Below, in pieces: positions 1 to 64,000 of a DNA stretch of 64,000 bases; positions within the stretch are counted from its first letter, which is position 1, and every line of letters starts with the position of its first letter. The notes under the pieces were generated by a model. The model worked only from the letters and a program-made list of their open reading frames with translations, did not search any database and was not told the origin of the DNA. A program made the translations under genes and the position numbers. Source of the stretch: a virus; the IMG/VR virus record IMGVR_UViG_3300021387_002242, positions 2,864-66,863 of that record; one strand, written 5' to 3'.

Positions 1-74
1 ACGAAGAACAATACGCTGCGGTTCTGGCCAAACTCGCGTCGAACGATACCGAGCACAGCTCATTTAGGCGTAGG

Positions 75-329
75 TTGGACGAACATGACGAAGCACTCAA
101 AAAGCAGAATGACATCCTTGTCATTTTGGAGCGCCAGAGTAACAACATCGAACGGCTCACAGGCTCGATGAACCGAATGGAAGCCAGTATGGGCAGTATG
201 GACAAGCGGCTCGGAGCCATCGAGCAGGAACCGGCTGACAAGTGGCGCAAGGTAACCTGGGAGATCATCAAGGCCGTACTGCTTGCGGCTGTTGGATTCG
301 GATTGGCTTTTTTCTCAAAGGGAGCATAA
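75..329 (+). CDS. XhlA-like phage lysis-associated membrane protein
   Basis: 84 aa with an N-terminal coiled-coil and a C-terminal TM segment (WEIIKAVLLAAVGFGLAFF), a typical XhlA/hemolysin-like architecture; sits directly upstream of a holin. Confidence 0.5.
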   Translation: MDEHDEALKKQNDILVILERQSNNIERLTGSMNRMEASMGSMDKRLGAIEQEPADKWRKVTWEIIKAVLLAAVGFGLAFFSKGA

Positions 330-344
330 GTAGGAGGGGAATAT

Positions 345-707
345 ATGAACATTGATCTGACAACCATCATCAACGCGATCATCGCACTTCTGGCAGCTCT
401 GGTGACATACAGGGTTGTGCCGTGGATTAAGGCAAGGACGACCAACGAGCAGCAAGCCTATATTAGAGCGTTGGTCAAGGCCGGCGTCTTTGCCGCAGAG
501 CAGATATACAACACTGACGGCATGGGCCGCGAGAAAATGGAGTATGTGAAGAAGTGGCTGCAAAGTCAGGGTTACGACATCAACGTGACCGAGATCGAAG
601 CAGCGGTGAGCGAGTACATCAACCCTCCTGCGACTTCGGTTGTGAACATACCCATGCCTGAGGTAAAGCTAAATCTGGATGTTCCCGTTGATAAGGAACA
701 AAGCTAA
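345..707 (+). CDS. phage holin, LL-H/Dp-1-like Gram-positive family
   Basis: N-terminal TM segment (IINAIIALLAALVTY), then VVPWIKAR, then an amphipathic region, which is the pattern of LL-H family holins; good RBS (aggagggga). Confidence 0.6.
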   Translation: MNIDLTTIINAIIALLAALVTYRVVPWIKARTTNEQQAYIRALVKAGVFAAEQIYNTDGMGREKMEYVKKWLQSQGYDINVTEIEAAVSEYINPPATSVVNIPMPEVKLNLDVPVDKEQS

Positions 708-745
708 TGGTATAATCAAGCCATACTAAGGTAGGAGGCTTGACG

Positions 746-1045
746 ATGGAAAACAAAAGCGAGAGGGACATGGCAATGGTTCCATACTTTGTCCACGAGG
801 GCATAATGGTGCGGTTCGAGCGGACGATCAAGCGGCTGATCATAGCGCTGATAATCGCTGTAGTGCTGATGTTCGCCAGTAACGCGGCATGGCTCTACTC
901 ATGGATGCAGTACGACTACGTCAGCGAGGAAACTGTGACCACTGTGGACAGCGACGGAGATGGAATCGCCAACTACACTGGCGGCGACGGAGGTGTAATC
1001 TATGGCGAAGGTAACGGTACGAAGGACAACCAAGTCTCGGACTAG
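746..1045 (+). CDS. small membrane protein (one TM segment), lysis-module associated
   Basis: ATG preceded by aggagg; TM segment LIIALIIAVVLMFASNAAWLY; Gly/Asp-rich C-terminus. Confidence 0.4.
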   Translation: MENKSERDMAMVPYFVHEGIMVRFERTIKRLIIALIIAVVLMFASNAAWLYSWMQYDYVSEETVTTVDSDGDGIANYTGGDGGVIYGEGNGTKDNQVSD

Positions 1046-1127
1046 GGGCGGCACAAAGGCTACCCGTAGGCGCAGGAAGTAATCGACTACCCCGGCGAAA
1101 GCCGGGGCTTTTTCTTTAGGAGGCAGC

Positions 1128-1394
1128 ATGTCCAGAAAACGACTGGAAATCTACGACGTTTTTCCTCCGGCAGTAATCGACGAAGGAATCAATGCCTGTA
1201 TCAAGGACCGGATACAGCGAAAGATTCTACATTACAAGCTCGTGGACAATTACACCTACGAGGATATGACGGAGCTGCTATACCAGGAAACAGGACGCTA
1301 TTTTTCTGACAGGACTATCAAGCGTATGGTGTATCGAGCAGAAGCAAAACTCTTTCCGCAGCTTCAAATTATCTACAACGGCAAACGTATATGA
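1128..1394 (+). CDS. sigma-70 region-4-like HTH protein (putative late-gene or sporulation regulator)
   Basis: The C-terminal YTYEDMTELLYQETGRYFSDRTIKRMVYRAEAKL matches the sigma-70 region 4 HTH pattern; RBS aggaggcagcATG; followed by a terminator. Confidence 0.45.
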   Translation: MSRKRLEIYDVFPPAVIDEGINACIKDRIQRKILHYKLVDNYTYEDMTELLYQETGRYFSDRTIKRMVYRAEAKLFPQLQIIYNGKRI

Positions 1395-1396
1395 TA

Positions 1397-1436
1397 AACC
1401 CGCCAGGGCTTCGCGCCTGGGCGGGTCTTTTTTATT
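1397..1436 (+). terminator. rho-independent terminator
   Basis: GC hairpin cccgccagggc/gcctgggcggg followed by tcttttttatt. Confidence 0.6.
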
Positions 1437-1551
1437 CGCGCAGAATATGGGATTACAGTGGCTTATTTCACAGGAAATGGAGCTTTCACGCAAAACGTAA
1501 AACGGCCTAAATGGGCCGTTTCTGGGCGTCTGGTGGCATTCTAAATGTGGG

Positions 1552-1734
1552 TTATTCTTCAAGAAGCCAATTTGAATACATATAATCGTGGGTATTATCA
1601 TCCCATTGTACACAGTAGCAGAACGGGCTTATAGACATGACGATGTAACCATGTGTGTCTATCTTGGATTGACGCAGATGACTGAACAATACCGGATTTA
1701 GTTTTACACGCTGACCAGCTTTGTACTTTTTCAT
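1552..1734 (-). CDS. hypothetical small protein
   Basis: 60-aa ORF with RBS, translationally coupled to the gene upstream. Confidence 0.3.
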   Translation of the reverse strand: MKKYKAGQRVKLNPVLFSHLRQSKIDTHGYIVMSISPFCYCVQWDDNTHDYMYSNWLLEE

Positions 1735-1810
1735 GTTTTTCTCCTTTCTGCCCTGCCATCATCAGCACCCGTGGGGCGGTTCGGGTGGACGGCCCGGAGG
1801 CCGTTTCGGC

Positions 1811-2086
1811 TTATCGTCCGCAAACAACCATGATTGCCGCTGCCATTCTGTCCATCCCTGCAGCTACCAGCGCATCAACCTTGATGCTTTGGCTCACACG
1901 CTCGATTGTCTGATTCAGGCTTTCGGTGTGGAATCCGTTGATTCCGTTGAACTGCTTCTTCAGCTTTCCGTCCGTGTCGATGTCCTTGTCCTCGAATGCC
2001 CAGTAACCATCAGCGGCTCCCATGTTCTCCGCCTTGCAGATCGTGAAGCGCCTTCCGACTTCGATGTATTCAGTAACCTTTTTCAT
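1811..2086 (-). CDS. hypothetical protein
   Basis: Start moved to an internal ATG (MKKVTEYIEV...) preceded by the strong RBS aaaggagagag. Confidence 0.45.
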   Translation of the reverse strand: MKKVTEYIEVGRRFTICKAENMGAADGYWAFEDKDIDTDGKLKKQFNGINGFHTESLNQTIERVSQSIKVDALVAAGMDRMAAAIMVVCGR

Positions 2087-2400
2087 CGTTCTCTCTCCTT
2101 TCATCTGCCGGGGTTTAGCCGCCCCGGCTCGGTTCCACATTTGCTTACACTTCCTTAAAACGCTTGATTTCGTCTTCGGTATATCCAACATTCACAGCAT
2201 CGAAGGGGCCGTTAAAGATATAAACCGTGACTTCTTCCATTCTAAGAGTTTTGCAGTTGAAACGTTTTTCCTGTCTGGTCTTGCCGGTGTAGTATCACCT
2301 ATCAAACGAGCTGCCATTCCTGTAAGCTACGTTCTTTCTCAGCATTTCCTTTGTCATTGTACTTACCTCCATGTTGTATGTGTTCCCTTGATCTGGCTAG

Positions 2401-2447
2401 ATAATACCATAGAACTACTGCAAAGTCAAGTTAAATGAATGATAACT
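2401..2447 (-). promoter_or_regulatory. conserved leftward promoter/operator element, copy 1 (TTGACT-N17-TATTAT on the minus strand)
   Basis: Reverse complement reads agttatcattcatttaacTTGACTttgcagtagttctatggTATTAT; one of seven copies. Confidence 0.5.
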
Positions 2448-2589
2448 AAGAAAATAATACTAAGGGATGCAACGCTCGGCCTTGTGCCGGGCGCTTTTTT
2501 TGTTTTTGGGGTAGAGCTGCCCGAAGATGTCCCGAAACTGGCACAACGCTGTCCTGTCGATTCCAGGGCGAAAAACGGATAATTGAGCT

Positions 2590-2739
2590 ATGAACGAGAT
2601 GATAAAGCGCCTTGAAACAATAGGCGTCGATTGCACAGGAATTATAAAGAGCGTGGAGGATGGCCGGGAAGAAGAAGCGCGGGAATATGCGTTGTATCTG
2701 ATCGCGGTCTTTGACGATAGGCATGAGTATCTGGCGTAG
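2590..2739 (+). CDS. hypothetical small protein (49 aa)
   Basis: ATG ORF MNEMIKRLETIGVDCTGIIK..., below the track length cutoff; weak RBS. Confidence 0.2.
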   Translation: MNEMIKRLETIGVDCTGIIKSVEDGREEEAREYALYLIAVFDDRHEYLA

Positions 2740-3109
2740 TTATAATCCCAACCCTTACATGCGGAACACTATCGACTGTGCTGTCAGAGCAGTGGCAAAG
2801 GCTCTTGATACGGACTGGCATACAGCCAAGGCACTGATAGCGGTCAAGGCTTACAACATCGGTGGGATGGATTCTGGCAACGCAACCTGGGGCGAAGTGC
2901 TCCACGACCACGGATTCAGGAAAGCCCTAATACCGGATACATGCCCGTACTGCTATACAGCGGCAGACTTCGCCAGGGACAACCCGCGTGGTGTGTTCGT
3001 GCTTGGATTCGGAAGCCATGTAGCAACGCTCGAGGACGGAATTCTGTATGACAGTTGGGATTCTTCCCGGGAGATTCCCCAATATTACTGGTATTTACCG
3101 GAGGTGTAA
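2723..3109 (+). CDS. hypothetical protein
   Basis: ORF with coding-like composition; start uncertain. Confidence 0.4.
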   Translation: MSIWRSYNPNPYMRNTIDCAVRAVAKALDTDWHTAKALIAVKAYNIGGMDSGNATWGEVLHDHGFRKALIPDTCPYCYTAADFARDNPRGVFVLGFGSHVATLEDGILYDSWDSSREIPQYYWYLPEV

Positions 3110-3112
3110 AGG

Positions 3113-3661
3113 ATGGCAGCTTACAACAATGGATTTCCGATGAACTACCCCCAGATGTACTACCCACAGTTTCCCCAGCAGTTCCAGCAGCAGTATCAAC
3201 AGCCCATGCAGCAGCAACAGCCCCAGCAGACAGTTCCCCAGCAGCCGGCGCAGCAAACGCAGCAGTACCCGGTTGTCCAGGGCGGCTTTGTTCGGGTGAT
3301 GAACGAGAACGAAGCCAGGATGTACCCGGTCGCCCCGGGCAATAGCGTGACCTTCATCAATGAGAACAGCCCGTACTGCTACACCAAAACGGTGAACATG
3401 GGGCAGCTTGACAGGCCGGTATTCGAGAAATACAGGCTGGTGAAGGAGGATGACACGGCGACGCCCGTAGAGGCCCCACAACGGCCCGTAGAAGCGCCCG
3501 CACCCGACTTTAGCAAGTATGCACTCAAGGACGATGTAGCGGCTTTCAGGGCCGATCTGGAGGCCATCAGGAGCGATATAGAGACGTTCAGGGGTGACCT
3601 TTACGGATTGGCTGGGAAGAAGAAAGCCCCAGCGAAAAAGGAGGTAGCTGTCGATGAATAA
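3113..3661 (+). CDS. Q/P/Y-rich low-complexity protein (spore-coat-like)
   Basis: N-terminus NYPQMYYPQFPQQFQQQYQQPMQQQQPQQTVPQQPAQQTQQYP, then a globular part; RBS ggaggtgtaaaggATG. Confidence 0.5.
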   Translation: MAAYNNGFPMNYPQMYYPQFPQQFQQQYQQPMQQQQPQQTVPQQPAQQTQQYPVVQGGFVRVMNENEARMYPVAPGNSVTFINENSPYCYTKTVNMGQLDRPVFEKYRLVKEDDTATPVEAPQRPVEAPAPDFSKYALKDDVAAFRADLEAIRSDIETFRGDLYGLAGKKKAPAKKEVAVDE

Positions 3662-3872
3662 TCCGTTGTTCGGCGGCACACCGCAAATGAGTGGCCAGAT
3701 GGCGAACATCCAGAGAACGATGCAGCAGTTCCAGCAGTTCAGGCAATCGTTCCAGGGCGACCCACGTCAGCAGGTACAGCAGATGCTTAATAGCGGCAGG
3801 GTTAGCCAGGAGCGATATAACCAGGCGTACCAGATGGCCCAGCAGTTTCAGCAGATGATGGGAGGCAAATAA
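3654..3872 (+). CDS. Q-rich small protein
   Basis: 72 aa, QQFQQFRQSFQGDPRQQVQQ...; ATGA start/stop overlap with the upstream gene. Confidence 0.45.
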   Translation: MNNPLFGGTPQMSGQMANIQRTMQQFQQFRQSFQGDPRQQVQQMLNSGRVSQERYNQAYQMAQQFQQMMGGK

Positions 3873-3874
3873 GC

Positions 3875-4087
3875 ATGATTGACCGGATGGAAAAGAAAAT
3901 CGAGGACTTCATCAATTCCATTATGGAGAAGGACAGCATCGACTTCTGCGATTACCAGATACTTGTCGGCGAGATCAACCGGCAGCATGCGAAGGAACAA
4001 GAGGAAAAGATGAAAGCCGAGAACAAGGCCCAGCAAGAACAGTGGCTTAAAACGCTGACTTCGATGGTTGCGGCAAAGGGTAATTAA
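3875..4087 (+). CDS. hypothetical coiled-coil protein
   Basis: 70 aa, K/E-rich; start 2 nt after the upstream stop. Confidence 0.4.
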   Translation: MIDRMEKKIEDFINSIMEKDSIDFCDYQILVGEINRQHAKEQEEKMKAENKAQQEQWLKTLTSMVAAKGN

Positions 4088-4328
4088 AATCGACTTTAGC
4101 TGTAATGAATGGGATGCAGGTTTATTAAAGTAAACCCTTGTCTGCTTTAGTTACAGCAAAAAAACGCGCAGCAAAGGCTCCAATCTTCGCTGCGCGGACG
4201 GTACACCACCACGGACGCGGCGGCTCCCGGACAAAGCCATTATAGCTGTGTTTCCGTGGTGTGTCAAGCGAATACATCCGTCAATGCGCGCAGACGGTTG
4301 TAAATACACATCGAAAGGAAACAATAAT

Positions 4329-5237
4329 ATGGCTCTCGAGAATGAGAATGGCATGGTCATGCCCGTGCAGCCCATGTATGGCAACGGTTATGGCATGAAC
4401 AACGGCGGCTTCGGCTTCGGTGGTGATGGCCTGTGGTTCCTGATTCTGTTCTTCCTGCTGGCTGGTAACGGCGGCTGGGGCGGTTTCGGTGGCGGCTTCG
4501 GCAACAACATCGCGGCTGACGGCGCTGTCCTGTACCCTTGGATGAACCAGTCCAATCAGATCAATGGCGGCTTCCGTGACCAGATGCTGAACACCAGCAT
4601 CAACGGCATCCAGCAGAGCATCACCAGCGGCTTCGGCGACGTGCAGAACAGCCTGTGTGCGGGTTTCGCCGGCGTGAACGCGACCGTGAACGGTGCGCAG
4701 AACGCTATCGCCCAGCAGATGTACGGCAATCAGATTGCCGATCTGGAGCGCTCCTTTGCCGCTCAGACGGCGACCACTCAGGGCATGAACGCGATTCAGT
4801 CTCAGCTGGCTCAGTGCTGCTGCGACAACCGCGCGGCCACGGCTGACCTCAAGTATACCGTGGCGACTGAGAACTGCGCAGATCGCACGGCGGCTGCTCA
4901 GAACACCAGGGACATCATCGATGCCCAGACCCGTGGCACTCAGGCCATTCTGGACAAACTGTGTGCCCTCGAGCTGGACGGCGTGAAAAACCAGCTGGCC
5001 CAGGCGCAGCGTGAGAATGTCGGTCTGCAGAACCAGGTGAACATGGCTGCGTTCCGCGAATCTCAGGCGAACCAGAATGCGCTGATCACCCAGGGCTTTT
5101 CTACTGAGGTTGACGCGCTGTATAACCGGCTCAACTCCTGCCCCGTGCCCACCACTCCCGTGTATGGCCGGACGCCCATCTTCACCTGTGGCGGCAACAC
5201 CATGGGCTGCGGGTGTGCTTGCGGCGGCGTAGCGTAA
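4329..5237 (+). CDS. Gly-rich/TM/coiled-coil/Cys-rich protein (YjcZ-like N-terminus; candidate spore-surface or membrane protein)
   Basis: GYGMNNGGFGFGGDGLWFLILFFLLAGNGGWGGFGGGFG resembles YjcZ-type Gly-rich plus hydrophobic-core sporulation peptides; long N/Q-rich coiled-coil; C-terminal CGGNTMGCGCACGG; RBS aaaggaaacaataatATG. Confidence 0.5.
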   Translation: MALENENGMVMPVQPMYGNGYGMNNGGFGFGGDGLWFLILFFLLAGNGGWGGFGGGFGNNIAADGAVLYPWMNQSNQINGGFRDQMLNTSINGIQQSITSGFGDVQNSLCAGFAGVNATVNGAQNAIAQQMYGNQIADLERSFAAQTATTQGMNAIQSQLAQCCCDNRAATADLKYTVATENCADRTAAAQNTRDIIDAQTRGTQAILDKLCALELDGVKNQLAQAQRENVGLQNQVNMAAFRESQANQNALITQGFSTEVDALYNRLNSCPVPTTPVYGRTPIFTCGGNTMGCGCACGGVA

Positions 5238-5250
5238 AGGAGGGCACACC

Positions 5251-5724
5251 ATGGCTGAGTATGTTTATAACCCTGTGCAGGAAGTTCTGCCTAATCAGAA
5301 CGTACTGCTGCAGGACAGTATTCCTTGCAATCGGGGCTATGTGATTCACCGCAACGGCTCCGGCATCCTTACTCTGCGTGGTTGCGTTAACGGTACCGGG
5401 TGTTTTGCCCGGTACCAGGTTACGGCAAATATGAACATTGCAGTACCGTCTACAGGTACGGTTGGCCCGATCTCTGTTTCTCTCGCCATCGACGGTGAAC
5501 CGATACAGACGAGCAAAGCTATCGTTACGCCGGCTGCGGTTGCAGACGAACCGCCCACGGATAACAACTTCGGCAATGTGACCTCGACGGCTATCATCAC
5601 TGTTCCCCGTGGATGCTGCTATACGATTGCCGTGGAGAACACGTCTGCTGGCCTGACGGCGGCTGATCCTGCTCCTGCGATTCTCGTTAAAAACGCAAAT
5701 CTGACCGTAACCCGCATAGCATAA
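5251..5724 (+). CDS. BclA C-terminal/C1q-like beta-sandwich domain protein (exosporium-like)
   Basis: 157 aa rich in T/V/N/G with paired Cys, ending NANLTVTRIA, reminiscent of the TNF/C1q-like domain of exosporium protein BclA; RBS aaggaggg. Confidence 0.35.
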   Translation: MAEYVYNPVQEVLPNQNVLLQDSIPCNRGYVIHRNGSGILTLRGCVNGTGCFARYQVTANMNIAVPSTGTVGPISVSLAIDGEPIQTSKAIVTPAAVADEPPTDNNFGNVTSTAIITVPRGCCYTIAVENTSAGLTAADPAPAILVKNANLTVTRIA

Positions 5725-5741
5725 CAGGAAGGAGGATAAGC

Positions 5742-6230
5742 ATGGATTATTTGAAGGAAATGCACGAGTTGTGCGAAACCGTCTCCAAGGCCATGGTAAC
5801 GGCCAACGAGAAAATCAGGGCTGCAGGAGGCAAGCTCTCCACCAGCGACCTGGACTATGTGGACAAGCTCACCCACACCCTGAAATCCATCGAGACGACT
5901 ATCGCCATGAAGGAAGCCGAGATGGACGATGGCTACAGCGAGCGTGGCTCTTACCATGACGGTGGCTCTTACCGGAGCTATAACCGGGGCATGAGGGGCT
6001 ACTCCCGCGACGGTGGCAGCTATGACGACGGCAGCTACGACAGCCGTAGCTATGCCCGTGGTCGTGGCCGTTACGCGAATCGTGACAGCATGGGCCGCTA
6101 TTCCAATGACGGGTATTCCCGTGATGGCGACATGATGGAGGATTTGCACGAGCTGATGGACAAAGCGCCCGATGATCGGACGCGCCAGGAGTTCAAGAAT
6201 TTCATCGATAAGATGAAGCAGATGAACTAA
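5742..6230 (+). CDS. RGG/SY-rich low-complexity protein (CotG-like, spore-coat-like)
   Basis: Central repeats GYSERGSYHDGGSYRSYNRGMRGYSRDGGSYDDGSYDSRSYARGRGRYANRDSMGRYSNDGYSRDGD flanked by helical ends; RBS aggaaggaggataagcATG. Confidence 0.5.
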   Translation: MDYLKEMHELCETVSKAMVTANEKIRAAGGKLSTSDLDYVDKLTHTLKSIETTIAMKEAEMDDGYSERGSYHDGGSYRSYNRGMRGYSRDGGSYDDGSYDSRSYARGRGRYANRDSMGRYSNDGYSRDGDMMEDLHELMDKAPDDRTRQEFKNFIDKMKQMN

Positions 6231-6234
6231 AAAC

Positions 6235-6275
6235 AAACCCGCGTAGGCTTGAATGCTTACGCGGGCATTTTTCAC
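6235..6275. terminator. bidirectional rho-independent terminator
   Basis: acccgcgtaggcttgaatgcttacgcggg hairpin with a T-run on the plus side and an A-run on the minus side; separates the convergent + cargo operon from the - accessory operon. Confidence 0.5.
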
Positions 6276-6625
6276 TCGATCAGGGTCGTCCAATCAATGT
6301 CAAGGATTTCCCCGATTTTCATGAGCGTGGTGGTTTTTGGTTTGAATTTGCCGTATTCCCAATATTGGTACTGCTGGACCGGAACACCGAGAGCGTCAGC
6401 CATCATCTGCTGGGTGAATTTCTTATCAACACGCACTTCTGCGAGTTTGGTGTGCGCACGAGTGAACGGAGAAATCCTGTTTGTGGATGACTGTTCGTAC
6501 CATTCGACTACACCAGAAACGCTGTCAATCCAATCCCGGAACTGCTGCACATTCTTGGCGGTGACTTTAGCGTAGAATTCGGATTCGTTGTCCAGCTTGA
6601 CAGAGAAAATATAGTGTCTTTTCAT
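6272..6625 (-). CDS. XRE-family HTH protein with an N-terminal extra domain
   Basis: C-terminal QQMMADALGVPVQQYQYWEYGKFKPKTTTLMKIGEILDIDWTTLIE is an HTH_XRE fold. Confidence 0.5.
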   Translation of the reverse strand: MKRHYIFSVKLDNESEFYAKVTAKNVQQFRDWIDSVSGVVEWYEQSSTNRISPFTRAHTKLAEVRVDKKFTQQMMADALGVPVQQYQYWEYGKFKPKTTTLMKIGEILDIDWTTLIE

Positions 6626-6667
6626 TTGTTCACCCCTTCTGAATTATCGCACAGACCCCACGAAAAG

Positions 6668-7534
6668 TCAACCCACAACCCCGGGCATAATCAGGTTCAC
6701 GGCTTTACCTGCCTGACTGGCTGCCGTGACTATCAATCTCTTGTCGTTCCGCAATGCCTTAATCCAGCTATGGATGTATGCGGCATTGTTTCTGACAGAA
6801 CTATCCGTTTCAAGACCTAGCACATTCATGATCGTAGCGCTGCCCATTTCTGCGACAAGCTCCTCCTTGCTATAGGATTCATCCCGGAAGTGCGTCCCGT
6901 CTTTGATGCGCTTCAAGCGTGAGCTGTGCCCTGTCGAATGGGTCAGCTCGTGGAACGCAGTGGCGTAGTATTCAGCCTCGCCACGGAACTGCTCACGCAA
7001 CGGGAGGACAACCTTGTCCAGGAAGGGAGAGTAGTATGCACGGCCTTGATGTTCATGCTCGACGACTACACCGGAACGGGCAGAATAATCAGCGATCACG
7101 TTCTCGGCTTTTTCAACCGGGTCAAAATCACGAAGGACTTCCTCGTAGTGCTTCGGCTTCAACCCTTCGCAATCGTCGATGTGGAACACGTTCGAGTATT
7201 GCAGGAACGGGATCTGGTCGATGATCGGCTCCCCGTCTGTGCCAAGGACAGCCGCGCCCTTCTCGTTTACCCGGGGCTTCGGTAACATCTTGAAGAACAC
7301 AACGATCTTCGACTTTTCACCCTTCTTTACACGGCCACCTTCTTCCTTACACTGATACCAGGTCAGGTATTCACCCGGAGTTTCAAGCAGCAACTGGTTC
7401 AACAGGCTGTACGGCTTGCCGGTGACACGCTTGATCGCCCAGCTTCCAGCACCCGTCCAAGGGCGATTCCAAGGGATGTCGCCCTGCTCCAGTATCGCAA
7501 TGATTCTATCTGTCACCATTTTATAAACGTCCAT
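6668..7534 (-). CDS. ardC: ArdC-like anti-restriction protein (ssDNA-binding N-domain plus HExxH metallopeptidase)
   Basis: N-terminal DIPWNRPW motif (ArdC-N/DUF1738) and C-terminal FHELTHSTGH zincin motif. Confidence 0.75.
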   Translation of the reverse strand: MDVYKMVTDRIIAILEQGDIPWNRPWTGAGSWAIKRVTGKPYSLLNQLLLETPGEYLTWYQCKEEGGRVKKGEKSKIVVFFKMLPKPRVNEKGAAVLGTDGEPIIDQIPFLQYSNVFHIDDCEGLKPKHYEEVLRDFDPVEKAENVIADYSARSGVVVEHEHQGRAYYSPFLDKVVLPLREQFRGEAEYYATAFHELTHSTGHSSRLKRIKDGTHFRDESYSKEELVAEMGSATIMNVLGLETDSSVRNNAAYIHSWIKALRNDKRLIVTAASQAGKAVNLIMPGVVG

Positions 7535-7784
7535 GCGGCAACCCCTTTCTAAGCGCCCCAGAGGGGCTTTGTGGCGGCTTGTTGGATTCGGTCGAAGAAG
7601 TTATCACGCGGCAGGTGAAGCGCCCAGAGAGGCGCATGTGGAGCGATAAACGCAATCCATCATTTTAGCTTTTTAATTCCATATTTATCACAATCGTACC
7701 ATTCACCTTTGATACAGCAGCGATAGCCAAAGATAGCTCCAGCGGCTTTCGGATAAGGATGTCCCTCAATCACGGGTTCAAGTC

Positions 7785-8204
7785 TTAGCTCCAAGATGTT
7801 TCAGCCCTCCTTTTCTCGTCGGGGCGGGATGTCCAACAGCGCCAACGAATACCATAGTCATTAGCCATAGCAGTCACTACTTCAAGAAGCTGATTTCTGA
7901 CAGTTACAAAATGAATCACTATAACAATACGATCATTTGCGGTGATTAACACATCTCTCAGCAGCCCAACAATGACATCAGGCTTGTCGTTATCTTCAAG
8001 CCATACGATGCTACCATCTGGCAAAGCCACCACTTCCTCCAGCGTCATCACGCGCGGCTCCTGCGCTTTCAGCAGCGCGAGGGCATCTGTCATCGGCGCG
8101 ATAAACCCGCCTTTTGATTCGCATTCAATCTTATACGGGCACGAATCATCACACCCTTTAATGCAAGTTTCCAACCACTTGATAACCTTCTCCACATTAG
8201 GCAT
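7785..8204 (-). CDS. Cys-rich paralog A1 (KVIKWLE...ALALLKAQEP N-module plus QEPRVMTLEE...WTSRP C-module)
   Basis: One of five paralogs; start moved to MPNVEKV with RBS ggagga. Confidence 0.45.
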   Translation of the reverse strand: MPNVEKVIKWLETCIKGCDDSCPYKIECESKGGFIAPMTDALALLKAQEPRVMTLEEVVALPDGSIVWLEDNDKPDVIVGLLRDVLITANDRIVIVIHFVTVRNQLLEVVTAMANDYGIRWRCWTSRPDEKRRAETSWS

Positions 8205-8475
8205 TTTCATATTCCTCCATCGCAGATTCGTAAAAGTTATCAAACGGTTCCATCTCTCCGTTCATGTGCCAGTTAGCAACTCCAAGCCCCGCTCCGTATA
8301 GATCGTCAAAATATGACTTGAAAGCATAAAGGGCATTCAGCATAGCGAGGGCATCTGTTGCTAATTCTCGTGAACAGTTTAATGTTTCTATCCCCCAATA
8401 CGGGCAGTTTTTCATACACCCCGAACCTGTTGCATGTGCTTCCAGACCCTTGATAACCTTCTCCCTGTTAGGCAT
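8197..8475 (-). CDS. Cys-rich paralog A2 (KVIKGLE...AMLNAL)
   Basis: Paralog of 7785-8204 and 32868-33170. Confidence 0.45.
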   Translation of the reverse strand: MPNREKVIKGLEAHATGSGCMKNCPYWGIETLNCSRELATDALAMLNALYAFKSYFDDLYGAGLGVANWHMNGEMEPFDNFYESAMEEYENA

Positions 8476-8776
8476 TCCACTTCACCTTCCTTCTACAGTT
8501 ATGGCAGTAATTCTCCCCATATCCTATATCTATCAAGCAGTTCCCGCATTGCCATGCCGTGCTTGACCGCTTGCAATCTGGTACATAGTGCATGATCGGC
8601 TTCACCGGCTCCTGCGTTTTCAGCAGTTCAAGGGCATCAGCCATCAACTGCGTATTACATGCTATGGCCTTACCATCTACATCATAGGGACAGCCGTCGC
8701 ATGGCCTGGTATTTTGGTTGAGCATAGTTTGAGTGCAACAAGCCAACCCAGAAATCACTTTTTCAAGTTCGTTCAT
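8468..8776 (-). CDS. Cys-rich paralog A3 (KVISGLACC...LELLKTQEP plus a C-terminal Zn-ribbon)
   Basis: Paralog; C-terminal CGNC...CHNC. Confidence 0.45.
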   Translation of the reverse strand: MNELEKVISGLACCTQTMLNQNTRPCDGCPYDVDGKAIACNTQLMADALELLKTQEPVKPIMHYVPDCKRSSTAWQCGNCLIDIGYGENYCHNCRRKVKWNA

Positions 8777-9183
8777 ATCGTACCCCCTAACGCGCTGTAC
8801 AGCGCTGATATTACGTTTGCAGCTTTCCCGTTCCCGAAGAATTCCTGGCGCATAGAAACTACCTTATAGCGATTGTGTAAGAACTCCTTGTCCTGGGATA
8901 TCTTTGTGGGCGAGTAGTCACATTTGAACTCCCGGCAAATAGCAGGACGCACGCTGTAGATCGAACATTTACGCTTCACGTTATCCCTGAAAAAACAGGT
9001 CACGTCAAAGTCCGCTGACACCATCACGTTATGCCTTTCCTTGATGTTGTTAGCCTTGACGTACTTGTGAATACGGCGAAGGTCTTCTGGGCTTACCGGG
9101 AGGAAATCCGAGCAGCACTCACCGCAGTTCGAACAGCGGCCGTGGTCGGTGAAGTCGGTGACGCCGGCAGCGTCGCGCAGCAT
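8773..9183 (-). CDS. YkgJ/UPF0153-family Fe-S (CxxCxxCC) protein
   Basis: CSNCGECCSDF ... CFF ... CREFKC pattern of the 'zinc/iron-chelating domain' family; start set at the ATG right after the upstream stop. Confidence 0.55.
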   Translation of the reverse strand: MLRDAAGVTDFTDHGRCSNCGECCSDFLPVSPEDLRRIHKYVKANNIKERHNVMVSADFDVTCFFRDNVKRKCSIYSVRPAICREFKCDYSPTKISQDKEFLHNRYKVVSMRQEFFGNGKAANVISALYSALGGTI

Positions 9184-9187
9184 ATCG

Positions 9188-9409
9188 TCAATCGAGCCTA
9201 CCACTTGCACCACCCCCGTCCTCAATGTTCGCCTCGCCGGTAAAGATGAATCGGCTGTATTCCTTGCGGTTGTTGCGATCTTCGAGCCAAACTACCAGCT
9301 CAAACAGGTCAAGGTCATTAGCGACTACTTGCACACCGTTGATGTCGAGCATGTTTGTGCGCCCGGTGTCGCGCACTTTGAGAATCTGATCACGAACATT
9401 GCTGGTCAC
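9188..9409 (-). CDS. hypothetical protein
   Basis: GTG start with RBS aaaggggg. Confidence 0.4.
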   Translation of the reverse strand: MTSNVRDQILKVRDTGRTNMLDINGVQVVANDLDLFELVVWLEDRNNRKEYSRFIFTGEANIEDGGGASGRLD

Positions 9410-9426
9410 GATAACGCCCCCTTTCA

Positions 9427-9582
9427 GTCATACAGCCCAAGGCTGCGGTTATAGCGTTCTTCACGCTTCAGGTCGAGGTATTCCTGGTATTCTGACTGAG
9501 CCAGCACGTCCCAATCTTCATAATCGAAACCAGCAAATTGCCAGTCCCACCAATGCTTAAGCTCTGACTTTGTGTCTTTCAT
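9427..9582 (-). CDS. hypothetical small protein (51 aa)
   Basis: MKDTKSELKHWWDWQFAGFDYEDWDVLAQSEYQEYLDLKREERYNRSLGLYD; strong RBS gaaaggagcggaacacATG; below the track cutoff. Confidence 0.35.
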
Positions 9583-9596
9583 GTGTTCCGCTCCTT

Positions 9597-9782
9597 TCAG
9601 ATAGCGTCATAGTTGATCTTGTGGGTATTTGAGGAATAGATCAGAGCACCGGTCGTGACGTTCTTAATAGCTGTGACGGCGGGGTTCGTAGCAAGCGCCA
9701 CGATGCCGGAAAGGCCCAGCTTGAAAACCCCTGATTCCTGGATTCCATCCTGCAGGAAGAATGCCTCAATCATTTTTATCAC
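9597..9782 (-). CDS. hypothetical small protein
   Basis: RBS agaaaggtgataaaaATG. Confidence 0.35.
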   Translation of the reverse strand: MIKMIEAFFLQDGIQESGVFKLGLSGIVALATNPAVTAIKNVTTGALIYSSNTHKINYDAI

Positions 9783-9837
9783 CTTTCTGCCCGATTGGGC
9801 TGCCCACGTAAAATGCCCACGGATGGGCGATAGACTT

Positions 9838-10167
9838 TCAGAATTTGCGGGAGATAAGCTCCATCAATTCATGCGCAGCGGTTAGCAAACTGTCGCCCGT
9901 AATACATACGACGTAAAGTAGACCATAGGGGTCTGCAACGTCAGGGCGCTCCGTTTCCCATACAAAGAAATATTCTTCGCCAGGTGTCAAAATGAATCTT
10001 TCACAATCCCAGGGATTGAACTCCTTGACAATCTCGTCGGTCAGCTTGCTAAATGTGATAAGAATATCCTTACGCCGTCCGTAAGAGCGCACGAGCTTTT
10101 CTAATTCGATGGCGATATGGTAGAGGCTTTCTTGACGATTCGTTGTAACGTTGTCGTTGCTCATCAT
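9838..10167 (-). CDS. hypothetical protein
   Basis: Start moved to MMSNDNV with RBS gaaaggagaatc. Confidence 0.4.
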   Translation of the reverse strand: MMSNDNVTTNRQESLYHIAIELEKLVRSYGRRKDILITFSKLTDEIVKEFNPWDCERFILTPGEEYFFVWETERPDVADPYGLLYVVCITGDSLLTAAHELMELISRKF

Positions 10168-10193
10168 GATTCTCCTTTCTGCCCGTTGGGCGG

Positions 10194-10580
10194 TCAAACG
10201 TCGATGCCTACAGAGTGGTAGGCGTAGAATCCGTTGTTGCGAGTGAAAACCTTGAACCACTGGGTGAACGGTTTGCCGGTGCAATCGTAGGGGCTGCAGA
10301 TCGGCGGGTAGCTGAAGAAGTCCTGGAAGAACTCGGCAGCTTGCTCAACGGAAGTGAAGTCATCAGGCAGCCTTACAAGTTCGATGTACCCGTCGTAGTC
10401 GCCCTTGATGACCTTGCGCTCATAACCGACTTCACGGTGTGAAAACTGGCGCAGCGCCCGCTTGCAGGTCTTGATGAAATCTCGTGCTCGTTCGGGGTTA
10501 TCCACCCGATCAACTTCCTTCTCGAGCATGCGCATCAGGGTGAGGTTGATGCGATAATCGGTAGCGTTTGCGATGTACAT
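10194..10580 (-). CDS. hypothetical protein
   Basis: 128-aa ORF with coding-like composition. Confidence 0.4.
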   Translation of the reverse strand: MYIANATDYRINLTLMRMLEKEVDRVDNPERARDFIKTCKRALRQFSHREVGYERKVIKGDYDGYIELVRLPDDFTSVEQAAEFFQDFFSYPPICSPYDCTGKPFTQWFKVFTRNNGFYAYHSVGIDV

Positions 10581-10596
10581 TCTCCAGTCTCCTTTC

Positions 10597-10767
10597 TTAT
10601 CGCGCCAGGAACGCGGCTGCGATGATCTGAGCGCCGGCGCTGAACATTGCCTGGGTGATTTTGCCCTGTGCCAGCATGGCGTGGTTAGCGGCGCTGGTCT
10701 CCTCGATGGACTTCATCTCGAGCATCATCCGGATGGCCTTCTCGTATTCCTTGACCTGGTTCTTCAT
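10597..10767 (-). CDS. hypothetical small protein
   Basis: MKNQVKEYEKAIRMM...; RBS aggggaaaacc; first gene downstream of promoter copy 2. Confidence 0.35.
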   Translation of the reverse strand: MKNQVKEYEKAIRMMLEMKSIEETSAANHAMLAQGKITQAMFSAGAQIIAAAFLAR

Positions 10768-10799
10768 GGTGGTTTTCCCCTTTCCCTTGATCTGAGACA

Positions 10800-10846
10800 A
10801 TATTACCATAGAAGTATTGCAAAGTCAAGCTAAGTGTATGATAACT
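10800..10846 (-). promoter_or_regulatory. conserved leftward promoter/operator element, copy 2 (TTGACT-N17-TAATAT)
   Basis: Reverse complement reads agttatcatacacttagcTTGACTttgcaatacttctatggTAATAT. Confidence 0.6.
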
Positions 10847-10858
10847 GAGAAAGGCTTG

Positions 10859-11818
10859 TCACGCGATAGCCCCAGCCTGGTCAAGGACATGCAGCATACC
10901 TTCGATTTTATCACGGCAAGCGATTACTTCAAGCCAGGGGCGCGGGATTGCGCCGTAGCCGTAGTAAAGGCCAGCCAGACCGCCAGCAACGGCAGCTACG
11001 GTATCAGTGTCGTCCCCAAGGTTGACGGCGGCGAGAAGGGCCGCTGAGAGCCTGTGAGAGCATGCCAGGCACCACACAGCCGCTTCGAGCGTGTCCACGA
11101 CATAGCCAGAGCTTTTGATCGCGGTGACTGGGAGAGCGGCAAAGGCTTTCACATCGAACAGACGGCGATACTGGTACAGTTCTGACTTATCGTCGAGGCA
11201 AGCGGTATAGAACGCGACGCCATCATCGATACCACGCTGCAGCGCGTCGATCAAACGACCAGGATGATTCACAATTGACTTTGCCAGGAAGTAGTACAGA
11301 CCACAACCAATCCTGGAACGAAGATGGGCATGGGTGAGAGCACTGACGCGGTCGATGGTTGAAATAGCCACACGATCTGGAAGCTCTCTGTCCAGGCACC
11401 AGAGCACAACTGGCATGATACGCATAAGGCTACCGTTCCCGTTGTCTGCTTCGTTTCGGCTGCCACACTGTGTAACATCCGCTCCATCGATGTATCTCTG
11501 GATTGCTTCTCTCGTTCCGCGCCCAACTCCGAAGGTAAAGCCATAAGGTGTGAACGAACCGTCCTGAAGCCAACGACAAAAATTGCACATGATATCATCC
11601 AGATCAATAACACCACGTCGTTTGATGCTTTCAACGGTCGCAATGGTCATGGACGTGTCGTCAGTCCAAGTCCCAGCCGGAAGCGAATACGTGCCGAAAC
11701 CACGCATGTCTCCGACTGAATTCATGGCAAGCTGGGAGCGGTTCATCATCTCAACCGGGCGACCCAGAGCGTCGCCAACGACGACGCCCATGATTGCAGA
11801 TTTCCACATGTTCAGCAT
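10859..11818 (-). CDS. ADP-ribosylglycohydrolase (ARH/DraG family)
   Basis: N-terminal GVVVGDALGRPVE and C-terminal LGDDTDTVAAVAGGLAG motifs of the ADP-ribosylglycohydrolase family. Confidence 0.8.
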   Translation of the reverse strand: MLNMWKSAIMGVVVGDALGRPVEMMNRSQLAMNSVGDMRGFGTYSLPAGTWTDDTSMTIATVESIKRRGVIDLDDIMCNFCRWLQDGSFTPYGFTFGVGRGTREAIQRYIDGADVTQCGSRNEADNGNGSLMRIMPVVLWCLDRELPDRVAISTIDRVSALTHAHLRSRIGCGLYYFLAKSIVNHPGRLIDALQRGIDDGVAFYTACLDDKSELYQYRRLFDVKAFAALPVTAIKSSGYVVDTLEAAVWCLACSHRLSAALLAAVNLGDDTDTVAAVAGGLAGLYYGYGAIPRPWLEVIACRDKIEGMLHVLDQAGAIA

Positions 11819-12283
11819 TTACCATGCTCCCTTCAGATCGTCCGGGAATTTGAATTCGTAGCTGTCGTTCAACGCTTCAACCAGAATGTCACGGTTCAGG
11901 TGGAAGCGTTCGTAGCCTTCGGAGATGGTGTAGAAATACCCCGAGCTTGGCGGCACGATAGGCCGGCCGGCGTTCATGATGTAAACCATCGCCCTGGCAT
12001 TGAAGCGCTTGCTGCCGGGAGTATGCACGCTTACGGACAGGTACTGCTTCCGGTAATACTTCGGATAACCCTCATAGCGGTCGAGACGCTGCTCGTCACG
12101 TTCGGAGATCGCCCAGACGATCACTGGAACTTCGGAGCCTTTACACGGCTCGATGGTGGCATGCACTCGGAATACGAGCTTCCAGTCCTTGAGGGTTGCC
12201 TTGCCGATGACATGCGCGTCCGGGCACCGGAACGCCATCTGAGCGACAGAGAGATTGCTGCCATAAGCCACATAATACTTCAT
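11819..12283 (-). CDS. gamma-glutamyl cyclotransferase-like (AIG2/GGCT fold) protein
   Basis: N-terminal YVAYGSNLSVAQM motif; stop overlaps the ARH start (ATGA). Confidence 0.7.
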   Translation of the reverse strand: MKYYVAYGSNLSVAQMAFRCPDAHVIGKATLKDWKLVFRVHATIEPCKGSEVPVIVWAISERDEQRLDRYEGYPKYYRKQYLSVSVHTPGSKRFNARAMVYIMNAGRPIVPPSSGYFYTISEGYERFHLNRDILVEALNDSYEFKFPDDLKGAW

Positions 12284-12286
12284 AGA

Positions 12287-12499
12287 TTAGTCCTTCCTTT
12301 CAATGGTCATGATAGATTCTTTTGGAGCGATTGGTTCATCGGTGACGTAGAACTCAACGCCGTCAAAATGTTCTGGGTCGAGCTGGACTTCACCGTTGTG
12401 ATAAGCGTCCGAGACGCGCCGGTGGGCTTCGGACGGACTTCTGGCTTCCACGGTGACGATGCGCCGCAGGGTTTCGGTGATGGCGACTTTATACAGCAT
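12287..12499 (-). CDS. hypothetical small protein
   Basis: 70-aa ORF between GGCT and amidoligase. Confidence 0.4.
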   Translation of the reverse strand: MLYKVAITETLRRIVTVEARSPSEAHRRVSDAYHNGEVQLDPEHFDGVEFYVTDEPIAPKESIMTIERKD

Positions 12500-12542
12500 G
12501 GACTTTCTCCCTTCACAGGGCTGGGAATAAACCCAGCCCAGA

Positions 12543-13523
12543 TTAACATGCAGCAGTGGTAGGCTGGTCGACTTTCTGCCTCCAGGCGCAATTCCCGCTC
12601 AGATTCCGCAACAGGATATCCCGCGCCGTCTCGAACTCCTTACCGATGAAGCCCAACCGGAGCAGCCAGCACCGGAAAGCGTACTTCTCGTTCTCGGTCT
12701 GCTGGGGCTTTGGGCTGGCATACTTGACTTCCTTCGCCAACTCGCTCATGGCAATGCACAACTGAATGTAGGCCTTCAGCTCGCCGGCGTGGATGTTGCC
12801 GTACTTGCCATCGTGGGGGTCGGCGAACTGGAACAGCCGGAACTCAATGGTGCCTTTGGTGAAGGAAGCGTGGAGGTTGAGCATATGGTAGCGGCTGTCG
12901 TTGTAGTGCTGATTGCGCCCGACGTTGCAGCGCTGGGAAATATACCAGATATCAGCGAGGGCATCCATCGTCTGCGGCTTCTTGGTGTTGATGTCGGCCA
13001 GGAAGCGAGGGTCGATCACGCGGCAGTAATCGCGGGTACGATTTCGGTCGATACGAATGGCCCGACCGATCTGGCTCTCATGCGCAGCCATGATGTTGAC
13101 GAGGTTTCGCAGCGTCTTAGCGTCGTGATTCCGGCCATCAAGCCCATTCAAGCCGACGTGAATGTGGATTCCGCAGCCGCGCTTCGGGCAGGACTTCGCG
13201 CCATTCTTGCGCAGCTCTCGCAGGAGACCCTGCAACGTTCTGATGTCGTTGTACACCAAGATCGGGGTAACGAGTTCGCACCGCTCGTCGTCCGGACCGT
13301 GGATGGAAACGTCTCGGCTGAACTTCCACTCACGCCCCTGGGCATCGTAGGCGCTCCACGTCATGTACCCGTTGCGGCTGGCGGTGTACTCGTAGCGATT
13401 GGTGCCGAGAAACTCGGCGGCCAACTTGGCAGCGTTCTGACGGGTGATGTTGTTCATCTCGACTTCGACGCCAAAGGTCTGCTGCTTCATGGCGGCGATC
13501 TGATGCAGAGTGGATTCTTTCAT
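12543..13523 (-). CDS. amidoligase (glutamine-synthetase-like COOH-NH2 ligase, Amidoligase_2-like)
   Basis: N-terminal FGVEVEM motif and size match the Amidoligase_2 family; start moved to MKESTL with RBS aaaggagcg. Confidence 0.5.
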   Translation of the reverse strand: MKESTLHQIAAMKQQTFGVEVEMNNITRQNAAKLAAEFLGTNRYEYTASRNGYMTWSAYDAQGREWKFSRDVSIHGPDDERCELVTPILVYNDIRTLQGLLRELRKNGAKSCPKRGCGIHIHVGLNGLDGRNHDAKTLRNLVNIMAAHESQIGRAIRIDRNRTRDYCRVIDPRFLADINTKKPQTMDALADIWYISQRCNVGRNQHYNDSRYHMLNLHASFTKGTIEFRLFQFADPHDGKYGNIHAGELKAYIQLCIAMSELAKEVKYASPKPQQTENEKYAFRCWLLRLGFIGKEFETARDILLRNLSGNCAWRQKVDQPTTAAC

Positions 13524-13561
13524 GGGTAACGCTCCTTTCCGGTGGCTCATTTGATAGTGTG

Positions 13562-13610
13562 ATGTTACATTGTTTATGCTGCAAAGTACACTAAGAAACA
13601 GCTAAATGGG
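13562..13610 (-). promoter_or_regulatory. degenerate copy 7 of the conserved leftward promoter element
   Basis: agctaaatggg ... -35-like TGTACT, N17, TAACAT on the minus strand, just upstream of the amidoligase operon. Confidence 0.35.
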
Positions 13611-13671
13611 ATTGTTGTTTGTGTGTCCTTTTGATGTTACAGACTGTAACACTTTGGGAGCGCACCCCGTA

Positions 13672-13812
13672 TCACCCGACAAAGTGAACGGGGCAGCGGG
13701 CGATGAAATCGCCCAGGGTTTCTTCTTCTTCCATCTCGAACTCGTTGTCGATCTCGGTATAACCGAAGTCGAATGAATCCAGCTTCTCGTAGTACAGATC
13801 GCTCTTTGTCAT
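13672..13812 (-). CDS. hypothetical small acidic protein (46 aa)
   Basis: MTKSDLYYEKLDSFDFGYTEIDNEFEMEEEETLGDFIARCPVHFVG with RBS aaaggggttgcc; lies downstream of promoter copy 3. Confidence 0.3.
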   Translation of the reverse strand: MTKSDLYYEKLDSFDFGYTEIDNEFEMEEEETLGDFIARCPVHFVG

Positions 13813-13861
13813 TGTTGGCAACCCCTTTCTTGGTCGGTGGTGTGTTCCTCTTTCTGGGGTA

Positions 13862-13908
13862 ATATTACAATAGAACTATTGTAAAGTAAAGCTAAATGAA
13901 TGATAACT
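13862..13908 (-). promoter_or_regulatory. conserved leftward promoter/operator element, copy 3 (TTTACT-N17-TAATAT)
   Basis: Reverse complement reads agttatcattcatttagcTTTACTttacaatagttctattgTAATAT. Confidence 0.55.
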
Positions 13909-14229
13909 AAATAGAGAATGGGAGGAAGCGATAGGTGGCTGCCGGGAATGAAAAAACGCCCCGGCGAATGCCAGGACGCAGACATAAGAAAAAGGCCGGT
14001 TGCCCGACCTTATCCCTTCGCTCAATGCGAAGTCCAGATATTGCGGCAGGATTCTCACCTGCACGAAGCCACCACAGCTTCAAATCAGCATCTTCCATAT
14101 AACCGCACAGATGTTGGTTAGTCATTCTGTGGGCCGTCATGGATAAACGGGATTTCACCGTTTCACGGCTATTATGCGTCTGCTTCCGCCACGCAATACC
14201 CCCGCGCAAGCGCGGCCCCTCCAACTACT

Positions 14230-14485
14230 ATACCCAGAGAACAGGCCCGTGGGTTTCTTAATTGGATTGCTTGGATTATAGCATATCCCATCGCGGATGT
14301 CAACTCAATGATGTGCCATGTGCGAGGATTACCCATACATGACCCTAGTTTTACCCTAAACGCCAGTCAATCTGTGTCTAGTTGTGTCGATTCACCCGCA
14401 TATTATAAAGGAAGGAATATAGACAGCAATAGCCAGTATATGCCACAAATTACAGTACCGAACATCAAGCGGTTAAAAGAGTATA
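14230..14485. other. candidate attP region (AT-rich, repeated ACCCTAA motifs) on the 3' side of int
   Basis: Non-coding AT-rich block next to the integrase 3' end; ttttaccctaaacg and gaccctaaataataccctaatc repeats are candidate arm-type sites. Confidence 0.3.
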
Positions 14486-14515
14486 CAAGAAAAAGCCCCG
14501 TAAATACGGGGCTTC
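14486..14515 (-). terminator. rho-independent terminator of int
   Basis: agccccgtaaatacggggct hairpin followed by a T-run on the minus strand. Confidence 0.5.
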
Positions 14516-14552
14516 TGGCGCTTTGAAAGATGATTTGACCCTAAATAATACC

Positions 14553-15722
14553 CTAATCAGCGTTTTTTTGCAGGTACTTGGACAACTTGGATGCTCCATC
14601 CTTGCCCGCGTCTTCGGTGTAAGCCATATAGACATCCAGGGTCATGCTCGCCTTTTTATGGCCCAGGTTGTGCTGTACGGTTTTGACGTCCATACAGGAC
14701 CGCAGAGCGGCAACAGCATAAGAGTGCCGGAGGTCATGCGGGTGTAGCTCTGGAATCCCTATATCCATACCAACGCGGCGAACACAGGTAAAAATGGTCT
14801 TCTCACCGTGGGCTTTCCCATCACGCTGACGGAACACCAGGTCGTGACTCAACTCATCATCACACCAGTCTCCACCCTTTGCTATGCGCTGTTCCGCTTG
14901 CTTGCGGCGTTGATCGCGCAGTATATCTATAGCTTCCTTTGGGAGATGAATCAAACGCTCCTCCTCATATTTCGGCGGGGTTATGCGCTGAATACTAATG
15001 GACTTAGCATGGAGCTGACGCTGGACAAACATTGTGCCGACATCGAAATCAACGTCAGACCAGCGCAGCCCGCGCACTTCTCCGATTCGCAACCCGGTAT
15101 AGAGCATGAAAATCAGCTCGTTCCCGTACCTGGTTTTATTGGCGGCAGCGATGAAGTCTTGGAACTGTGTCCGCTCGATGATGTGGAACTTCTTAACCTT
15201 GCCACGGGAGACGGACACAAGTGCTGCCGGGTTTTCTTTAATCAGCCTGGATTCGATAGCGCAGTTTAACGCGGTTCTCAAGATGCGGCAGTAATTGCTG
15301 ATGGTAACCTGGGACAGACCACGATCTTGCATGGACGAAACCATACGGCGAACGTGGATAGGGGCGAGTTTAGACAGCTTCACGTCACCAATGGTCGGCT
15401 TGAAGTTATGGTTCAATATAGATTTGTACTTGATAACTGTGCGCTCGGAGTTTTCGCCCTGATAATCGGCAATCCAGATGTCCAACCATTGCGAGACAGT
15501 CATTTTTGACGGTTCACGCCAGATGCCGGAATCCAGCTCGTGTAGCTGTGTGCGCAGCTTTGTGGTAACTTCTTTCTCGGTTTTGGCATAAACGGAGCGC
15601 TGCCGGCCATCGGGAGTGGTGTACCTGGCTTCCCAACGGCCATCGGAGCGTTGACGGATGGAACCCATGCCGTTATTCGACCGGGAGTTCTTCTTCTTCG
15701 GCAAAATAACGCCACCTTTCAT
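14553..15722 (-). CDS. int: tyrosine-type site-specific integrase
   Basis: N-terminal arm-binding-like GSIRQRSDGRWEARY, core-binding and catalytic domains with the R...HDLRH...Y pattern (HPHDLRHSYA...LGH...Y). Confidence 0.85.
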   Translation of the reverse strand: MKGGVILPKKKNSRSNNGMGSIRQRSDGRWEARYTTPDGRQRSVYAKTEKEVTTKLRTQLHELDSGIWREPSKMTVSQWLDIWIADYQGENSERTVIKYKSILNHNFKPTIGDVKLSKLAPIHVRRMVSSMQDRGLSQVTISNYCRILRTALNCAIESRLIKENPAALVSVSRGKVKKFHIIERTQFQDFIAAANKTRYGNELIFMLYTGLRIGEVRGLRWSDVDFDVGTMFVQRQLHAKSISIQRITPPKYEEERLIHLPKEAIDILRDQRRKQAEQRIAKGGDWCDDELSHDLVFRQRDGKAHGEKTIFTCVRRVGMDIGIPELHPHDLRHSYAVAALRSCMDVKTVQHNLGHKKASMTLDVYMAYTEDAGKDGASKLSKYLQKNAD

Positions 15723-15724
15723 CG

Positions 15725-16138
15725 TTAATGTTGGGCCAGACTTTCCAGATCGTCACGATACATGTCGATAGCCATTTGTGCGAACTCCTGCGTTACGTCG
15801 AAATAGTCGGCCAATGCCCACGGCGACCAGTAGCCCAGATGAATGGCGCGAAGGACATCATGGTATGGCATCAATAACTCTACAGCGCGTTTATTCGCTT
15901 TGTACTCGCATTTCTCCCAGTTATCGTACAGGGAATAGACGTTGTAGAAGCTTCCAGTCTCTATGTGCCCCAGCTCGTGAGCTAGGGCACATTTTAATTC
16001 CGCATCGCTTTCAAACTTATCAAGGTCTACAAAAACATACCCAGTCTGAAAAACAGCCGCCTTCAATGCCCGCGTGTGTATTTCCACAACCTCAAACCCA
16101 TGAGATGCGATTCTGTCGTAAAGCTCGTAAGTTTTCAC
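15725..16138 (-). CDS. ImmA/IrrE-family metallopeptidase (anti-repressor protease)
   Basis: HELGHIETGSF HExxH motif; adjacent to and co-oriented with the repressor. Confidence 0.7.
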   Translation of the reverse strand: MKTYELYDRIASHGFEVVEIHTRALKAAVFQTGYVFVDLDKFESDAELKCALAHELGHIETGSFYNVYSLYDNWEKCEYKANKRAVELLMPYHDVLRAIHLGYWSPWALADYFDVTQEFAQMAIDMYRDDLESLAQH

Positions 16139-16153
16139 GGCTTTACGCCCTCC

Positions 16154-16546
16154 CTATTGTCGGTTACGTCTGGCAATAATTATGTCTGCCATGGCATTAA
16201 GATCAACTAATTCATCTCTGCTAAAATCTTTCGTTTTCTTATGTACAGCAAATTCGAGCGATTCACGGGTGAGTGGACTTTCTTCTGTTACAAGAGCCTG
16301 GACACCTTCATGCTCTTGTTGGGATTGTGCATCTGGATTGTCGTATGACGCTGGGACCGGTTCGTACCCAAGTATAACTCCGTTCGTTACGCCGAAATAG
16401 TCAGACAGCTTAGTCAGTCTTTCACCGCGCGGGTCTTTCTTCTGGTTCCACCAGTCACTAATAGTGGGCCGAGACACTCCAATGCTAATCGCCAACTGCT
16501 TCTGCAAAATACCTTTTCTATCAGATAATTCCTTTACGCGGTTCAT
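16154..16546 (-). CDS. cI-like XRE-family repressor
   Basis: N-terminal HTH (LQKQLAISIGVSRPTISDWWN); divergent from cro. Confidence 0.7.
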   Translation of the reverse strand: MNRVKELSDRKGILQKQLAISIGVSRPTISDWWNQKKDPRGERLTKLSDYFGVTNGVILGYEPVPASYDNPDAQSQQEHEGVQALVTEESPLTRESLEFAVHKKTKDFSRDELVDLNAMADIIIARRNRQ

Positions 16547-16593
16547 CTGTGTGTCCTCCTTTCATTTATTAGCTAAATGTATTTTAACATAAA

Positions 16594-16619
16594 AAATTAG
16601 CTATTTCAAGAAAAATAAA
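16594..16619 (-). promoter_or_regulatory. PRM-like promoter for the repressor (TTGAAA-N17-TAAAAT on the minus strand)
   Basis: Hexamers spaced 17 bp apart, upstream of the cI RBS. Confidence 0.4.
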
Positions 16620-16642
16620 ATAGCAAAAAGACAATTATTAAC

Positions 16643-16671
16643 TTGACATTCAGCTATCAATGTGATACACT
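16643..16671 (+). promoter_or_regulatory. PR-like early promoter (TTGACA-N17-TACACT)
   Basis: Near-consensus hexamers; a TTAGCTAAAAG operator-like site overlaps +1. Confidence 0.55.
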
Positions 16672-16703
16672 TAGCTAAAAGACAAAAGCAGAGGGGTGAG
16701 ATA

Positions 16704-16907
16704 TTGAATAACATCAAGGGACTGAGAGAAAAGCTGGGCATTACCCAAAAGGCACTGGCATGGGAAGCCGGTGTTTCTGCGCCTTTCCTGTATGATCTGG
16801 AGAATGGCAACAGGAACGCGAAGCCGGAAACTCTACAGCGCATCGCAGACGTGCTGGGATGCACGGTTGAAGAACTGGCTGGTGAGACTGGAGGTGAGAC
16901 TGAATGA
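16704..16907 (+). CDS. Cro-like XRE HTH regulator
   Basis: TTG start after RBS gaggggtgag; LREKLGITQKALAWEAGVSAPFLYDLENG HTH. Confidence 0.6.
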   Translation: MNNIKGLREKLGITQKALAWEAGVSAPFLYDLENGNRNAKPETLQRIADVLGCTVEELAGETGGETE

Positions 16908-17128
16908 CTTTTGAGGAAGTCAACGCCAGAATCAAGAGACTGAACGCGCAGATACGGCAGCGCAATGACTTCCTTGCGGCAACACGCGCGGCAGACCACC
17001 TTCCTGACGGTGATCTGGACACGCTCTATGACACGCTGAAAGCGGAGATCAAGCGCCGGAACGACGTCGACAGTGAGATCTGTGATCAGCTGTACGAGTA
17101 CCGGGACAGATTGGAGGAAATCGCATGA
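16904..17128 (+). CDS. hypothetical protein
   Basis: Translationally coupled ORF. Confidence 0.4.
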   Translation: MTFEEVNARIKRLNAQIRQRNDFLAATRAADHLPDGDLDTLYDTLKAEIKRRNDVDSEICDQLYEYRDRLEEIA

Positions 17129-17322
17129 TTTACAGGTATTACTGCCCAGCTAGACCACCGGCTCCTGGGGCGATTCCCAAAGGTGCCATCAATGTGGAGT
17201 ATTCCGACGATGGCTACATGGTGGACACTGAGGGGTACAGTCACAGAGCGTGGGGTGCGGTCGAGTACGACCGAGAACTGACTGACAGGGAGATCGACGA
17301 CTACGAGTTGGACAAGGCGTAG
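17125..17322 (+). CDS. hypothetical protein
   Basis: Translationally coupled ORF. Confidence 0.4.
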   Translation: MIYRYYCPARPPAPGAIPKGAINVEYSDDGYMVDTEGYSHRAWGAVEYDRELTDREIDDYELDKA

Positions 17323-17331
17323 GAGGCAGCT

Positions 17332-17523
17332 ATGGAGAGCACAGAGCATTACCTTCTTAGTAGGGAGGAAGCATCTGAGCGTTACGGTATTAGCACAAGA
17401 AGCCTTGACAGGCTCTGCAGGGGTGACCAAACCTTCCCGGCTGCAAAGATCGGACGGCGAGTGCTGATACACAGAGACCGTGCGGACGAATGGTTCAATA
17501 AATATTACAATGGGCAAAAGTAA
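17332..17523 (+). CDS. excisionase-like/MerR-type HTH DNA-binding protein
   Basis: LLSREEASERYGISTRSLDRLCRGDQTFPAAKIGRRVLIHRDRADEW is an Xis-type winged helix. Confidence 0.45.
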   Translation: MESTEHYLLSREEASERYGISTRSLDRLCRGDQTFPAAKIGRRVLIHRDRADEWFNKYYNGQK

Positions 17524-17606
17524 ACCGCTCAGGGGCTAAAGCTGAGCGGTTAAGGCAAAAGATGGCAATGGAATAACCATCGTTTGCATTATAGCACAAA
17601 ACGTGG

Positions 17607-17789
17607 GTGAAGTCAATGATCATTAGCGAGAATTACTTGGAAAAACTCGAACACTGCTGGCTGGATGATATGCCAAGATACGAGGAAGAACCCAAGTTTG
17701 AGGATGGCATGACGCTGGCAGAGTATAAGGCAAGTTTCCCGGTTCGATTTGCATCGGAGTGTCCTGAGTGCAAGGGGGTGTACGAATGA
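17607..17789 (+). CDS. hypothetical small protein
   Basis: 60-aa ORF. Confidence 0.3.
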   Translation: MKSMIISENYLEKLEHCWLDDMPRYEEEPKFEDGMTLAEYKASFPVRFASECPECKGVYE

Positions 17790-17989
17790 AAACTGCGGCG
17801 AGATACAATAACAAGCTCGCGGAACAGGATTCTCTGCATTTGAAAATGGCGTATGTGCAGATGCACGAGGCGCTTAATGAGCTGCAGCAGGTATTTTTAA
17901 AGGACAACGTGATCGCGCACATGGTCAAAACATTGGGCGCGATGGAAGACACATTATTCGAGTACGCAGTACCGACAAAAAGGAGGTAA
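17768..17989 (+). CDS. hypothetical protein
   Basis: 73-aa ORF. Confidence 0.35.
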   Translation: MQGGVRMKTAARYNNKLAEQDSLHLKMAYVQMHEALNELQQVFLKDNVIAHMVKTLGAMEDTLFEYAVPTKRR

Positions 17990-17995
17990 AAGAGC

Positions 17996-18946
17996 ATGGC
18001 AAATACGATTAGTTTCCCATTGCTAAATGCTGACCAAATCGAGGTCAAGGTAAAGCAGATTACAGCTAGTGGTGCGGTGCTGTTGTTGTATAAGACAGCA
18101 CGTACTGACAGGGACATCTTGGACGAGATCGTAGGACCGATGAAGTGGAAAGACGATTACAAAGAAATTAAGGGCAATCTCTACTGCGGCATTGCGATTC
18201 TCGACACTGAGCGCAATGAATGGGTTTGGAAATGGGATTGCGGCATAGAAAGCCGCGCAGATGGCGACGGAAACGAGAAGAAAGGTGAGGCCAGTGACGC
18301 GTTCAAGCGGGCTGGTTTCTGCTGGGGTATAGGCAGAGAGCTGTACACAAGCCCATTCACCTTCGCAAAGGTAGATACTGTACAGAGCGAGCGTGGTAGG
18401 GGCTACGAACTTAAAGACAAATTCATGCGATTTGATGTACAGGAAATCGGGTATAACGAGCACAGGGAAATCAATCGCCTGGTCATTGTCAATAGTAAAA
18501 CCCACAACGTAGTTTTTGAATTCGGCACGAATGGGCAGAATCGGCCCAAGCAGCAGCCGAAGCCCAAGGCGAAGGAAGAACCCGCGCAGGAGCAGAAAAC
18601 GGCTTCTACGGGCATTTCTGGGGCCGTAGCAACGCCTGAACAGATTGAGTACATCAAGGCTCACGCCAGCGACGATGACTACATGGATATCATGACCAGG
18701 TACGGCGCGAACCTTGAAAACCTTTCTCAGGCTGACGCTGAGCGTGAGATCGCTGAGATCGATAAGCACAATGAGCCGATGATACCAACATGTGAGCGCT
18801 GCGGCAAGGCGATCACTGGAGTGGCGCTGCCTGACGGCAGCAGGATGACAGCATCTGAGCTTATCGGCAAAAGCAAGCTCACATACAACGGGGTTTACTG
18901 CTTCGGCTGCATGAAGGAATTGAGCCGGAAGAAGAAAGCGGGTTAA
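17996..18946 (+). CDS. Rad52/Sak-like single-strand annealing protein with a C-terminal Zn-ribbon
   Basis: GPMKW ... EASDAFKRAGFCWGIGRELY matches Rad52/22 family signatures; CERCG...CFGC at the C-terminus. Confidence 0.75.
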   Translation: MANTISFPLLNADQIEVKVKQITASGAVLLLYKTARTDRDILDEIVGPMKWKDDYKEIKGNLYCGIAILDTERNEWVWKWDCGIESRADGDGNEKKGEASDAFKRAGFCWGIGRELYTSPFTFAKVDTVQSERGRGYELKDKFMRFDVQEIGYNEHREINRLVIVNSKTHNVVFEFGTNGQNRPKQQPKPKAKEEPAQEQKTASTGISGAVATPEQIEYIKAHASDDDYMDIMTRYGANLENLSQADAEREIAEIDKHNEPMIPTCERCGKAITGVALPDGSRMTASELIGKSKLTYNGVYCFGCMKELSRKKKAG

Positions 18947-18949
18947 TCC

Positions 18950-19648
18950 ATGACGGCAGTGATTGAGCATGTACGTGGGTACATTACAGGGTACGACGAA
19001 AAGCGCGGTGAGCTGATTATCCGAGCGCCGTATACGAACTTTCCCACGTTGGTGAGACGGGAATACCGGGAGGTAGAGATACAGCCCATCGATTCCCGTC
19101 CACTATCGGACAAACAGCGCCGGAGTTGCTACGCGATGATTCGGGAGATTGCTGACTGGTCGGGTGACACGACGGAGGCAACGAAGGAAGTCCTTAAACT
19201 GGATTTCTGGGCCGGGGAACTGCTGGAAATGGCAGATACGATGTTCAGCCTTTCCAATGCTCCAATGAGTGTAGTCGCTGCGTTTCAAAGCTGGTTGGCT
19301 CGATTCATAGTGCGGAACGATGTGCCGACAAAGAAACCGATGCTCGAATACGTGGACGACATCGACGATTACATCTACGCATGCCTGGTGTCAAAAAAAT
19401 GCCCGATATGCGGCAAAAAGGCAGACCTCCATCATGTAACGGCGATAGGGGTTGGAAGGAATAGAGACACAATTATTCATGAAGGAATGGAAGTGCTGCC
19501 GCTTTGCCGGGAGCATCACGGCGAGATTCACAGCATGGGTAAATCGGAATTCTTCAAGCGATATCATCTCAACGGTGGAATCACGGCAGACAAAACCATC
19601 TGCAAGATTTACGGACTGAATACCAAGCAAAGGAGAAAGACATCATGA
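18950..19648 (+). CDS. HNH endonuclease-domain protein
   Basis: CPICGKKADLHH...CREHHGEIH in the C-terminal third. Confidence 0.45.
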   Translation: MTAVIEHVRGYITGYDEKRGELIIRAPYTNFPTLVRREYREVEIQPIDSRPLSDKQRRSCYAMIREIADWSGDTTEATKEVLKLDFWAGELLEMADTMFSLSNAPMSVVAAFQSWLARFIVRNDVPTKKPMLEYVDDIDDYIYACLVSKKCPICGKKADLHHVTAIGVGRNRDTIIHEGMEVLPLCREHHGEIHSMGKSEFFKRYHLNGGITADKTICKIYGLNTKQRRKTS

Positions 19649-20370
19649 AGGTGTGTTGGATAAGCGCCGGGGTTTCATCCTTCATAGCCGGATGGCTGGT
19701 GCGCGATACCGTGGATGAATACATCTACATCGACATAGCCGACCAGCACCCGGACAGCATGAGGTTTATCAAGGATTGTGAAAAGGCACTTGGCAAGCCG
19801 ATACAGATTCTTCGCTCCGAACAGTATCACAACGTAGAAGAATGTATCAGGGTGTTTGGCAGCGTGAGGAACGTTCACAATTATTTCCATCCTTGCACGA
19901 ACTGGCTGAAAAAGCGCGTTCGCAAGCTCTGGGAAGAAGCCCACGCGGACGAGGAAATAACATACGTTTGTGACATGGACATAAACGAGCAGCACCGCGC
20001 CGACAGGCTGGTCGAGGGTATGCCTCAGTTTGAACATGAGTTCCCGCTGATAGACAAGCAGTTGACCAAAGCGGAGGCCCACGGCATCCTTGCATCCCTT
20101 GGTATCAAGCGCCCGGTGATGTACGACATGGGCTACAGCAATAACAACTGTATCGGATGTGTGAAGGGGGGTATTGGGTACTGGAACAAAATCCGTGTGG
20201 ACTTCCCGGAAGTGTTCGCACAACGGGCGCGGATGGAGCGCGACATCGGCAATACCATGTTGCATGACGCAAAAGGCCCGATATGGCTTGATGAACTCGA
20301 CCCCAACCGGGGCAAGATGGCAGATGAAATTATGGACGAGTGCGACATCTTTTGCATGATGCACATTTAA
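19645..20370 (+). CDS. PAPS-reductase/PP-loop ATPase family protein
   Basis: N-terminal WISAGVSS PP-loop variant and overall similarity to phage 'phosphoadenosine phosphosulfate reductase' proteins. Confidence 0.5.
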   Translation: MKVCWISAGVSSFIAGWLVRDTVDEYIYIDIADQHPDSMRFIKDCEKALGKPIQILRSEQYHNVEECIRVFGSVRNVHNYFHPCTNWLKKRVRKLWEEAHADEEITYVCDMDINEQHRADRLVEGMPQFEHEFPLIDKQLTKAEAHGILASLGIKRPVMYDMGYSNNNCIGCVKGGIGYWNKIRVDFPEVFAQRARMERDIGNTMLHDAKGPIWLDELDPNRGKMADEIMDECDIFCMMHI

Positions 20371-20383
20371 GGAGGAATGACTT

Positions 20384-20806
20384 ATTAACAAGGCAATCAT
20401 CACTGGCAGACTCGCCGCCGATCCGGTGGCGCGAACCACACAGAGCGGCGTCAGCTGCAGCACCTTCGACGTTGCGGTACAGCGGCGCTTCAAGGGACAG
20501 GACGGCAAGCGCGAAGCGGATTTCTTGACCGTTGTGGCGTGGCGGCAGACTGCCGACTACTGCAACAAGTACCTGATCAAGGGCAGCAGGGTTGCGGTAG
20601 AGGGCAGCATCCAGAAGCGCAGCTACACGGCGCAGGACGGCTCCACGCGCTACGTCACGGAGATCATCGCAGACAACGTGGAGGCGCTGGGTGGAGCGAA
20701 TAACGACCACGGTAAGCGCCAGGAGCAGAGCGCACCGGAGACGACTGGCAATCACGACCAGGAAGACTTTCAGGAGGTAGACCCCGTGGATGAACTGCCG
20801 TTCTAA
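20384..20806 (+). CDS. ssb: single-stranded DNA-binding protein (apparent ATT start)
   Basis: INKAIITGRLAADPVARTTQSGV OB-fold N-terminus and acidic C-tail DELPF. The canonical N-terminus is only recovered by initiating at ATT 9 nt after aaggagg; the first GTG is at 20426. Confidence 0.75.
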   Translation: MNKAIITGRLAADPVARTTQSGVSCSTFDVAVQRRFKGQDGKREADFLTVVAWRQTADYCNKYLIKGSRVAVEGSIQKRSYTAQDGSTRYVTEIIADNVEALGGANNDHGKRQEQSAPETTGNHDQEDFQEVDPVDELPF

Positions 20807-20811
20807 CAGTG

Positions 20812-20840
20812 AAAACCGGGCGTGAAAACGCCCGGTTTCT
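20812..20840. terminator. bidirectional terminator
   Basis: aaccgggcgtgaaaacgcccggtt hairpin. Confidence 0.5.
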
Positions 20841-21009
20841 AATCCTGGTACTCCGTAATCGGCCCGTTCTTTGCTTCGTAGTCGGCAACGAAGCGCCGGA
20901 TAATGAACTCGTTCAAGTTGTTCACTGACCGTCCCTCCAACTCGGCAATGGCTTTCAACTTGTTATACAGAGATTCTTCGATGCGGATACCGGTCTGAAT
21001 CTTCACCAT
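20839..21009 (-). CDS. ribbon-helix-helix (Arc/CopG-like) protein
   Basis: MVKIQTGIRIEESLYNKLKAIAELEGRSVNNLNEFIIRRFV; RBS ggaggtgacc. Confidence 0.5.
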   Translation of the reverse strand: MVKIQTGIRIEESLYNKLKAIAELEGRSVNNLNEFIIRRFVADYEAKNGPITEYQD

Positions 21010-21140
21010 GGTGGTCACCTCCAAAGTGTTAACTATTGTTATCACTATTATAACACAATGCCGCTGGATTTGCAAGCAACAATTGTTACTATATAATAAA
21101 TAAAACGGTAACAAAAGTTACCATGAAGGGGGCGAGGCAG

Positions 21141-21386
21141 ATGGCAGACATTGATTTTTACATGAACCCGGAAATCATGGATATGTGCAATGACTTGAAC
21201 ATTGAGTATTCACGGTTCTGCGGCATAATGGCAATTTTGGACAGCATCGACAAAAAGCACCCGGACGTTCGGATAAGAAACGCGACGGCGGCAACGCTTC
21301 TCGGCATTGAAGGTAAAATGCCATGCGACTATGATATGTTACTTGGAGCCTTTGACACACTGCGTTACAGCAAGAAAGTGAGGTAG
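21141..21386 (+). CDS. hypothetical protein
   Basis: RBS gaagggggcgaggcagATG. Confidence 0.4.
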   Translation: MADIDFYMNPEIMDMCNDLNIEYSRFCGIMAILDSIDKKHPDVRIRNATAATLLGIEGKMPCDYDMLLGAFDTLRYSKKVR

Positions 21387-21388
21387 AT

Positions 21389-22279
21389 ATGGCAGAATCG
21401 AAGCGTTTTTACTGGTTAAAACTCAAAGAGGACTTTTTTAGGCAGAAAGAGATCAAGAAACTGCGCAAGATCGCAGGCGGTGAAATTTACACAATCATCT
21501 ACCTGAAAATGCTTCTACGGTCAATGAAGGACGGTGGAAAGCTGTATTATGAGGGCATCGAGGACAATTTTGCTGGGGAGCTGGCTCTGGATATCGACGA
21601 GAACGAAGATAACGTGAAAATGACGGTTGCATTCCTCATGGCGAACGGCATTCTCATTCAAAACCGGGAGGACGAATACGAGCTTTTGACCGTAAACGAA
21701 ATGACCGGATCTGAATGTGAATCGGCCCATCGGGTGCGCAGGATGAGGGCGCAACAGGCGTTGTCAGACAGCCAAAATGCGTTACAAAGTAACGGCGATG
21801 TAACGGACAGTAACGTCGCTGTAACAGCGCGTAACACAGAGATAGAGATAGATATAGAGAGTAAGAATAAGAGAAATAGAAAAGAGCTACAGCTACAACT
21901 ACAACATGGTGTTACTGTAGCAGACACGGTTCAGGCTTATGCATCTTCAAACTTACAGCATATGTCACCCGGTAACATTCATGACATGATGGCATTCATG
22001 GAGGACTTGCCCGAGGATTTAATACGGTATGCTATTGACATTGCTTGCGGGCAAGGTAAGCCGCGATGGGCGTATGTTTCTGGCATTCTATCCGGGTTTA
22101 TACGAGACGGCATTAGAACTGTGGGCGATGCGAAATCAGCAAAGGCGGCATGGGAAGCGAAGAAGCATCCCGACATACCTCATGAACAGGTTGAGCGCGA
22201 CCTTTCGGTAGAGGAAATAATGCGCCGGAGCGATGACTGCTCGGTGCCAAAGGAATTCACGCCAATCGGAGGATGGTAA
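21389..22279 (+). CDS. replisome organizer (Phage_rep_org_N) with a DnaD-like C-domain
   Basis: FYWLKLKEDFF...YTIIYLKMLLRSMKDGGKLYY N-domain; C-terminal YAIDIACGQGKPRWAYVSGILSGFIRDGIRTV DnaD/DnaB_2 domain. Confidence 0.75.
   Translation: MAESKRFYWLKLKEDFFRQKEIKKLRKIAGGEIYTIIYLKMLLRSMKDGGKLYYEGIEDNFAGELALDIDENEDNVKMTVAFLMANGILIQNREDEYELLTVNEMTGSECESAHRVRRMRAQQALSDSQNALQSNGDVTDSNVAVTARNTEIEIDIESKNKRNRKELQLQLQHGVTVADTVQAYASSNLQHMSPGNIHDMMAFMEDLPEDLIRYAIDIACGQGKPRWAYVSGILSGFIRDGIRTVGDAKSAKAAWEAKKHPDIPHEQVERDLSVEEIMRRSDDCSVPKEFTPIGGW
21835..21905. repeat. iteron-like GATAGA/GAGA repeats inside the replisome-organizer gene (candidate ori)
   Basis: gagatagagatagatatagagagtaagaataagagaaatagaaaag then (CTACAG/CTACAA) repeats; phage organizer genes commonly embed the origin. 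Confidence 0.3.
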
Positions 22280-22280
22280 C

Positions 22281-23651
22281 ATGATCGCTCACTACGAAGC
22301 GGAGCATAGCGTTCTTGGCGCGATGCTGCGGTCAGGAAAGGCGACAGGGACAGCAATCGAGAGACTACGGCCTGACGATTTCGCTGACCCGGCGAACAGG
22401 GAGATATTCAGTGCAATGCTCACAATCGCACTGAGCAACCGAACGGTAGACCTGGTTACTCTGGATGAGGAACTCGAGCGGCGCGGACGATTGGACGCAG
22501 TAGGTGGGGCATCGAGGCTGATAGAGATCAGTCAGAGCGTACCGAGTGCGGGTAACATCGACGCATACATCGACATCGTCCTCGAAAAGGCGAATCTTCG
22601 GCGGCTACAAGCGATTGCGGAGAGTATCAACCGCAAAACTAATGCGCAGGATTTGAGTGCAGACAAGATCATCGAGCTGATAGAGGGCGCATGCAACGAT
22701 ATCACTACCCGCGCCCAGCAGCACGACAGGGGATGGATAACAGGCGGTGAGGCGGCGCTGTTGGCCTATGAGGCGGCAGAGAAAAAACCAAAGCCGATTC
22801 CAACCGGGTTTGTGGAGCTAGACGATATGCTCTGCGGAGGGCTTATCAAACCAGAGCTGACAATCGTCGGAGCTAGGCCAGGAAAGGGCAAAAGTGCGTT
22901 CTTGCTTGCTGCGAGCATGACAGCAGCGCGGCAGGGATTCCACGTGGGGTATTTCAGCCTTGAGATGAGTGCGCTGCAGCTCGGACAGAGAGCACTCGCA
23001 GCGACGAGCATGGTCAGTATCAGCCGGCAGCGCAAGGGTGAGCTGACGGACAACGACTGGGAACGGCTGAACAACGGGCTGGTGGAACTTACGGAGACTG
23101 GGGTACACGATCATCTGCACATCTATCAGGGGTATGGGCTGACGGTTGAGCGACTGAGTAATATAGCAAGGCATGCGGTGCATCAGGAGAGCATGGATTT
23201 GTTGGTAATCGACTACATCCAACTGCTGCGGACTGTCGAAAAGACGAATGCGGAACATGAACGACTTGGTACGATCTCCAAGGCTCTGAAACAACTGGCG
23301 TTGACGTTGAACATTCCAATTCTCACGGCGGCGCAGGTCAGGCGACAGAGCCAGGACGACAGTAAGAAGGGGGGCAGAGCACCGACACTGGATGAATTGC
23401 GCGGGTCGGGTGATTTGGAACAGGATGCTGACAATGTATTCCTGATTCACAGCCCGGATAACCCGGATGATCCAACGCTCAAACGGGTAGAGGATAAGCA
23501 CCTGGGCATCTGGGAGCGGTCGAGAAACGCGATGGCTATACCATTCACGGTAGAGGTCGCAAAGCAGCGCCAGGGTGCGACAGGGAGAACATGGTGCCTT
23601 TTCAAGCCGATGAACATGCGATTCTATGAGGACAACGCGAATAGGAGTTGA
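22281..23651 (+). CDS. dnaB: replicative DNA helicase DnaB
   Basis: N-terminal DnaB domain (EAEHSVLGAMLR), Walker A GARPGKGKSAFLL, RecA-like C-domain. Confidence 0.85.
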   Translation: MIAHYEAEHSVLGAMLRSGKATGTAIERLRPDDFADPANREIFSAMLTIALSNRTVDLVTLDEELERRGRLDAVGGASRLIEISQSVPSAGNIDAYIDIVLEKANLRRLQAIAESINRKTNAQDLSADKIIELIEGACNDITTRAQQHDRGWITGGEAALLAYEAAEKKPKPIPTGFVELDDMLCGGLIKPELTIVGARPGKGKSAFLLAASMTAARQGFHVGYFSLEMSALQLGQRALAATSMVSISRQRKGELTDNDWERLNNGLVELTETGVHDHLHIYQGYGLTVERLSNIARHAVHQESMDLLVIDYIQLLRTVEKTNAEHERLGTISKALKQLALTLNIPILTAAQVRRQSQDDSKKGGRAPTLDELRGSGDLEQDADNVFLIHSPDNPDDPTLKRVEDKHLGIWERSRNAMAIPFTVEVAKQRQGATGRTWCLFKPMNMRFYEDNANRS

Positions 23652-23655
23652 GAGC

Positions 23656-23796
23656 ATGACACTGAGCGTAAAAACGGCAACTGGAGAGATTCATGCCAGG
23701 GTAAATAGCAACTTGGAAGCCGCGCGGTTTCTGCGGGAGCTTGCAGGATTGGGAATCAAATGCCTGAGCTGGCAGATTGGGGAGGAACAGGAATGA
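23656..23796 (+). CDS. hypothetical small protein (46 aa)
   Basis: ATG ORF directly after dnaB; below the track cutoff. Confidence 0.25.
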   Translation: MTLSVKTATGEIHARVNSNLEAARFLRELAGLGIKCLSWQIGEEQE

Positions 23797-23963
23797 TAGC
23801 AGACTGGATAGCGGCTGGAGCAGCGTTTGGGATAAAGGCGTTTTTTGCGGTGGTGGTATTCATCCTCTGCTGCGGGGTAGCGATTGGGCTGCTTGCGGTG
23901 ATTGCAATGGTATTTGGAGGGGACGATGATGGCAAGGAAGACAAGGGCGGCTGGGACAACTGA
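23793..23963 (+). CDS. small membrane protein
   Basis: Two predicted TM segments; ATGA start/stop overlap. Confidence 0.35.
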   Translation: MIADWIAAGAAFGIKAFFAVVVFILCCGVAIGLLAVIAMVFGGDDDGKEDKGGWDN

Positions 23964-24309
23964 ATCCGATGAGCAGAAACTTCTGTTCGAGTGGATAGAG
24001 TGGGCGAAGGTGAAATATCCAGAGTTAGCATTGTGCTATCATGTGGTCAATGAAGGACGGCGCTCATACGCTACGGGACGGAGGATGGTAGCAGAGGGCC
24101 TACGAAAGGGCGTGCCGGACATTTGTTTACCAGTTCCGAACATGCGATACACAGCGTTGTACATCGAACTTAAGCGAAAAAAGGGGGGACGGCTGAGTGA
24201 TGAGCAGCGTGGATGGATTGACGCACTGAACCGGGTGGGAAATCTTGCGGTAGTTTGTCACGGATTTGAAGAAGCGCGAGACACGATACTGGAATATTTG
24301 AGAAAATGA
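23929..24309 (+). CDS. VRR-NUC domain nuclease
   Basis: PD-(D/E)xK-type motifs VPDICL...YIELK typical of VRR-NUC. Confidence 0.6.
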   Translation: MARKTRAAGTTESDEQKLLFEWIEWAKVKYPELALCYHVVNEGRRSYATGRRMVAEGLRKGVPDICLPVPNMRYTALYIELKRKKGGRLSDEQRGWIDALNRVGNLAVVCHGFEEARDTILEYLRK

Positions 24310-24346
24310 AGAAAGTGTGTCATCGCATATTTTTTTAGAATTATGC

Positions 24347-24375
24347 TTGACTTTTAGCTAATTATATTATACAAT
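24347..24375 (+). promoter_or_regulatory. strong sigma-70-type promoter (TTGACT-N17-TACAAT)
   Basis: Intergenic, just upstream of the RBS of the DGQHR gene. Confidence 0.55.
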
Positions 24376-24411
24376 AAGCAAAAAGAAAAGCTGAAAGGAG
24401 AACGAAATCGA

Positions 24412-25215
24412 ATGGCAATGGAATCCAAGGTAATGACCATCACGCCCGATCAGGCAAGGGCGATGCTGGAAAAGAACATGAAGAACAATCGGCGGCTGAA
24501 TCACGCGACGGTGAAGCGGTACGCTCGGATAATGAAAGCTGGGGGATGGAACCTCACGCATCAGGGTATCGCGTTCGACACCAACGGAGAGTTGATCGAC
24601 GGGCAGCACCGACTGGAAGCGCTGGTCATGGCGAACGTCCCGATCACGATGATGGTCACTTACGGTGTGGAACACATCGATGGCGAGGCATTCACGATTG
24701 ACACCGGAACAAAGCGCACGACGCAGAACATCATGCAGATCAGCGGCATCTGCGACGAGGTCTACAAGCGCATGAGCGGATTTGTGTCGGCTTACATGCG
24801 CATGAAAATCAGGACGAACAGTAGCGCACCGGAAGCGACAGAGATAATCAGCTACATCGACAAGCATTATAACGATTTGGCTAAGATATCCAGCATCATC
24901 GGAGGCAAGGCGACTGGGAGCGCTGGGTGCCGACTGCATACCATAGTCGGAGTTGCGCTGATCGCAGCTTTTTATCGAGGGGAGCCTGAGGATGCGCTGC
25001 GAAAATTCGTCAACGTATACCGGAACAACGATGTCGAATACTGCGAGAACTACAACCCGCGTCACGCGCTTAACCTTCGGGATTGGGTGCGCGGGCATAA
25101 AAGCACGCCTGAGACACTGCAGCGGTGTGAGTGCGCTATATACAGCTTTGCGCACAATCAGACACAAATGAAGCTCTGCGACAGGTACCCGTTTATACCT
25201 GGCGTGGATGCGTAG
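24412..25215 (+). CDS. DGQHR-domain (ParB/Srx superfamily, DndB-like) protein
   Basis: Exact LIDGQHRLEAL motif in a ParB/sulfiredoxin-like N-domain. Confidence 0.55.
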   Translation: MAMESKVMTITPDQARAMLEKNMKNNRRLNHATVKRYARIMKAGGWNLTHQGIAFDTNGELIDGQHRLEALVMANVPITMMVTYGVEHIDGEAFTIDTGTKRTTQNIMQISGICDEVYKRMSGFVSAYMRMKIRTNSSAPEATEIISYIDKHYNDLAKISSIIGGKATGSAGCRLHTIVGVALIAAFYRGEPEDALRKFVNVYRNNDVEYCENYNPRHALNLRDWVRGHKSTPETLQRCECAIYSFAHNQTQMKLCDRYPFIPGVDA

Positions 25216-25229
25216 AAAGGAGAGTAGCG

Positions 25230-25901
25230 ATGGAAAATGTCAAGACTGGTGTGGAGCAGGAATTGGAAAAGGGCGGCGCGATGATGGTCAAAACCGCCAA
25301 GGGCTTCACGGTTGCAACACATGAGGATTTCAACCGGGGCAATGACATCCTCAAGGACATCAAAACTCGCGTAAAGGCGGTCAAGGAATACTGGAAAGGC
25401 CCGAAGGACGCTGCAAACGCAGCCCACAAGGAACTGGTTGCGAAGGAAGCCCAGATGTTGAAGCCGCTCCAGGAAGCCGAGAGCATCATCAAAAAGGCCA
25501 TGCTGGCATACACGACCGATGTAGAGCGCAAGCGCCGTGAGGCCGAGGAAGCCGCTAGGAAAGCGCGTGAAGCGGAGGTCAAGCGGCTGGAGGCTATAGC
25601 AGCAAAGGCCGAGGAACAGGGCGATACGGACACGGCAGAGATCATGCGCGACATGGCAGAGGAAGTGCCGATTGGAGAGATTGCGGCTGCGGCTGCCCCG
25701 GTTGCCAAAGGCTTGTCGGTCAGGACTACGTGGAAAGCGCGAGTGACTGACTCGAAGCAGGTGCCCGCGTATTTCGACGGCTACGAGCTGCGCGAGATCA
25801 ACATTCCGGCGCTGAATGGACTGGCGAGGCAGTACGAGGGCAAGCTGAACATTCCCGGTGTGGAATTCTATCAGGACAGCGCGATATCAGTAAGGGCGTA
25901 A
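25230..25901 (+). CDS. hypothetical coiled-coil protein
   Basis: RBS aaaggagagtagcgATG; central charged coiled-coil. Confidence 0.4.
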   Translation: MENVKTGVEQELEKGGAMMVKTAKGFTVATHEDFNRGNDILKDIKTRVKAVKEYWKGPKDAANAAHKELVAKEAQMLKPLQEAESIIKKAMLAYTTDVERKRREAEEAARKAREAEVKRLEAIAAKAEEQGDTDTAEIMRDMAEEVPIGEIAAAAAPVAKGLSVRTTWKARVTDSKQVPAYFDGYELREINIPALNGLARQYEGKLNIPGVEFYQDSAISVRA

Positions 25902-25914
25902 ATGGGATAGAGCG

Positions 25915-26130
25915 ATGAAAAACTCACCATGCTACAGGAATGGGCACAATTGCCAGATGCGATCTCAGATATGTCACGCACAGTGTAAAGAGTATCACGA
26001 CTGGGTAAATGAGTTAAGGCTGGAGCGCATCGAGGAAAGGAAAACAATGGATGCTGATGCGCATACAAGGAAAACAATCGAACTGAATACCAAGAGGGCA
26101 AACAGCAAAAGGAAGGTGGGACAGAGATGA
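25915..26130 (+). CDS. Cys/His-rich small protein
   Basis: CYRNGHNCQMRSQICHAQCKEYH. Confidence 0.35.
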   Translation: MKNSPCYRNGHNCQMRSQICHAQCKEYHDWVNELRLERIEERKTMDADAHTRKTIELNTKRANSKRKVGQR

Positions 26131-26300
26131 AAGATGGCGAGAAGAATGAGACGAGGAAAGAAGCTATTTGGCAGTATTACACCAACGAAGAAAACCGGCC
26201 GCGCTGGAAATGCTCTGAGTGTGGGAAGATCATCCGGCACGGAGCGCATGAGAAACTATTCTGCAGCCGGTGCGGCAGCCGAATGACACTGGAGAGTTAG
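26127..26300 (+). CDS. Zn-ribbon small protein (57 aa)
   Basis: CSECGKII...CSRCGSRM; ATGA overlap; below the track cutoff. Confidence 0.3.
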   Translation: MKDGEKNETRKEAIWQYYTNEENRPRWKCSECGKIIRHGAHEKLFCSRCGSRMTLES

Positions 26301-26312
26301 GAGGAACAACGA

Positions 26313-26576
26313 GTGAAGACAACTACCATCAACATCAACGTCTACGAGGTAGGCGACGTGATCAGCATCGACCAGGCCAGTCTCAAACTGGTAGCTAAGA
26401 GGGAAAGCATTGGTAAGTCTACGCGGGCGGTGATCATTGCAGTAAACCAGCGGCTCGACAAGCTGTACAGCTACAAGCTGGTGCTGGATAACGGGAAGTC
26501 CTTCACGCTCACACCTGGTGAGCAGGGCAGCGAGAGGTACGTCGGGCATATTGATCTGGGGCTGCTGTTCGGATAA
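26313..26576 (+). CDS. hypothetical protein
   Basis: RBS ggaggaacaacgaGTG. Confidence 0.4.
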   Translation: MKTTTININVYEVGDVISIDQASLKLVAKRESIGKSTRAVIIAVNQRLDKLYSYKLVLDNGKSFTLTPGEQGSERYVGHIDLGLLFG

Positions 26577-26601
26577 AAAAGACCAAGGATGGAGGGTGAC
26601 T

Positions 26602-26838
26602 ATGACTATAGGAGATCGAATCAAATACATTTGCGATCAGAGAGGTCTAACGCAGCGGGAACTTGCTCGTAGGGTCAATGTTACTGAAGTATCGATGTCG
26701 AGATATATCAACGGTTTTCGTGAACCGAAAGCGCACGTTATCGTAGACATAGCGAACGCCTTAGATATCACCACTGATTACATTCTCGGGAGGACGGACG
26801 AAAATGACACGTGCATTAATCATAAAGCAGTACGGTGA
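26602..26838 (+). CDS. XRE-family HTH regulator
   Basis: IKYICDQRGLTQRELARRVNVTEVSMSRYINGFREP; RBS ggagggtgactATG. Confidence 0.55.
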   Translation: MTIGDRIKYICDQRGLTQRELARRVNVTEVSMSRYINGFREPKAHVIVDIANALDITTDYILGRTDENDTCINHKAVR

Positions 26839-27130
26839 CCCACAAATATGCGGCGCGATAGTTGACGGCATGACAAAGCGAGTATACCAGCTCAATGAGG
26901 ATGAGTTAGCGACTGTAAAAGCTGAGCTGGCGAAACTTCGTCGGAAAGATGCAATACGCACGTGGGGCGACGAGATACGCTTTCAAGCGGCCCGCGCGGC
27001 TCTTGCGATAAAATACTCGACTGAGGTGCCAGGGCGGCTGTATGAGGCTATTCTGGGGGCGTGGGGGCTTTTGTGGCTCGGCATATTCACAGCATATGCG
27101 AAACTGGCGGCGTGGAACCGCGAGGCTTGA
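26804..27130 (+). CDS. hypothetical protein
   Basis: ORF overlapping the upstream stop. Confidence 0.35.
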   Translation: MTRALIIKQYGDPQICGAIVDGMTKRVYQLNEDELATVKAELAKLRRKDAIRTWGDEIRFQAARAALAIKYSTEVPGRLYEAILGAWGLLWLGIFTAYAKLAAWNREA

Positions 27131-27133
27131 GCG

Positions 27134-27661
27134 ATGGCAAGAAAAGAGCCGTATACAGCAGCTAGGCAGAAACGCAATCAGCGCAGCTACATGAAAAAAG
27201 TGGCAGAGCATAGATGCGTGACGTGCGGCAAACCGGATGAACGCACATTGAGTGGGCGAGTTTACTGCCAGGAGTGCTACGACAGGCACAAGGCAGGAGC
27301 CAGCCCGAGAAAGCCCAGGACGCCGGCGCAAAGCGAATCAGAAAAACAGGATAAGCGGGAGTGGGAAGCGCGGTGCAAATCGCTTCAAATGTGCGTCAGA
27401 TGTGGCGAAAAAGACAAGTATACGGTAAATGGGCACAGGCTGTGTAAACGGTGCTCTGAGAGAAAGAACCAGAATCAACGCGAACACTACGATCATGAGA
27501 AAATGAGTAGCTATTACAAGGCCAGACGAGACGCATGGCGGCAGCAAGGGTTGTGTACTTACTGCGGCGGCGAAAAAGAGGAACCAAACAAGATGCTCTG
27601 CATTGATTGTCGAGTAAAGGCGAGGATGCAGAGACGAAAGAGGGAGGCAGAAAAACAGTGA
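27134..27661 (+). CDS. triple Zn-ribbon repeat protein (possible regulator)
   Basis: Three CxxC-N15-CxxC repeats. Confidence 0.45.
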   Translation: MARKEPYTAARQKRNQRSYMKKVAEHRCVTCGKPDERTLSGRVYCQECYDRHKAGASPRKPRTPAQSESEKQDKREWEARCKSLQMCVRCGEKDKYTVNGHRLCKRCSERKNQNQREHYDHEKMSSYYKARRDAWRQQGLCTYCGGEKEEPNKMLCIDCRVKARMQRRKREAEKQ

Positions 27662-28185
27662 AGGTAACTTGCATTTACTGGCCGGAGGACCGGGAAAGGA
27701 TGCTGTTCAAGAGATGTGTGTGGGCTACAATGAACCGCGTTTCGGAGCCAAAGGAACTCCCGATGCCCCAGCTCATACGCGATCTGATAAATGCCAGGCA
27801 CAGCCCGATCAGGGTGCTTAACTTCGCGTTTTTGATCGAGGATATACCGTCCAACATCGCAACTCACCTGACCCGTCATGTACACGCGGTGCCGTTCGTT
27901 TCCAGTCTTCGGAATGATCGGCAGAACAAGATAGATGGAGATAATGCACCGCGGAACACTCCGGTAAACATGGTTCTATTCTGCAACTGTGAAGAACTGC
28001 TGACGATAGCGAACAAGCGGCTCTGTTCACAGGCCAGCGCGAAAACTCGCCACGTGGTGAAAATGATGTGCGACGCGGCGACGGAGAAAATGCCTGAGCT
28101 GGAAGGGTACTGTGTCCCGATGTGCGAGTACATGGGGGGAATCTGTCGAGAGATGAACTGCTGCGGCCGGCATCCGAAACGATAA
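27658..28185 (+). CDS. divergent ThyX-like (flavin-dependent thymidylate synthase fold) protein with a Cys-rich C-terminus
   Basis: SPIRVLNFAFLIEDIPSNIATHLTRHVHA...SSLRNDRQ parallels the ThyX core SP.EH..FTF.IeG.SR....QL.RHR.....S.RY, but RHR has become RHV; GTG start overlapping the upstream stop. Confidence 0.35.
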   Translation: MKVTCIYWPEDRERMLFKRCVWATMNRVSEPKELPMPQLIRDLINARHSPIRVLNFAFLIEDIPSNIATHLTRHVHAVPFVSSLRNDRQNKIDGDNAPRNTPVNMVLFCNCEELLTIANKRLCSQASAKTRHVVKMMCDAATEKMPELEGYCVPMCEYMGGICREMNCCGRHPKR

Positions 28186-28203
28186 AAGGATAGGAGCGTG
28201 ATT

Positions 28204-28494
28204 ATGGGCATTTTTCATATAAGCGAGCATGTCAAGGACAACTGCTGGAACTTGCTGGATTCATACGGCGAGATCTGCGTCCACTGCGGCTGCTGCTCGA
28301 AAGACAAAGAAACCAGGTACAAAGGTCGCATTGAGTGTCTGGAAGCGTGGATAGAAGAAAAAGAACATTTCCGGTATTGGAGCGATGATCCTGAAACTCG
28401 GAAGATTCAGGAACGGAACTGTGCAGAAACGCTTCGGCACTTCAAGCGCCAGCTCCGGTATTACAGGAAGAAGCTGCAGGAGGTCACGACATGA
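28204..28494 (+). CDS. hypothetical Cys-rich protein
   Basis: RBS aaaggataggagcg. Confidence 0.35.
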   Translation: MGIFHISEHVKDNCWNLLDSYGEICVHCGCCSKDKETRYKGRIECLEAWIEEKEHFRYWSDDPETRKIQERNCAETLRHFKRQLRYYRKKLQEVTT

Positions 28495-28964
28495 GCAAGG
28501 TGAAATTCAAGCGCAATACTCAATCGAGCCGTGAACTTCGCAGGATAGCCGAGAGGGAGCAGAACCGTCAGCAGCGGCAACAGGCTGTGGATGCGTTTTG
28601 GAAACTCACACCGGAGGAACGACAGCGTAGAATCGCAGATCAGGAAGCATTCAAGCGCATACAGAAAAACGGTATCACGCTTGAGGATTTGAAGAACGCT
28701 GAAACCCAGGGCCAGCAGGACGGGTACATGGCTGGAAAGACGGAAACGTTGAAACTCTGCTATGCGGCTATATGCCTTGCGCTGAACGAGTTGCACGGGT
28801 TCGGGATGAAGCGCTGCAAGGAAGTCCTCAACGCGGTGGATGAAAAGGTTGTGTACGCTCTGAACAGCGAAGAAGAAATCCAAGCGGTCATGGACAAGAT
28901 CGGGCTTGAGATTTCGTTCAAAGATGCTTTTCCAGGTGAGCGAGTGAGTGAGAAAGGGGCGTAA
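28491..28964 (+). CDS. hypothetical protein
   Basis: ATGA overlap with the upstream gene. Confidence 0.4.
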   Translation: MSKVKFKRNTQSSRELRRIAEREQNRQQRQQAVDAFWKLTPEERQRRIADQEAFKRIQKNGITLEDLKNAETQGQQDGYMAGKTETLKLCYAAICLALNELHGFGMKRCKEVLNAVDEKVVYALNSEEEIQAVMDKIGLEISFKDAFPGERVSEKGA

Positions 28965-28966
28965 AC

Positions 28967-29242
28967 GTGGGCGAATGGATAAGCGTCGAGGACAGAATGC
29001 CAGATGAGCATAAAACGATATTCGCACCACTAAAAGGGACAGACAATTGGAAGCCTGGAATGTTCGAATCGATGTCTGACGATGTCAGATGCGTATATGA
29101 GTTTGAGGATGGTAAGCGGATGGTACATCACAGCTTTACCGTCGATGGCAAATGGGATGCGGAGAGAAAGAGCTACCTCAAACGTCGTGTGACACATTGG
29201 ATGGAAAACCCGCAGCTGCCAGAACTGTCGAAGGAGGGATAG
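28967..29242 (+). CDS. hypothetical protein
   Basis: GTG start 3 nt after the upstream stop. Confidence 0.35.
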   Translation: MGEWISVEDRMPDEHKTIFAPLKGTDNWKPGMFESMSDDVRCVYEFEDGKRMVHHSFTVDGKWDAERKSYLKRRVTHWMENPQLPELSKEG

Positions 29243-29243
29243 T

Positions 29244-29447
29244 GTGACGCAAAGGGTTTGCGAGAAGTGCGGCGCTGTAATTAAGGAACCGACTCGCAAG
29301 AATATCATGTGCCTTGAACAGCACTATACACGGTTCCGGCTTTTCAAAAAGAACGACGAATACATGATGGAGCAGAGCGTTGATCTTTGCAACCGATGCC
29401 GTGAATTGTTTGATGAATGGCTGGAAGAACCTCTGAAGGAGGGATAA
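29244..29447 (+). CDS. Zn-ribbon small protein
   Basis: CEKCG...CNRC. Confidence 0.35.
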   Translation: MTQRVCEKCGAVIKEPTRKNIMCLEQHYTRFRLFKKNDEYMMEQSVDLCNRCRELFDEWLEEPLKEG

Positions 29448-29449
29448 CT

Positions 29450-30139
29450 ATGAAACCGATATACGAGCCGCGAGGTAAGGCGAAAGAGTACGGCGACTAT
29501 GCGCTGAATATCTACACAGGTTGCCCGCATAGATGCTTTTACTGCTTCGCGCCGTCTGTGCTACGCCGAGACAGGGAAGCCTTTCACTCCAACGTCCAGC
29601 CGCGAGAAGGTATCGTGGAGGCAACGCGCCGGCAGTTGGAAAAGGAGCAGATCACCGGGAAGCTGATACATTTGTGCTTCACCTGTGACCCATATCCTGA
29701 CGGCTACGACACTACAACCACCCGCGAGATCATAAAGGCGCTGAAGGAATACGGGAATCACGTGCAGATTCTCACCAAAGGCGATGGTACTCGTGACTTT
29801 GATCTGCTCGACGGCAATGATTGGTATGGCATTACGCTGGACTGTGGCACCCGCAAGGTTACGCCGGTTGAGAACTATGGCCTTTCTCATTTGACATGGG
29901 CGCATGACAAAGGCATTAAAACTTGGATTTCGTTTGAACCAGTTCTTAATGCTGAACGCTGTCTGTTAACGCTTAAATATGCAAAAACGTGGGCCGATAA
30001 GGTCAAGATCGGCAAGCTGAACTATCATCCATCGGACATCGACTGGAAGAAGTTCGGCCATGACGCAGAGGCGCTGTGTCAGCAGCTTGGCCTGAACTAT
30101 TACATCAAGGACAGCCTGCGGGTAGAAATGGAGAAATGA
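29450..30139 (+). CDS. radical SAM protein, SplB-like (COG1533 'DNA repair photolyase'-like)
   Basis: NIYTGCPHRCFYCFA CxxxCxxC cluster in the YTGC context typical of the SplB-like radical SAM subgroup. Confidence 0.6.
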   Translation: MKPIYEPRGKAKEYGDYALNIYTGCPHRCFYCFAPSVLRRDREAFHSNVQPREGIVEATRRQLEKEQITGKLIHLCFTCDPYPDGYDTTTTREIIKALKEYGNHVQILTKGDGTRDFDLLDGNDWYGITLDCGTRKVTPVENYGLSHLTWAHDKGIKTWISFEPVLNAERCLLTLKYAKTWADKVKIGKLNYHPSDIDWKKFGHDAEALCQQLGLNYYIKDSLRVEMEK

Positions 30140-30140
30140 C

Positions 30141-30785
30141 GTGGTGGAAAGAGAAAGACCGATACTGTTCAACACCGAGATGGTGCGGGCGATACTGGAC
30201 GGCAGGAAGACGCAGACGCGGCGGTTGGTGAAGAATATCCCGCTGCAAGAGCCGTATTTCGAGGACGTGGACGGAACGCCGTATGCCTGCGACGGGGATG
30301 GTGAATGGCATCTGGCGGTGGAGTTCAGCCCGATTCAGAAAGGCGACGTGCTGTATGTGCGGGAAACTTTCTGTGGGTATTATCTGCCGTCGCCAGAAAA
30401 CTGGCCGGAAGGTCATATGCACTATGAATATAGGGCATCCAATCCGAACGGGAATAAGCGACCGACAGGGCCGGAATACGATGATGCTTGGGAAACACGT
30501 CCATGGCGGCCTTCTATCCACATGCCGAAAGAGGCGGCTCGGCTGTTCCTGCGGGTGACCGGGGTGCGGTGCGAGCGGTTGCAGAGCATAACAAAAGATG
30601 AAATCAATGCAGAAGGGCTGGATGTGCTCGGTAAAACCTTGAATACATCCTTCAGGATGTGGAAAGAACTCTGGGACAGTACCGTGAGGAAGGACGCTAT
30701 GAAGCGTTGGGGATGGGAAGCTAACCCATTGGTGTGGGTGATCGAATTTGAAAGGATTGATAAGGTGAATGAGAGTAAGGCTTGA
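30141..30785 (+). CDS. ASCH/PUA-like domain protein
   Basis: PILFNTEMVRAILDGRKTQTRR is the canonical ASCH N-terminus. Confidence 0.4.
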   Translation: MVERERPILFNTEMVRAILDGRKTQTRRLVKNIPLQEPYFEDVDGTPYACDGDGEWHLAVEFSPIQKGDVLYVRETFCGYYLPSPENWPEGHMHYEYRASNPNGNKRPTGPEYDDAWETRPWRPSIHMPKEAARLFLRVTGVRCERLQSITKDEINAEGLDVLGKTLNTSFRMWKELWDSTVRKDAMKRWGWEANPLVWVIEFERIDKVNESKA

Positions 30786-31203
30786 CAAGGTGATCGAGAA
30801 CAGCGCTGAGAGGCCCGTAAAGGCACCTGTAAGGGCGCATGCACACGATGCAGGGTTAGACCTACATGCGATGCATGGGGGCGTTGTCAAGGCCCAGCAA
30901 AGCGCTACGTTCCACACGGGAGTTCATGTAGAACTCCCACCAGGAACGACTGGGGTATTGCTACCCAAAAGCGGATTGATGACCAAACACGACATCATCA
31001 CGTTTGGGGTAGTAGACGAAGGGTATAGGGGAGAGATTCTGGTTCACATGTTCAACTTCGGACGAACGGACTACAACGTGAACGCAGGTGACAAGATCAG
31101 TCAGATGTTGATTCTGCCTGTGCTTTACGAGCCGGTAGAGGTCGTGGATGAACTGAGCGAGGGTGAACGGGGAGTGCTTGGGTTTGGGAGCACTGGTAAA
31201 TGA
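30769..31203 (+). CDS. dut: dUTP diphosphatase
   Basis: AGLDL, GVVDEGYRGEI and LGFGSTG motifs of trimeric dUTPase. Confidence 0.8.
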   Translation: MRVRLDKVIENSAERPVKAPVRAHAHDAGLDLHAMHGGVVKAQQSATFHTGVHVELPPGTTGVLLPKSGLMTKHDIITFGVVDEGYRGEILVHMFNFGRTDYNVNAGDKISQMLILPVLYEPVEVVDELSEGERGVLGFGSTGK

Positions 31204-31230
31204 TGAACAAATTGATAGGAGGAAAAGAAA

Positions 31231-31548
31231 ATGGCTGGATTTACTGATGTGGTGAAGATCATCAACCGTATGCCTGAGGAACTCGCGGAGGAGATGCGCG
31301 GAAAGCTTTGTACAGAGCCTGAGAGTGTGGAGAAGGAAGTGCTCAGTTGGGCGAAGGAAAACCCGGAGCCGCGCTATCCAACTTGGGCAGAATGGCTCTG
31401 CGAGGTCGGCGTAAGCCGCGTCAGCAGCTACCAGGACGGCAAGGTGATCTACAGCCGGACCAGGAAGTTCTACGAGGAAATGGACGCTGAGACAGCAAAG
31501 CTGCTCGGTGTTGAACCGAAAGCCCAGCACAAGCCCGAGGTGAAATGA
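31231..31548 (+). CDS. hypothetical protein
   Basis: RBS aggaggaaaagaaaATG. Confidence 0.35.
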   Translation: MAGFTDVVKIINRMPEELAEEMRGKLCTEPESVEKEVLSWAKENPEPRYPTWAEWLCEVGVSRVSSYQDGKVIYSRTRKFYEEMDAETAKLLGVEPKAQHKPEVK

Positions 31549-31573
31549 CATGACAAGGAGGAGGAAAAGAAAA

Positions 31574-32461
31574 ATGGACGTTATCAAGGTTGTTGCGCTG
31601 GTTCTGGCGATAATCTTTGTCGGAGCGCTGTTCGTGGATGTCTGTACGCCGGCATTCGGATGGTTTGCAAAGGTCGACTCTGGCTATGTTGGAATCGTTA
31701 CCAGATTCGGGAAGATTGAGGATAAGGTGCTTCCTGCTGGTTTCTACATTACAAGTTGGTTTGAGCACGTGCATCCGATCAACGTGAGGACACAAATCAA
31801 GAGTGGAGAAGTCGTAGCGTTCTCGTCGGATATCCAGCAGGTGACGTTGTACGTCTCTGTTAATTACAACGTGACACCAGACGCGGCGAACACACTGTAT
31901 AGGACAGTCGGAAATGGCTACTTCGGGACGCTCGTATCGCCCAGGGTGAATGAGAACGTGAAAGCGGTAGTAAGCAACTACACAGCGGAGAGCTTGATAG
32001 CGAACAGAGAAAAGCTGAGTGGTGAAATCCTGACGCTGCTCCAGGGTGATATCGCTCAATACGGCATAACAGTCACAACGATTAGTGTGGAAAACATAGA
32101 CTTCACTGACGCATTCGAGACGGCTGTCGAGGCTAAACAAGTCGCAACGCAGGAGGCCCAGAGAGCGAAGACTCTGCAGGAACAGCAGACAATGGAAGCC
32201 AAGCAGGACGCAGAGCGAAAGAAACTGGCCGCCGAAGCCAATGCTGATGTAATAAGGACACAGGCAGACGCGGCAGCTTACGAGACAAAAGTCAAGGCAG
32301 AGGCCCAAGCGGAGGCAAACCGGCTTGTTGCTGAGACGATCACGGATAATCTGATCGACTATATGCAAGCTGAGACTTGGAATGGTCAACTCCCGAACAT
32401 TTACGCGAGCGACGGTGCGCTGCCGATCATAGCGACACCTACTGAGGAAAAACAGGAATAA
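31574..32461 (+). CDS. SPFH/band-7 (prohibitin/stomatin-like) membrane protein
   Basis: N-terminal TM segment then GIVTRFGKIEDKVLPAGFYIT... SPFH core with a long A/E/Q-rich coiled-coil; RBS aggaggaggaaaag. Confidence 0.65.
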   Translation: MDVIKVVALVLAIIFVGALFVDVCTPAFGWFAKVDSGYVGIVTRFGKIEDKVLPAGFYITSWFEHVHPINVRTQIKSGEVVAFSSDIQQVTLYVSVNYNVTPDAANTLYRTVGNGYFGTLVSPRVNENVKAVVSNYTAESLIANREKLSGEILTLLQGDIAQYGITVTTISVENIDFTDAFETAVEAKQVATQEAQRAKTLQEQQTMEAKQDAERKKLAAEANADVIRTQADAAAYETKVKAEAQAEANRLVAETITDNLIDYMQAETWNGQLPNIYASDGALPIIATPTEEKQE

Positions 32462-32535
32462 TTCAGATGCCCGCCCGTGGGCCTTGTACGCGGGCACCAC
32501 AATAATGAGCAGATGGAAAGGAAAGGTGAGACCAT

Positions 32536-32865
32536 ATGAGCGAAATCGGAAACGGGCTTATTCAAATGAACGTGCATCTCGTGATGCAGGAGTACGCAGA
32601 AGCAATGGTTGTTATCGGCATATTCATGGCGATAGTGGCAGCATGCTTCTTGATTATTTATGCTGGCAACAGAAATAGAATTGCAGCTTTTTGTGCGTTC
32701 GGAATTTTGGTTGCAGTAATACTGGTGATAGTTGGAAATAGACAACCGAGGATAAAAGAGGTTAGGGCATGCGTCAATGAGCCGATCTCGCTGGAAAGAG
32801 TTGTCGCGGTTTATGACATAGTCAAGGTTGATGGAAAGGAGCTTGTGCTCCGGGAAAGGAGATAA
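32536..32865 (+). CDS. membrane protein (two TM segments)
   Basis: Hydrophobic segments. Confidence 0.35.
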   Translation: MSEIGNGLIQMNVHLVMQEYAEAMVVIGIFMAIVAACFLIIYAGNRNRIAAFCAFGILVAVILVIVGNRQPRIKEVRACVNEPISLERVVAVYDIVKVDGKELVLRERR

Positions 32866-32867
32866 CA

Positions 32868-33170
32868 ATGATTGACGTTGATAAGGTTATCAAGGGGCTG
32901 GAGTGTATTATATCGTCTGGAAATGCTGGAATGAGAGACGATTGTGCAAACTGTATTTATACTGGTAGTGGAGATTGCCTTGCTCCAGCATTGCGTGATG
33001 CCCTCGCGCTGCTGAAAGCGCAGGAGCCGGTGAAGCCGATACGGTATCAGGAAGGTCGTTGGTTTAAGACGTGGCGTTGCGGCGCGTGTGGAGGCACGCT
33101 TGTATTCCGTAACGGCGAAGATAAGCCAAAATATTGCATAGATTGCGGAAAGGCGGTGAAGTGGGAATGA
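32868..33170 (+). CDS. Cys-rich paralog B1 (KVIKGLEC...ALALLKAQEP plus a C-terminal Zn-ribbon)
   Basis: Paralog of the 7785-8776 triplet. Confidence 0.45.
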   Translation: MIDVDKVIKGLECIISSGNAGMRDDCANCIYTGSGDCLAPALRDALALLKAQEPVKPIRYQEGRWFKTWRCGACGGTLVFRNGEDKPKYCIDCGKAVKWE

Positions 33171-33544
33171 CGATCAAAGAAGCAATTATGACATTAAACG
33201 CAAATGCTGTAATCGCCTGTGAGCGAGCAGGATTTAGTTCGGCGACTGTAAAGATGATTGAGGACGCATTGGACACAATCGAGGATGCGCTTCACGCGCA
33301 GGAGCCGAGGGTGATGACGTTGGAATACTTTGACAACAGTCTAGACAAAGACAGCAAAGGATGTTTGGTAGCATGGGTTGAATATCGGCGGGACGAGGAA
33401 TGGGCCGAGTATTGGGAAGGTACATGCGACGAGTGGTCTGTTATTCGGCGTGATGATTTTTATTCGGGAGAATCGTATCGTTTCTGGACATCCCGTCCGA
33501 CTGACGCGCAGAGGGAGGCGGTACCGTGGAATGCACAAAACTGA
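33167..33544 (+). CDS. paralog B2 sharing the C-module (AQEPRVMTLE...RFWTSRPTDAQRE) with 7785-8204
   Basis: C-terminal module shared with 7785-8204. Confidence 0.4.
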   Translation: MTIKEAIMTLNANAVIACERAGFSSATVKMIEDALDTIEDALHAQEPRVMTLEYFDNSLDKDSKGCLVAWVEYRRDEEWAEYWEGTCDEWSVIRRDDFYSGESYRFWTSRPTDAQREAVPWNAQN

Positions 33545-33921
33545 ACTGCCCTATGCAAGTAGGAACTGTTACCGAAAATTGCGGTGATAGCTGCCCGTGG
33601 AGGACTACGGTGAAACTGTATGACCTGATTTCGAGGGCGGCGGCTTTAGACGCGATTTCTACCGAAGGTGGTTGTGGAATGTGTGCAAGTAGAGTGTTAG
33701 ACATTCCTGCCGTGGACGCTGCGCCTGTGGTGCATGGGAATTGGAAAATCATGTCGCATGGTTTTCCACCTGAACCTTGTACTGTGTGTAGCCATTGCGG
33801 GTTAGACATTGATTATGAAATCTGCAAAAGGATTAAGGCGGATAGCTTTAGCTATACGAGTATGAAGCCAAACTACTGCCCGAACTGCGGCGCGAAGATG
33901 GACGGTGAAGCGGATGGATAA
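33526..33921 (+). CDS. Cys-rich Zn-ribbon protein
   Basis: Multiple CxxC pairs. Confidence 0.35.
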   Translation: MECTKLNCPMQVGTVTENCGDSCPWRTTVKLYDLISRAAALDAISTEGGCGMCASRVLDIPAVDAAPVVHGNWKIMSHGFPPEPCTVCSHCGLDIDYEICKRIKADSFSYTSMKPNYCPNCGAKMDGEADG

Positions 33922-34153
33922 ACTGCAATTCGTATACACAAGCGATTGCGTTCCGGTGGTACGGTGCAAGGATTGTAAATGGCGTCCACACTTTGACCCA
34001 CCAACAAGCAGAGAAGCATGTGATCTTGTTTTTCCGAAGATAGATGACATATATGACGGACCGTGCCCGTGCATGGTTGGCGATAATTATTATTCATGGA
34101 TGCCGGATGATAATTGGTTTTGTGCGAATGGCGAACGGAGGGAGAGCGAATGA
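33905..34153 (+). CDS. hypothetical Cys-rich protein
   Basis: 82-aa ORF. Confidence 0.3.
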   Translation: MKRMDKLQFVYTSDCVPVVRCKDCKWRPHFDPPTSREACDLVFPKIDDIYDGPCPCMVGDNYYSWMPDDNWFCANGERRESE

Positions 34154-34464
34154 CAACGGTAAAAATCGGTGATGCTATCGGTCTTGTCAATAAAGTCCTG
34201 TTCAACATGAAAGATAACAGGGAAAACTATTGGAAACTGAGTGAGGGCAAGGTCAAGTCAATCACGATCAACAGCCGTGGACGGCGCGTCAAAGCAGACC
34301 ATTTCTACACGATGGATGCTGAGGAGATAGAATTTAACACAGAGTGGATGCTTGGAAATGAGCGATTGATACTGATACGCGAACCGTTTATATTGACTGA
34401 CAGTATTCGGAAGCGTGTAGCGGGCTGGATTGAGCGCGAGAATGGAGGGGAGGCTGAATCATGA
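34150..34464 (+). CDS. hypothetical protein
   Basis: ATGA overlap. Confidence 0.35.
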   Translation: MTTVKIGDAIGLVNKVLFNMKDNRENYWKLSEGKVKSITINSRGRRVKADHFYTMDAEEIEFNTEWMLGNERLILIREPFILTDSIRKRVAGWIERENGGEAES

Positions 34465-34679
34465 CACCACAGGAAAAACTTGTGATTGACTACATCCAGC
34501 AGCGCGGGAGCATTACGTCCCGCGAGGCGAGTAACGACCTGGGCATAGATCGCCTTGCCTCGCGCATCAGCGACCTGCGCAAGGGCGGTGTGAACATCGT
34601 CAAGGAATGGGAGTACGGCACGAACCGAAGGGGCGAGAAGTGCCATTGGGCGCGGTACAGGATGGGGGTGAGCGAATGA
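34461..34679 (+). CDS. winged-helix DNA-binding protein
   Basis: LVIDYIQQRGSITSREASNDLGIDRLASRISDLRKGG. Confidence 0.45.
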   Translation: MTPQEKLVIDYIQQRGSITSREASNDLGIDRLASRISDLRKGGVNIVKEWEYGTNRRGEKCHWARYRMGVSE

Positions 34680-34852
34680 TCGCGGTTGAAATGGATATGC
34701 CAGGACGGTGTTTGGAGTGCCCATTGAACAAAAATATGGTTTGCGCTGTAAACGGCAACACAACGTTCGATGACATAATGCGTCCGCGCTGGTGTCCTTT
34801 GCATGAGATCGACATTGAGCGAAACGGTACAGTGCATATTAGCAGAGATTGA
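34676..34852 (+). CDS. Cys-rich small protein
   Basis: ATGA overlap. Confidence 0.3.
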   Translation: MIAVEMDMPGRCLECPLNKNMVCAVNGNTTFDDIMRPRWCPLHEIDIERNGTVHISRD

Positions 34853-34866
34853 TTGGAGGTAAGAAC

Positions 34867-35061
34867 ATGAACACCCGCACACGGCAGAAGATCAAGGCAG
34901 AACTGCGCCGGGAGAACCCGGATGTGATGGCAACAATCCGCGATGAAGGGCCTTGGAGGCAAATTCTATTTGTGCCGCGAAACGAGATTCGGGCGTACAA
35001 GCAGCGATACGGCGACAACATCATATTCTGGGACGAAAAGGAGGAAAGACAATGGAAATGA
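34867..35061 (+). CDS. hypothetical small basic protein
   Basis: RBS ggaggtaagaacATG. Confidence 0.3.
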   Translation: MNTRTRQKIKAELRRENPDVMATIRDEGPWRQILFVPRNEIRAYKQRYGDNIIFWDEKEERQWK

Positions 35062-35699
35062 GGACTTATGACAAGATCGAAACCCTGTATGCTCGCGATA
35101 TTGACGGGACCAAACAACTGATTCCCGGGAAATATCGCAATCCTACGGTCGAATTTCTGAAAGATAACCGGTGGCAATGGACTGAAAAAGTGGACGGCAC
35201 CAACATCCGTGTATTCTGGGACGGGCACAGCGTGACATTCGGAGGCAGGACTGACCGCGCACAGATACCCGCGCACCTGGTTAACCGACTAAATGAGCTA
35301 TTCGGTGGAGAGCAGAACGCGCAGGTATTCGAGCAGATGTTCGGAGAGCTGGAAGTCATTCTCTACGGCGAGGGGTACGGCGTAAAAATCCAGAATGGCG
35401 GCGGGTACATCTCCGATGGTGTCGATTTTGTTCTGTTCGATTTGTACATCAACGGGAACTACCAGAGCAGGGAAAACGTGGAAGGTTGCGCAAAAGCGCT
35501 TGGAGTAAAAGTTGTGCCTATCGTTGGAGAGGGAACACTTGAGGAAGCGGTGGAGTTCGTCAAGAGCCATCCCAAAAGCGTGATCGCCCAGGGCGATATC
35601 GACATGGAAGGTGTTGTGTGCCGGCCGGCTGTTGAGATGTGCGACAGGTGTGGAAACCGGATAATCGTCAAGATTAAGTGGCGGGATTTCAAGAATTGA
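35052..35699 (+). CDS. ATP-dependent RNA/DNA ligase-like nucleotidyltransferase (RNA_ligase family)
   Basis: Motif I EKVDGTNIRV, motif III VLFDLY, motif IV MEGVVCRP and motif V IVKIKW are in the correct order and spacing; RBS aaggaggaaagacaATG. Confidence 0.6.
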   Translation: MEMRTYDKIETLYARDIDGTKQLIPGKYRNPTVEFLKDNRWQWTEKVDGTNIRVFWDGHSVTFGGRTDRAQIPAHLVNRLNELFGGEQNAQVFEQMFGELEVILYGEGYGVKIQNGGGYISDGVDFVLFDLYINGNYQSRENVEGCAKALGVKVVPIVGEGTLEEAVEFVKSHPKSVIAQGDIDMEGVVCRPAVEMCDRCGNRIIVKIKWRDFKN

Positions 35700-35738
35700 T
35701 ATTGAAGTGACGATAGAAAGCTGGGAAAGGGACGAGCA

Positions 35739-36278
35739 ATGGCTGAACTTCGCATATCCGAGATTAACGCCCTCAAATCGGACATCATACGGGATTTTGA
35801 GGCCGTCAAACAACGGCATAAGCCGGGTGTGTTCTCAAAATGGCCGGGAATCCTGGACGGGCTTTTGCGTGACGTTTTAGGTGAAGTCGATTGCTACACC
35901 GAAGCCTACAGCCCGGTCCGGCAGGAACCGCCAAAGCCGCCGCCGTGCGCCCATAAATGGCGCGATTGCGAGTATTGGTACATGGAATTTAAGGCCGATG
36001 ATTCCGTGTTCGACTACAAGATTTTCGAGCCGTATATCTGCATTTACTGCAAAAAGCGCGAGGATAAGGTGCTGCAAAAGGGGACTGAGATCATTACCAA
36101 ATCCCGTTCGGCGAATGACATCATCCGGGAGTTTTACGACAAGTTCCCGGCTCTGCGGCCCCGCGCTATGGTGGAGGACGCTGTAAATGACATGATCATG
36201 GTGGATCGGGAACATTTGCGGATGGTGGACATACTGCACGGCAACGCGCCGATAGACAGCAAGATCGTGCTGAAATGA
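35739..36278 (+). CDS. hypothetical protein
   Basis: 179-aa ORF. Confidence 0.4.
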   Translation: MAELRISEINALKSDIIRDFEAVKQRHKPGVFSKWPGILDGLLRDVLGEVDCYTEAYSPVRQEPPKPPPCAHKWRDCEYWYMEFKADDSVFDYKIFEPYICIYCKKREDKVLQKGTEIITKSRSANDIIREFYDKFPALRPRAMVEDAVNDMIMVDREHLRMVDILHGNAPIDSKIVLK

Positions 36279-36311
36279 TTTTGCGTGACGATGAACTAGG
36301 AGGTAGCAACC

Positions 36312-37313
36312 ATGTATCTGAACAAGTACGACATCAAGGGCGAAACCTACGTGAAGCTGGACGAACTGAACGACTTGATAACATCCGAGCGCAAGGCGAT
36401 AGCCAAGAAGATGAAGCAGCGTCATAGAGACGGTGAGGACAACGGTGGATGGGCTATGGCTCATAGCCAGTTGACCGACTTTGGTCGCAAGGTCAACATG
36501 AGCGAGAACGGCGAGAGCTATGTTATTTTCACTCGCGATCAGGATGGTGACTGGGAGTTTCTGTTGGACGTGATCGAATGGGAGAAGCTGCCCGACTACA
36601 TGAAGAAGGCCGCAGCCAAGGCCAAGGCTGAGTGGGTGACATTTGGCACCAGTGAGATCGAAGAAGCAACGCTCTATGACACCTATGAGGAAGCAGAACA
36701 GGAATTGAAGCTGGTGGTTGAAAAGACAGAGAGCGAGAACTGGCACATGACCAAGAAGTGGATGTTTGATACCGAGAAAAACCGAAATGCCCTAATGGCT
36801 TTGTTCTATGACGGCAACGAGGAAAAAACCGTGGATAAAGCCGAGGCTATCAAACAGGCTGAGAGCGCCATCGAGCGCACGAGAACAGCGCTTGATAAGA
36901 CAGAAAAGCTGCTGGGCGAGTTAAAAGACTGGCAGAGCGAAAAGCCGTCAGAAGCGGCAAAGAAGCCGCCCAAGCGCAAGGCAGGCTGCCCTGCTCGGTA
37001 TACAGTCTGGTATCGCACTGATGAGGACACCACTCAGCACTGCATGGGATTTGTGCGGTTTGAGAAGGGCATCCCTGTGTACACTAACCGTCCGTGCAAG
37101 GCAACGTGGTTTACATGGCGTGGCATGGCTGAGAAGGTCGCGGAGAAGTGCGGTGATGGCTTCGAGGTCGTTGATATGTGGAACCAGATGACCAAAGAGG
37201 AACGGTTGCTCCGCGCTATCTTCCACGAGGACGGCATGGACGGCGAGGACGATGAACCTGAGTATCACGGCGACGGAACAAAGGCAGAGAACGAGGACTG
37301 GGAGGATGAATAA
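36312..37313 (+). CDS. hypothetical protein (charged, coiled-coil, acidic tail)
   Basis: RBS aggaggtagcaaccATG. Confidence 0.45.
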   Translation: MYLNKYDIKGETYVKLDELNDLITSERKAIAKKMKQRHRDGEDNGGWAMAHSQLTDFGRKVNMSENGESYVIFTRDQDGDWEFLLDVIEWEKLPDYMKKAAAKAKAEWVTFGTSEIEEATLYDTYEEAEQELKLVVEKTESENWHMTKKWMFDTEKNRNALMALFYDGNEEKTVDKAEAIKQAESAIERTRTALDKTEKLLGELKDWQSEKPSEAAKKPPKRKAGCPARYTVWYRTDEDTTQHCMGFVRFEKGIPVYTNRPCKATWFTWRGMAEKVAEKCGDGFEVVDMWNQMTKEERLLRAIFHEDGMDGEDDEPEYHGDGTKAENEDWEDE

Positions 37314-37634
37314 ATGGCGGTGTGCGCGGTGACCAGCCACGCCGAACATCGAACTCGTGAGCGCGTCGGTATCCATAAAAAGGCTGTCCGACGCGCTGTA
37401 GCCAAGGCAATCACGGAGGGCATAAAGCGCACGGAAACAGAAGGTTGTCTGAGACGATACCTCGACTGGTTGTATTGGCGCGGAAATGGCGGGGCGAACA
37501 ACATAGTGGTCTATGGTGACAAGGTGTACCTGTTTAACGGGGACATACTTATAACGGTGCTGACCGTACCCACTGCTCACGCAAAACAAGTAGCACGGCT
37601 GATGAAGAAACGGAGGAAAGATAATGGGATGTAA
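37314..37634 (+). CDS. hypothetical protein
   Basis: Start adjacent to the upstream stop. Confidence 0.35.
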   Translation: MAVCAVTSHAEHRTRERVGIHKKAVRRAVAKAITEGIKRTETEGCLRRYLDWLYWRGNGGANNIVVYGDKVYLFNGDILITVLTVPTAHAKQVARLMKKRRKDNGM

Positions 37635-37878
37635 TGATGGATACTGCGAGATCAAGAAACAGGACAAATACCCAGAAAAGCGAGATCTGGATGGTGTGTA
37701 TTTCATGATTCAGCGCGACGGCAGATGGGTGAATGTATGCTTCACGGACATGACAGTCGAAGAACGGGAACAGATGACAAAGGACAGGCCGGCAGAGTGG
37801 TGGAGTAGACTGGCGTGGCACCTTGCAGGTAGGCTCCGGTTGTTCGGTGACCATTTCGATATCAAGGGGGAGGAATGA
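37624..37878 (+). CDS. hypothetical protein
   Basis: 84-aa ORF. Confidence 0.3.
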   Translation: MGCNDGYCEIKKQDKYPEKRDLDGVYFMIQRDGRWVNVCFTDMTVEEREQMTKDRPAEWWSRLAWHLAGRLRLFGDHFDIKGEE

Positions 37879-38129
37879 TGGAAAAATCACAGCGCAAAGA
37901 GCATTGGCACACCAAGATACGTTCTTGTCCTTTCTGCGGTGGCCGCGCGGTTTTGGAGAAAAGCCACAGGGCATTTATTGATGCACAGACAACCAGGGTG
38001 GCTTTTGTCAGGTGTACGCAATGCAATGCCAGGTCTGGCAGAGAAAAGCTGGAAGACTACGGATGCACAGCATCGTCAGCAAGCGCAAACGAAAAGGTCA
38101 TAGCGGCCTGGAATCGGAGGGTGAAATGA
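37875..38129 (+). CDS. Zn-ribbon protein
   Basis: CPFCGG...CTQCN. Confidence 0.35.
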   Translation: MMEKSQRKEHWHTKIRSCPFCGGRAVLEKSHRAFIDAQTTRVAFVRCTQCNARSGREKLEDYGCTASSASANEKVIAAWNRRVK

Positions 38130-38341
38130 ACAAGACAGTTATTGAAGCAGCAGAGGTTCGGCGTGACGCGAACGCATACATCAAGGCGAACAGATTCCTG
38201 GAACTGCTCAAAAAGCATGTCTATGAGATAACCACGCATGGGTTCAGGACACTCAGAGGACAGGCGCTTTCTGGCGACCTGGAAGGGGCCAATAAGGGCT
38301 TATGGAAGATACTCGGAAGAACGGACCGACCGCGCAGGTGA
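38126..38341 (+). CDS. hypothetical protein
   Basis: RBS ggagggtgaaATG. Confidence 0.3.
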   Translation: MNKTVIEAAEVRRDANAYIKANRFLELLKKHVYEITTHGFRTLRGQALSGDLEGANKGLWKILGRTDRPRR

Positions 38342-38361
38342 CGGCCAGGAAGGGGCAAAGA

Positions 38362-38889
38362 ATGGCGAGTACGAGGCCGATCAATTTAAAGGACTGGGGC
38401 ATATCATGGGAGGAATACAAAGAGCTGACGTATTTTTGTTTGCAGTACGACAGAAAGAAAGCTGACGCAGCGGCGCTGCTTACAATCAAACTGTCGACGC
38501 CGACACCGGAAGTATATTTCACGGAGCGCAAGGTGACGCTTTCCAACGGGCAGGAAAAGACGATCAAGGTGAAGCATGGAACTTTCATGCCACACGGGAG
38601 TGGACGAACAAGTGATCCGGTGGCAGCGACGGCAGCAAAGAGGGAACGGCTACTCAATGATGTGCGAATGATCGAACAGGCGGCGATGGCTGCCGGCGAG
38701 TTGGACGATGGACACAGTATCTACGCGGAGTTACTCAGGGCGGTTACAACCAGGGCGGGTGTCCAGGCGGTGATGGCAAACCCAGATAGACGGCCTCCGT
38801 GTGGAAAAAATGAGTTTTACGCGGCGCGTCGCAAATTCTTCTGGATTCTTCGGGAGATGAAATGCGGGGACTTGGAACCGATTGCGTGA
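38362..38889 (+). CDS. hypothetical protein (possible late regulator)
   Basis: RBS aggaaggggcaaagaATG. Confidence 0.4.
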   Translation: MASTRPINLKDWGISWEEYKELTYFCLQYDRKKADAAALLTIKLSTPTPEVYFTERKVTLSNGQEKTIKVKHGTFMPHGSGRTSDPVAATAAKRERLLNDVRMIEQAAMAAGELDDGHSIYAELLRAVTTRAGVQAVMANPDRRPPCGKNEFYAARRKFFWILREMKCGDLEPIA

Positions 38890-39013
38890 TTTCTGGCACA
38901 CTAGAAAGGGGGATTCAACTTGCAGATAGTTCCTATAATTATTCGTTGCGGTTTATCGATAGCCGTGGGTGTCATAGTTGGTAAATGGATTTTGAAAAAG
39001 ATAGGAGACTAAA

Positions 39014-39577
39014 ATGGGAGCAAGATGGAAACACTTTAAAACGGTCTGTAAGCATCGGGCTGTAGTATTTTGCGAATGCAAAGCATGTGGAATCGTCTGG
39101 CGTGGGTTGGTGCATGATCTTTCAAAATTCAGCTCGGTAGAGTTTGGGCCATCTGCTAGGTATTTCCAGGGCGACCGAAGCCCAATCGAAATGGAAAAGG
39201 CCGAAAAGGGATATAGTGCGGCGTGGCAGCACCACAAAGGGCACAACGCACACCACTGGGAATACTGGACGTATTTCGACAAAAACGGCAACGTGGTAGC
39301 CAACAAGATACCATACCAGTATGTGGTTGAGATGGTCTGTGACTGGATAGGAGCCGGGATGGTTTACAGCGGTGATAACTGGAACCAGGGCGCTCCGCTG
39401 CAGTATTACATGGATGTGCGACCAGGGCGACACTTTCATCCCGAGACAGAGAAACTGATACTGCGGTTTTTGCTTTGCATTCGAGACGATGGACTAGAAG
39501 AATTCCACAGGATGGCGCGGTGCCAATCGCCGTATTCGTACTTGAGAGTGGATTATGAGGGGGAGTATGTGCCATGA
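39014..39577 (+). CDS. hypothetical His-rich protein
   Basis: WQHHKGHNAHHWEYW His cluster. Confidence 0.4.
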   Translation: MGARWKHFKTVCKHRAVVFCECKACGIVWRGLVHDLSKFSSVEFGPSARYFQGDRSPIEMEKAEKGYSAAWQHHKGHNAHHWEYWTYFDKNGNVVANKIPYQYVVEMVCDWIGAGMVYSGDNWNQGAPLQYYMDVRPGRHFHPETEKLILRFLLCIRDDGLEEFHRMARCQSPYSYLRVDYEGEYVP

Positions 39578-39849
39578 GGTTGATTGACGCAGATCAACTG
39601 CGAGAAAAAATAGGTTTTCACGTTACAACTATGTCGGTGTGCAGCAGCGTAGAAGAAGCAAATGCGAAGCTGTGCATGAAGAATCGCTGCCTAGAGGATG
39701 TCGAGAACGCGCCTACAGTAGACGCTATCCCGGTGGAGTGGTTGAAGGAACAGGCGAAAGACAACTATGACTATTCTGGCACTTTGATACGTGGTTTACT
39801 TAGTGAGTGGTGGAAGGAGCAGAGGGACGGGAATGGGAAAGAAGCATAA
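39574..39849 (+). CDS. hypothetical protein
   Basis: ATGA overlap. Confidence 0.3.
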   Translation: MRLIDADQLREKIGFHVTTMSVCSSVEEANAKLCMKNRCLEDVENAPTVDAIPVEWLKEQAKDNYDYSGTLIRGLLSEWWKEQRDGNGKEA

Positions 39850-40198
39850 GGCACTGATGGCCGAGTGGCAGGAGAGGCTAGGATTGCAGGACTGGCGAAT
39901 CAAGTTGTGCTCGAAATGCACACCTGGGGAAATGGAAATGGAGAACGTGGCTGGTTGTACGATCTGGACGGAATCAATAAAATCAGCGAAAATACAGATT
40001 CTCGACCCGAAATACTACGGGGACAGGATTGTGCCGTTTGATTTTGAGAAAACACTTGTCCACGAATTGCTTCATTTGAAGCTGAGCCTGGTATCCAGCG
40101 AAGTAGACACGCTGCAAGAACGAGTGACACACCAGATGATCGACGACTTAGCCAGGGCATTTGTGAGCGCAAAGAGGGGGGTGGCACAGCATGTGTGA
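39833..40198 (+). CDS. HExxH metallopeptidase-like small protein
   Basis: LVHELLHL motif. Confidence 0.35.
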   Translation: MGKKHKALMAEWQERLGLQDWRIKLCSKCTPGEMEMENVAGCTIWTESIKSAKIQILDPKYYGDRIVPFDFEKTLVHELLHLKLSLVSSEVDTLQERVTHQMIDDLARAFVSAKRGVAQHV

Positions 40199-40571
40199 AT
40201 TCGGGACTGAAACATTAGGCACTATTCCGCGCGGATGGCAATGCCCTATCTGTAAACATGTATATGCTCCATTTGTAGTGGAGTGCATGCATTGTGGGAA
40301 GAACGATAGCAAAGCTGAAGTCATAGTAGACGTAAAACCGGAACAAAAGCTGCAGGAAAAAGATAACGATCTGACAAACACAGGGAATCCAGGATGGGAA
40401 TTGACGTTTAAGACATGCGAGAAATGCGGTGGGAGAATGTTATATAAACTGGATGAGATGCTCACATCACTGCAGCCGAAATGGATATTCAAATGCCGGG
40501 AGTGTGGACATATTCAGTATGAACCGTATAAGCTGTATTACCCGTTAAGTGAGAACAATGAAAAGAATTAG
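40191..40571 (+). CDS. Zn-ribbon protein
   Basis: CPICKHV...CMHCG ... CEKCGG...CRECGH. Confidence 0.4.
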   Translation: MCEFGTETLGTIPRGWQCPICKHVYAPFVVECMHCGKNDSKAEVIVDVKPEQKLQEKDNDLTNTGNPGWELTFKTCEKCGGRMLYKLDEMLTSLQPKWIFKCRECGHIQYEPYKLYYPLSENNEKN

Positions 40572-41162
40572 GGCAACACAATGCACCCGATACGTGTTAA
40601 TATGCAAATGTGCACATCCGGGGCCACGTCGTCCCGGTGCATTATGCGAGCGGTAGATGAATAGTCCCGCTCACAGGTTGTGCTACCCGGGGACTTTCCC
40701 AAAGCGGTGCTCGGGAGCGGGATTTAAACAAAGAGTGTGGGGCTTTACAGTTTTCACCCATACCGCCTCCTTTTCACGTTGGTGGGGACGGGTGAGGCAA
40801 CAAGAAAACAACGCGACACCGGAGCGCGTAATCTCCGGAGACATGCCGTTGCTGGACAGCTTGCGCCCAGGGGAACCGCCTGGACTGGCTCCCGGTTCGA
40901 CACCGGGGACGGCACCACGTGACTTCTGGCATGGGATTTGTCATTGGTCACCTCCTTTCCAGGCTATAAGCCGAGCCGCATACTTCTTGTTGGGCTTTGC
41001 AGATTCACCAGCAAGCGGTATGGGTGCCCGCCTGTCGTCACCGTGTGGTTTGCCGGGACGATCAAAGGCGGGCTAAAAGGGTAAGAGCTTTGCACGCGAG
41101 CCGAGAGGCAGCGAACCACGCAAGGACATTTATACAGGCCAGAGTAAAGATCTGGCCACGTG
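40572..41162 (+). ncRNA. candidate large structured non-coding RNA (ROOL/GOLLD-like?) immediately upstream of the tRNA
   Basis: About 590 nt, GC-rich with many short complementary segments and no credible ORF (the track ORF 40657-41076 is P/G/R-rich and not coding-like); abuts a tRNA in a prophage, the characteristic context of ROOL/GOLLD RNAs. Confidence 0.3.
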
Positions 41163-41238
41163 GGAGATTAGCTCAGTAGGTAGAGCAGCAGGCCGTTAAC
41201 TTGCGCGTCCGGGGTTCAAGTCCCTGATTTCCCGCCAG
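41163..41238 (+). tRNA. tRNA, probably Asn (GTT anticodon), with encoded CCA
   Basis: Cloverleaf folded by hand: acceptor GGGAGAT/ATTTCCC, D-arm GCTC-AGTAGGTA-GAGC, anticodon arm GCAGG-CCGTTAA-CTTGC, T-arm CGGGG-TTCAAGT-CCCTG, discriminator G plus CCA. Position 33 is C rather than U, which is unusual. Confidence 0.65.
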
Positions 41239-41497
41239 CCCAGTATACAATAGGGTTCCAAGTGTAATGCGCCACTTGAACAAAAAGCACGGGTGTCCCG
41301 GGATAATGCTTGTATGCGGCAAAAGCCCGGGCCGATCTTCAGACGTTGTGGGGTAAACAGCGTCCACCAACACAATGCCGGGTAACGCGAGGGTGTTTAC
41401 ACCAGCCCGCGAGGGTGGTAGTCGCGCCGGATTGTTTAGGCGGTTAATGGCGTACAGAGATACGCCGACCGCCTTTTTTCATGCTGTAGGAGGCTCC

Positions 41498-41610
41498 ATG
41501 AAAATCATACAGAAACCAACAGAGCAGCTTATACCTTACGCGGCAAATGCCAAGCTGCATGATGAAACGCAGATCGCAAATGTAGCGAACAGCATAAAAA
41601 ATGCCCCCGA
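41498..41610 (+). pseudogene. 5' remnant of a ParB-like nuclease-domain gene, truncated by a cassette insertion
   Basis: MKIIQKPTEQLIPYAANAKLHDETQIANVANSIK is about 80% identical at nt level to the 5' end of 41986-43272, then diverges into the cassette terminator. Confidence 0.5.
41528..41599. repeat. direct repeat (about 72 bp, about 80% identical, 26-nt perfect core) with 42016-42087, flanking the inserted cassette
   Basis: aagctgcatgatgaaacgcagatcgc core is identical in both copies. Confidence 0.5.
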
Positions 41611-41618
41611 AGGGGGGC
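41593..41618 (-). terminator. terminator of the leftward cassette
   Basis: cccccgaagggggg hairpin with a T-run on the minus strand. Confidence 0.4.
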
Positions 41619-41620
41619 GG

Positions 41621-41896
41621 TTAGCCAACGTTGGGAAGCCGGTAGGGGTAATGCCCGTACAAAGCACGGTAGGCTTCGGTGTATGGCGCGTAGCCGTGGC
41701 CTTCCAGCAGGTACTGCCGGGTCTTTTCCAGCAGGGCGATCATGAACTCGCGGTGCATGGTGACCGTAACCCGCGTCCGAACCTTCATGGGTTCGACTTC
41801 GTACATACCGAAGTCGGTCATGCCGTACTTCTCGGCGACATTGAACAGGGCGGCAAGGGCATCACGGTGAATGTTGAAGGTGATGGTAGACGTCAT
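41621..41896 (-). CDS. hypothetical protein (cassette cargo)
   Basis: 91 aa, downstream of promoter copy 4. Confidence 0.45.
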   Translation of the reverse strand: MTSTITFNIHRDALAALFNVAEKYGMTDFGMYEVEPMKVRTRVTVTMHREFMIALLEKTRQYLLEGHGYAPYTEAYRALYGHYPYRLPNVG

Positions 41897-41927
41897 GGTA
41901 ACAACCCCTTTGCTTTTTGTTGTAAAC

Positions 41928-41975
41928 AGTATAGCATAAAAAATGATGCAAAGTCAAGCTAAGAGTATGATAAAC
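41928..41975 (-). promoter_or_regulatory. conserved leftward promoter/operator element, copy 4 (TTGACT-N18-TATACT)
   Basis: Reverse complement reads gtttatcatactcttagcTTGACTttgcatcattttttatgcTATACT. Confidence 0.55.
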
Positions 41976-41985
41976 GGGGTATGAA

Positions 41986-43272
41986 ATGAACATAGTCAGT
42001 ATGCCAACGGTAGACCTCATACCGTATTCCGCAAACGCGAAGCTGCATGATGAAACGCAGATCGCTAACGTTGCGAACTCAATAAAACGCTTCGGGTGGC
42101 AACAGCCCATAGTGGTAGACGACAACAATGTGGTCGTCATAGGCCATTGTCGTCTGCTTGCGGCGAAGCGGCTGGGACTACAGGAAGTCCCAGTGACGGT
42201 TGCCAGCGGTTTGACGGATGAAGAAATCCGAGAACTGCGAATCGCAGACAATAAGACCAATGAAAGCGCCTGGAACTGGGAAATGCTGGAACAGGACAGG
42301 GCTGGTCTTGCGTTTGACGGCTTCGAGTTCGAGTGGGTGAATCCGGACGGTGAGGAACCGGCATTCGAGGAACCAGAGGCCATAGAGGATAACTTCGACG
42401 AAGAAGATATTCCCGAAGAATCCGACATCAAATACGGCGATGTTTTCCTGCTCGGCCGGCACAGATTGGTCTGCGGTGACAGCACGAATATTGACGACGT
42501 AAAGAAGCTGATGGACGGAGCACAGGCTGATCTGTTCCTGACAGACCCGCCGTATAACGTGGACTACCATGGCAGCACTGGCATGACGATAGCGAACGAC
42601 AGCATGGAGGATAGCGCGTTCAGAGCGTTCCTCACGGATGCTTTCAGTAACGCAAACCTGGTCATGCGTCCCGGGGCTGCTATTTATATATGGCATGCAG
42701 ACAGTGAGGGCTTCAACTTCCGCGCCGCTATGCGTGAAGTAGGCTGGAAGCTGCGCCAGACACTAATCTGGGTAAAGAATGCCCCGGTGCTAGGCCGCCA
42801 GGATTACCTCTGGAAACATGAGCCGGCACTTTATGCGTGGAAGGAAGGAACTCACTACTTCACCAGCGACAGGACAAACAAAACAGTCTTTGACGACAGA
42901 ATCGACATAAAGAAACTCAAGAAGGAAGAAATGAGAGCGCTTCTTGAGAAAATCTTTGCCGACAGAGTGCTGACGACGGTCTTGTACGAGGACAAGCCGC
43001 TGGTGAACGATCTCCACCCAACCATGAAACCGATTCGGCTCATGGCGCGGTTGATTGCCAACAGTTCACAACCCGGGTGGCGGGTGCTTGACTTGTTCGG
43101 TGGCAGTGGTTCAACGCTGATGGCTTGCGAGCAGCTCGGGAGAACATGCTACACTATGGAACTCTCCCCGACTTACTGTTCCGCAATCATAAAGCGCTAT
43201 ATCAAGTTCACCGGCGAGGATGTGTTCTTACTCCAGGACGGAGAAAAAATACAATATATCCCGGAGGATTGA
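41986..43272 (+). CDS. ParB-like nuclease domain fused to an N6-adenine/N4-cytosine DNA methyltransferase
   Basis: N-terminal ParB-N (IPY.ANAK.H...IANSI..FG..QPIVV...VV.GH.RL.AAK.LG); C-terminal DPPY (LTDPPYN) and FGGSGST AdoMet-binding motifs. Confidence 0.75.
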   Translation: MNIVSMPTVDLIPYSANAKLHDETQIANVANSIKRFGWQQPIVVDDNNVVVIGHCRLLAAKRLGLQEVPVTVASGLTDEEIRELRIADNKTNESAWNWEMLEQDRAGLAFDGFEFEWVNPDGEEPAFEEPEAIEDNFDEEDIPEESDIKYGDVFLLGRHRLVCGDSTNIDDVKKLMDGAQADLFLTDPPYNVDYHGSTGMTIANDSMEDSAFRAFLTDAFSNANLVMRPGAAIYIWHADSEGFNFRAAMREVGWKLRQTLIWVKNAPVLGRQDYLWKHEPALYAWKEGTHYFTSDRTNKTVFDDRIDIKKLKKEEMRALLEKIFADRVLTTVLYEDKPLVNDLHPTMKPIRLMARLIANSSQPGWRVLDLFGGSGSTLMACEQLGRTCYTMELSPTYCSAIIKRYIKFTGEDVFLLQDGEKIQYIPED

Positions 43273-43389
43273 GCCGAAGCACCAGGAGGCCGCAAGAAGC
43301 CGTGTGACGGGCCTAGATTTGAGACAAACAAAGAGACGCCCCCGAGCGAACAAGGCGCGTCAGGGGCGAATGTGGGGCACTGTGAGCCT

Positions 43390-43542
43390 TTAGACGGAGA
43401 ACACAACGTTGTTGGTCTGCGTGTTGACGATTTCTACGACGGACGTATCAAATACGTTGCCGAGCAGGTCAGACAGGACGCGGGTCGAGTAAAGGCCGGT
43501 GTATTCGTCGTAGAAGGTAATCTGGATCTGGGAAGCGTCCAT
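43390..43542 (-). CDS. hypothetical small protein (50 aa)
   Basis: RBS aaaggaggattacccATG; below the track cutoff. Confidence 0.3.
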   Translation of the reverse strand: MDASQIQITFYDEYTGLYSTRVLSDLLGNVFDTSVVEIVNTQTNNVVFSV

Positions 43543-43566
43543 GGGTAATCCTCCTTTCGATTGCGG

Positions 43567-43716
43567 TTAGTCGTCTTCGCTGAGAATTCCGAGTTCAACA
43601 GCGAACCAGAAAAAGTCGGCGTTGCACCTCATGCCATTTGGAAGCTCAATGCTGGCTTCGTTCCTCACCTGGTTTTTGAGATACCAGCGACGCCAGCGGG
43701 TGGGGATTGTGTACAT
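43567..43716 (-). CDS. hypothetical small protein (49 aa)
   Basis: RBS gaaaggaaaccg; below the track cutoff. Confidence 0.25.
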   Translation of the reverse strand: MYTIPTRWRRWYLKNQVRNEASIELPNGMRCNADFFWFAVELGILSEDD

Positions 43717-43746
43717 CACGACGGTTTCCTTTCTGCCCTTATGATT

Positions 43747-44010
43747 TCAAGGGTGGGTGAAGTCCAGGCAATCAAGCAATTGGGTGACGGTAGAGCGCGT
43801 CTTGCAGGTCAGATCTTCAACCAGGCTGATCTTGACGGCGATGCTCTTAAAATCGTTACGGATGGCTTCGACGACCTCGCGGGTCGGATATTCTAGGTCA
43901 GGGCAGGAAAAGAAATTCTGGATATCATCGAGCAGAGAAGCGGCTTTCACCATATCCCAATGGATGGTGGTTAAGATGTCTTCGTAGTCGATCTTGATGC
44001 TGGTTGCCAT
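43747..44010 (-). CDS. hypothetical protein
   Basis: 87-aa ORF in the leftward cassette. Confidence 0.35.
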   Translation of the reverse strand: MATSIKIDYEDILTTIHWDMVKAASLLDDIQNFFSCPDLEYPTREVVEAIRNDFKSIAVKISLVEDLTCKTRSTVTQLLDCLDFTHP

Positions 44011-44061
44011 GGTAGTTCATCCTTTCTACCGGGATTATGGCTCCCGGTTGGTCTTGGTTGA

Positions 44062-44400
44062 TTAGGCGGCGGGGGCGATCTGAGTGTCGCTGTAGACGAA
44101 GTAGGACTGAATCCGGGTGCCCTTCTTGGTGGTCGGGTCGGCAACCTCGACCTTGAAGGTGGCCTCGCTGGTGTGTATCACCATACGGCCCAGCGCTTGC
44201 CAACCGGCCCAAGTGTGATACTCTTCTTCGACACCGGCAGCTTTCGCGGCGGCATCGACGATCTCGGCGTTAGCGGCCTGGACCTTGATCCAAGCCCACG
44301 CGGCGCGAAGCGCGTCCGCAAACGTGGCAGCGGCTTTCTTGCTGGCTTTGCGATACAGGCTCCAAGCCTTGTACATCAGCTTCGACAGATCGTACTTCAT
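44062..44400 (-). CDS. hypothetical protein
   Basis: 112 aa; first gene after promoter copy 5; RBS gaaaggagaaacc. Confidence 0.4.
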   Translation of the reverse strand: MKYDLSKLMYKAWSLYRKASKKAAATFADALRAAWAWIKVQAANAEIVDAAAKAAGVEEEYHTWAGWQALGRMVIHTSEATFKVEVADPTTKKGTRIQSYFVYSDTQIAPAA

Positions 44401-44445
44401 GGTGGTTTCTCCTTTCGTTGGTCGGTGCTCTTTCGTTCTGGGTAC

Positions 44446-44492
44446 ATATTACACTGTATAAAGTACAAAGTCAAGCTAAGTGTATGATAACT
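44446..44492 (-). promoter_or_regulatory. conserved leftward promoter/operator element, copy 5 (TTGACT-N17-TAATAT)
   Basis: Reverse complement reads agttatcatacacttagcTTGACTttgtactttatacagtgTAATAT. Confidence 0.6.
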
Positions 44493-44550
44493 CCTGAAAT
44501 TGCGTTGCTATTCTCACCTTGATAAGGTACAATATACTTGAGGTGATTTT

Positions 44551-44781
44551 ATGGCAATGACAGAGGCAAGGAAAAGAGCGAACAAGAAGTGGAACGATGC
44601 TCATATGAAGGAATTTTATGAGCGGGTGACGATGATCGTTCCAAGGGGCCAGAAGAAAACCATAGAGATGCGGGCAAAAGAAATCGGAACAGGACTGAGC
44701 GGGTACCTGAATATGCTGGTAAAGGCCGATCTTGGTGTGTCCGATGATGAATGGAAGGGCATAGACACAAAGCAGCCATAG
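44551..44781 (+). CDS. small DNA-binding-like protein
   Basis: 76 aa, basic N-terminus; RBS-less but coding-like. Confidence 0.35.
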   Translation: MAMTEARKRANKKWNDAHMKEFYERVTMIVPRGQKKTIEMRAKEIGTGLSGYLNMLVKADLGVSDDEWKGIDTKQP

Positions 44782-44912
44782 GGGCTACGGATAAAAGAAT
44801 AGGCAAAAACGAAAAGGACAGACGTAGTGATGCGCTTGTCCTTTTGTTAGCATAAACAGCAAGATAGATGTGGCGATTGCCGATTGACTATAAACGCTAG
44901 GGGGAGTAAGAT

Positions 44913-45677
44913 ATGGGCAGGGGAAGGAGCGGACGGGTAGCGACCCGGTCAGCGTCGAGAGCATCGACAACCCCAAGGGCACAGCAGCGCATGACACCGC
45001 AGGAGCTGGACGACTTCTTCCAGAGGGCGAGCGACAATGACGTAGACCAGATGCATGTTGCATTGAGGCAGGAGCGTATGGATAATGACAACCGCAGCAA
45101 TGATAACGATGTGCAACGATTCTTTCATTATATCGGCTGGTCTGAAAACACGCCGCAGGCTCTTGATGAAACGCAGTTCCAGGCGGCGTGGAATGCTGCA
45201 GGACGTCCTAAAAAGCTGTACCATTCTGATAAAGATGCGGGTGGTGCAACGGCGCAGGATTTTGCACAGCAGTACTTCGGCAATGGCTATGATTTCAGCG
45301 GCAACCGATATCGCCAATATATTAGCAATGGCTATTATGGCGGTGGTACATACTTTGCAGATAGTGCTATAGACTCAAGATATTACGGAACTAACCAGTT
45401 CCGTGGATTTTTGAATAACAATGCCAAAGTAATAAAGGTCGGTAGGCTGCAATCCCAATACAATGCATATGAAGCGGCACATCCCGCGTTTAAACGAATG
45501 ATGTCAAAAATATCCACAGGATACGGTGGCAATGCTGAAAAACTATCGATTTATGCCGCGATGAAGGGATATAACGTTATCGAAGAAGGTAGCGGATACT
45601 ACGTGGTGCTGGATAGAAGCGCGACTACAGTATCCACAAAGACTAGGAGCACAAGAGGCATAAGGAGCAATTGGTAA
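44913..45677 (+). CDS. protein with an MGRGRSGR Arg/Gly-rich N-terminal module (paralog of the ART-like protein; C-domain unassigned)
   Basis: Shares the N-terminal MGRGRSGR...S/T-rich leader with 45948-46787; RBS gggggagtaagatATG. Confidence 0.45.
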   Translation: MGRGRSGRVATRSASRASTTPRAQQRMTPQELDDFFQRASDNDVDQMHVALRQERMDNDNRSNDNDVQRFFHYIGWSENTPQALDETQFQAAWNAAGRPKKLYHSDKDAGGATAQDFAQQYFGNGYDFSGNRYRQYISNGYYGGGTYFADSAIDSRYYGTNQFRGFLNNNAKVIKVGRLQSQYNAYEAAHPAFKRMMSKISTGYGGNAEKLSIYAAMKGYNVIEEGSGYYVVLDRSATTVSTKTRSTRGIRSNW

Positions 45678-45690
45678 GGAGGAACAGAAA

Positions 45691-45882
45691 ATGGCGAAAG
45701 CTACGAATGGACGGGAACGGAGCGATCAGATGATCTGGCTGCGCAGAGCGGCAGAGGGCAAGCTGCCCAGGGTCACGCCGGAGATGAAAAAGGATCTGAT
45801 GGCTAACAAGGAGCTGCGGCAGCTCGCCGTGAAGAACGGTGTGCTCCCGGCATCGAAGCCGGCGAAAATGACCAAGAAGTGA
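45691..45882 (+). CDS. small basic protein
   Basis: 63 aa, K/R-rich; followed by a terminator. Confidence 0.35.
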   Translation: MAKATNGRERSDQMIWLRRAAEGKLPRVTPEMKKDLMANKELRQLAVKNGVLPASKPAKMTKK

Positions 45883-45895
45883 ACAACCAGGTACA

Positions 45896-45926
45896 CCAGG
45901 CAGGGTTAGACACCCTGCTTTTTTTG
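45896..45926 (+). terminator. rho-independent terminator
   Basis: cagggttagacaccctg hairpin plus ctttttttg. Confidence 0.55.
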
Positions 45927-45947
45927 TGCCCATAAGGCGGTGAGAGA

Positions 45948-46787
45948 ATGGGACGTGGAAGAAGCGGCAGGAGTTCTGGCACCAGGCAGCAGACGGTGAC
46001 GCTTCCAACCTGGGGTGAGGCTTTTGGTGACGGCAACGATTACCAGTCGACCCGTGATGTCGATCACGTTTCAAGAACTGTTACGCGGCGGCTGCAGCAC
46101 GACTGGGATCAGTTCGCGGATGATTATCAGTCTGGCATAACTTCTATGGATGTACAGCGATTGATGAAAGACTACGACCCGTATACGGATTCTTTGTACG
46201 GGTATGTCAGAACATCGAATTCGTTTGCTATAAACGAAAAGCTGTACGACGATCAGAACGTCAATAAGACTGATGACCAGATCTTCACCCGGCGAGATCA
46301 AAGGGGCGTGCTTAGAGATTTGCAGACAGTCCAAACTCTGGACAAGGCGATCAATAGTCATACCACTAAGCGTAATGCCACCTACACGCGGTTCTCTACA
46401 CCGGCAGCAGTTCAAGCGTTGTACGGTTTGAATAACCAGCAGATGTCGATCCTGCAAAATGCCAGGGGCATGAACAATCAACAGCTCAAAGCACTGAATG
46501 ATTCATTTGCAGGTAAAACTAGTTACTCTCGAGCATATACATCTACTTCCGCAAACCGATCTATGAATGCTTTCGGCAACTTGAACGCGCGGCATTCCAG
46601 AAACATGGTGTTCGAAAGAAAGCTGTACATGCCACAGGGTACAAACGCTTTTGCGGTTAAGCAGAACGCGCAAGAGAGCGAGGTCATCTTCGGCCGGCAT
46701 GCGAACACTAGGCTGATGAAGGTCACGGTTGCGAGCGACGGACACATCGTGCTACATGAGATGTTCACCGGTTATAATAGGCATTGA
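45948..46787 (+). CDS. ADP-ribosyltransferase-like effector (R-S-E class) with the MGRGRSGR N-terminal module
   Basis: Y-x-STS (AYTSTSANRS) and Q/E-x-E (QESEVIF) motifs with upstream aromatic-Arg (YGYVR) fit C3/VIP2-type ART signatures. Confidence 0.55.
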   Translation: MGRGRSGRSSGTRQQTVTLPTWGEAFGDGNDYQSTRDVDHVSRTVTRRLQHDWDQFADDYQSGITSMDVQRLMKDYDPYTDSLYGYVRTSNSFAINEKLYDDQNVNKTDDQIFTRRDQRGVLRDLQTVQTLDKAINSHTTKRNATYTRFSTPAAVQALYGLNNQQMSILQNARGMNNQQLKALNDSFAGKTSYSRAYTSTSANRSMNAFGNLNARHSRNMVFERKLYMPQGTNAFAVKQNAQESEVIFGRHANTRLMKVTVASDGHIVLHEMFTGYNRH

Positions 46788-46843
46788 CTTTCTGACGAAG
46801 GTGTGCCATAATCCGTGTGAGGAAACAATAGGAGGAAAACACA

Positions 46844-47029
46844 ATGCCCAGAAAGAATGACGAGAGAGCGGCTACAAAGCGGTTTGTAGACCAGCCGGGC
46901 CAGTGGATCGATACAACCCCGGCAAGCGTGAAGAAGCGCCAGGAAAAGGCGTGGCAGAAGCTCCAGGCGATGCTGAAAGAAAACCCCATCGATACCAAGG
47001 GTACCAGGGGCGGCAGCAAGAAGAAGTAA
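46844..47029 (+). CDS. small basic protein
   Basis: 61 aa, K/R-rich, followed by a terminator; same layout as 45691-45882. Confidence 0.35.
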   Translation: MPRKNDERAATKRFVDQPGQWIDTTPASVKKRQEKAWQKLQAMLKENPIDTKGTRGGSKKK

Positions 47030-47052
47030 AACTCACCGACATTATAACGGAC

Positions 47053-47083
47053 AAAGCAGCGGCATAAAACCCGCTGCTTTTTG
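47053..47083 (+). terminator. rho-independent terminator
   Basis: agcagcggcataaaacccgctgct plus ttttg. Confidence 0.55.
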
Positions 47084-47102
47084 CGCCCTTTGAAATAAAA
47101 CC

Positions 47103-47786
47103 ATGACGATAACAGGAATTGCGGTTGATGCTCTGAAAAGGTACAACAATAACGCAAAGGAACATCCACAGGAGCAGATCGACAAGATCGCTGAGAGCAT
47201 CCGTCAATTTGGTTTCAGGCAGCCGATAGTTGTTGACAGCAGCAACGTGGTTGTTATTGGACACGGACGGCTTCTTGCAGCAAAGGCTCTGGGGATGAAG
47301 CAAGTCCCGTGCGTGGTTATTGACGACCTGACAGAGGACGAGATCAACGCACTTCGCCTGATAGACAATAAGCTCAACGAAAGCAAATGGGACTTTTCCG
47401 CTCTTGAAGATGAACTCGCCACTATCGTCGACATCGACATGTGGGATTATGGATTCGAGCCTTTCAGTGAGCAGGAAATGGAAGCGGCTACGGCGGCATT
47501 TCAGGAGCGCGTAGAAGCCATGGCGCAGGAAACGCGCCCAGACGGCCAGGAAGGGCCATATGAGCGCGGCTACACTGTAGGGCAAAGAGAGACAAGCCCG
47601 TATGCAACGGCAGGAAATTACGGCGTTTCTGGACGTCCAGCGAATCAGCTCCAAGCGACATACCCGCACGACGAATACGGATATGTAGATGAATATGGGC
47701 GGCAGATCGTGGGAGAGCGCAGCCTGATAGAGGCAAACCGGGAGTACCGGTATGTATGCCCACGGTGCAAGCATCGGTTCAACTGA
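47103..47786 (+). CDS. ParB-like nuclease-domain protein
   Basis: ParB-N motifs (AKEHPQEQIDKIAESIRQFGFRQPIVVD...GHGRLLAAKALG); C-terminal Zn-ribbon CPRCKH. Confidence 0.7.
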   Translation: MTITGIAVDALKRYNNNAKEHPQEQIDKIAESIRQFGFRQPIVVDSSNVVVIGHGRLLAAKALGMKQVPCVVIDDLTEDEINALRLIDNKLNESKWDFSALEDELATIVDIDMWDYGFEPFSEQEMEAATAAFQERVEAMAQETRPDGQEGPYERGYTVGQRETSPYATAGNYGVSGRPANQLQATYPHDEYGYVDEYGRQIVGERSLIEANREYRYVCPRCKHRFN

Positions 47787-47797
47787 AAAAACCCAGC

Positions 47798-47998
47798 TCA
47801 GTGCTGGGGCAGGTACACGGGGTATTTACCATATATGGCCTTGAATGCTTCTGCGAACGGAGTAGGGTCACCGGTATCGCAGAGAACTCTAAAAGCCTTA
47901 CGCAAAGCCCGCTGCTTTTTCAGCTGCCGAATCTGCTTGATGGCATCGTAGTTCTGCATTGTTGCGGCCTCCTTTCGGGTCAAGTTAATGGTTTGCAT
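47798..47998 (-). CDS. hypothetical small protein
   Basis: Leftward cassette cargo. Confidence 0.4.
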   Translation of the reverse strand: MQTINLTRKEAATMQNYDAIKQIRQLKKQRALRKAFRVLCDTGDPTPFAEAFKAIYGKYPVYLPQH

Positions 47999-48027
47999 CC
48001 TTTCTTGGTTGTTGAAAACGATGGGGC

Positions 48028-48264
48028 TTAGTCTATGAAGTAAATTCCGTTTTCTTCGTGGAAGCAGGTGTTGCCGAACTCGTTTCTGATGATAAAGTCT
48101 GCATCTTCTTTCGTAGCAGGGAGTTCGACGCCATTCCCATAGATTGCATCACCATCGTGGTTGATGTCGTTTAGGTCGTGGACATAAAGCCCTACATACG
48201 TCTCGCCGTCGTAGATGTACTTGATCTCGGTGAACTCGATGTTGTTGATAATGACAGTATTCAT
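48028..48264 (-). CDS. hypothetical small protein
   Basis: First gene after promoter copy 6. Confidence 0.4.
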   Translation of the reverse strand: MNTVIINNIEFTEIKYIYDGETYVGLYVHDLNDINHDGDAIYGNGVELPATKEDADFIIRNEFGNTCFHEENGIYFID

Positions 48265-48309
48265 TGTGGTAACCTCCTTGATCCGTTGCGTTTCCTTTGG
48301 AACGATTAC

Positions 48310-48356
48310 ATACTACATCAGAAATAATGTAATGTCAAGCTAAATGAATGATAACT
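48310..48356 (-). promoter_or_regulatory. conserved leftward promoter/operator element, copy 6 (TTGACA-N17-TAGTAT)
   Basis: Reverse complement reads agttatcattcatttagcTTGACAttacattatttctgatgTAGTAT. Confidence 0.6.
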
Positions 48357-48367
48357 GCGAGGACGAG

Positions 48368-48883
48368 ATGAACGTAAGGAACATAGACCCGAATGCGGTG
48401 ACGCTCTACGAGAAAAACGCGAAGTTTCACCCGCAGAGCCAGATAGACCGCATAGCAAAGAGCATAGAGCGGTTCGGGTTCAGACAGCCGGTGGTAATTG
48501 ACGGCAACGGCGTGGTGATTGCTGGGCACGGGCGCGTCCTTGCTGCCAGGCAGATCGGGCTGACAGAGATACCGTGCGAGATTGCCGACGACTTGACACA
48601 GGAACAGGCAAAGGCGCTCCGTTTGATAGACAACAAGCTCAACGAAAGCAAGTGGAAGGACAGAGCGCTCAAATTCGAGCTGCTGGACATCTCTCCGGAG
48701 ATCGGCCTGGACGAGTTCGGCTTTGATATGCCTGATATGCTTCCGCGCGACGAATCTACGGATAATGTGCCGTATCAGGACGAGGATGTGCTGCGCGGCG
48801 CTTACGAATATTCTGGAGAGAGTTTCAGCGATGACCAATTCCAGTGCCAGTGCCCGGAGTGCGGGTTCAGATTCAACCCATAA
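48368..48883 (+). CDS. ParB-like nuclease-domain protein
   Basis: ParB-N motifs; C-terminal CQCPECG Zn-ribbon. Start placed after the promoter element, because the ATG at 48344 lies inside it. Confidence 0.65.
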   Translation: MNVRNIDPNAVTLYEKNAKFHPQSQIDRIAKSIERFGFRQPVVIDGNGVVIAGHGRVLAARQIGLTEIPCEIADDLTQEQAKALRLIDNKLNESKWKDRALKFELLDISPEIGLDEFGFDMPDMLPRDESTDNVPYQDEDVLRGAYEYSGESFSDDQFQCQCPECGFRFNP

Positions 48884-48941
48884 ATACCCGTGGAAATGGT
48901 GGCTCAAAGACCTAGATAGCGTCCCGAAAAACGGACACAAA

Positions 48942-49907
48942 GTGTTCAGCTGCTTCTCCTGCGGCGGCGGTTCGTCGATGGGCTATAAGCTGGCAGGTTA
49001 TGAAGTGGTCGGAAACGTCGAGATAGACCCACGGGTCATGAAGCTGTATCAGGACAATCTCCACCCGAAACACCCGTTCTTGATGGATGTTCGGAACTTT
49101 CTGGAAATACCGGATAGTTCGCTGCCTCAAGAGCTTTTTACGCTGGACGTTTTGGACGGCAGCCCGCCATGCAGCACGTTCAGCTTGCTCGGCGAGCGGG
49201 AAGATGCGTGGGGGAAAGAAAAGGTATTCAGAGAGGGACAGGCAAAGCAACGGCTGGATGACTTGTTCTTCTTTTTCATAAAGATCGCGGACAAGCTCAA
49301 GCCCAAGGTGGTTGTAGCGGAGAATGTCGCCGGCATATTGAAGGGCAACTCCAAGGGCTATGTCAATGAGATTATCAAAGAGTTTGACGCGGCTGGATAT
49401 GCCGTTCAGGTATTTCTGCTTGACGCGGCGCGAATGGGTGTGCCCCAGATGCGACAGCGGGCGTTCTTCATTGCCAGGAGAAAAGACCTTGGTCTGCCGA
49501 AGGTTGTGCTGGATTTCAACGAAAAGCCTATTCTTTTCGGGGAGGTACGGACACCGGAAGGTCTGGACTTGCCTCCGAATGGCAAGCTCATAAGGCAGCT
49601 CAAGTACATGAGGCCGACAGACAAGTACGTCAAGGACATCGTGAAGCGGCTCTACGGCGCAGAGACGAACTTCAGCACGACGATCAACCACGATCACTAC
49701 GTTGCACGCACGGTGACGGCCGGAGGCTCGTCGGTACGTGGGTACGACAAGAAGATGTGTACTGACGGCGACTTCGTGAACATGCAGACATTTCCGCAGG
49801 ACTATGACTTCCAAGGTCAGCAGGTACGCTATATCTGCGGCATGAGCGTTCCTCCGGTAATGATGGCCCAGGTGGCAAGCGCAATCAACGACCAAATGTT
49901 CAGGTGA
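48942..49907 (+). CDS. DNA (cytosine-5)-methyltransferase
   Basis: Motif I FSCFSCGGGSSMG, motif IV PPCSTFS, motif VI ENV(AG), C-terminal motifs. No ATG is in frame; the GTG at 48942 is the only candidate start, so the start is uncertain. Confidence 0.7.
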   Translation: MFSCFSCGGGSSMGYKLAGYEVVGNVEIDPRVMKLYQDNLHPKHPFLMDVRNFLEIPDSSLPQELFTLDVLDGSPPCSTFSLLGEREDAWGKEKVFREGQAKQRLDDLFFFFIKIADKLKPKVVVAENVAGILKGNSKGYVNEIIKEFDAAGYAVQVFLLDAARMGVPQMRQRAFFIARRKDLGLPKVVLDFNEKPILFGEVRTPEGLDLPPNGKLIRQLKYMRPTDKYVKDIVKRLYGAETNFSTTINHDHYVARTVTAGGSSVRGYDKKMCTDGDFVNMQTFPQDYDFQGQQVRYICGMSVPPVMMAQVASAINDQMFR

Positions 49908-49911
49908 AAAC

Positions 49912-51012
49912 ATGTATCTGGAAATACGCCGGGTGGAAGACATACACCCATACGAGAACAACCCCAGAATCAACGATGACGCTGTGCGTCCCGTGGTGGA
50001 ATCCATCAAAAAGGACGGATATCGGGCGCGAATCATCGTGGACAAAGACGGGGTTATCATTGCGGGCCATACGCGATACAAGGCAATCCAGCAGCTCGGG
50101 TGGAAGGAAGTCGAAGTGTGGGTGGCAGACGACATGTCGCCCAAGCAGATCAAGGATTACCGAATCCGTGACAACCGCACGAGCGACTATGCTCGCTGGG
50201 ACTTCGAGGCTCTGGAAAAAGAGATTACGCAGTTTCAGCTCGACCCAATGGATTTCAGCTTTGATATGCCGGAGCCGGAGCGAGAGGGCGTAGAGAGCGA
50301 CTACAGACCGTTCTCAGAGCGTGACGATGCCGAACAGATGGTCGATGAAGACCAGGTATCGCGGCTTACGCATAACGTCTTTGAGAATTTCGAGATGGAC
50401 TTCGAGCCGGAATACACCGGAAAGTACGGCATCCCGAAGATGGCACCGACGCAGATGACCGGCGATAAGTTCATGCGGTTCTGCGACTGGCGCGGGGTTA
50501 CAGACCACGAAAAGTACATAGCGCACTTTTACTACGATGACTTCAAGTTCATCAAGGCGTGGCGTGACCCGGATTACTACATCGAGCGCCTAAAGTGGTT
50601 CAAGGCGGTAGTCGCCCCGGATTTCAGCTTGTACACTGATTTCCCGGTGGCGCTGCAGATACTTTCCTGTTACCGGCGACAGTGGGTAGGCGCATACTGG
50701 CAGAGCTTGGGAATAGACGTTATCCCGGATGTGGTCTGGGGCGACAAAGCAAGCTATGAGTTCTGCTTCGACGGCATACCCAAGCACAGCACAGTCGCGG
50801 TTTCCAGCGTGGGCGTAAAGCTGGATGAAGACTGGAATGGCAAGAGTGACAGCTTGTTCAGGAAGGGCTACGAAGAAATGATCAAGCGGCTGGAACCGAC
50901 GACGATCATGTTCTACGGGGACATCCTAGAAGGGCTGGAAGGGAACATCATTCAGATACCGTCATACTACGCACAACGGCGGGATGGAAGCTGGAAAGAC
51001 GTCTACAAATAG
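49912..51012 (+). CDS. ParB-like nuclease N-domain fused to a DUF4417-like C-domain
   Basis: HPYENNPRIN...IIAGHTRYKAIQQLG ParB-N; C-terminal W/Y/F-rich domain resembling DUF4417. Confidence 0.55.
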   Translation: MYLEIRRVEDIHPYENNPRINDDAVRPVVESIKKDGYRARIIVDKDGVIIAGHTRYKAIQQLGWKEVEVWVADDMSPKQIKDYRIRDNRTSDYARWDFEALEKEITQFQLDPMDFSFDMPEPEREGVESDYRPFSERDDAEQMVDEDQVSRLTHNVFENFEMDFEPEYTGKYGIPKMAPTQMTGDKFMRFCDWRGVTDHEKYIAHFYYDDFKFIKAWRDPDYYIERLKWFKAVVAPDFSLYTDFPVALQILSCYRRQWVGAYWQSLGIDVIPDVVWGDKASYEFCFDGIPKHSTVAVSSVGVKLDEDWNGKSDSLFRKGYEEMIKRLEPTTIMFYGDILEGLEGNIIQIPSYYAQRRDGSWKDVYK

Positions 51013-51014
51013 CG

Positions 51015-51380
51015 GTGAACGATATGGGCAACAGCAATCGAAAATATACGACGAAGGTTGATGCACCACACTACGAGCCAACCAACAAGAATGTGAGGCT
51101 TGAAGATTGCTACGATCGGAGCAAATACGACAAGCTTATAAGTTCCATCATGCTATCGGATGTAACGCCGCGAGAGAAAGAGTTTCTTTGCCTTGCAGCG
51201 ACGCGACACTTGGCATTTGACTATAGGGAAATCGCAAACTATTACGCGAACAATGCCAGCGCGACGATGCAAAAGCTGATGGAGGAATCAGCGCTTGTCA
51301 TTATCGACTATGAGGATGCGATAAAGCAAGGCTATGTCAGGCTGTCGAAGCACCTTGAGAGGATAATGGAAAATGCGTAA
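51015..51380 (+). CDS. hypothetical protein
   Basis: 121-aa ORF. Confidence 0.35.
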   Translation: MNDMGNSNRKYTTKVDAPHYEPTNKNVRLEDCYDRSKYDKLISSIMLSDVTPREKEFLCLAATRHLAFDYREIANYYANNASATMQKLMEESALVIIDYEDAIKQGYVRLSKHLERIMENA

Positions 51381-52239
51381 CTATGCTGTATTCATTATCT
51401 CACATGGCAGGAGCGATAACGTCAGGACATATCCGACCTTGCGCAAGCATGGGTATACAGGCCGAATAATCATTGTTATCGACAATGAGGACGAACAGCA
51501 GGAGAAATATATCCGGAGATTTGGCAGCGAGAACGTATTCATTTTCGACAAAAAAGCAGAAGAGGCCGAAATGGATACAGCCGATATTTCTGGAAACATG
51601 CATTGCGCTGTGTTTGCGAGGCATTACTGCTTTAAGCTGGCAAGGGAGTTGGGCTTTGACTACTTTATCGAGTCAGATGATGACTATGTTCGCTTTGCTT
51701 ACAGGGAAGAGCAGGACGGCAAGCTGAAAGAATACCATTGCTACAAGCTTGATGAAGTGTTCGAGGCAATGTTCCAGTTTCTTGACGATACCAACGCACT
51801 TTCAGTCGCACCGGCACAGGATGGAGACTATCTTGGTGGAGCAAAAAGGCCATTCTGGATTAACCGAGTGAGCCGAAAGTGCATGAATCTGTTCTTTTGC
51901 CGAACAGACAGACCGATACACTTTGTTGGGAGAATCAACGAAGATGCGACAACATACACCAGATATGCACAGGTTGGCGAGCTGTTCTTTACGGTGGCTG
52001 ATTGGTGCTTGAAGCAAATGCCGACCCAGCTGCAAAGTGGTGGAATGACAGAGGCTTATCTTGATGTTGGCACATACGTCAAATCATTCTATACGCTGAT
52101 GTTCAGCCCATCCTGCGTGACGATATTCGCAATGGGCTGCAACAATGATGATGACGGTAATTACAGGCTGCACCACAGGATAAACTGGCGAAAATGCACG
52201 CCTATGATTATCAGCGACAAGTACAAGAAGCCGATATGA
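51373..52239 (+). CDS. glycosyltransferase-like protein (GT-A-type DxD motif)
   Basis: Rossmann-like N-terminus FIISHGRSDNVRTY and an ESDDDY DxD motif. Confidence 0.35.
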   Translation: MRNYAVFIISHGRSDNVRTYPTLRKHGYTGRIIIVIDNEDEQQEKYIRRFGSENVFIFDKKAEEAEMDTADISGNMHCAVFARHYCFKLARELGFDYFIESDDDYVRFAYREEQDGKLKEYHCYKLDEVFEAMFQFLDDTNALSVAPAQDGDYLGGAKRPFWINRVSRKCMNLFFCRTDRPIHFVGRINEDATTYTRYAQVGELFFTVADWCLKQMPTQLQSGGMTEAYLDVGTYVKSFYTLMFSPSCVTIFAMGCNNDDDGNYRLHHRINWRKCTPMIISDKYKKPI

Positions 52240-52258
52240 AACGGCGAAAAAGGCAGGG

Positions 52259-52732
52259 GTGAACATTGGACGTGGAAGGTTTAGAAATAGGGCAAGAAAC
52301 GCGAGAAGTCGCGCCGGTACAAGCAGGGCTGCTGCTGTCAGAGTAGCAAACAACTACGGGACACTTGTTCACACATACGGTGATGGTACACGTCGATATG
52401 AAAAGGCCGAAACGGTATCGTCTGCAAACCTGAACGATGAACAAAGAAACTGGATCGGCGCAATGAGTAATGTCGTACAAAGTGACATTCGTGATGCTAT
52501 AGCCGCAGACGGCGCAAACCCGTCGAGAATCGATATTGATTTGGATAATGGACGTGTTACTGCATGGGTAAATGTTTCGCGTCAGGCATCTCCTAGCGGA
52601 CTAGCGAAAGCATATTACGACATCGACTATGACTTCACAGTTAGAACAAGAGTTAAGGCTGACGGCACTATCAAACGCGACAATGTTTATAAAGGATTAA
52701 GACTTAGACTGGTAGGCGCAACCGCATACTAA
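52259..52732 (+). CDS. protein with a GRGRFRNRARNARSRAG Arg/Gly-rich N-terminus (third member of the RG-leader set)
   Basis: GTG start; the N-terminal leader resembles the MGRGRSGR module; lies directly upstream of the terminase genes. Confidence 0.4.
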   Translation: MNIGRGRFRNRARNARSRAGTSRAAAVRVANNYGTLVHTYGDGTRRYEKAETVSSANLNDEQRNWIGAMSNVVQSDIRDAIAADGANPSRIDIDLDNGRVTAWVNVSRQASPSGLAKAYYDIDYDFTVRTRVKADGTIKRDNVYKGLRLRLVGATAY

Positions 52733-52764
52733 AACACCCAAGGAACAAAAGGGGGCGACTAACG

Positions 52765-53307
52765 ATTGCACGGACAAAGAAACTTGACTGGAACGCAATA
52801 AAGGCGGAGTACATCGGCGGTGGAATAAGCCAAAGGAAGTTAGCCAAGAAATACGGCGTTTCAGAAACCACGCTGATGAAAAAGGCCAACGCTGAGGGAT
52901 GGGCGACGCTGCGTAGGGAAGCAGACAGCAAAAGTGCAGCACTCGCACAGCAAAGGACAGCAGATGCAGCAGCGAACAACGCGGTGAAGCTCGAAAAGGC
53001 TCGGGGGCTGTTGATAGACAAGATTCTATCAGCAATCGAGCAGATGCCCAAACACGGTGGAACGCATACCAGGCAGAGCCAAACAGACAAGGAAACCGGC
53101 AAGCAAATGTCGATTGATTATGATCTATCAGCTCTGGTTTCCGCGTTTGAAAAACTCACTACGGGCACTACTGCAGACATTGAACGCCAGAAACGATTCG
53201 TTGAGGAAAACAACACAACGCTCATGGGCTATGCGGATTTGTTCTCACGGCCGGCGAGACAGCGCACGATAGAAGAACTGGAAAGGGGCAAGGATGTATC
53301 AGATTGA
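52765..53307 (+). CDS. terS: terminase small subunit (apparent ATT start)
   Basis: N-terminal HTH DWNAIKAEYIGGGISQRKLAKKYGVSETTL is typical of TerS; it is only recovered by starting at ATT 9 nt after aaaggggg; the first ATG is at 52876. Confidence 0.5.
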   Translation: MARTKKLDWNAIKAEYIGGGISQRKLAKKYGVSETTLMKKANAEGWATLRREADSKSAALAQQRTADAAANNAVKLEKARGLLIDKILSAIEQMPKHGGTHTRQSQTDKETGKQMSIDYDLSALVSAFEKLTTGTTADIERQKRFVEENNTTLMGYADLFSRPARQRTIEELERGKDVSD

Positions 53308-54613
53308 ATACGCCCCACTGAACCAGAAGCAGATCGACTACATCCAGCGGACAAGGAACTGCTGGATGAACGTAGCCGAAGGTGGCAAACGTGCCGGTAA
53401 GAACATCATCAACCTTATCGCGTGGGCTGGCTGCATTGAGAAACACCCGGACAAGCTGCACCTGGCAGCGGGGGTAACAATCGCCCAGGCGAAGATGAAC
53501 ATACTGGACAGTAACGGATTCGGTCTGCGGTTCATGTTCGACGGGCGAAGCCGGGTAGGAAAGTACAACGACAAGGAAGCCATCTACATTCAGTGTGGCG
53601 GGGTTGAAAAGGTTGTAATTTTCGCGGGCGGCAGCAAGGTAAGCGATGCGCCACTGATCAAAGGCTCGTCTTTTGGTACGGTGTATATCAGCGAGGTCAA
53701 TGAGTGCCATCCGGACTTCGTGAAGGAAGCACTCTCGCGAACGCTGGCAAGTCGGGACAGGAAAATATTCTTCGACCTGAACCCTAAACCGCCACGGCAC
53801 TGGTTCTACACGGAGCTGCTGGATGACTGGATGGATAAATGGGAGCGCGGCGAAGACACGCGCTTTAATTATGGTCATTTCACAATTCTGGACAACATGT
53901 CGCTGTCGGATGCGCAGATCAGGGAAGCGCTGAACACCTACAACAAGGGTAGCGTCTGGTACAAGGCCGACATACTGGGTGAGCGCACAGCGGCCAGCGG
54001 ACGTATATACACGTCCTACGACTACGATGACACAGCGATATCTCCCGAGGAAATCAGCAAGATGCAGTTTGCCGAGCTGACGGTAGGCGTTGACGTGGGC
54101 GGCACAGACGCTACGGCGGCGACACTGACAGGGCTGACCATGGGCTACGACAAGGTGGTACACATCGACGGCATGTATCACAAACAAGGCATCGACAATA
54201 AGATGACCGAGGAAAAATACGCCAGGATGGTTGTGGACTGGCTTGTGCCCTGGGTGAAGGTCTACCCGCAGATCGGCACGATTTACGCGGACTCTGCGAA
54301 CAAGCTGTTCAGGACAGCTCTAAAAAACGAGCTGGTACGCCGGGGAATGTCCCGGTTCTCGGTTGTAGCCTTTGATAAGTCGGACGGCATTCTGGAGCGC
54401 ATAGAACTCTCGGAGATGCTTCTCAACCAGGGGCGCTACAAGATCAATCGGCGCATGGAAAGATGGCACGAGGCGTACCAAAACGCCGTGTGGAGCGATA
54501 AGGAATACGAGAAGGGCGAGTGGGTGCGCGTGGATGATGGCAGCTATCCTGTAGACTGTCTGGATTCCGCAGAGTATTCACTGTACCCATTGAAACGGTT
54601 CCTGATAAAGTAA
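53294..54613 (+). CDS. terL: terminase large subunit
   Basis: Walker A-like AEGGKRAGKN, an ATPase plus RNaseH-like nuclease domain layout, about 440 aa. Confidence 0.7.
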   Translation: MYQIEYAPLNQKQIDYIQRTRNCWMNVAEGGKRAGKNIINLIAWAGCIEKHPDKLHLAAGVTIAQAKMNILDSNGFGLRFMFDGRSRVGKYNDKEAIYIQCGGVEKVVIFAGGSKVSDAPLIKGSSFGTVYISEVNECHPDFVKEALSRTLASRDRKIFFDLNPKPPRHWFYTELLDDWMDKWERGEDTRFNYGHFTILDNMSLSDAQIREALNTYNKGSVWYKADILGERTAASGRIYTSYDYDDTAISPEEISKMQFAELTVGVDVGGTDATAATLTGLTMGYDKVVHIDGMYHKQGIDNKMTEEKYARMVVDWLVPWVKVYPQIGTIYADSANKLFRTALKNELVRRGMSRFSVVAFDKSDGILERIELSEMLLNQGRYKINRRMERWHEAYQNAVWSDKEYEKGEWVRVDDGSYPVDCLDSAEYSLYPLKRFLIK

Positions 54614-54624
54614 GAGGTGGTATT

Positions 54625-56178
54625 ATGGCTGACTTCACGTTCATGACACCGGAACAGGCGTGGAAGATGCGGGTGGATTACCGGGAGAAATACTACCGGG
54701 AGCACATCGCGTCCTACAGCGGCATACATTCCGAGCTGAGCGCGACATCCGAGGAAGGTATGTTCTGGCGGCGCAAGAGTAAGTGCCGGATGCACGTGCC
54801 TGTGGCGGCAGATATCGCGGCGATCAGCGCAAACCTTCTGTTTTCGGAGGAACCGCAGTTCGCTTGTTACGATGAAGCGACCGAGGACAACGAAAGCAAG
54901 CAGCAGCATCGGCTGGATGAACTGGTCGAAAAGAACAATCTGCATGGGAAGCTGAACGAGGCAGCCGAGAGTTGCGCGGCATTGGGCGATGTTTACCTGA
55001 AGCTGAACTACCGGAAGGACGAAATCGACTACCCGATACTGAGCGTCGTCCCGGCAGATTCAGCATGGCCAGAGTACATACTCGGGGTTTTGAAGGGCAT
55101 CCACTTCTTCAGCGTCCTCAAGCATGACTTGCAGAGCGGGAAAATTACCCGTGTGTACGAGCTGTACCAGCCGGGAAAGATCACAATGGCGGTGTATGAG
55201 GGCAGCAGGGAAAGCTTGGGCACTCGCCAAAGTGACGCTGTGCTTGAACAGTACGGATTCGAGAGCGAGATCAAGACACCGGTTGATGACATGCTCGCCG
55301 TCCACATCCCGAACATGAGGCCGAACAGGGTATTCAGGGATATGGAGATGGGGCGCAGCGATTACGACGGGTTGCGAAACCTCATGGATTCTCTGGATGA
55401 AACATATTCAAGCTGGATGCGCGATATTCGACTGGGCAAGGCTCGGACAATCGTCCCGGCAGAGTACCTGAAACGCAAGCCGCAGGAAATGCTGGATGGA
55501 CTGGCGCAGAGCGCGTCGTGGGAGTTCGACCCGGATGTCGAGAGTTATGTCACCATAGATATGACGGATTCCAACGGCAACATACCCGGCATAACTATGC
55601 AGCAGTTTCAGATCAGGTCAGGCGAGTACGCTGCGACCTGCATGGAGCTGCTCCGAAATATCGTCACCATTGCCGGTTACGCGCCGCAGAGCTTCGGTAT
55701 GGATATCAGTGGCATGGCTCAGTCGGGTACGGCGCTGCATATCCGGGAAAAGAAGTCCTACGACACCAGGGGCAAGAAGCAAACCTACTGGAAAGCACCG
55801 CTTGAGCAGATCATGACGGCGATGATTCATCTGGACAATAAGCTGTGGCCCGAAGCTGGCTCGGACGCTGACGACCGGGTGAAGGTACGGTTCGCAGATT
55901 CGTCTGCAAATGATATCTCCACAATGTCCAGCGCTCTGCAAATGCTGGCATCGGCTAATTCCGCATCCATCGAAACCCGTGTGGAGATGCTGCATCCCGA
56001 CTGGACAAAGAAGCAGATCGCCGAAGAAATTGAGCGCTTGAAGCTGCCCGAGCGCATGAGCCTGATGACGGCCGGCGTAATCAGCCCCGTTGAAATGAGG
56101 GCGTACTACCTGGGCGAAACGCCGGAAACAGCAGCGCAGGAACTGGCAGCAATGATGCCCAATGAGGAAGAAAAATAA
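54625..56178 (+). CDS. portal protein (SPP1-like)
   Basis: 517 aa directly after terL, with typical portal size and position. Confidence 0.6.
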   Translation: MADFTFMTPEQAWKMRVDYREKYYREHIASYSGIHSELSATSEEGMFWRRKSKCRMHVPVAADIAAISANLLFSEEPQFACYDEATEDNESKQQHRLDELVEKNNLHGKLNEAAESCAALGDVYLKLNYRKDEIDYPILSVVPADSAWPEYILGVLKGIHFFSVLKHDLQSGKITRVYELYQPGKITMAVYEGSRESLGTRQSDAVLEQYGFESEIKTPVDDMLAVHIPNMRPNRVFRDMEMGRSDYDGLRNLMDSLDETYSSWMRDIRLGKARTIVPAEYLKRKPQEMLDGLAQSASWEFDPDVESYVTIDMTDSNGNIPGITMQQFQIRSGEYAATCMELLRNIVTIAGYAPQSFGMDISGMAQSGTALHIREKKSYDTRGKKQTYWKAPLEQIMTAMIHLDNKLWPEAGSDADDRVKVRFADSSANDISTMSSALQMLASANSASIETRVEMLHPDWTKKQIAEEIERLKLPERMSLMTAGVISPVEMRAYYLGETPETAAQELAAMMPNEEEK

Positions 56179-57259
56179 GAAACAGCGGTTGTCTGACGTA
56201 GTCGCGCGGTTTGATGAAGCCAATCGATTCTATATCCGGGATCTGGCTCGTCAAATCGCAGCGATACGCGATGACGAACTCGCTGATATTATCGCGCTGT
56301 TCGCCGCGTTGAGCGTGAACATGGCAGCGGTCAATGCTCAGATCGACAGGGCGGTCGACCAATCAGCGAAGGACATCGGTCGGATATACGACCAAACGAT
56401 CAAGGATGTCTACGCTGACCAGAGATACAGCCGTGCATTACGCGACACTCCACTGTCTGATGAAGCCAAGCGCAGTATAGAACAGCGCAAGGCGGCCGTA
56501 GTGCGCGAGACAGGCCGCGTGATGCGCCGTTTGACAAGGGCGAACAACGTGTCGGACACATACCGACAGGCAGCAAATAAGGGCGTTATAAGCCTTAGAA
56601 GCGGCCTAGGGAACTACGACGGGCTGATGCGTCCGACTTTGAGGAAGATCGGGCGTGTTGGATTGCAGGTGATGGGCGACGACCTGAAAAACCACAGCCT
56701 GGAAAGCTACGTTGAGAACTGCATCGAGGACGGCATCCAAGAGATAACGCAGTACGCGAACGACGTGATCTCCGAAGAAGTGAAGCTGGACGCGGTCGAG
56801 ATCAGTGTGCATGAAGACCCGGCCCCCGACCATGAACCATTTCAGGGGCACATCTTCATGCGGGGTGAGTTCAACAAGCTACAAAACCACGAGGACTTCA
56901 CTGACATCGACGGTGAGCGGTTCCCGGCGCAGATTCGAGCGATAGGCGAACTGAACTGCCGGCATCTGGCCTTCGGTTTCTCGTCGAAATACGGTGTGCG
57001 CAGGTACAGCAAGCGTCAGATCCGGGACATGGAAGCCCGAAACAGGCGCGGGTGCATCATCAACGGCAAGCACTACACGCTGTATGAGGCGCGACAGCTG
57101 GCAAACAGGCTCGCAGCCGAGAGGGAACGCCAGGAAAACGTGCAGCTTGCGGCCCAGGTTGCAGGTGATACCGTTCTGGGACGGGAAGCAACTGAAAAAA
57201 TCAAGATCGTAGAAGAACAACTGGCTGACGCCTCAAAAGCCGTTGAAAACAGCAAATGA
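56162..57259 (+). CDS. minor head protein, MuF/SPP1 gp7-like
   Basis: Position after the portal; C-terminal F-like region. Confidence 0.5.
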   Translation: MRKKNKKQRLSDVVARFDEANRFYIRDLARQIAAIRDDELADIIALFAALSVNMAAVNAQIDRAVDQSAKDIGRIYDQTIKDVYADQRYSRALRDTPLSDEAKRSIEQRKAAVVRETGRVMRRLTRANNVSDTYRQAANKGVISLRSGLGNYDGLMRPTLRKIGRVGLQVMGDDLKNHSLESYVENCIEDGIQEITQYANDVISEEVKLDAVEISVHEDPAPDHEPFQGHIFMRGEFNKLQNHEDFTDIDGERFPAQIRAIGELNCRHLAFGFSSKYGVRRYSKRQIRDMEARNRRGCIINGKHYTLYEARQLANRLAAERERQENVQLAAQVAGDTVLGREATEKIKIVEEQLADASKAVENSK

Positions 57260-57549
57260 ATGATAAATCAAGGGTAGAGCGACAGACAAGCGAATTCATG
57301 GCACACAAACCGCGTCAGACGGCCAGAAACGGGCCTGTCGCGCGGTTTTGACATACATTCGAGAGCGTGGAAGGGCGAAGAAAAAACGCCCATAAAAGGC
57401 TGTACAGGCCGAATTACAGACATAGCAGAAATTAGAGCGTCCGAGAGGGCGCTTTAATTATACATTTGTCCGAAATGACGATAAACTACACAACCCAAGC
57501 AGAAAGGCACTGCGTGAACAAACTGAAGGGTAGAAAAGGAGAGATTCAA

Positions 57550-58215
57550 ATGACCAGGAACGACATCAAGGCACTGTTCCCCGACGCGACAAAGGAAGCC
57601 ATCGACCAGCTTCTGGACATCAACTCGTCCGACATCGGCAAGGCGATGACCAAGAGCCAGACGGCGCAAGATCAGCTCGATGCCAGGATTAAAGCCCAGG
57701 ACGAGCAGATCACAAGCCTGACAGACCGCGTCAAGGCGCTGACGGCTGATGTGACCCAGAGGGACGAGACGATCAGGACGCTGACCGACAAGCACTCCGG
57801 GGAGTTGACCACCCTGAATGAGCAGCTCAAGGCTGCGCAGGAAAAGGCAACGGTTGCCGATTCACTTACGGAACAGGTGACCAAGCTGACGCAGGACGTC
57901 GCCGACAGGGATGCGACAATCGCCAAGACGACCAAGCAGTATCTGGTGCGGGATGCTCTGCGCGGGATGCATGCGCGGAACGTGGATGTGCTCCTGCCGC
58001 TTTTGAACCTCGACAACATCACCGTCAAGGATGACAACACCCTCGAAGGTTTCGACGAACAGATGAAGCCCATCCAGGAAAGGGATGCCTATCTGTTCGA
58101 GACAAACACCGGGGCGCAGCGAGCTGGCGCTGGCGCAAGCCCCGACGTGGGCGACGGTGCGACACCCAGCTCTGTGGTAAACCAGGCGATTCGACAGGCT
58201 GCCGGTCGCCGCTAA
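57550..58215 (+). CDS. scaffolding protein
   Basis: Long heptad coiled-coil; RBS aaaaggagagattcaaATG; immediately upstream of the MCP. Confidence 0.55.
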   Translation: MTRNDIKALFPDATKEAIDQLLDINSSDIGKAMTKSQTAQDQLDARIKAQDEQITSLTDRVKALTADVTQRDETIRTLTDKHSGELTTLNEQLKAAQEKATVADSLTEQVTKLTQDVADRDATIAKTTKQYLVRDALRGMHARNVDVLLPLLNLDNITVKDDNTLEGFDEQMKPIQERDAYLFETNTGAQRAGAGASPDVGDGATPSSVVNQAIRQAAGRR

Positions 58216-58247
58216 ACCAACGAACAAAACAAAAGGAGTGAAACATA

Positions 58248-59225
58248 ATGGCTTACGACAACATCATCACCCGTAGCGGAGCCGAGGCTCTTATTCCCGA
58301 GCAGGTATCCCGTGAAATCATCCAGCATGTACCCCAGCAGTCCACCTTCCTGCGTCTGGCCAATCAGATGCCGAACATGACCAGCAAGCAGACCAAGATT
58401 CCCGTCATGACCGGCAACGTGGACGCGTACTTTGTGACCGGCGACACCGGCCTGAAGGACACTTCCCTGATGAGCTGGGACAACGTCTACATCACCGCCG
58501 AGGAACTGGCCGTCATCGTGCCCATTCCCGAGGCTGTGCTGGACGATGCCAGCTATGACATCTGGGGCCAGGTTCAGCCCCGAATCGAGGAAGCGTTCGG
58601 CAAGGCTATCGATGCTGCTGCCTTCTTCGGCACCAACAAGCCCAGCTCCTGGCCGACTGGTATCGTTCCCGGCGCGGTTGCGGCTTCTCAGGCGAAGCAG
58701 ATCGGAGCCGATCTGTACCAGGACATCAACGGCGTCGGCGGCGTTGTGGCGATGGTCGAGGACAAGGGTCTGCCCGTGACTTCCTACATCGGCGCGGTTC
58801 AGCTGCGTTCCATGCTGCGCGGCGCTGCTGATGACAACGGTCAGCCCATCTTCCGTCAGGCGTACTCCAACGGTGCTGCGGGCGGCATGACCTACGATCT
58901 GAACGGTGTGCCCGTGGAGTTCCCGGTGAACGGCTCCTGGGACGCTACTCAGGCGCTGCTGCTGGCCGGCGACTTCTCTCTGGCCCGTTACGCCATCCGT
59001 CAGGACATCACATACAAGCTGCTGACCGAGGCTTCCATCACCGATGCCACCGGCAAGGTCATTTTGAACCTGGCGCAGCAGGACTGTGTCGCTCTGCGTG
59101 CGGTGATGCGTCTGGGCTGGGCGCTGCCGAAGCCGATCCACCGCGTGGGCGGTACTACCTACTACCCCTTCGCCGTGCTGACTCCCGCTTCCGGCAACGA
59201 CAACACTGAACCTGAAAACCCTTAA
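58248..59225 (+). CDS. major capsid protein (HK97 fold)
   Basis: 325 aa; position; strong RBS aaaggagtgaaacataATG. Confidence 0.7.
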   Translation: MAYDNIITRSGAEALIPEQVSREIIQHVPQQSTFLRLANQMPNMTSKQTKIPVMTGNVDAYFVTGDTGLKDTSLMSWDNVYITAEELAVIVPIPEAVLDDASYDIWGQVQPRIEEAFGKAIDAAAFFGTNKPSSWPTGIVPGAVAASQAKQIGADLYQDINGVGGVVAMVEDKGLPVTSYIGAVQLRSMLRGAADDNGQPIFRQAYSNGAAGGMTYDLNGVPVEFPVNGSWDATQALLLAGDFSLARYAIRQDITYKLLTEASITDATGKVILNLAQQDCVALRAVMRLGWALPKPIHRVGGTTYYPFAVLTPASGNDNTEPENP

Positions 59226-59506
59226 TCGCCGATAGCTCGCTATCCGGGCTAACTATCGGCAACTTGTCGCTGTCGCCTTCGTTCAGCAAGGACGTGACCT
59301 CTTACGCGGTTACTACGAGCAACAACCAGAACAAGGTGACGGCGACACCCACGGATGAGAACGCTACTGTCGAGATCAGCCTGGGCGTGGCCCCGATTGA
59401 GAACGGCACAGCTGCTACGTGGGCAACCGGAGAGAACATCCTGACCGTGAAGGTGACGAACGGCAGCGCAAGCACCACATACACCGTTACGGTGACCAAG
59501 GAGTAA
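59216..59506 (+). CDS. Ig-like (Big/cadherin-like) C-terminal extension of the MCP, reached by a -1 programmed frameshift
   Basis: Slippery heptamer A_AAC_CCT immediately followed by the MCP stop TAA. The -1 frame then encodes LIADSSLSGLTIGNLSLSPSFSKDVTSYAVTT..., a canonical Ig-like domain start. Confidence 0.45.
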   Translation, partial: KPLIADSSLSGLTIGNLSLSPSFSKDVTSYAVTTSNNQNKVTATPTDENATVEISLGVAPIENGTAATWATGENILTVKVTNGSASTTYTVTVTKE

Positions 59507-59518
59507 TGAGGTGAGACA

Positions 59519-60082
59519 ATGGCACAATATCTAACCTACGACGAATACGTGGGCTACGGTGGAACGATGGATGAAGCCGATTTCACGTTGGCAGAGTTCA
59601 AGGCCCGTAGTCGAATAGACCGGCTGACGATGTGCCGGGTACAGGGCATGTTTGAGGTGCCGGAAGAAGTCAAGATGGCTATCATGTGCATCATCAAGGT
59701 AGACAGCCGATACAGCGCAGACGCCCAGGCGAATAACGCCATTGTCTCATCCTACTCCACGGACGGCTACAGCGAAAGCTATGGTGGAGCGGGCGAACAA
59801 ACTGCTGCAGCAGAGAAAGCCCTCAATAGTCAGATCAAACAGATGCTGTTCGGTGTGACGAATGACGAAGGTGTTCCGCTACTCTACCTTGGCCTGGACA
59901 ATGCCGTAGTATCTGCCGGTAGCTCCAAGTATACGGAGCTGAAAGCAGAAATTGCAGACCTGCGCCGAGACATGAACGAGAATATCGATTCTCTGCGGAC
60001 GGATGTCGATAATGACATGACCGATCTCAGGGGCGATATTGAGGACAACTACATCGGCGTCGGCAAGGAAGTGGTACCGTGA
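59519..60082 (+). CDS. head-tail connector/adaptor protein
   Basis: Position after the MCP; gp6-like N-terminus, coiled-coil C-terminus. Confidence 0.45.
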   Translation: MAQYLTYDEYVGYGGTMDEADFTLAEFKARSRIDRLTMCRVQGMFEVPEEVKMAIMCIIKVDSRYSADAQANNAIVSSYSTDGYSESYGGAGEQTAAAEKALNSQIKQMLFGVTNDEGVPLLYLGLDNAVVSAGSSKYTELKAEIADLRRDMNENIDSLRTDVDNDMTDLRGDIEDNYIGVGKEVVP

Positions 60083-60489
60083 AGCTCTGCGACCAGACAA
60101 TAACGGTTTTCAACCGGCGACAGGAAGAAGAAACAGGCTACGACCTGTATATTCCAACGGTCATCAACGGCGTTTCATGGTTCTGCCGGATAGAGGCCGC
60201 GGTGAACAATGGGCTTCAGGCGGCGAATATGTTTGTTATTCGCATCCCGATTGATGCAGACACCATGGGGCGGGAGTACACCGACCCTGTGAGCTACAAA
60301 AACGCGGGCAGCGTAGACAACATGTTTACTCTCGCCAATGGCGATATCATCGTCAAGGCGGCTGTAGCAGTTGCGCCAATGACACCGGCAGAGCTTCACG
60401 CGGCCTACAACGATTGCTGTACCATCGTGGGCGTGACCGATAACCGGCATGCACCCAACGGCAAGCATTTCAAGGTGGTGGGCAAATGA
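60079..60489 (+). CDS. head closure protein
   Basis: Order in the structural module. Confidence 0.4.
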   Translation: MKLCDQTITVFNRRQEEETGYDLYIPTVINGVSWFCRIEAAVNNGLQAANMFVIRIPIDADTMGREYTDPVSYKNAGSVDNMFTLANGDIIVKAAVAVAPMTPAELHAAYNDCCTIVGVTDNRHAPNGKHFKVVGK

Positions 60490-60878
60490 GCATAGATGTG
60501 CGGCTGGAGGGCGATTTTTCAATCGGTGGTCTGCTTGCAGCATGTGGGCTCCAGGATGGCGGCCCCGTACAAGCGGCAGTAGATCGGGCTGTGATTAATT
60601 ACTCGAAACCGTACTGGGCATGGGACACCGGTCAGCTCGCCAACAGTGCTAACGATTGCATAGGAACAGGGCGGCTTGAATACTATCGGGCTTCGGATGA
60701 CGGAGAATACGAGTGGATAGCCCGCGACATGTACTACGGCGTTAGGCAAAACGGGGAAACGTTCAACTACCACAAGGATGTCAACCCGCTGGCTGGCCCG
60801 TTCCCGGTCGAACGAATGGTCGCCGATCACCTAAATGACATCTTGGAGGAGGCGAGACAGAGTGCCAGACATCAATAA
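60486..60878 (+). CDS. HK97 gp10-like neck/tail-completion protein
   Basis: Order in the structural module. Confidence 0.4.
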   Translation: MSIDVRLEGDFSIGGLLAACGLQDGGPVQAAVDRAVINYSKPYWAWDTGQLANSANDCIGTGRLEYYRASDDGEYEWIARDMYYGVRQNGETFNYHKDVNPLAGPFPVERMVADHLNDILEEARQSARHQ

Positions 60879-61302
60879 CACCGAAAAACTTCGGCTGTGG
60901 TTGCGGGCATGCCCGGTCGTCGCCAAATCCAACACTTTCGGAGCTGATTACCTGGGCGAGAACGCAACGGAATACGCGTTGATGTCCGTACCCAGTAATT
61001 TACGCTACCGGGAGAATATTCTCGGGGAGAGAACTCTGCTTGAGAAACAGGAGCAGAACTTCATATTTGCGGCGAAAATCCCGTATGGAAGCGACATAAG
61101 GCAGAACCTTGCCAACCTGGGCTTCTTTCAGGATGTCGCTGACTGGATTAAGCAGCAGAATGAAGCGAAGAACTTCCCGGAGTGGAACGATGGCCCGATT
61201 GTGGGCATCGAGGTAACGAACAGCAGCGCACCCGTGCAATACGGAGCAGACGCGGCCCGTTACCAGATACAACTCAAAGTGACATACAGGACAAAGGAGT
61301 GA
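60862..61302 (+). CDS. tail completion protein
   Basis: GTG start after RBS ggaggaggcgagacaga. Confidence 0.35.
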   Translation: MPDINNTEKLRLWLRACPVVAKSNTFGADYLGENATEYALMSVPSNLRYRENILGERTLLEKQEQNFIFAAKIPYGSDIRQNLANLGFFQDVADWIKQQNEAKNFPEWNDGPIVGIEVTNSSAPVQYGADAARYQIQLKVTYRTKE

Positions 61303-61308
61303 TAAAAC

Positions 61309-61824
61309 ATGGCTGAGGCTATCGTCGGCAAGATCGCACGAAAGTATATGGCCCATTTCCTGGATACTACATTTGGTGGTACGACCGCCAGCTGGTACCG
61401 TCTGGGCAAGTACCTGGAAGAATACAACGTCGACATGAACCCGGACACCGAGGTCAACAAGAACATCCTCGGCAATACCTACTTCAACCACAACGGCTAC
61501 GAGCCTTCCGCGGACGCTGATCCGTTCTACGCTGAAGTCGGTGATGCTCTGTTCGAGAAGCTGCAGAACATCATCGACACTCAGGCTACGGATGACAAGT
61601 GCAAGACCTATGCGCTGGAAGTCCATCTGTGGGATGAAAAGTCCACGACTGGTACTTTCGTCGCGTACCGTCAGGAGTGCTACGTGGTGCCCACCAGCTA
61701 CGGCGGTGACACCAGCGGCTACCAGATTCCCTTCACCGTCAACTACGTTGGCGACAAGGTGAAGGGTACCTTCACGGCCGCCAGTGGCAGCACCCCGGCG
61801 AGTTTTGAGCCTGATTCCCTGTAA
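61309..61824 (+). CDS. major tail protein
   Basis: 171 aa; position; followed by a strong terminator. Confidence 0.55.
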   Translation: MAEAIVGKIARKYMAHFLDTTFGGTTASWYRLGKYLEEYNVDMNPDTEVNKNILGNTYFNHNGYEPSADADPFYAEVGDALFEKLQNIIDTQATDDKCKTYALEVHLWDEKSTTGTFVAYRQECYVVPTSYGGDTSGYQIPFTVNYVGDKVKGTFTAASGSTPASFEPDSL

Positions 61825-61831
61825 CGAACAA

Positions 61832-61863
61832 AGCCCCGCGTCTTTATGGCGCGGGGTATTTCA
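61832..61863 (+). terminator. rho-independent terminator after the major tail gene
   Basis: ccccgcgtctttatggcgcgggg hairpin. Confidence 0.45.
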
Positions 61864-61881
61864 TTGATAGGAGGCACAACG

Positions 61882-62358
61882 ATGACTGACGATATCAAGA
61901 GCATGAGCATGGCAATCACGGTTGATGACGGCAGCCGCCGCGTCCCGATTCTGAATACAGACGGAGAGGAAATCGGCTCCTTCCGATTCCACCCGACCGA
62001 CATCGGCATTGTCGACCGCTTCAACCGACTGGCCGAGACGTTCAACAGCATCACCGAACCCCTGCAGAATGTGCCTGACGAAGACGGTGACGGAGTGGAT
62101 GAGCAGCGCGTAGAAGCCCTCCAGGAGGCCGAGAAACGCCTCTACAGCGCCGTCAACGAATTGTTCGGGGGAGATATGGCCGGCGCGTTCTTCGGCAAAA
62201 TGCACCCTTTCAGCCCCGTAAACGGCATGTTCTACTGCGAGGCTGCGCTGGCGGCGGTAGGCCAGTACATAAACCAGCAGTTCGACGCAGAGACGGCGAA
62301 GTTCTCCAAGCGCGTCGAAGCCTACACCAAGAGGGCAAAGGGTCGTGGGAAGAAATGA
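61882..62358 (+). CDS. tail assembly chaperone-like protein
   Basis: Position between the major tail gene and the tape measure gene; acidic. Confidence 0.4.
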   Translation: MTDDIKSMSMAITVDDGSRRVPILNTDGEEIGSFRFHPTDIGIVDRFNRLAETFNSITEPLQNVPDEDGDGVDEQRVEALQEAEKRLYSAVNELFGGDMAGAFFGKMHPFSPVNGMFYCEAALAAVGQYINQQFDAETAKFSKRVEAYTKRAKGRGKK

Positions 62359-62975
62359 GCGACAAGAAAACGCTGATTGCAATCCCGGCAATGAGCATGT
62401 GCCCGGTGCCTTTCGCATATTCGCTGGCAACGCTGCGGCGAGATTGCCCGAGTAAGATAAGCATTATCTCCGGTGCGGCTGTGCATGAGGCGAGAAATGC
62501 CCTTGCGATTGAAGCAATCGACAACGGCTGCGACAGAGTGCTATGGCTGGATTCGGATATGGTGTTCGATGATGACTTGATGATTCGGCTGGGCGAAGAT
62601 CTGGACGCTGGCTGGGACATGGTCTGTGGGATTTATTTCAAGCGACGGCTGCCGATCACACCCGTCATTTACAGCGACATCAACGGAACATCCGGAGGAA
62701 CCGAAACATACAAGGAATACCCGAGGGACAGCTTGTTCCCGATTGCGGGTTGTGGTTTTGGAGCCGTTATGACAACCACGGCGTTGCTGAAAGAAGTCGC
62801 GGACGCATACGATACTCTGCCATTTACGCCGATGCCGAAACTCAGCGAGGATTTATCGTTCTGCTGGAGAGCGAAAATACTAGGCGCGAAGATTGGCTGT
62901 GACAGTCGGATAAAGGTCGGGCACGTCGGGCAAATCACATTCGGAGAGCAGATGTACCACCGGAGTGAAAAATGA
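62355..62975 (+). CDS. GT2-like glycosyltransferase embedded in the tail module
   Basis: ARNALAIEAIDNGCDRVLWLDSDMVF matches the GT2 family (A-R-N ... D-x-D) core. Confidence 0.5.
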   Translation: MSDKKTLIAIPAMSMCPVPFAYSLATLRRDCPSKISIISGAAVHEARNALAIEAIDNGCDRVLWLDSDMVFDDDLMIRLGEDLDAGWDMVCGIYFKRRLPITPVIYSDINGTSGGTETYKEYPRDSLFPIAGCGFGAVMTTTALLKEVADAYDTLPFTPMPKLSEDLSFCWRAKILGAKIGCDSRIKVGHVGQITFGEQMYHRSEK

Positions 62976-63544
62976 TCTTTGATTTACCGAAAACCGTTGA
63001 TATCAATGGACGAGAGTGGGAGATCGCGACAGATTACCGTGACATTCTGGTAATCCTTTCGGCCTTCGAAGACCCAGACCTCACAAATGAGGAAAAGGCG
63101 TTTGTGTGTCTGCATAATTTCTACCTAGACTTCGAGCAGTTGCCCCGGGAACAATACCAGGCGGCCTATAACGCGGCTATGGAGTTCATCGACCACGGGA
63201 GCAGCAATGACAAACCAAGCCCGGTAAAGACAATGGACTGGGAGCAGGACGCACCGTTACTGTTCCCGGCCCTAAACCGGGCGGCTGGGTTTGAGGTTAG
63301 GAACGTGGAGTACATGCACTGGTGGACGTTCATCGGGTACTTTATGGAGATTAAGGATTCCACTTACGCAACCGTGCTCTCGCTTCGGCAGAAGAAAGCC
63401 AGACATAAGAAACTGGAGAAATACGAGCTGGAATACTGGAACCAAAACCGCTCGATTTGCGTGATAAGGCATAAAGAGACGGCAGATGAAAAGGCAGCAG
63501 CCGAAGCCGAAAAGGCACGACTTGAAGCTATACTGGGGGGATAA
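62972..63544 (+). CDS. Gp15-like tail assembly protein
   Basis: About 190 aa; position immediately before the tape measure gene. Confidence 0.45.
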   Translation: MIFDLPKTVDINGREWEIATDYRDILVILSAFEDPDLTNEEKAFVCLHNFYLDFEQLPREQYQAAYNAAMEFIDHGSSNDKPSPVKTMDWEQDAPLLFPALNRAAGFEVRNVEYMHWWTFIGYFMEIKDSTYATVLSLRQKKARHKKLEKYELEYWNQNRSICVIRHKETADEKAAAEAEKARLEAILGG

Positions 63545-63546
63545 TA

Positions 63547-64000
63547 CATGGCAGATGCAAGCATCATCATTGATACCAAGCTGGAAAACCGGCAGTTCGT
63601 CGCCGGCAGCAAGGAAATGCTGCAAGCCATTAATTCTTTCAAGCGGTCTACCATTCAGGCGGGCAAGGATATGCGGGCGTCTGTGTCCGGCTACGGCACG
63701 GCTATGCGGGCCAGCATCAAGGCAAACCGGGAAGCCCGTGCGTCCATGGAGGAATTACGCCAAAAGGCACGAGAGCTTGAAAAGGCGCAGGAACAGCTCG
63801 GCAAGGCCAAGGTTGCTACTGACAAGTACAAAGAGCTGCTGAACAATATCAAGGCGCTGCGTCAGGAGCACGACAGGCTCGCAGAGAAACGGGCACAGAT
63901 GGAAAGTCTGGGCCGTGATATGTCTACGCCTTACAAAAAGCTGCTGAGTGATATCGCTTCTATCCGGGCTGAGATGGATAAAACAAAGGAAGCGATGATA
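63547..64000 (+). CDS. tape measure protein (N-terminal part; continues beyond the window)
   Basis: Coiled-coil-rich ORF with no stop before the window end; follows the chaperones. Confidence 0.6.

Follow-up and report, generated by a model that had tools for sequence, protein, structure and literature searches.

A modular array of structured RNAs and tRNA parts in a rumen-type phage contig, possibly a non-coding RNA operon

ROOL, an RNA of about 580 nt originally discovered in rumen data, is present in phages and prophages, close to tRNAs (PMC5737381), and GOLLD, whose linker sometimes holds tRNAs, is of unknown function (PMC12286853). From IMG/VR, 8,495 candidate RNAs have been reported by Fremin et al. 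2023 (PMC10690425). Here, we analyze an array of about 900 nt (40574-41479, + strand) that begins with a promoter-like site and ends in a terminator in the window, i.e. the whole 64-kb stretch of viral DNA under study, which encodes an integrase, replication proteins, a large terminase and a portal protein. The first two-thirds of this array had been flagged in a first-pass annotation as a single, roughly 590-nt, ROOL- or GOLLD-like RNA fused to a tRNA. The stretch is indeed non-coding, structured and joined to a tRNA, and conserved RNA secondary structure on the + strand, the phage setting and the physical joining to tRNA genes are all supported; its membership in ROOL or GOLLD and its being one RNA are not. 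Rfam scans detected no match to either family, whether over the 64-kb window at the gathering score, over 40300-41700 at E ≤ 10, or over 15 related loci at E ≤ 5 or E ≤ 1. The blocks that make up the stretch occur separately and recombined among 21 loci.

Like GOLLD (RF01998), the array is phage-encoded, belongs beside tRNA islands and has tRNAs in its variable region, with zero to four tRNAs between conserved modules per locus among the 21 loci; this nesting makes for a resemblance to GOLLD, not for membership. The 3' domain of GOLLD is universally conserved and the RNA has one global fold, whereas in the array, which no GOLLD model matches, constancy is confined to a 5' module of about 155 nt and all other parts assort freely. 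With ROOL (RF03087), the array shares the phage or prophage context near tRNAs, and the size originally estimated for the flagged stretch; it differs in matching no ROOL model and in being built from individual hairpin domains, between which tRNAs lie. Phage tRNA arrays with extra stable RNAs are similar in that a tRNA cluster and small RNAs form one unit, but most of the present array is not tRNA.

Coding content, layout and copies of the array

As initially proposed, there is no credible gene in 40572-41240: the upstream gene stops at 40571, and genes called independently on an identical contig in ENA leave the interval between window positions 40571 and 41621 empty. A 139-aa open reading frame (40657-41076) has no Pfam match and is broken in relatives by tRNAs and by indels that are not multiples of three. 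The reported GC-richness was likewise recovered (G + C 0.575-0.578 over 40600-41199 vs. 0.43-0.50 just upstream). Folding of the 590 nt yielded z = −2.6 for the + strand and z = −2.5 for the − strand; being about −2.5 on both strands, folding energy does not discriminate between them and is weak evidence, and the real evidence of structure is covariation in relatives. The features of the array, all on the + strand, are as follows.

40574..40603, +, conserved promoter-like site: CAACACAATGCA, 12 nt, TAATAT
40610..40642, +, P0, 5' hairpin of the leader RNA: GUGC...CCGGG / CCCGG...GCAU
40644..40798 (40610-40798 with P0), +, element 1, structured RNA of roughly 155-190 nt
40819..40838, +, leader hairpin CCGGAG/CUCCGG, ending 5-6 nt before the tRNA-like element
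40844..40917, +, degenerate tRNA-like element: acceptor stem, T arm CCCGG-UUCGACA-CCGGG, 3' end GACGGC-A-CCA
40947..41074, +, M_B, second structured RNA domain (RNAalifold, 6 copies)
41079..41135, +, M_F: GUAAGAGC; helix CUUUGC/GCAAGG around ACGC...GCGAACCAC; then GACAUUUAUA
41137..41157, +, leader hairpin GGCCAGA/UCUGGCC, −13.3 kcal/mol in the 34 nt upstream of tRNA-Asn
41162..41237, +, tRNA-Asn(GUU): C33, discriminator G, encoded CCA
41342..41369, +, M_C: 7-bp minihelix GACGUUG/CAGCGUC, then CACCA
41367..41445, +, DUF3800-VII-like motif: RF02967, 35.7 bits vs. gathering score 36.2
41439..41479, +, terminal hairpin and U-tract, intrinsic-terminator-like: GGCGGUUAAUGGCG...CGCC(G/A)ACCGCC
41488..41600, +, ribosome-binding site (AGGAGGC, 41488-41494) and ParB-methyltransferase remnant (ATG 41498)

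The 21 copies of the array are non-identical and all share the strand of the downstream genes; the uncultivated viral and metagenome contigs that carry them apparently stem from rumen samples. Among GTDB genomes, a strict pattern gave no matches and a relaxed pattern gave 6, none confirmed by the model; by reading, two of these (L068 and L069) look like chance matches in apparently coding sequence. A further match, L065, proved unrelated, being an iteron array made of GGTGGGGAC repeats. A distant-mode search of deposited phage genomes returned tRNA-level similarity only, in 6 records, and for the 126-aa zinc-ribbon protein encoded upstream of the array no relatives were found among viral contigs.

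The conserved blocks are separable, and their combinations and orders differ across the 21 loci. At one extreme, L061 consists of element 1 followed directly by the terminal hairpin and nothing else; L039 and L041 have no tRNA, while other arrays hold one to four in varied order; M_F is missing from L039; and in L055, an open reading frame directly follows element 1, so that a protein gene lies within the array. Element 1 comes first, by our reading, in every array with a complete 5' end, and variability is highest in the 3' parts. A conserved hairpin/terminator closes the array; the ribosome-binding site of the gene that opens the downstream ParB-methyltransferase, DNA-modification and packaging block typically follows 10-25 nt later. 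The cassettes behind element 1, namely tRNAs with leader hairpins, CCA-ended minihelices, M_B and DUF3800-type motifs, are shown to be interchangeable.

Element 1 and the structured modules

The putative promoter at 40574..40603 would place the transcript start near 40610. Its pattern, CAACACA(A/G)TGCA with a TATAAT-like hexamer 11-12 nt later, recurs in L035, L038, L041, L054, L057 and L061, with the variant CATCAAAGTGCA in L059 and L063. A sigma-70 scan made no call at this site, owing to the weak −35 element. The gene upstream of the array in L036 encodes an activator-type regulator with sigma-70 region 4 / DUF1492, which fits a late-type promoter. Hairpins equivalent to P0, with differing stem sequences, are present in L033, L002, L035, L050, L054, L055, L056 and L057 and missing in L004, L051, L059, L062 and L063.

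Element 1 is the sole module common to every array. From 5' to 3', it comprises the P1 hairpin, ACAGG, P2, GCGGGA, an A-rich linker, P3 with a pyrimidine-rich loop, GCCUCCU, and P4 closing the loop GUUGGUGGGGAC. Its model, R1, scores 138.8 bits on the element (E = 4e-37) and finds a single copy in the window. Among 21 sequences, 94.5% of the cells are paired, and changes on both sides were observed in 15 of the 24 tested pairs, a value reached by none of 500 shuffles (0/500), with at most 8 in slid controls; the G-U pairs are possible only as + strand RNA. Together with compensatory changes in 11 of the 30 predicted pairs of M_B (RNAalifold, 6 copies), these results provide the covariation in homologous loci that had been suggested as a check. 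No Rfam match was found over element 1 at E ≤ 10, and neither the T-box (RF00230) nor other riboswitch families had a model match over it in the window or in 15 related loci. The element is known from about 21 rumen phage contigs only and is absent from Rfam.

Two segments of element 1 are invariant, GCCUCCU (40765-40771) and the GUUGGUGGGGAC loop (40778-40789), which puts any pairing partner of theirs beyond the reach of covariation; GCCUCCU can pair with a variable strand 3' of P4. A CGCCUCCU-GGUGGGGACG pairing proposed by RNAalifold was rejected: both sides are invariant, and it competes with the P4 stem, which covaries. A contact between element 1 and the terminator (CCGCC with GGCGG) was also dropped, because element 1 is unchanged where the terminal hairpin is absent or different (L004, L036, L038 and L059), which leaves a specific interaction of the two unsupported. 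Kinship with RNase P was rejected as well. We take UAGAUGAAU...GUCC...ACAG in element 1 and GUAAGAGC in M_F to resemble parts of E. coli M1 RNA; Rfam scans gave no match, L050, L055, L056 and L057 have other sequence in place of the UAGAUGAAUAGU loop, and UAGAUGAAU...ACAG lies in a hairpin loop that is not conserved among relatives. A tmRNA or two-piece tmRNA was discarded on finding no ARAGORN call and no Rfam match. A possible distant relative in L014/L064, roughly 120 nt, looks like a small RNA gene that stands alone between a promoter and a terminator of its own, the next gene having a separate consensus promoter.

M_B, which also has no Rfam match, consists of CACCUCCUUUC (40949-40959), the GGCUAUAAGCC hairpin, a variable hairpin and a long helix GCCCGCCU...AGGCGGGC. 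Its CACCUCCUUUC is identical to what we take to be the 3' tail of Firmicutes 16S rRNA. The 11-mer CACCTCCTTTC occurs once in the 64-kb window (0.01 expected), the L035 counterpart of the 16S-tail-like tract reads GGAUCACCUCCUUUCU, and each related locus contains a single CACCTCCTTT, which lies within the array every time. In a second subtype of M_B, the CCUCC tract, by reading, apparently pairs with an internal AGGAG(G). The M_F helix reads CCUGUC/GGCAGG in L004, CCAGCC/GGCUGG in L033 and CCGUGG/CCACGG in L055; in L033, its apical part holds a DUF3800-VIII-like insert (34.2 bits vs. gathering score 40.2). The M_C design, GGCGUUGAGCG.AUCAGCGU(U/C)CACCA, was recognized by sequence reading alone in L033, L002, L054 and twice in L041, and in L059 the helix is kept and the end is CCACGA.

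tRNA parts and the 3' end

The tRNA in the flagged stretch is complete, as the first-pass annotation had it: it is called tRNA-Asn(GUU) by ARAGORN and scores 57.2 bits with RF00005 (gathering score 29). The unusual C33 and the encoded CCA (41235-41237) stand too, with the loop C32 C33 G34 U35 U36 A37 A38. To our knowledge, U33 is nearly universal in elongator tRNAs, and the other array tRNA anticodon loops that were read carry it. The strong stem reported beside this tRNA is present as GGCCAGA/UCUGGCC, 4 nt before it. Such leader hairpins are common in the arrays: within the 34 nt upstream, a hairpin of −10 kcal/mol or lower was found for 15 of 25 array tRNAs, compared to 4.7% of control 34-mers, and most end a few nucleotides short of the tRNA. 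The hairpin at 40819..40838 aligns with GCCGGGG...CCCCGG ahead of tRNA-Ser in L004, L032 and L033, from which it differs by a compensatory A-U to G-C change.

The element that follows this hairpin, 40844-40917, is tRNA-like and not a tRNA. Its D arm is defective and its anticodon loop, GGAACCG, is without U33; it was not called by ARAGORN at default settings or by the Rfam tRNA model at E ≤ 10, and at the ARAGORN 90% threshold it appears as tRNA-Val(AAC) with a 2-bp D stem. The homologous minihelix in L059 reads GUCGUUU...CCCGG-UUCAACU-CCGGG-GGACGAC-ACCA, with one compensatory acceptor pair.

The RNA-ligase-like gene annotated at 35052-35699 was confirmed and spans 34953-35699 (PF09414, E = 2.3e-19). 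This RNA-ligase-family gene lies 5.5 kb from the array, and no kinase-phosphatase partner was seen.

At the 3' end, the DUF3800-VII-like motif aligns with the full model (1-90, E = 5e-5), 0.5 bit under the gathering score, and remains below it in the whole-window scan. Near-threshold matches inside arrays link the locus to the DUF3800-VII (RF02967) and DUF3800-VIII (RF03075) motifs, with further ones in L063 (37.6 bits) and L033 (34.2 bits), each vs. 40.2. A terminator reportedly follows several DUF3800-type motifs (Weinberg et al.), and one follows the window copy. These motifs are, however, small single domains, all three array scores are below the gathering scores, and none of the motifs is matched by element 1 or M_B. 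No DUF3800 protein was found among the 38 window open reading frames scanned against Pfam.

The terminator-like hairpin that had been placed at about 41441-41478 is present at 41439-41473, with a T-tract at 41474-41479. It reads GGCGGU-UAAU-GGCGUA-CAGAGA-UACGCC-G-ACCGCC-UUUUUU, i.e. a G + C-rich hairpin and then a U-tract; it was left unflagged by a simple terminator scan, presumably due to the internal loop. A near-identical hairpin occurs in about 11 other loci, including L033, L050, L051, L035, L041, L002, L039, L057, L061 and L042, with GGCGGUUAAUAGCG in L054; that of L061 lacks the U-tract. The alternation of U-A and U-G in this hairpin keeps pairing only as + strand RNA.

Behind the hairpin, relatives have AGGAGG and the ATG of a ParB_N gene within 10-25 nt, and a ParB_N gene stands right behind the hairpin in at least 10 loci, an association slightly inflated because 2 of the 21 loci were first found via the ParB-methyltransferase gene. 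In the window, the ParB-methyltransferase gene, intact from 41986, has a remnant copy of its 5' end in about 100 nt behind 41498 (82% identity between 41528-41599 and 42016-42087). This gene opens the downstream block, which continues with three further ParB_N genes, genes for a C5 methylase and a TAGT glycosyltransferase, and those for the large terminase and the portal protein.

Possible working and meaning of the array

We consider 40574-41479 to be a phage non-coding RNA operon, not one giant RNA, with a probability of roughly 0.5. Our best guess, from sequence, is one processed transcript with element 1 as its cis leader. The array would be transcribed as a single unit, and host RNase P and RNase Z would cut this transcript at the tRNA and tRNA-like punctuation, releasing stable small RNAs. 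Element 1 would decide whether RNA polymerase reads through past the array and the terminator into the downstream genes, by processive antitermination or attenuation, with GCCUCCU and the GUUGGUGGGGAC loop as its probable functional contacts. Transcript ends, processing and read-through are all read from the sequence and are accordingly put forward as predictions. HK022 put, Bacillus EAR and boxA of rrn leaders similarly are structured RNAs located after a promoter and before terminators and a long operon, and rrn leaders, in particular, head a long, untranslated, highly structured transcript. The likeness is positional only, and element 1 is larger than put.

The same modules may instead act in trans, as small RNAs or decoys directed at host targets, a possibility that we take seriously but hold only tentatively. 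GCCUCCU of element 1 and CACCUCCUUUC of M_B would then mimic the anti-Shine-Dalgarno tail of 16S rRNA and bind the ribosome-binding sites of mRNAs, or soak up factors or toxins that act on the 16S 3' end, and the CCA-ended minihelices and the C33 tRNA-Asn would be decoys or nuclease-resistant replacements against tRNA-targeting defences. The independence and recombination of the modules, the rarity of CACCTCCTTTC together with its L035 counterpart, the recurrence of (C)ACCA-ended minihelices and the RNA-ligase-family gene speak for this, and the self-contained look of the L014/L064 gene favours a trans-acting role. Phage tRNAs that evade anticodon nucleases through anticodon-loop changes are documented (PMC10264068), and the window tRNA resembles them in its unusual loop, here C33; nuclease resistance of this tRNA is speculation. 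However, the 16S-like tract may be just one strand of a helix, given the internal pairing of CCUCC in the second M_B subtype, GCCUCCU is pairable with the strand 3' of P4, the tRNA fragments could be decayed tRNA genes, and no target or defence gene was identified. It is unlikely that the whole transcript, roughly 0.9 kb, is one multi-domain RNA in the manner of GOLLD or ROOL, perhaps with higher-order assembly, displaying tRNAs and small motifs in variable loops. Inserts do lie within or between conserved helices (the M_F apical part in L033, tRNAs between M_B and M_F in L004), element 1, M_B and M_F stand together in several loci, and both large RNAs occur near phage tRNA islands (PMC12286853; PMC5737381). 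Against this, 16 loci gave no ROOL or GOLLD match at permissive thresholds, L061, L039, L055 and the changing module order leave no constant global architecture, and long-range covariation between modules was not found.

Still less probable, in our estimate, is that element 1 is a riboswitch-like or T-box-like aptamer controlling the terminator or the ribosome-binding site of the ParB-methyltransferase gene, with 5'-UGGUG-3' of the invariant loop binding a CACCA 3' end or a small molecule. Its 5'-leader position in every locus would suit such a function, as would the usual presence of a DNA methyltransferase gene downstream and the complementarity of the CACCA minihelix ends to UGGUG; in L061, moreover, GCCUCCU and its complement, the AGGAGG of the gene, are only about 85 nt apart, and in L014 the strand that pairs with UUAUUCCUC overlaps with the stem of the terminator, an arrangement seen in attenuators. 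Nevertheless, T-box and riboswitch families gave no match, up to 900 nt and several tRNAs lie between element 1 and the regulated site, the complementarities span just 5-8 nt with both sides invariant, and so are beyond covariation, and several arrays are without CACCA modules. Very little weight is given to a DNA-level element (a packaging site, a replication origin or an operator of a ParB-like protein) or a mis-called protein gene. The many inverted repeats, the position adjoining ParB_N genes and upstream of terminase, and the nearly equal folding of the − strand could point to the former, and the 139-aa frame to the latter. Yet the compensatory changes include many G-U pairs, which are A-C mismatches on the other strand, the tRNA genes, promoter-like site and terminator are all + oriented, and iterons are lacking; the frame matches no family, nor do relatives preserve it, and the gene caller left the region empty.

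Compared to the operon reading, a broader interpretation of the array as an RNA-based island for counter-defence or translation hijacking appears doubtful, as does its second version, in which element 1 is a new kind of leader that senses tRNA 3' ends. In the first version, element 1 and M_B would imitate the 3' tail of 16S rRNA, and the CCA-ended minihelices and the C33 tRNA-Asn would imitate tRNAs or stand in for them, all serving as decoys or resistant spares for host nucleases and toxins that hit tRNA ends, anticodon loops or the 16S 3' end; in the second version, the invariant UGGUG loop would bind CACCA ends and gate late gene expression.

GOLLD, ROOL and DUF3800 motifs lie in phage tRNA islands, none with an established function. 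To these, the present locus adds at least two covariation-supported RNA domains that match no Rfam family, in an unusually readable layout: a constant 5' module, swappable cassettes and an entry to DNA-modification and packaging genes. The L061 unit, about 230 nt, offers a compact system for the question of read-through versus action in trans, and the 16S-tail-like and CCA-minihelix motifs provide concrete hypotheses on phage RNA mimicry. These observations suggest that the many unrelated DUF3800-type motifs and the tRNA-like fragments may be exchangeable components of a single kind of phage RNA operon.

A non-coding region with structured RNAs and a tRNA

Between the stop codon (40571) of a gene for a 126-aa zinc-ribbon protein and the next gene called on the identical ENA contig (window 41621, opposite strand), an independent gene caller leaves 40572-41620 empty, in agreement with the first-pass annotation, which had found no credible gene here. 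The 139-aa ORF at 40657-41076 has no match in Pfam and is broken in relatives by tRNA genes and by indels of lengths not divisible by three. The region is GC-rich, as described (G+C 0.575-0.578 over 40600-41199 vs. 0.43-0.50 upstream), and its folding z-scores are −2.6 (plus strand) and −2.5 (minus strand), folding energy by itself being poor support for structure. The tRNA with a GTT anticodon, the strong stem beside it and the terminator-like hairpin were all recovered, the stem and the hairpin at the places originally given; the anticodon loop of the tRNA reads CCGUUAA, which places C at position 33, and the CCA end is encoded.

The proposed membership in the ROOL or GOLLD families did not hold, with no model match in the window or in 15 related loci, permissive scan included. 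At gathering thresholds, the only Rfam 15 matches across all 64 kb were the tRNA and a hammerhead that is unrelated. A permissive scan of 40300-41700 (E ≤ 10) gave no ROOL, GOLLD, T-box, RNase P or riboswitch match, and its DUF3800-VII match at 41367-41445 stayed just under the gathering score (35.7 vs. 36.2 bits; E = 5e-5); matches in the 15 related loci were limited to tRNAs and two to DUF3800-VIII, both below threshold. The context resembles that of the GOLLD, ROOL and DUF3800 motifs, phage RNAs tied to tRNA islands, but the locus does not qualify as a member of GOLLD or ROOL, and its DUF3800-VII match is 0.5 bit short of the family's gathering score. ROOL and GOLLD are defined by a conserved global architecture, which is absent from these arrays, with their module content varying between loci. 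Nor is there a single RNA of about 590 nt, as had been suggested, since the modules assort differently locus by locus; judged by sequence, these are many RNAs, not one.

Element 1 and its relatives

Table Promoter-like site and element 1, the structured RNA opening the array (window positions)
40574-40603, promoter-like motif CAACACA(A/G)TGCA, 11-12 nt, TATAAT, conserved upstream of element 1
40610-40642, hairpin P0 of element 1
40644-40798, core of element 1

The core consists, in order, of the P1 hairpin, ACAGG, the P2 helix, an invariant GCGGGA, an A-rich linker, the P3 helix with a pyrimidine-rich loop, an invariant GCCUCCU and P4, a short covarying stem that closes the invariant loop GUUGGUGGGGAC. 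Covariation analysis, which the first-pass annotation had proposed, revealed conserved structure in homologs of element 1: in the alignment (n = 21), 94.5% of cells are paired and 15 of the 24 pairs have changed at both positions, a level of covariation reached by 0 of 500 shuffles, with slid registers giving at most 8. The G-U pairs are compatible with the plus strand only. The covariance model derived from these aligned sequences gives the window copy 138.8 bits and detects exactly one copy in each locus. P1 is absent in five loci (L036, L038, L039, L041 and L061), in which everything from AGG on is kept. Neither element 1 nor M_B, the second structured domain, has a match in Rfam 15.

Among 50,697 deposited phage genomes, no similarity was detected except at the tRNA. 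IMG/VR relatives of the downstream ParB-methyltransferase led to two loci, L002 and L004, in which about 200 nt are homologous to window 40640-40846, with a tRNA-Ser directly adjoining. Further copies were sought by DNA patterns drawn from the conserved core, which located true copies on 13 viral contigs, others on 17 metagenome contigs, and none in 185,579 GTDB species genomes; 21 distinct copies were left once duplicates were removed. Judging by JGI sample identifiers, the copies apparently come from rumen-type samples. The element has a well-supported structure and is rare, with about 21 copies confined to a single habitat. A pattern hit in L065 (1340-1700) was rejected as chance: both strands of this unrelated viral contig carry an array of GGTGGGGAC(A/G) iterons, which probably marks a site where a protein binds, such as an origin. 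The L014/L064 locus possibly holds a distant relative, sharing the GGGGCUU loop and UCCUCC-GC-AUUGGUGGGGAU-GU; from its sequence, this version resembles a gene in its own right, about 120 nt long and equipped with a promoter and a terminator. The motif may already be listed, undescribed, among the 8,495 unnamed candidate structured RNAs of a 2023 IMG/VR survey, four of which precede genes for adenine methyltransferases (PMC10690425).

Variable cassettes behind element 1

Table Cassettes in the window, in order (window positions)
40819-40838, leader hairpin
40844-40917, degenerate tRNA-like element; acceptor stem and T arm well formed, ACCA end present, D arm ruined; ARAGORN call at the 90% threshold only
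40947-41074, domain M_B
41079-41135, helical module M_F
41137-41157, second leader hairpin (GGCCAGA/TCTGGCC)
41162-41237, tRNA-Asn(GUU); ARAGORN; Rfam tRNA 57.2 bits
41342-41369, CACCA-ended minihelix, preceded by about 100 nt without relatives
41367-41445, DUF3800-VII-like motif
41439-41479, terminal hairpin with T-tract

The content 3' of element 1 varies between loci. There are no tRNAs in L039 and L041 and four in L004 and L051; T-arm-only hairpins and CCA-ended minihelices are present in some loci and missing from others; in L055, a protein gene lies directly 3' of element 1, and in L061 element 1 leads directly to the terminal hairpin and then to the RBS and ATG of a ParB gene. For M_B, an alignment of only six sequences predicts 30 pairs, of which 11 are compensatory, and the domain falls into two subtypes among loci. 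At its start stands CACCUCCUUUC, found once in the 64 kb vs. 0.01 expected, which corresponds to the 3' tail of Firmicutes 16S rRNA; the M_B counterpart in L035 reads GGAUCACCUCCUUUCU. The M_F helix is rewritten in sequence in each of four loci. The strong stem noted earlier reflects a habit of the arrays, whose tRNAs typically have a helix just 5' of them, with only a few nt in between: 15 of 25 have an upstream hairpin of −10 kcal/mol or stronger (controls, 4.7%).

L036 carries, about 50-190 nt 3' of element 1, a tRNA-like sequence with normal acceptor, D and T arms and about 60 nt in place of the anticodon loop region, which ARAGORN does not call. Isolated T-arm-like hairpins (e.g. GCAGUUCGAUUCUGC), with T-loop sequences outside any tRNA, are repeated in the 3' part of the L002, L050 and L054 arrays.

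Genomic setting and proposed roles

The window is from a temperate Firmicutes-type siphophage, with an integrase, a replication module, a large terminase and an SPP1-type portal; by terminase, the nearest isolates are Clostridioides phages (~35-37% identity). Array phages seem rich in self-cleaving ribozymes: the window has a type II hammerhead match (1747-1811, minus strand; 41.2 bits vs. gathering score 37, E = 5.5e-5) and L059 two Pistol matches (381-450 and 918-976; 38.0 and 34.4 bits vs. gathering score 34.5).

Table Neighboring genes and sites (window positions)
6668-7534, minus, ArdC-N + zincin metallopeptidase (anti-restriction type)
10859-11818, minus, ADP-ribosylglycohydrolase
12543-13550, minus, amidoligase
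14553-15722, minus, integrase, near the three preceding genes
41618-41603, minus, terminator of mini-cassette
41621-41896, minus, 91-aa ORF, no family match
41957-41928, minus, promoter-like site TTGACT-18-TATACT with TG
41986, ParB_N-N6/N4 methylase
45948, ADP-ribosyltransferase-like gene
47103 and 48344, ParB_N genes
48723, C5 cytosine methylase
49912, ParB_N-DUF4417
51373, TET-associated glycosyltransferase

The dense DNA-modification block at 41986-52239, with four ParB_N paralogues in 10 kb, suggests cytosine hypermodification. About 100 nt of the ParB-methyltransferase 5' end are duplicated (41528-41599 vs. 42016-42087, 82% identity; within 41498-41985), which looks from the sequence like a remnant of gene replacement or insertion; between the copies lies a minus-strand mini-cassette of the 91-aa ORF, its promoter-like site and terminator. 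In 8 of 19 loci checked (L033, L002, L055, L059, L054, L061, L062 and L063), a conserved protein of ~160 aa with C-terminal RRKFFWIL(R/S)E, matching only phrog_11237 (unknown function), is encoded directly 5' of the promoter-like motif, and in L036 a sigma-70 region 4/DUF1492 regulator takes its place; the 160-aa protein may be an activator of the promoter-like site.

The conserved design runs from promoter-like site through element 1, cassettes and terminator to the first gene of the ParB-methyltransferase/DNA-modification block, which in the window is followed by large terminase and portal. The array would be made as a single primary transcript, cut by host RNase P and RNase Z at its tRNA and tRNA-like punctuation, with element 1 as a leader controlling in cis the read-through, on a long, untranslated, terminator-ended transcript, into downstream genes. 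This cis role is favored on position: of all modules, element 1 alone is present throughout, its place is invariably promoter-proximal, and the terminal hairpin usually leaves no space for a promoter before the ParB gene. The stand-alone version in L014 and the constancy of element 1 where the terminator changes pull toward a trans-acting RNA instead. Mimicry or decoy activity is a reading suggested by the anti-SD-like tracts and by the minihelices that end in CCA; at least some CCUCC tracts can be simply one strand of an internal helix. By analogy with PMC10264068, the C33 tRNA-Asn could serve as a spare that resists nucleases; an RNA-ligase-family gene lies 5.5 kb from it. As shown above, the locus itself is conserved, strand-specific, structured and modular, and its genomic position is fixed.

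Follow-up and report, generated by a model that had tools for sequence, protein, structure and literature searches.

Oppositely oriented moron cassettes among ParB-like and DNA-modifying genes in the accessory region of a temperate phage

Temperate phages of the P2/P4 type carry variable accessory and defence genes in hotspots at fixed junctions, and in mycobacteriophages repressor sites (stoperators) recur throughout the genome, all facing the same way. Another source of variable cargo is the moron, reportedly first described in lambdoid phages and in HK97. Morons are independent transcription units, often of benefit to the host (PMC3594210). In phage DNA modification, ParB activates its cognate phage 5mYOX on double-stranded DNA (PMC13229309), and phages and prophages are enriched in ParB-methyltransferase (MTase) and ParB-DUF4417 fusions according to a ParB-CTPase-fold survey (10.1101/2025.10.10.680097).

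The region described here (positions 41498-51012) lies in a 64,000-nucleotide stretch of viral DNA, which we call the window. The element is a temperate phage with an integrase and a cI/cro-type switch, both outside the region, which is itself accessory and lies just 5' of the terminase genes. It is a clear, though largely ordinary, case of phage genome mosaicism. Our overall reading, to which we assign a probability of about 0.6, is that a rightward ParB-coupled DNA-modifying set is interleaved with three leftward morons, each bracketed by a promoter and a terminator, which are exchanged between phages and are predicted to be controlled by the immunity switch. Promoters and terminators are consensus predictions throughout, and the relatives used for comparison are a handful, several of them short contigs.

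The anatomy was established directly. A tblastn search of the window with the four N-domains gave five ParB-N units and no more (41498-41599 and those starting at 41986, 47103, 48368 and 49912). Thus the five units originally predicted within about 9.5 kb are four intact genes and a 34-codon remnant (tblastn, Pfam); the two predicted methyltransferases, N6/N4 (PF01555) and C5 (PF00145), are also present. The rightward features are:

41447..41599, + strand: native upstream context and 34-codon remnant (41498-41599) of a ParB-N6/N4 MTase gene, by alignment to related contig L001
41986..43272, + strand: ParB-N and N6/N4 DNA methyltransferase fusion, 428 aa, DPPY motif (PF02195 4e-07, PF01555 1.3e-29)
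47103..47786, + strand: standalone ParB-N protein ParB_227, 227 aa (PF02195 4.4e-10)
48368..48883, + strand: standalone ParB-N protein ParB_179 (PF02195 E=1.7e-05 and ParB-N alignment)
48831..49907, + strand: C5 cytosine DNA methyltransferase, 358 aa (PF00145 1.4e-40; Pfam DNA_methylase on ORF 48723-49907)
49912..51012, + strand: ParB-N and DUF4417 fusion, 366 aa (PF14386 4.1e-54, PF02195 7.3e-05)
51015..51380, + strand: 121-aa counterpart of the C-terminal domain of ParB-like proteins preceding TAGT (C-terminal part of phrog_620)
51373..52239, + strand: TAGT-family (TET-associated) glycosyltransferase (PF20691 2e-39)

Two ParB_N scores, of 25.2 and 23.2 bits, are slightly below the Pfam cut-off of 26.3. 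Even so, a GHxR motif in common is evident when the ParB-N segments are aligned, and ParB structures are matched by sequence (7bnk, E=7.7e-05). ParB_227 carries a zinc-ribbon-like C-terminal tail (CxxC..F) and has an orthologue in L060 (1864-2580); ParB_179 is 171 aa long from ATG 48368, or 179 aa from 48344. Orthologues of the ParB-N6/N4 MTase occur in L001-L003 (59-70% identity). Homologues of ParB-DUF4417 lie 1-4 kb 5' of the large terminase gene in L034-L039, and other phages have the fusion but neither a C5 MTase nor TAGT. In L027, a segment homologous to the 121-aa protein is fused with ParB-N in one ORF (9896-10702), with TAGT directly after it. Neither a dioxygenase nor a TET/JBP domain was found among the ORFs scanned, so that the TAGT glycosyltransferase is without a TET partner there. 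The three other proteins named in the original prediction were all located: the glycosyltransferase-like protein listed above, a PAPS-reductase-like gene at 19645-20370 (phrog_424, 2e-32) and a DGQHR motif at 24598, within ORF 24412-25215.

The C5 MTase gene overlaps the 3' end of ParB_179 by 53 nt, out of frame. It starts at ATG 48831, inside the ParB_179 gene, with the ribosome-binding site GGAGAGAG 5' of it. The overlap is conserved: L002 and L003 keep the ATG, the ribosome-binding site and the overlap alike. It had been noted, correctly, that the reading frame has no ATG from the ParB stop at 48883 to motif I, but the GTG start or frameshift fusion proposed in consequence is unneeded, given ATG 48831 and its ribosome-binding site. 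The peptide PWKWWLKDL, encoded 5' of this GTG, is conserved in L032. A ParB-like gene is found directly 5' of the C5 MTase homologue in 24 of 56 related IMG/VR loci. About 30 lack any ParB gene within 4 kb, and the C5 MTase family therefore does not strictly require ParB.

We interpret the rightward set as post-replicative DNA-modifying enzymes, each coupled to a ParB-CTPase-fold N-domain. The two are fused (ParB-N6/N4 MTase and ParB-DUF4417), or the ParB gene precedes and overlaps that of the enzyme (ParB_179 with the C5 MTase), or the arrangement is split (the ParB-N of ParB-DUF4417 and the 121-aa C-terminal-domain-like protein before TAGT). Judging from the ParB-dependent phage dioxygenases, the ParB module may load or activate its partner enzyme on double-stranded DNA, and the enzyme products would shield the phage DNA against restriction. 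The elaborate modification repertoire originally proposed is present, but it is not unusual, being typical of the phage ParB, methylase and DUF4417 genes covered in the survey (10.1101/2025.10.10.680097).

Between the ParB units lie minus-strand cassettes which, as predicted, are discrete, with a terminator, one or more genes and a conserved promoter. Three were found. They are morons, each with its own predicted promoter and terminator:

41600..41976, - strand: cassette A, with terminator 41603-41618, 91-aa gene (casA_91) 41621-41896, promoter -10/-35 41928-41957 and 12-mer 41957-41968
43335..44492, - strand: cassette B, with promoter 44446-44474, 12-mer 44474-44485 and weak terminator at about 43340-43355
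44062-44400 (112 aa, casB_112), 43747-44010 (87 aa), 43567-43719 (about 50 aa) and 43390-43542 (50 aa), - strand: genes of cassette B
47787..48356, - strand: cassette C, with terminator 47792-47808, promoter 48310-48338 and 12-mer 48338-48349
47798-47998 (66 aa) and 48028-48264 (78 aa, acidic, casC_78), - strand: genes of cassette C

The cassette terminators are alike (AAAAGCCCCC-loop-GGGGGCGG). Searches with the cassette proteins returned nothing from Pfam, PHROGs or PADLOC, and fold matches were weak. Three of the cassette genes tested are under purifying selection, with dN/dS between 0.12 and 0.20. The first, casA_91 (dN/dS 0.19), has one homologue only among 5.8 billion proteins. casB_112 (0.20) belongs to a family of >265 homologues; its AF2 model (pLDDT 91) weakly matches the Rad4 BHD and ArdC N-domain folds. 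One homologue lies behind the same promoter type in the integrase-proximal arm of L053 and another within a small integrative element (L049). The casC_78 family (0.12; AF2 model pLDDT 95) has 24 cluster representatives, and its homologues in L058 and L059 are likewise inverted with respect to neighbouring genes. At its C-terminus the 66-aa protein of cassette C is like the cassette A protein and like an ORF of L060.

Direct comparison of presence and absence shows that both site and cargo vary between relatives. The cassette A homology block (41592-41973) matches L032 at 73.6%, where the cassette sits cleanly between the C5 MTase and ParB-DUF4417 genes, which in the window are 4 nt apart. In L002 and L003 the ParB, C5 MTase and ParB-MTase genes are contiguous, without a cassette. 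L060 has the same gene order as the window (ParB_227, ParB_179, C5 MTase, ParB-DUF4417), and each of its junctions holds other minus-strand cargo. The same cassettes are therefore not at the same sites in all relatives. The bracket of promoter and terminator is conserved among related phages, but cargo and occupied junction differ. We propose that cassettes are swapped via recombination between co-resident phages.

The cassette promoters belong to a sigma-70-type family of about 55 nt (alignment of copies), with six copies in the window (nhmmer E-values 1e-13 to 7e-19). A 25-nt pattern matches the window six times, in each case on the minus strand, where 0.01 matches would be expected. The cassette promoters are near consensus (TTGACT-17-TAATAT, often preceded by an upstream TG). 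Further copies occur in four related contigs: L032, L053 (three), L059 and L060 (six, all minus strand). The remaining window copies and the switch region are:

2378..2447, - strand: promoter copy four (nhmmer E=3e-18)
10776..10846, - strand: promoter copy five (nhmmer E=7e-19), heading a leftward small-gene unit that runs towards an ArdC-like gene
13838..13908, - strand: promoter copy six (nhmmer E=4e-14), heading a unit of amidoligase, DpnD/PcfM, GGACT and ADP-ribosylglycohydrolase genes
16571..16676, no strand assigned: cI/cro-type intergenic region with two inverted copies of the 12-mer ATWCAYTTAGCT, at 16571-16582 (-) and 16665-16676 (+)

This 12-mer occurs at exactly eight window sites (the six promoters and the two cI/cro sites) against 0.77 expected. 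In every cassette promoter it abuts the -35 element, at about -47 to -36; in the cI/cro region it overlaps the predicted -10 elements of the divergent promoters TTGAAA-17-TAAAAT (-) and TTGACA-17-TACACT (+). The surrounding genes encode an HTH_3 repressor-like protein (16154-16546, -), an M78 peptidase and the integrase. In L053 the repressor HTH domain is 63% identical and the 12-mer site at the rightward promoter is conserved; the cassette promoter of L032 is without the TTAGC core. The palindrome TTAGCTAA is found only at the two cI/cro sites and at one further promoter (24347-24375). Since the 12-mer is present in all cassette promoters and both cI/cro promoters, the cassettes are predicted to belong to an immunity-switch regulon. 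Repressor control and its sign are what we infer from motif sequence and placement. In the likeliest form, the cassette promoters would be strong early promoters held off in the lysogen; given the different position of the 12-mer at the cI/cro promoters, the same protein could activate instead. The likeness might also merely reflect common descent of promoter DNA.

Cassette A is flanked by a direct repeat (41528-41599 and 42016-42087), 81.9% identical over 72 nt (E=1.5e-15, blastn, whole window) and extendable to 84 nt at 79% (repeat search), with a 26-nt identical core at 41552-41577. The predicted repeats, of about 72 bp and 80% identity, are thus significantly similar. The remnant keeps an upstream terminator hairpin (GGCGGT..ACCGCC-T6) and the ribosome-binding site GTAGGAGG; with its upstream 50 nt it aligns with the context of the ParB-MTase gene of L001, where a single intact copy follows the same terminator and ribosome-binding site. 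Relative to L001 the window has a 488-bp insertion, namely cassette A and a second copy of codons 1-34, in agreement with the claim that the insertion left a truncated ParB gene. A recent local duplication was considered and rejected: the remnant matches the beginning of 41986-43272 (79% aa and 74% nt identity) no more closely than it matches orthologues in other phages (73-74% nt). At the left junction, ParB codons meet the cassette terminator T-tract in a 6-9 nt microhomology, ATAAAA. As we infer the order of recombination events, the left join would fall inside a resident ParB-MTase gene at ATAAAA, sparing 34 codons, and the incoming cassette would bring its own intact ParB-MTase allele. 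The remnant fits a single illegitimate junction at this point together with one homologous crossover.

The original prediction was that conserved ParB 5' coding sequence on both sides acts as a homology anchor, allowing cassettes to move, and that cassette A entered in this way. The 72-84 nt repeats do flank the cassette exactly, the core carries residues L..ET that are missing from orthologues, as gene conversion of one copy by the other might explain, and three of four cassette placements (A and C in the window, and L032) are directly 5' of a ParB gene. As a general mechanism it is nonetheless distinctly unlikely. The left junction is microhomology with a T-tract and not a homology arm, and outside the core the repeats are 74% identical (third codon positions 47%). 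The window has a single remnant; no ParB-N remnant was detected in L032, nor in L060, with six cassettes, beyond its three ParB genes. In a region so dense in ParB genes, adjacency is weakly significant at best (our own estimate is about 0.04-0.14). The conserved promoter and look-alike terminators could have served as exchange points with no less plausibility. Alternatively, tandem ParB-MTase genes may have surrounded cassette A, with a deletion from ATAAAA (codons 33-34) to the terminator ATAAAAAA producing the remnant. We regard this as unlikely: it accommodates the microhomology, the native upstream signals and the parallel ParB_227, cassette C, ParB_179 arrangement (47103-48883), but requires two events, acquisition and later deletion, in place of one, and no relative was seen to carry ParB-N6/N4 MTase genes as a tandem pair. 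The source is a metagenome scaffold containing repeats, from which a chimeric contig joined at ParB or promoter sequences could arise. This is extremely improbable, since repeats that share only 74-82% identity differ too much to confuse an assembler. Three contigs each are on record for cassette A and for the ParB-MTase protein, mostly with the same neighbours, and elsewhere in the phage, segments from four independent datasets (ENA, Logan, NCBI, JGI) agree at 99.98-100% identity.

A different alternative concerns function: the cassettes could be lysogenic-conversion, defence or superinfection-exclusion genes expressed from the prophage, the immunity protein activating the shared promoter rather than repressing it. 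The 12-mer has its centre near -41, which is where lambda CI acts in activating PRM. Conserved genes mark fixed junctions at which the cargo varies, accessory units in the integrase-proximal arm are headed by the remaining promoter copies, and the host benefit often described for morons (PMC3594210) would also agree. We nevertheless judge it somewhat unlikely, as promoters so near consensus should not need activation; no cassette protein matches PADLOC, and the resemblance of one cargo protein to the anti-restriction ArdC N-domain (a weak fold match) points to counter-defence rather than defence.

Our preferred reading, of exchanged morons within a ParB-coupled modifying set, can be compared with the known systems. 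Like other morons (PMC3594210), the cassettes have one to four genes with their own promoter and terminator, separate genes that stand side by side in a related phage and carry cargo spread over unrelated contexts. They differ in that all oppose the surrounding genes, have look-alike terminators and share a promoter family of about 55 nt, with six copies per genome, which is conserved across related phages and whose motif recurs at the cI/cro promoters. As with the ParB-dependent 5-methylpyrimidine dioxygenases (PMC13229309), a short ParB-like protein with no evident DNA-binding domain lies beside a post-replicative modifying enzyme within a phage modification cluster; here the place of the dioxygenase is taken by a TAGT glycosyltransferase and by a C5 methyltransferase whose start overlaps the ParB gene, and the ParB dependence is putative. 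Both fusion types are those enriched in phages in the survey (10.1101/2025.10.10.680097), in whose accessible portion no trans (overlapping-gene) ParB and C5 MTase arrangement was found; the window packs the two fusions into 9.5 kb together with two standalone ParB genes and the remnant. As in the P2/P4 hotspots, conserved genes flank variable cargo, although PADLOC found no known defence genes in the cassettes. As with the mycobacteriophage stoperators, a short repressor-type motif recurs genome-wide in one orientation, but here it is the whole promoter, not the binding site alone, that is repeated.

The window is a temperate phage genome, and its source is a 76-kb ENA metagenome scaffold. 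Replication genes (a replisome organiser and DnaB) are present, together with the following landmarks:

14553-15722, minus strand: phage-type tyrosine integrase, the only integrase found, 26 kb from the cassettes
16154-16546: HTH_3 repressor-like gene, accompanied by an M78 peptidase gene and facing a Cro-like gene
from 52876: small and large terminase genes

Four other public datasets contain parts of the phage at 99.98-100% identity, which excludes an assembly artefact. A megablast comparison of 41000-53300 with 50,697 deposited phage genomes gave no match at the DNA level. The lineage is mostly uncultured and many of the relatives compared here (contigs or loci designated L) are metagenome-derived viral contigs. 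The region of interest combines ParB-N and DNA modification genes with three minus-strand small-gene units (cassettes A, B and C):

41498-41599: ParB-N remnant, the 5' piece of a ParB-N6/N4 methyltransferase gene
about 41600-41976, minus strand: cassette A
41986-43272: ParB_N fused to N6_N4_Mtase (Pfam)
43335-44492, minus strand: cassette B
47103-47786: ParB_N, standalone (Pfam), here called ParB_227
47787-48356, minus strand: cassette C
48344-48883: ParB_N, standalone (Pfam), here called ParB_179
48723-49907: C5 DNA_methylase family (Pfam PF00145, E=1.4e-40)
49912-51012: ParB_N fused to DUF4417 (Pfam)
51373-52239: TAGT (Pfam, 2e-39)

Five ParB-N units had been claimed, and tblastn with four N-domains finds exactly that number in the window (41498-41599, of 34 codons, and those at 41986, 47103, 48368 and 49912). 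The four proteins match PF02195, the profile of the ParB/Srx superfamily N-domain with its ParB-CTPase fold, with E-values of 4e-07, 4.4e-10, 1.7e-05 and 7.3e-05, two scoring above the Pfam cut-off and two just under it. Pairwise identity among the N-domains is 33-56%, and in the alignment all four proteins keep the box II arginine motif GxxR (GHCR, GHGR, GHGR and GHTR). The label 'nuclease' is simply an old Pfam name for such proteins, not a result. A canonical ParABS partition role was rejected: Pfam detects an HTH domain in none of the four proteins and no ParA-type ATPase was found among the ORFs scanned, so these are not partition proteins. Every modifying enzyme has an associated ParB N-domain. 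This is fused to the N6/N4 methyltransferase (PF01555, E=1.3e-29, with the DPPY motif as LTDPPYN in the translation) and to DUF4417, and is provided by an overlapping upstream gene for the C5 methyltransferase. The enrichment of ParB-methyltransferase and ParB-DUF4417 fusions in phages and prophages is already on record in one account (10.1101/2025.10.10.680097). A contig scan with ParB-DUF4417 returned a sole match, a distant MAG contig that encodes a ParB-N6/N4 methyltransferase instead.

The original prediction noted the lack of an in-frame ATG for the C5 methyltransferase, and suggested use of the GTG (48942) or a frameshift fusion. No ATG does lie between the ParB stop codon (48883) and motif I, but neither alternative is needed. 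Relatives L032, L002 and L003 all keep the peptide PWKWWLKDL, which is encoded from 48888 and lies before the GTG; translation must therefore begin further upstream. An in-frame ATG at 48831, inside the ParB gene, is preceded by GGAGAGAG. In L002 and L003, the ATG, a GAGGAGG ribosome-binding site and an out-of-frame overlap of about 50 nt with the ParB zinc-ribbon tail are all kept. This conserved start led us to reject both the GTG and a fusion of ParB_179 to the methyltransferase by frameshift. The start chosen by the gene caller (M86) would cut away motif I, which is present in the translation as FSCFSCGGG (FxGxG), together with motif IV (PPC, as GSPPC) and ENV (as AENV). A ParB_179-like gene is located immediately upstream of the C5 methyltransferase homologue in 24 of 56 IMG/VR loci, where the overlap between the alignments is 22-58 nt or a gap, mostly of no more than 26 nt, separates them; a nearby ParB is missing from about 30 of the 56. 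The two genes are a conserved pair, probably coupled in translation.

The DGQHR motif (24598), PAPS-reductase-like gene (19645-20370) and glycosyltransferase reported initially are all present. The C5 methyltransferase, ParB-DUF4417, a 121-aa gene and TAGT form a tight operon, which suggests a pathway. The 121-aa protein ahead of TAGT matches the C-terminal part of the ParB-like phrog_620 and, in the viral locus L027, its counterpart forms a single ORF with a ParB N-domain, directly followed by TAGT. The substrates of TAGT family members are hydroxymethyl-pyrimidine bases or a sugar already present (PMC13390438). Of a TET/5mYOX-dependent cytosine hypermodification pathway (C5 methyltransferase, then TET, then glycosyltransferase), the first and last enzymes are encoded. 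No PF12851-type (TET/JBP) match was obtained in plus-strand ORFs of at least 175 aa between 18 and 53 kb or in the left-arm genes, a search that a highly diverged enzyme could escape. Synteny does not support DUF4417 as a stand-in for TET (in most cases ParB-DUF4417 has neither a C5 methyltransferase nor TAGT with it), and no solved structure matches DUF4417 by sequence. As TAGT is present and no hydroxylase can be recognised, one may ask which base it glycosylates. Two overlapping ORFs at 27134-28185 (plus strand), with genes for a radical SAM protein and a dUTPase nearby, may bear on what TAGT modifies. In the second (27607-28185), similarity to ThyX (PF02511, 3.6e-10) is confined to the C-terminal part of that family, and together they may represent a diverged or split flavin-dependent thymidylate-synthase-like enzyme.

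Each cassette carries a near-consensus predicted sigma-70-type promoter (9-10 of 12 positions). Cassettes A and C also have a clear predicted intrinsic terminator, which abuts the stop codon of the plus-strand gene upstream, while that of cassette B is weak. Three of the cassette genes are demonstrably real, with dN/dS values against their homologues of 0.19 for the 91-aa gene of A, 0.20 for the 112-aa gene of B and 0.12 for the 78-aa gene of C. Pfam, PHROGs and PADLOC attributed no function to the proteins. More than 265 members make up the family of the 112-aa protein, whose confident model (pLDDT 91) shows weak likeness to Rad4 BHD and to the N-domain of the anti-restriction protein ArdC (Foldseek, PDB). 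The acidic 78-aa protein (pI 4.1; confident model, pLDDT 95) gave nothing significant with Foldseek against PDB, and its matches in the metagenome contig scan came from the same phage only. The 91-aa protein has one homologue among 5.8 billion proteins.

Comparison with relatives reveals differences in both the site and the cargo of the cassettes, rather than identical cassettes at identical sites in all of them; this supports the mobility proposed in the original prediction. In L032, a homologue of cassette A (73.6% nucleotide identity over exactly 41592-41973) lies between the C5 methyltransferase and ParB-DUF4417, genes that are only 4 nt apart in the window. In L002 and L003, ParB, the C5 methyltransferase and the ParB-N6/N4 methyltransferase are contiguous, with no cassette. 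L060 (C5 methyltransferase 67% identical) keeps the order ParB_227, ParB_179, C5 methyltransferase, ParB-DUF4417 and has different minus-strand cargo at every junction. The position of cassette C is taken by an FtsK-like ATPase, and the one used by cassette A in L032 by 79-aa and 222-aa genes; upstream of ParB_227 lies a homologue of the 66-aa gene of cassette C. The 112-aa gene occurs in the integrase-proximal arm of L053, behind a promoter of the family described below, and in a small integrative element (L049-L052). L058 and L059 have homologues of the 78-aa gene that again stand in inverted orientation to their neighbours; the one in L059 has a family promoter and a terminator of its own. 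The left edge of the array in L060, the closest IMG/VR relative, also includes a further ParB-like gene (238-900, plus strand, GGHQR motif) and an ORF that is ASCH-like by eye (866-1315, minus strand).

With their own predicted promoter and terminator, and with site and cargo that vary between relatives, cassettes A-C appear to be morons, whose defining properties they fit (PMC3594210). Integron-type cassettes were rejected. The ends are a promoter and a terminator rather than attC-like sites, and a repeat search found no common inverted repeat there; the only integrase found is the distant phage tyrosine recombinase.

The direct repeat of about 72 bp flanking cassette A, with its 26-nt core, is exactly where it had been placed. 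The copies (41528-41599 and 42016-42087) are 81.9% identical over 72 nt, a significant similarity at the nucleotide level (E=1.5e-15), which extends to 84 nt at 79%; the identical core occupies 41552-41577. The remnant has upstream signals, a terminator hairpin (GGCGGT..ACCGCC-T6) and a ribosome-binding site (GTAGGAGG), that align with the region before the single intact ParB-methyltransferase gene of the related contig L001. After codon 34, L001 continues like the full copy in the window and the remnant enters the cassette terminator. Relative to L001, the window therefore carries a 488-bp insertion comprising cassette A and a second set of codons 1-34. One cassette junction did truncate a ParB gene, as originally proposed. 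The wider proposal that ParB 5' sequences act as a general anchor is not supported, since there is one remnant only in the window and none in L032 or L060. By our own estimate, adjacency to ParB genes is weakly non-random in so ParB-rich a region.

A recent tandem duplication as the origin of the remnant was rejected. The remnant is 74% identical at the nucleotide level to the full copy in the window (47% at third codon positions) and 73-74% identical to the L002 and L003 orthologues. As it is no closer to its neighbour than to the genes of other phages, the two copies are diverged alleles. A two-step history, in which a tandem ParB-methyltransferase arrangement was followed by a deletion, is possible. 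The simplest history would be a single exchange with a phage bearing cassette A upstream of its own ParB-methyltransferase allele. The left junction falls in ATAAAA, common to ParB codons 33-34 and to the A-run encoding the terminator U-tract (in L032 that A-run stands after the C5 methyltransferase stop codon). In such an exchange the left join would be illegitimate, at this microhomology, and the right join homologous, somewhere in or beyond the ParB-methyltransferase gene. A later short conversion tract could have generated the 26-nt core and the residues (L..ET) common only to the two window copies.

Several other features lie to the left of the remnant. The DUF3800-VII RNA motif (RF02967) has a borderline match at 41367-41445 (plus strand; 35.7 bits, gathering score 36.2; E=4e-05), just before the terminator hairpin. 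A non-coding element of about 160-200 nt (40645-40800, plus strand; L001 1261-1427; L003 2107-2301; 75-78% nucleotide identity) matches no Rfam family. From only three sequences, RNAalifold gives several hairpins for this element, and 15 of the 72 predicted pairs show compensatory changes. In L001 and L003 a tRNA gene or an array of four tRNAs comes directly after it, and in the window tRNA-Asn(GTT) follows at 41162-41237.

The conserved cassette promoter noted originally belongs to a larger family. Six places in the window match the pattern GTTATCATWCNNTNNGNTTGACWTT, every one on the minus strand, where 0.01 would be expected. Half of them belong to the cassettes. Those at 2446, 10845 and 13907 head leftward accessory units, among them the genes for amidoligase, DpnD/PcfM, GGACT and ADP-ribosylglycohydrolase and a series of small genes that closes with an ArdC-like protein. 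An alignment of the copies covers about 55 nt and comprises an upstream element, TTGACT, a conserved spacer, TAATAT and CCAGATCAAGG. They score E=1e-13 to 7e-19 with a profile built from them, which also picks up family members in L032 and L059, three in L053 and six in L060. These are diverged versions found by the nhmmer profile only, and an exact IMG/VR scan with the 25-nt pattern gave no match. Cassette A, L032 and L060 (two instances) have look-alike terminators (AAAAGCCCCC-loop-GGGGGCGG). Such conserved promoter/terminator brackets could work as recombination frames for exchanging cargo between phages.

The unit headed by the copy at 2446 contains a type II hammerhead ribozyme match (Rfam RF02276; 1747-1811, minus strand; 41.2 bits, gathering score 37) directly downstream of a 126-aa ORF (2191-1811). 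The ADP-ribosylglycohydrolase (10859-11818, minus strand) shares its unit with amidoligase_2, DpnD/PcfM and GGACT, and this unit recurs in L053. The phage also encodes a protein with an ADP-ribosyltransferase exoenzyme domain (45948-46787, plus strand). This is one of three plus-strand proteins (44913, 45948 and 52259) with arginine-rich N-termini (MGRGRSGR..., MGRGRSGR... and MNIGRGRFRNR...), whose start regions form a DNA repeat (family D6).

A 12-mer, ATWCAYTTAGCT, is present in every cassette promoter at about -47 to -36. It occurs at eight sites in the window against 0.77 expected: six are family promoters and two form an inverted pair (16571-16582 and 16665-16676) in the cI/cro region. 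At the rightward cI/cro promoter it reads ATACACTTAGCT, with a TTAGC core. The cI/cro 12-mers overlap the predicted -10 elements of two divergent promoters (cI side, TTGAAA-17-TAAAAT; cro side, TTGACA-17-TACACT). The core palindrome TTAGCTAA is confined to these two sites and one predicted promoter spacer (24347-24375, plus strand, TTGACT-17-TACAAT) upstream of the DGQHR-motif gene (24412-25215). The L053 repressor has a 63% identical HTH domain and the rightward-promoter site is conserved there as ATACAATTAGCC; an IMG/VR scan with the cI-like repressor gave no match. From these motifs we infer that one DNA-binding protein of the switch may also control the cassettes. Activation of the cassette promoters from about -41 is possible, and lambda CI activates PRM from a comparable position. 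Repression seems the likelier effect, because the cassette promoters come close to consensus and the -35 element would be covered by a dimer centred on AGCT. The cassettes would then more likely be repressed in the lysogen and expressed early upon infection or induction. Early expression would suit counter-defence cargo, for example the ArdC-N-like protein or ArdC.

The observation behind the original prediction was correct and its interpretation half right. In the boldest reading, to which we would give roughly one chance in four, the ParB-CTPase fold would be an interchangeable loader or activator of modifying enzymes, the cassettes a regulon of the immunity switch and the brackets portable frames that swap counter-defence cargo. 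The shared promoter and terminator bracket provides a concrete, testable handle on accessory-gene exchange and co-regulation in this phage lineage.

All components are of known kinds. Less ordinary are the genome-wide, lineage-conserved promoter/terminator bracket with its cI/cro-region motif and the widespread overlapping pair of ParB and C5 methyltransferase genes. The region does not overturn current understanding and is a well-resolved case of phage mosaicism. A ParB without a DNA-binding domain activates its cognate phage thymine dioxygenase on dsDNA (PMC13229309) and, by analogy, the ParB modules here might load or activate their paired enzymes. ParB_179 would serve the C5 methyltransferase in trans through the conserved overlapping gene pair, and the fold would serve the N6/N4 methyltransferase, DUF4417 and TAGT in cis or in split form. 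If the pair is a functional unit, ParB dependence would extend from phage dioxygenases to methyltransferases and perhaps glycosyltransferases, which would explain the crowding of ParB-like genes in phage modification clusters.
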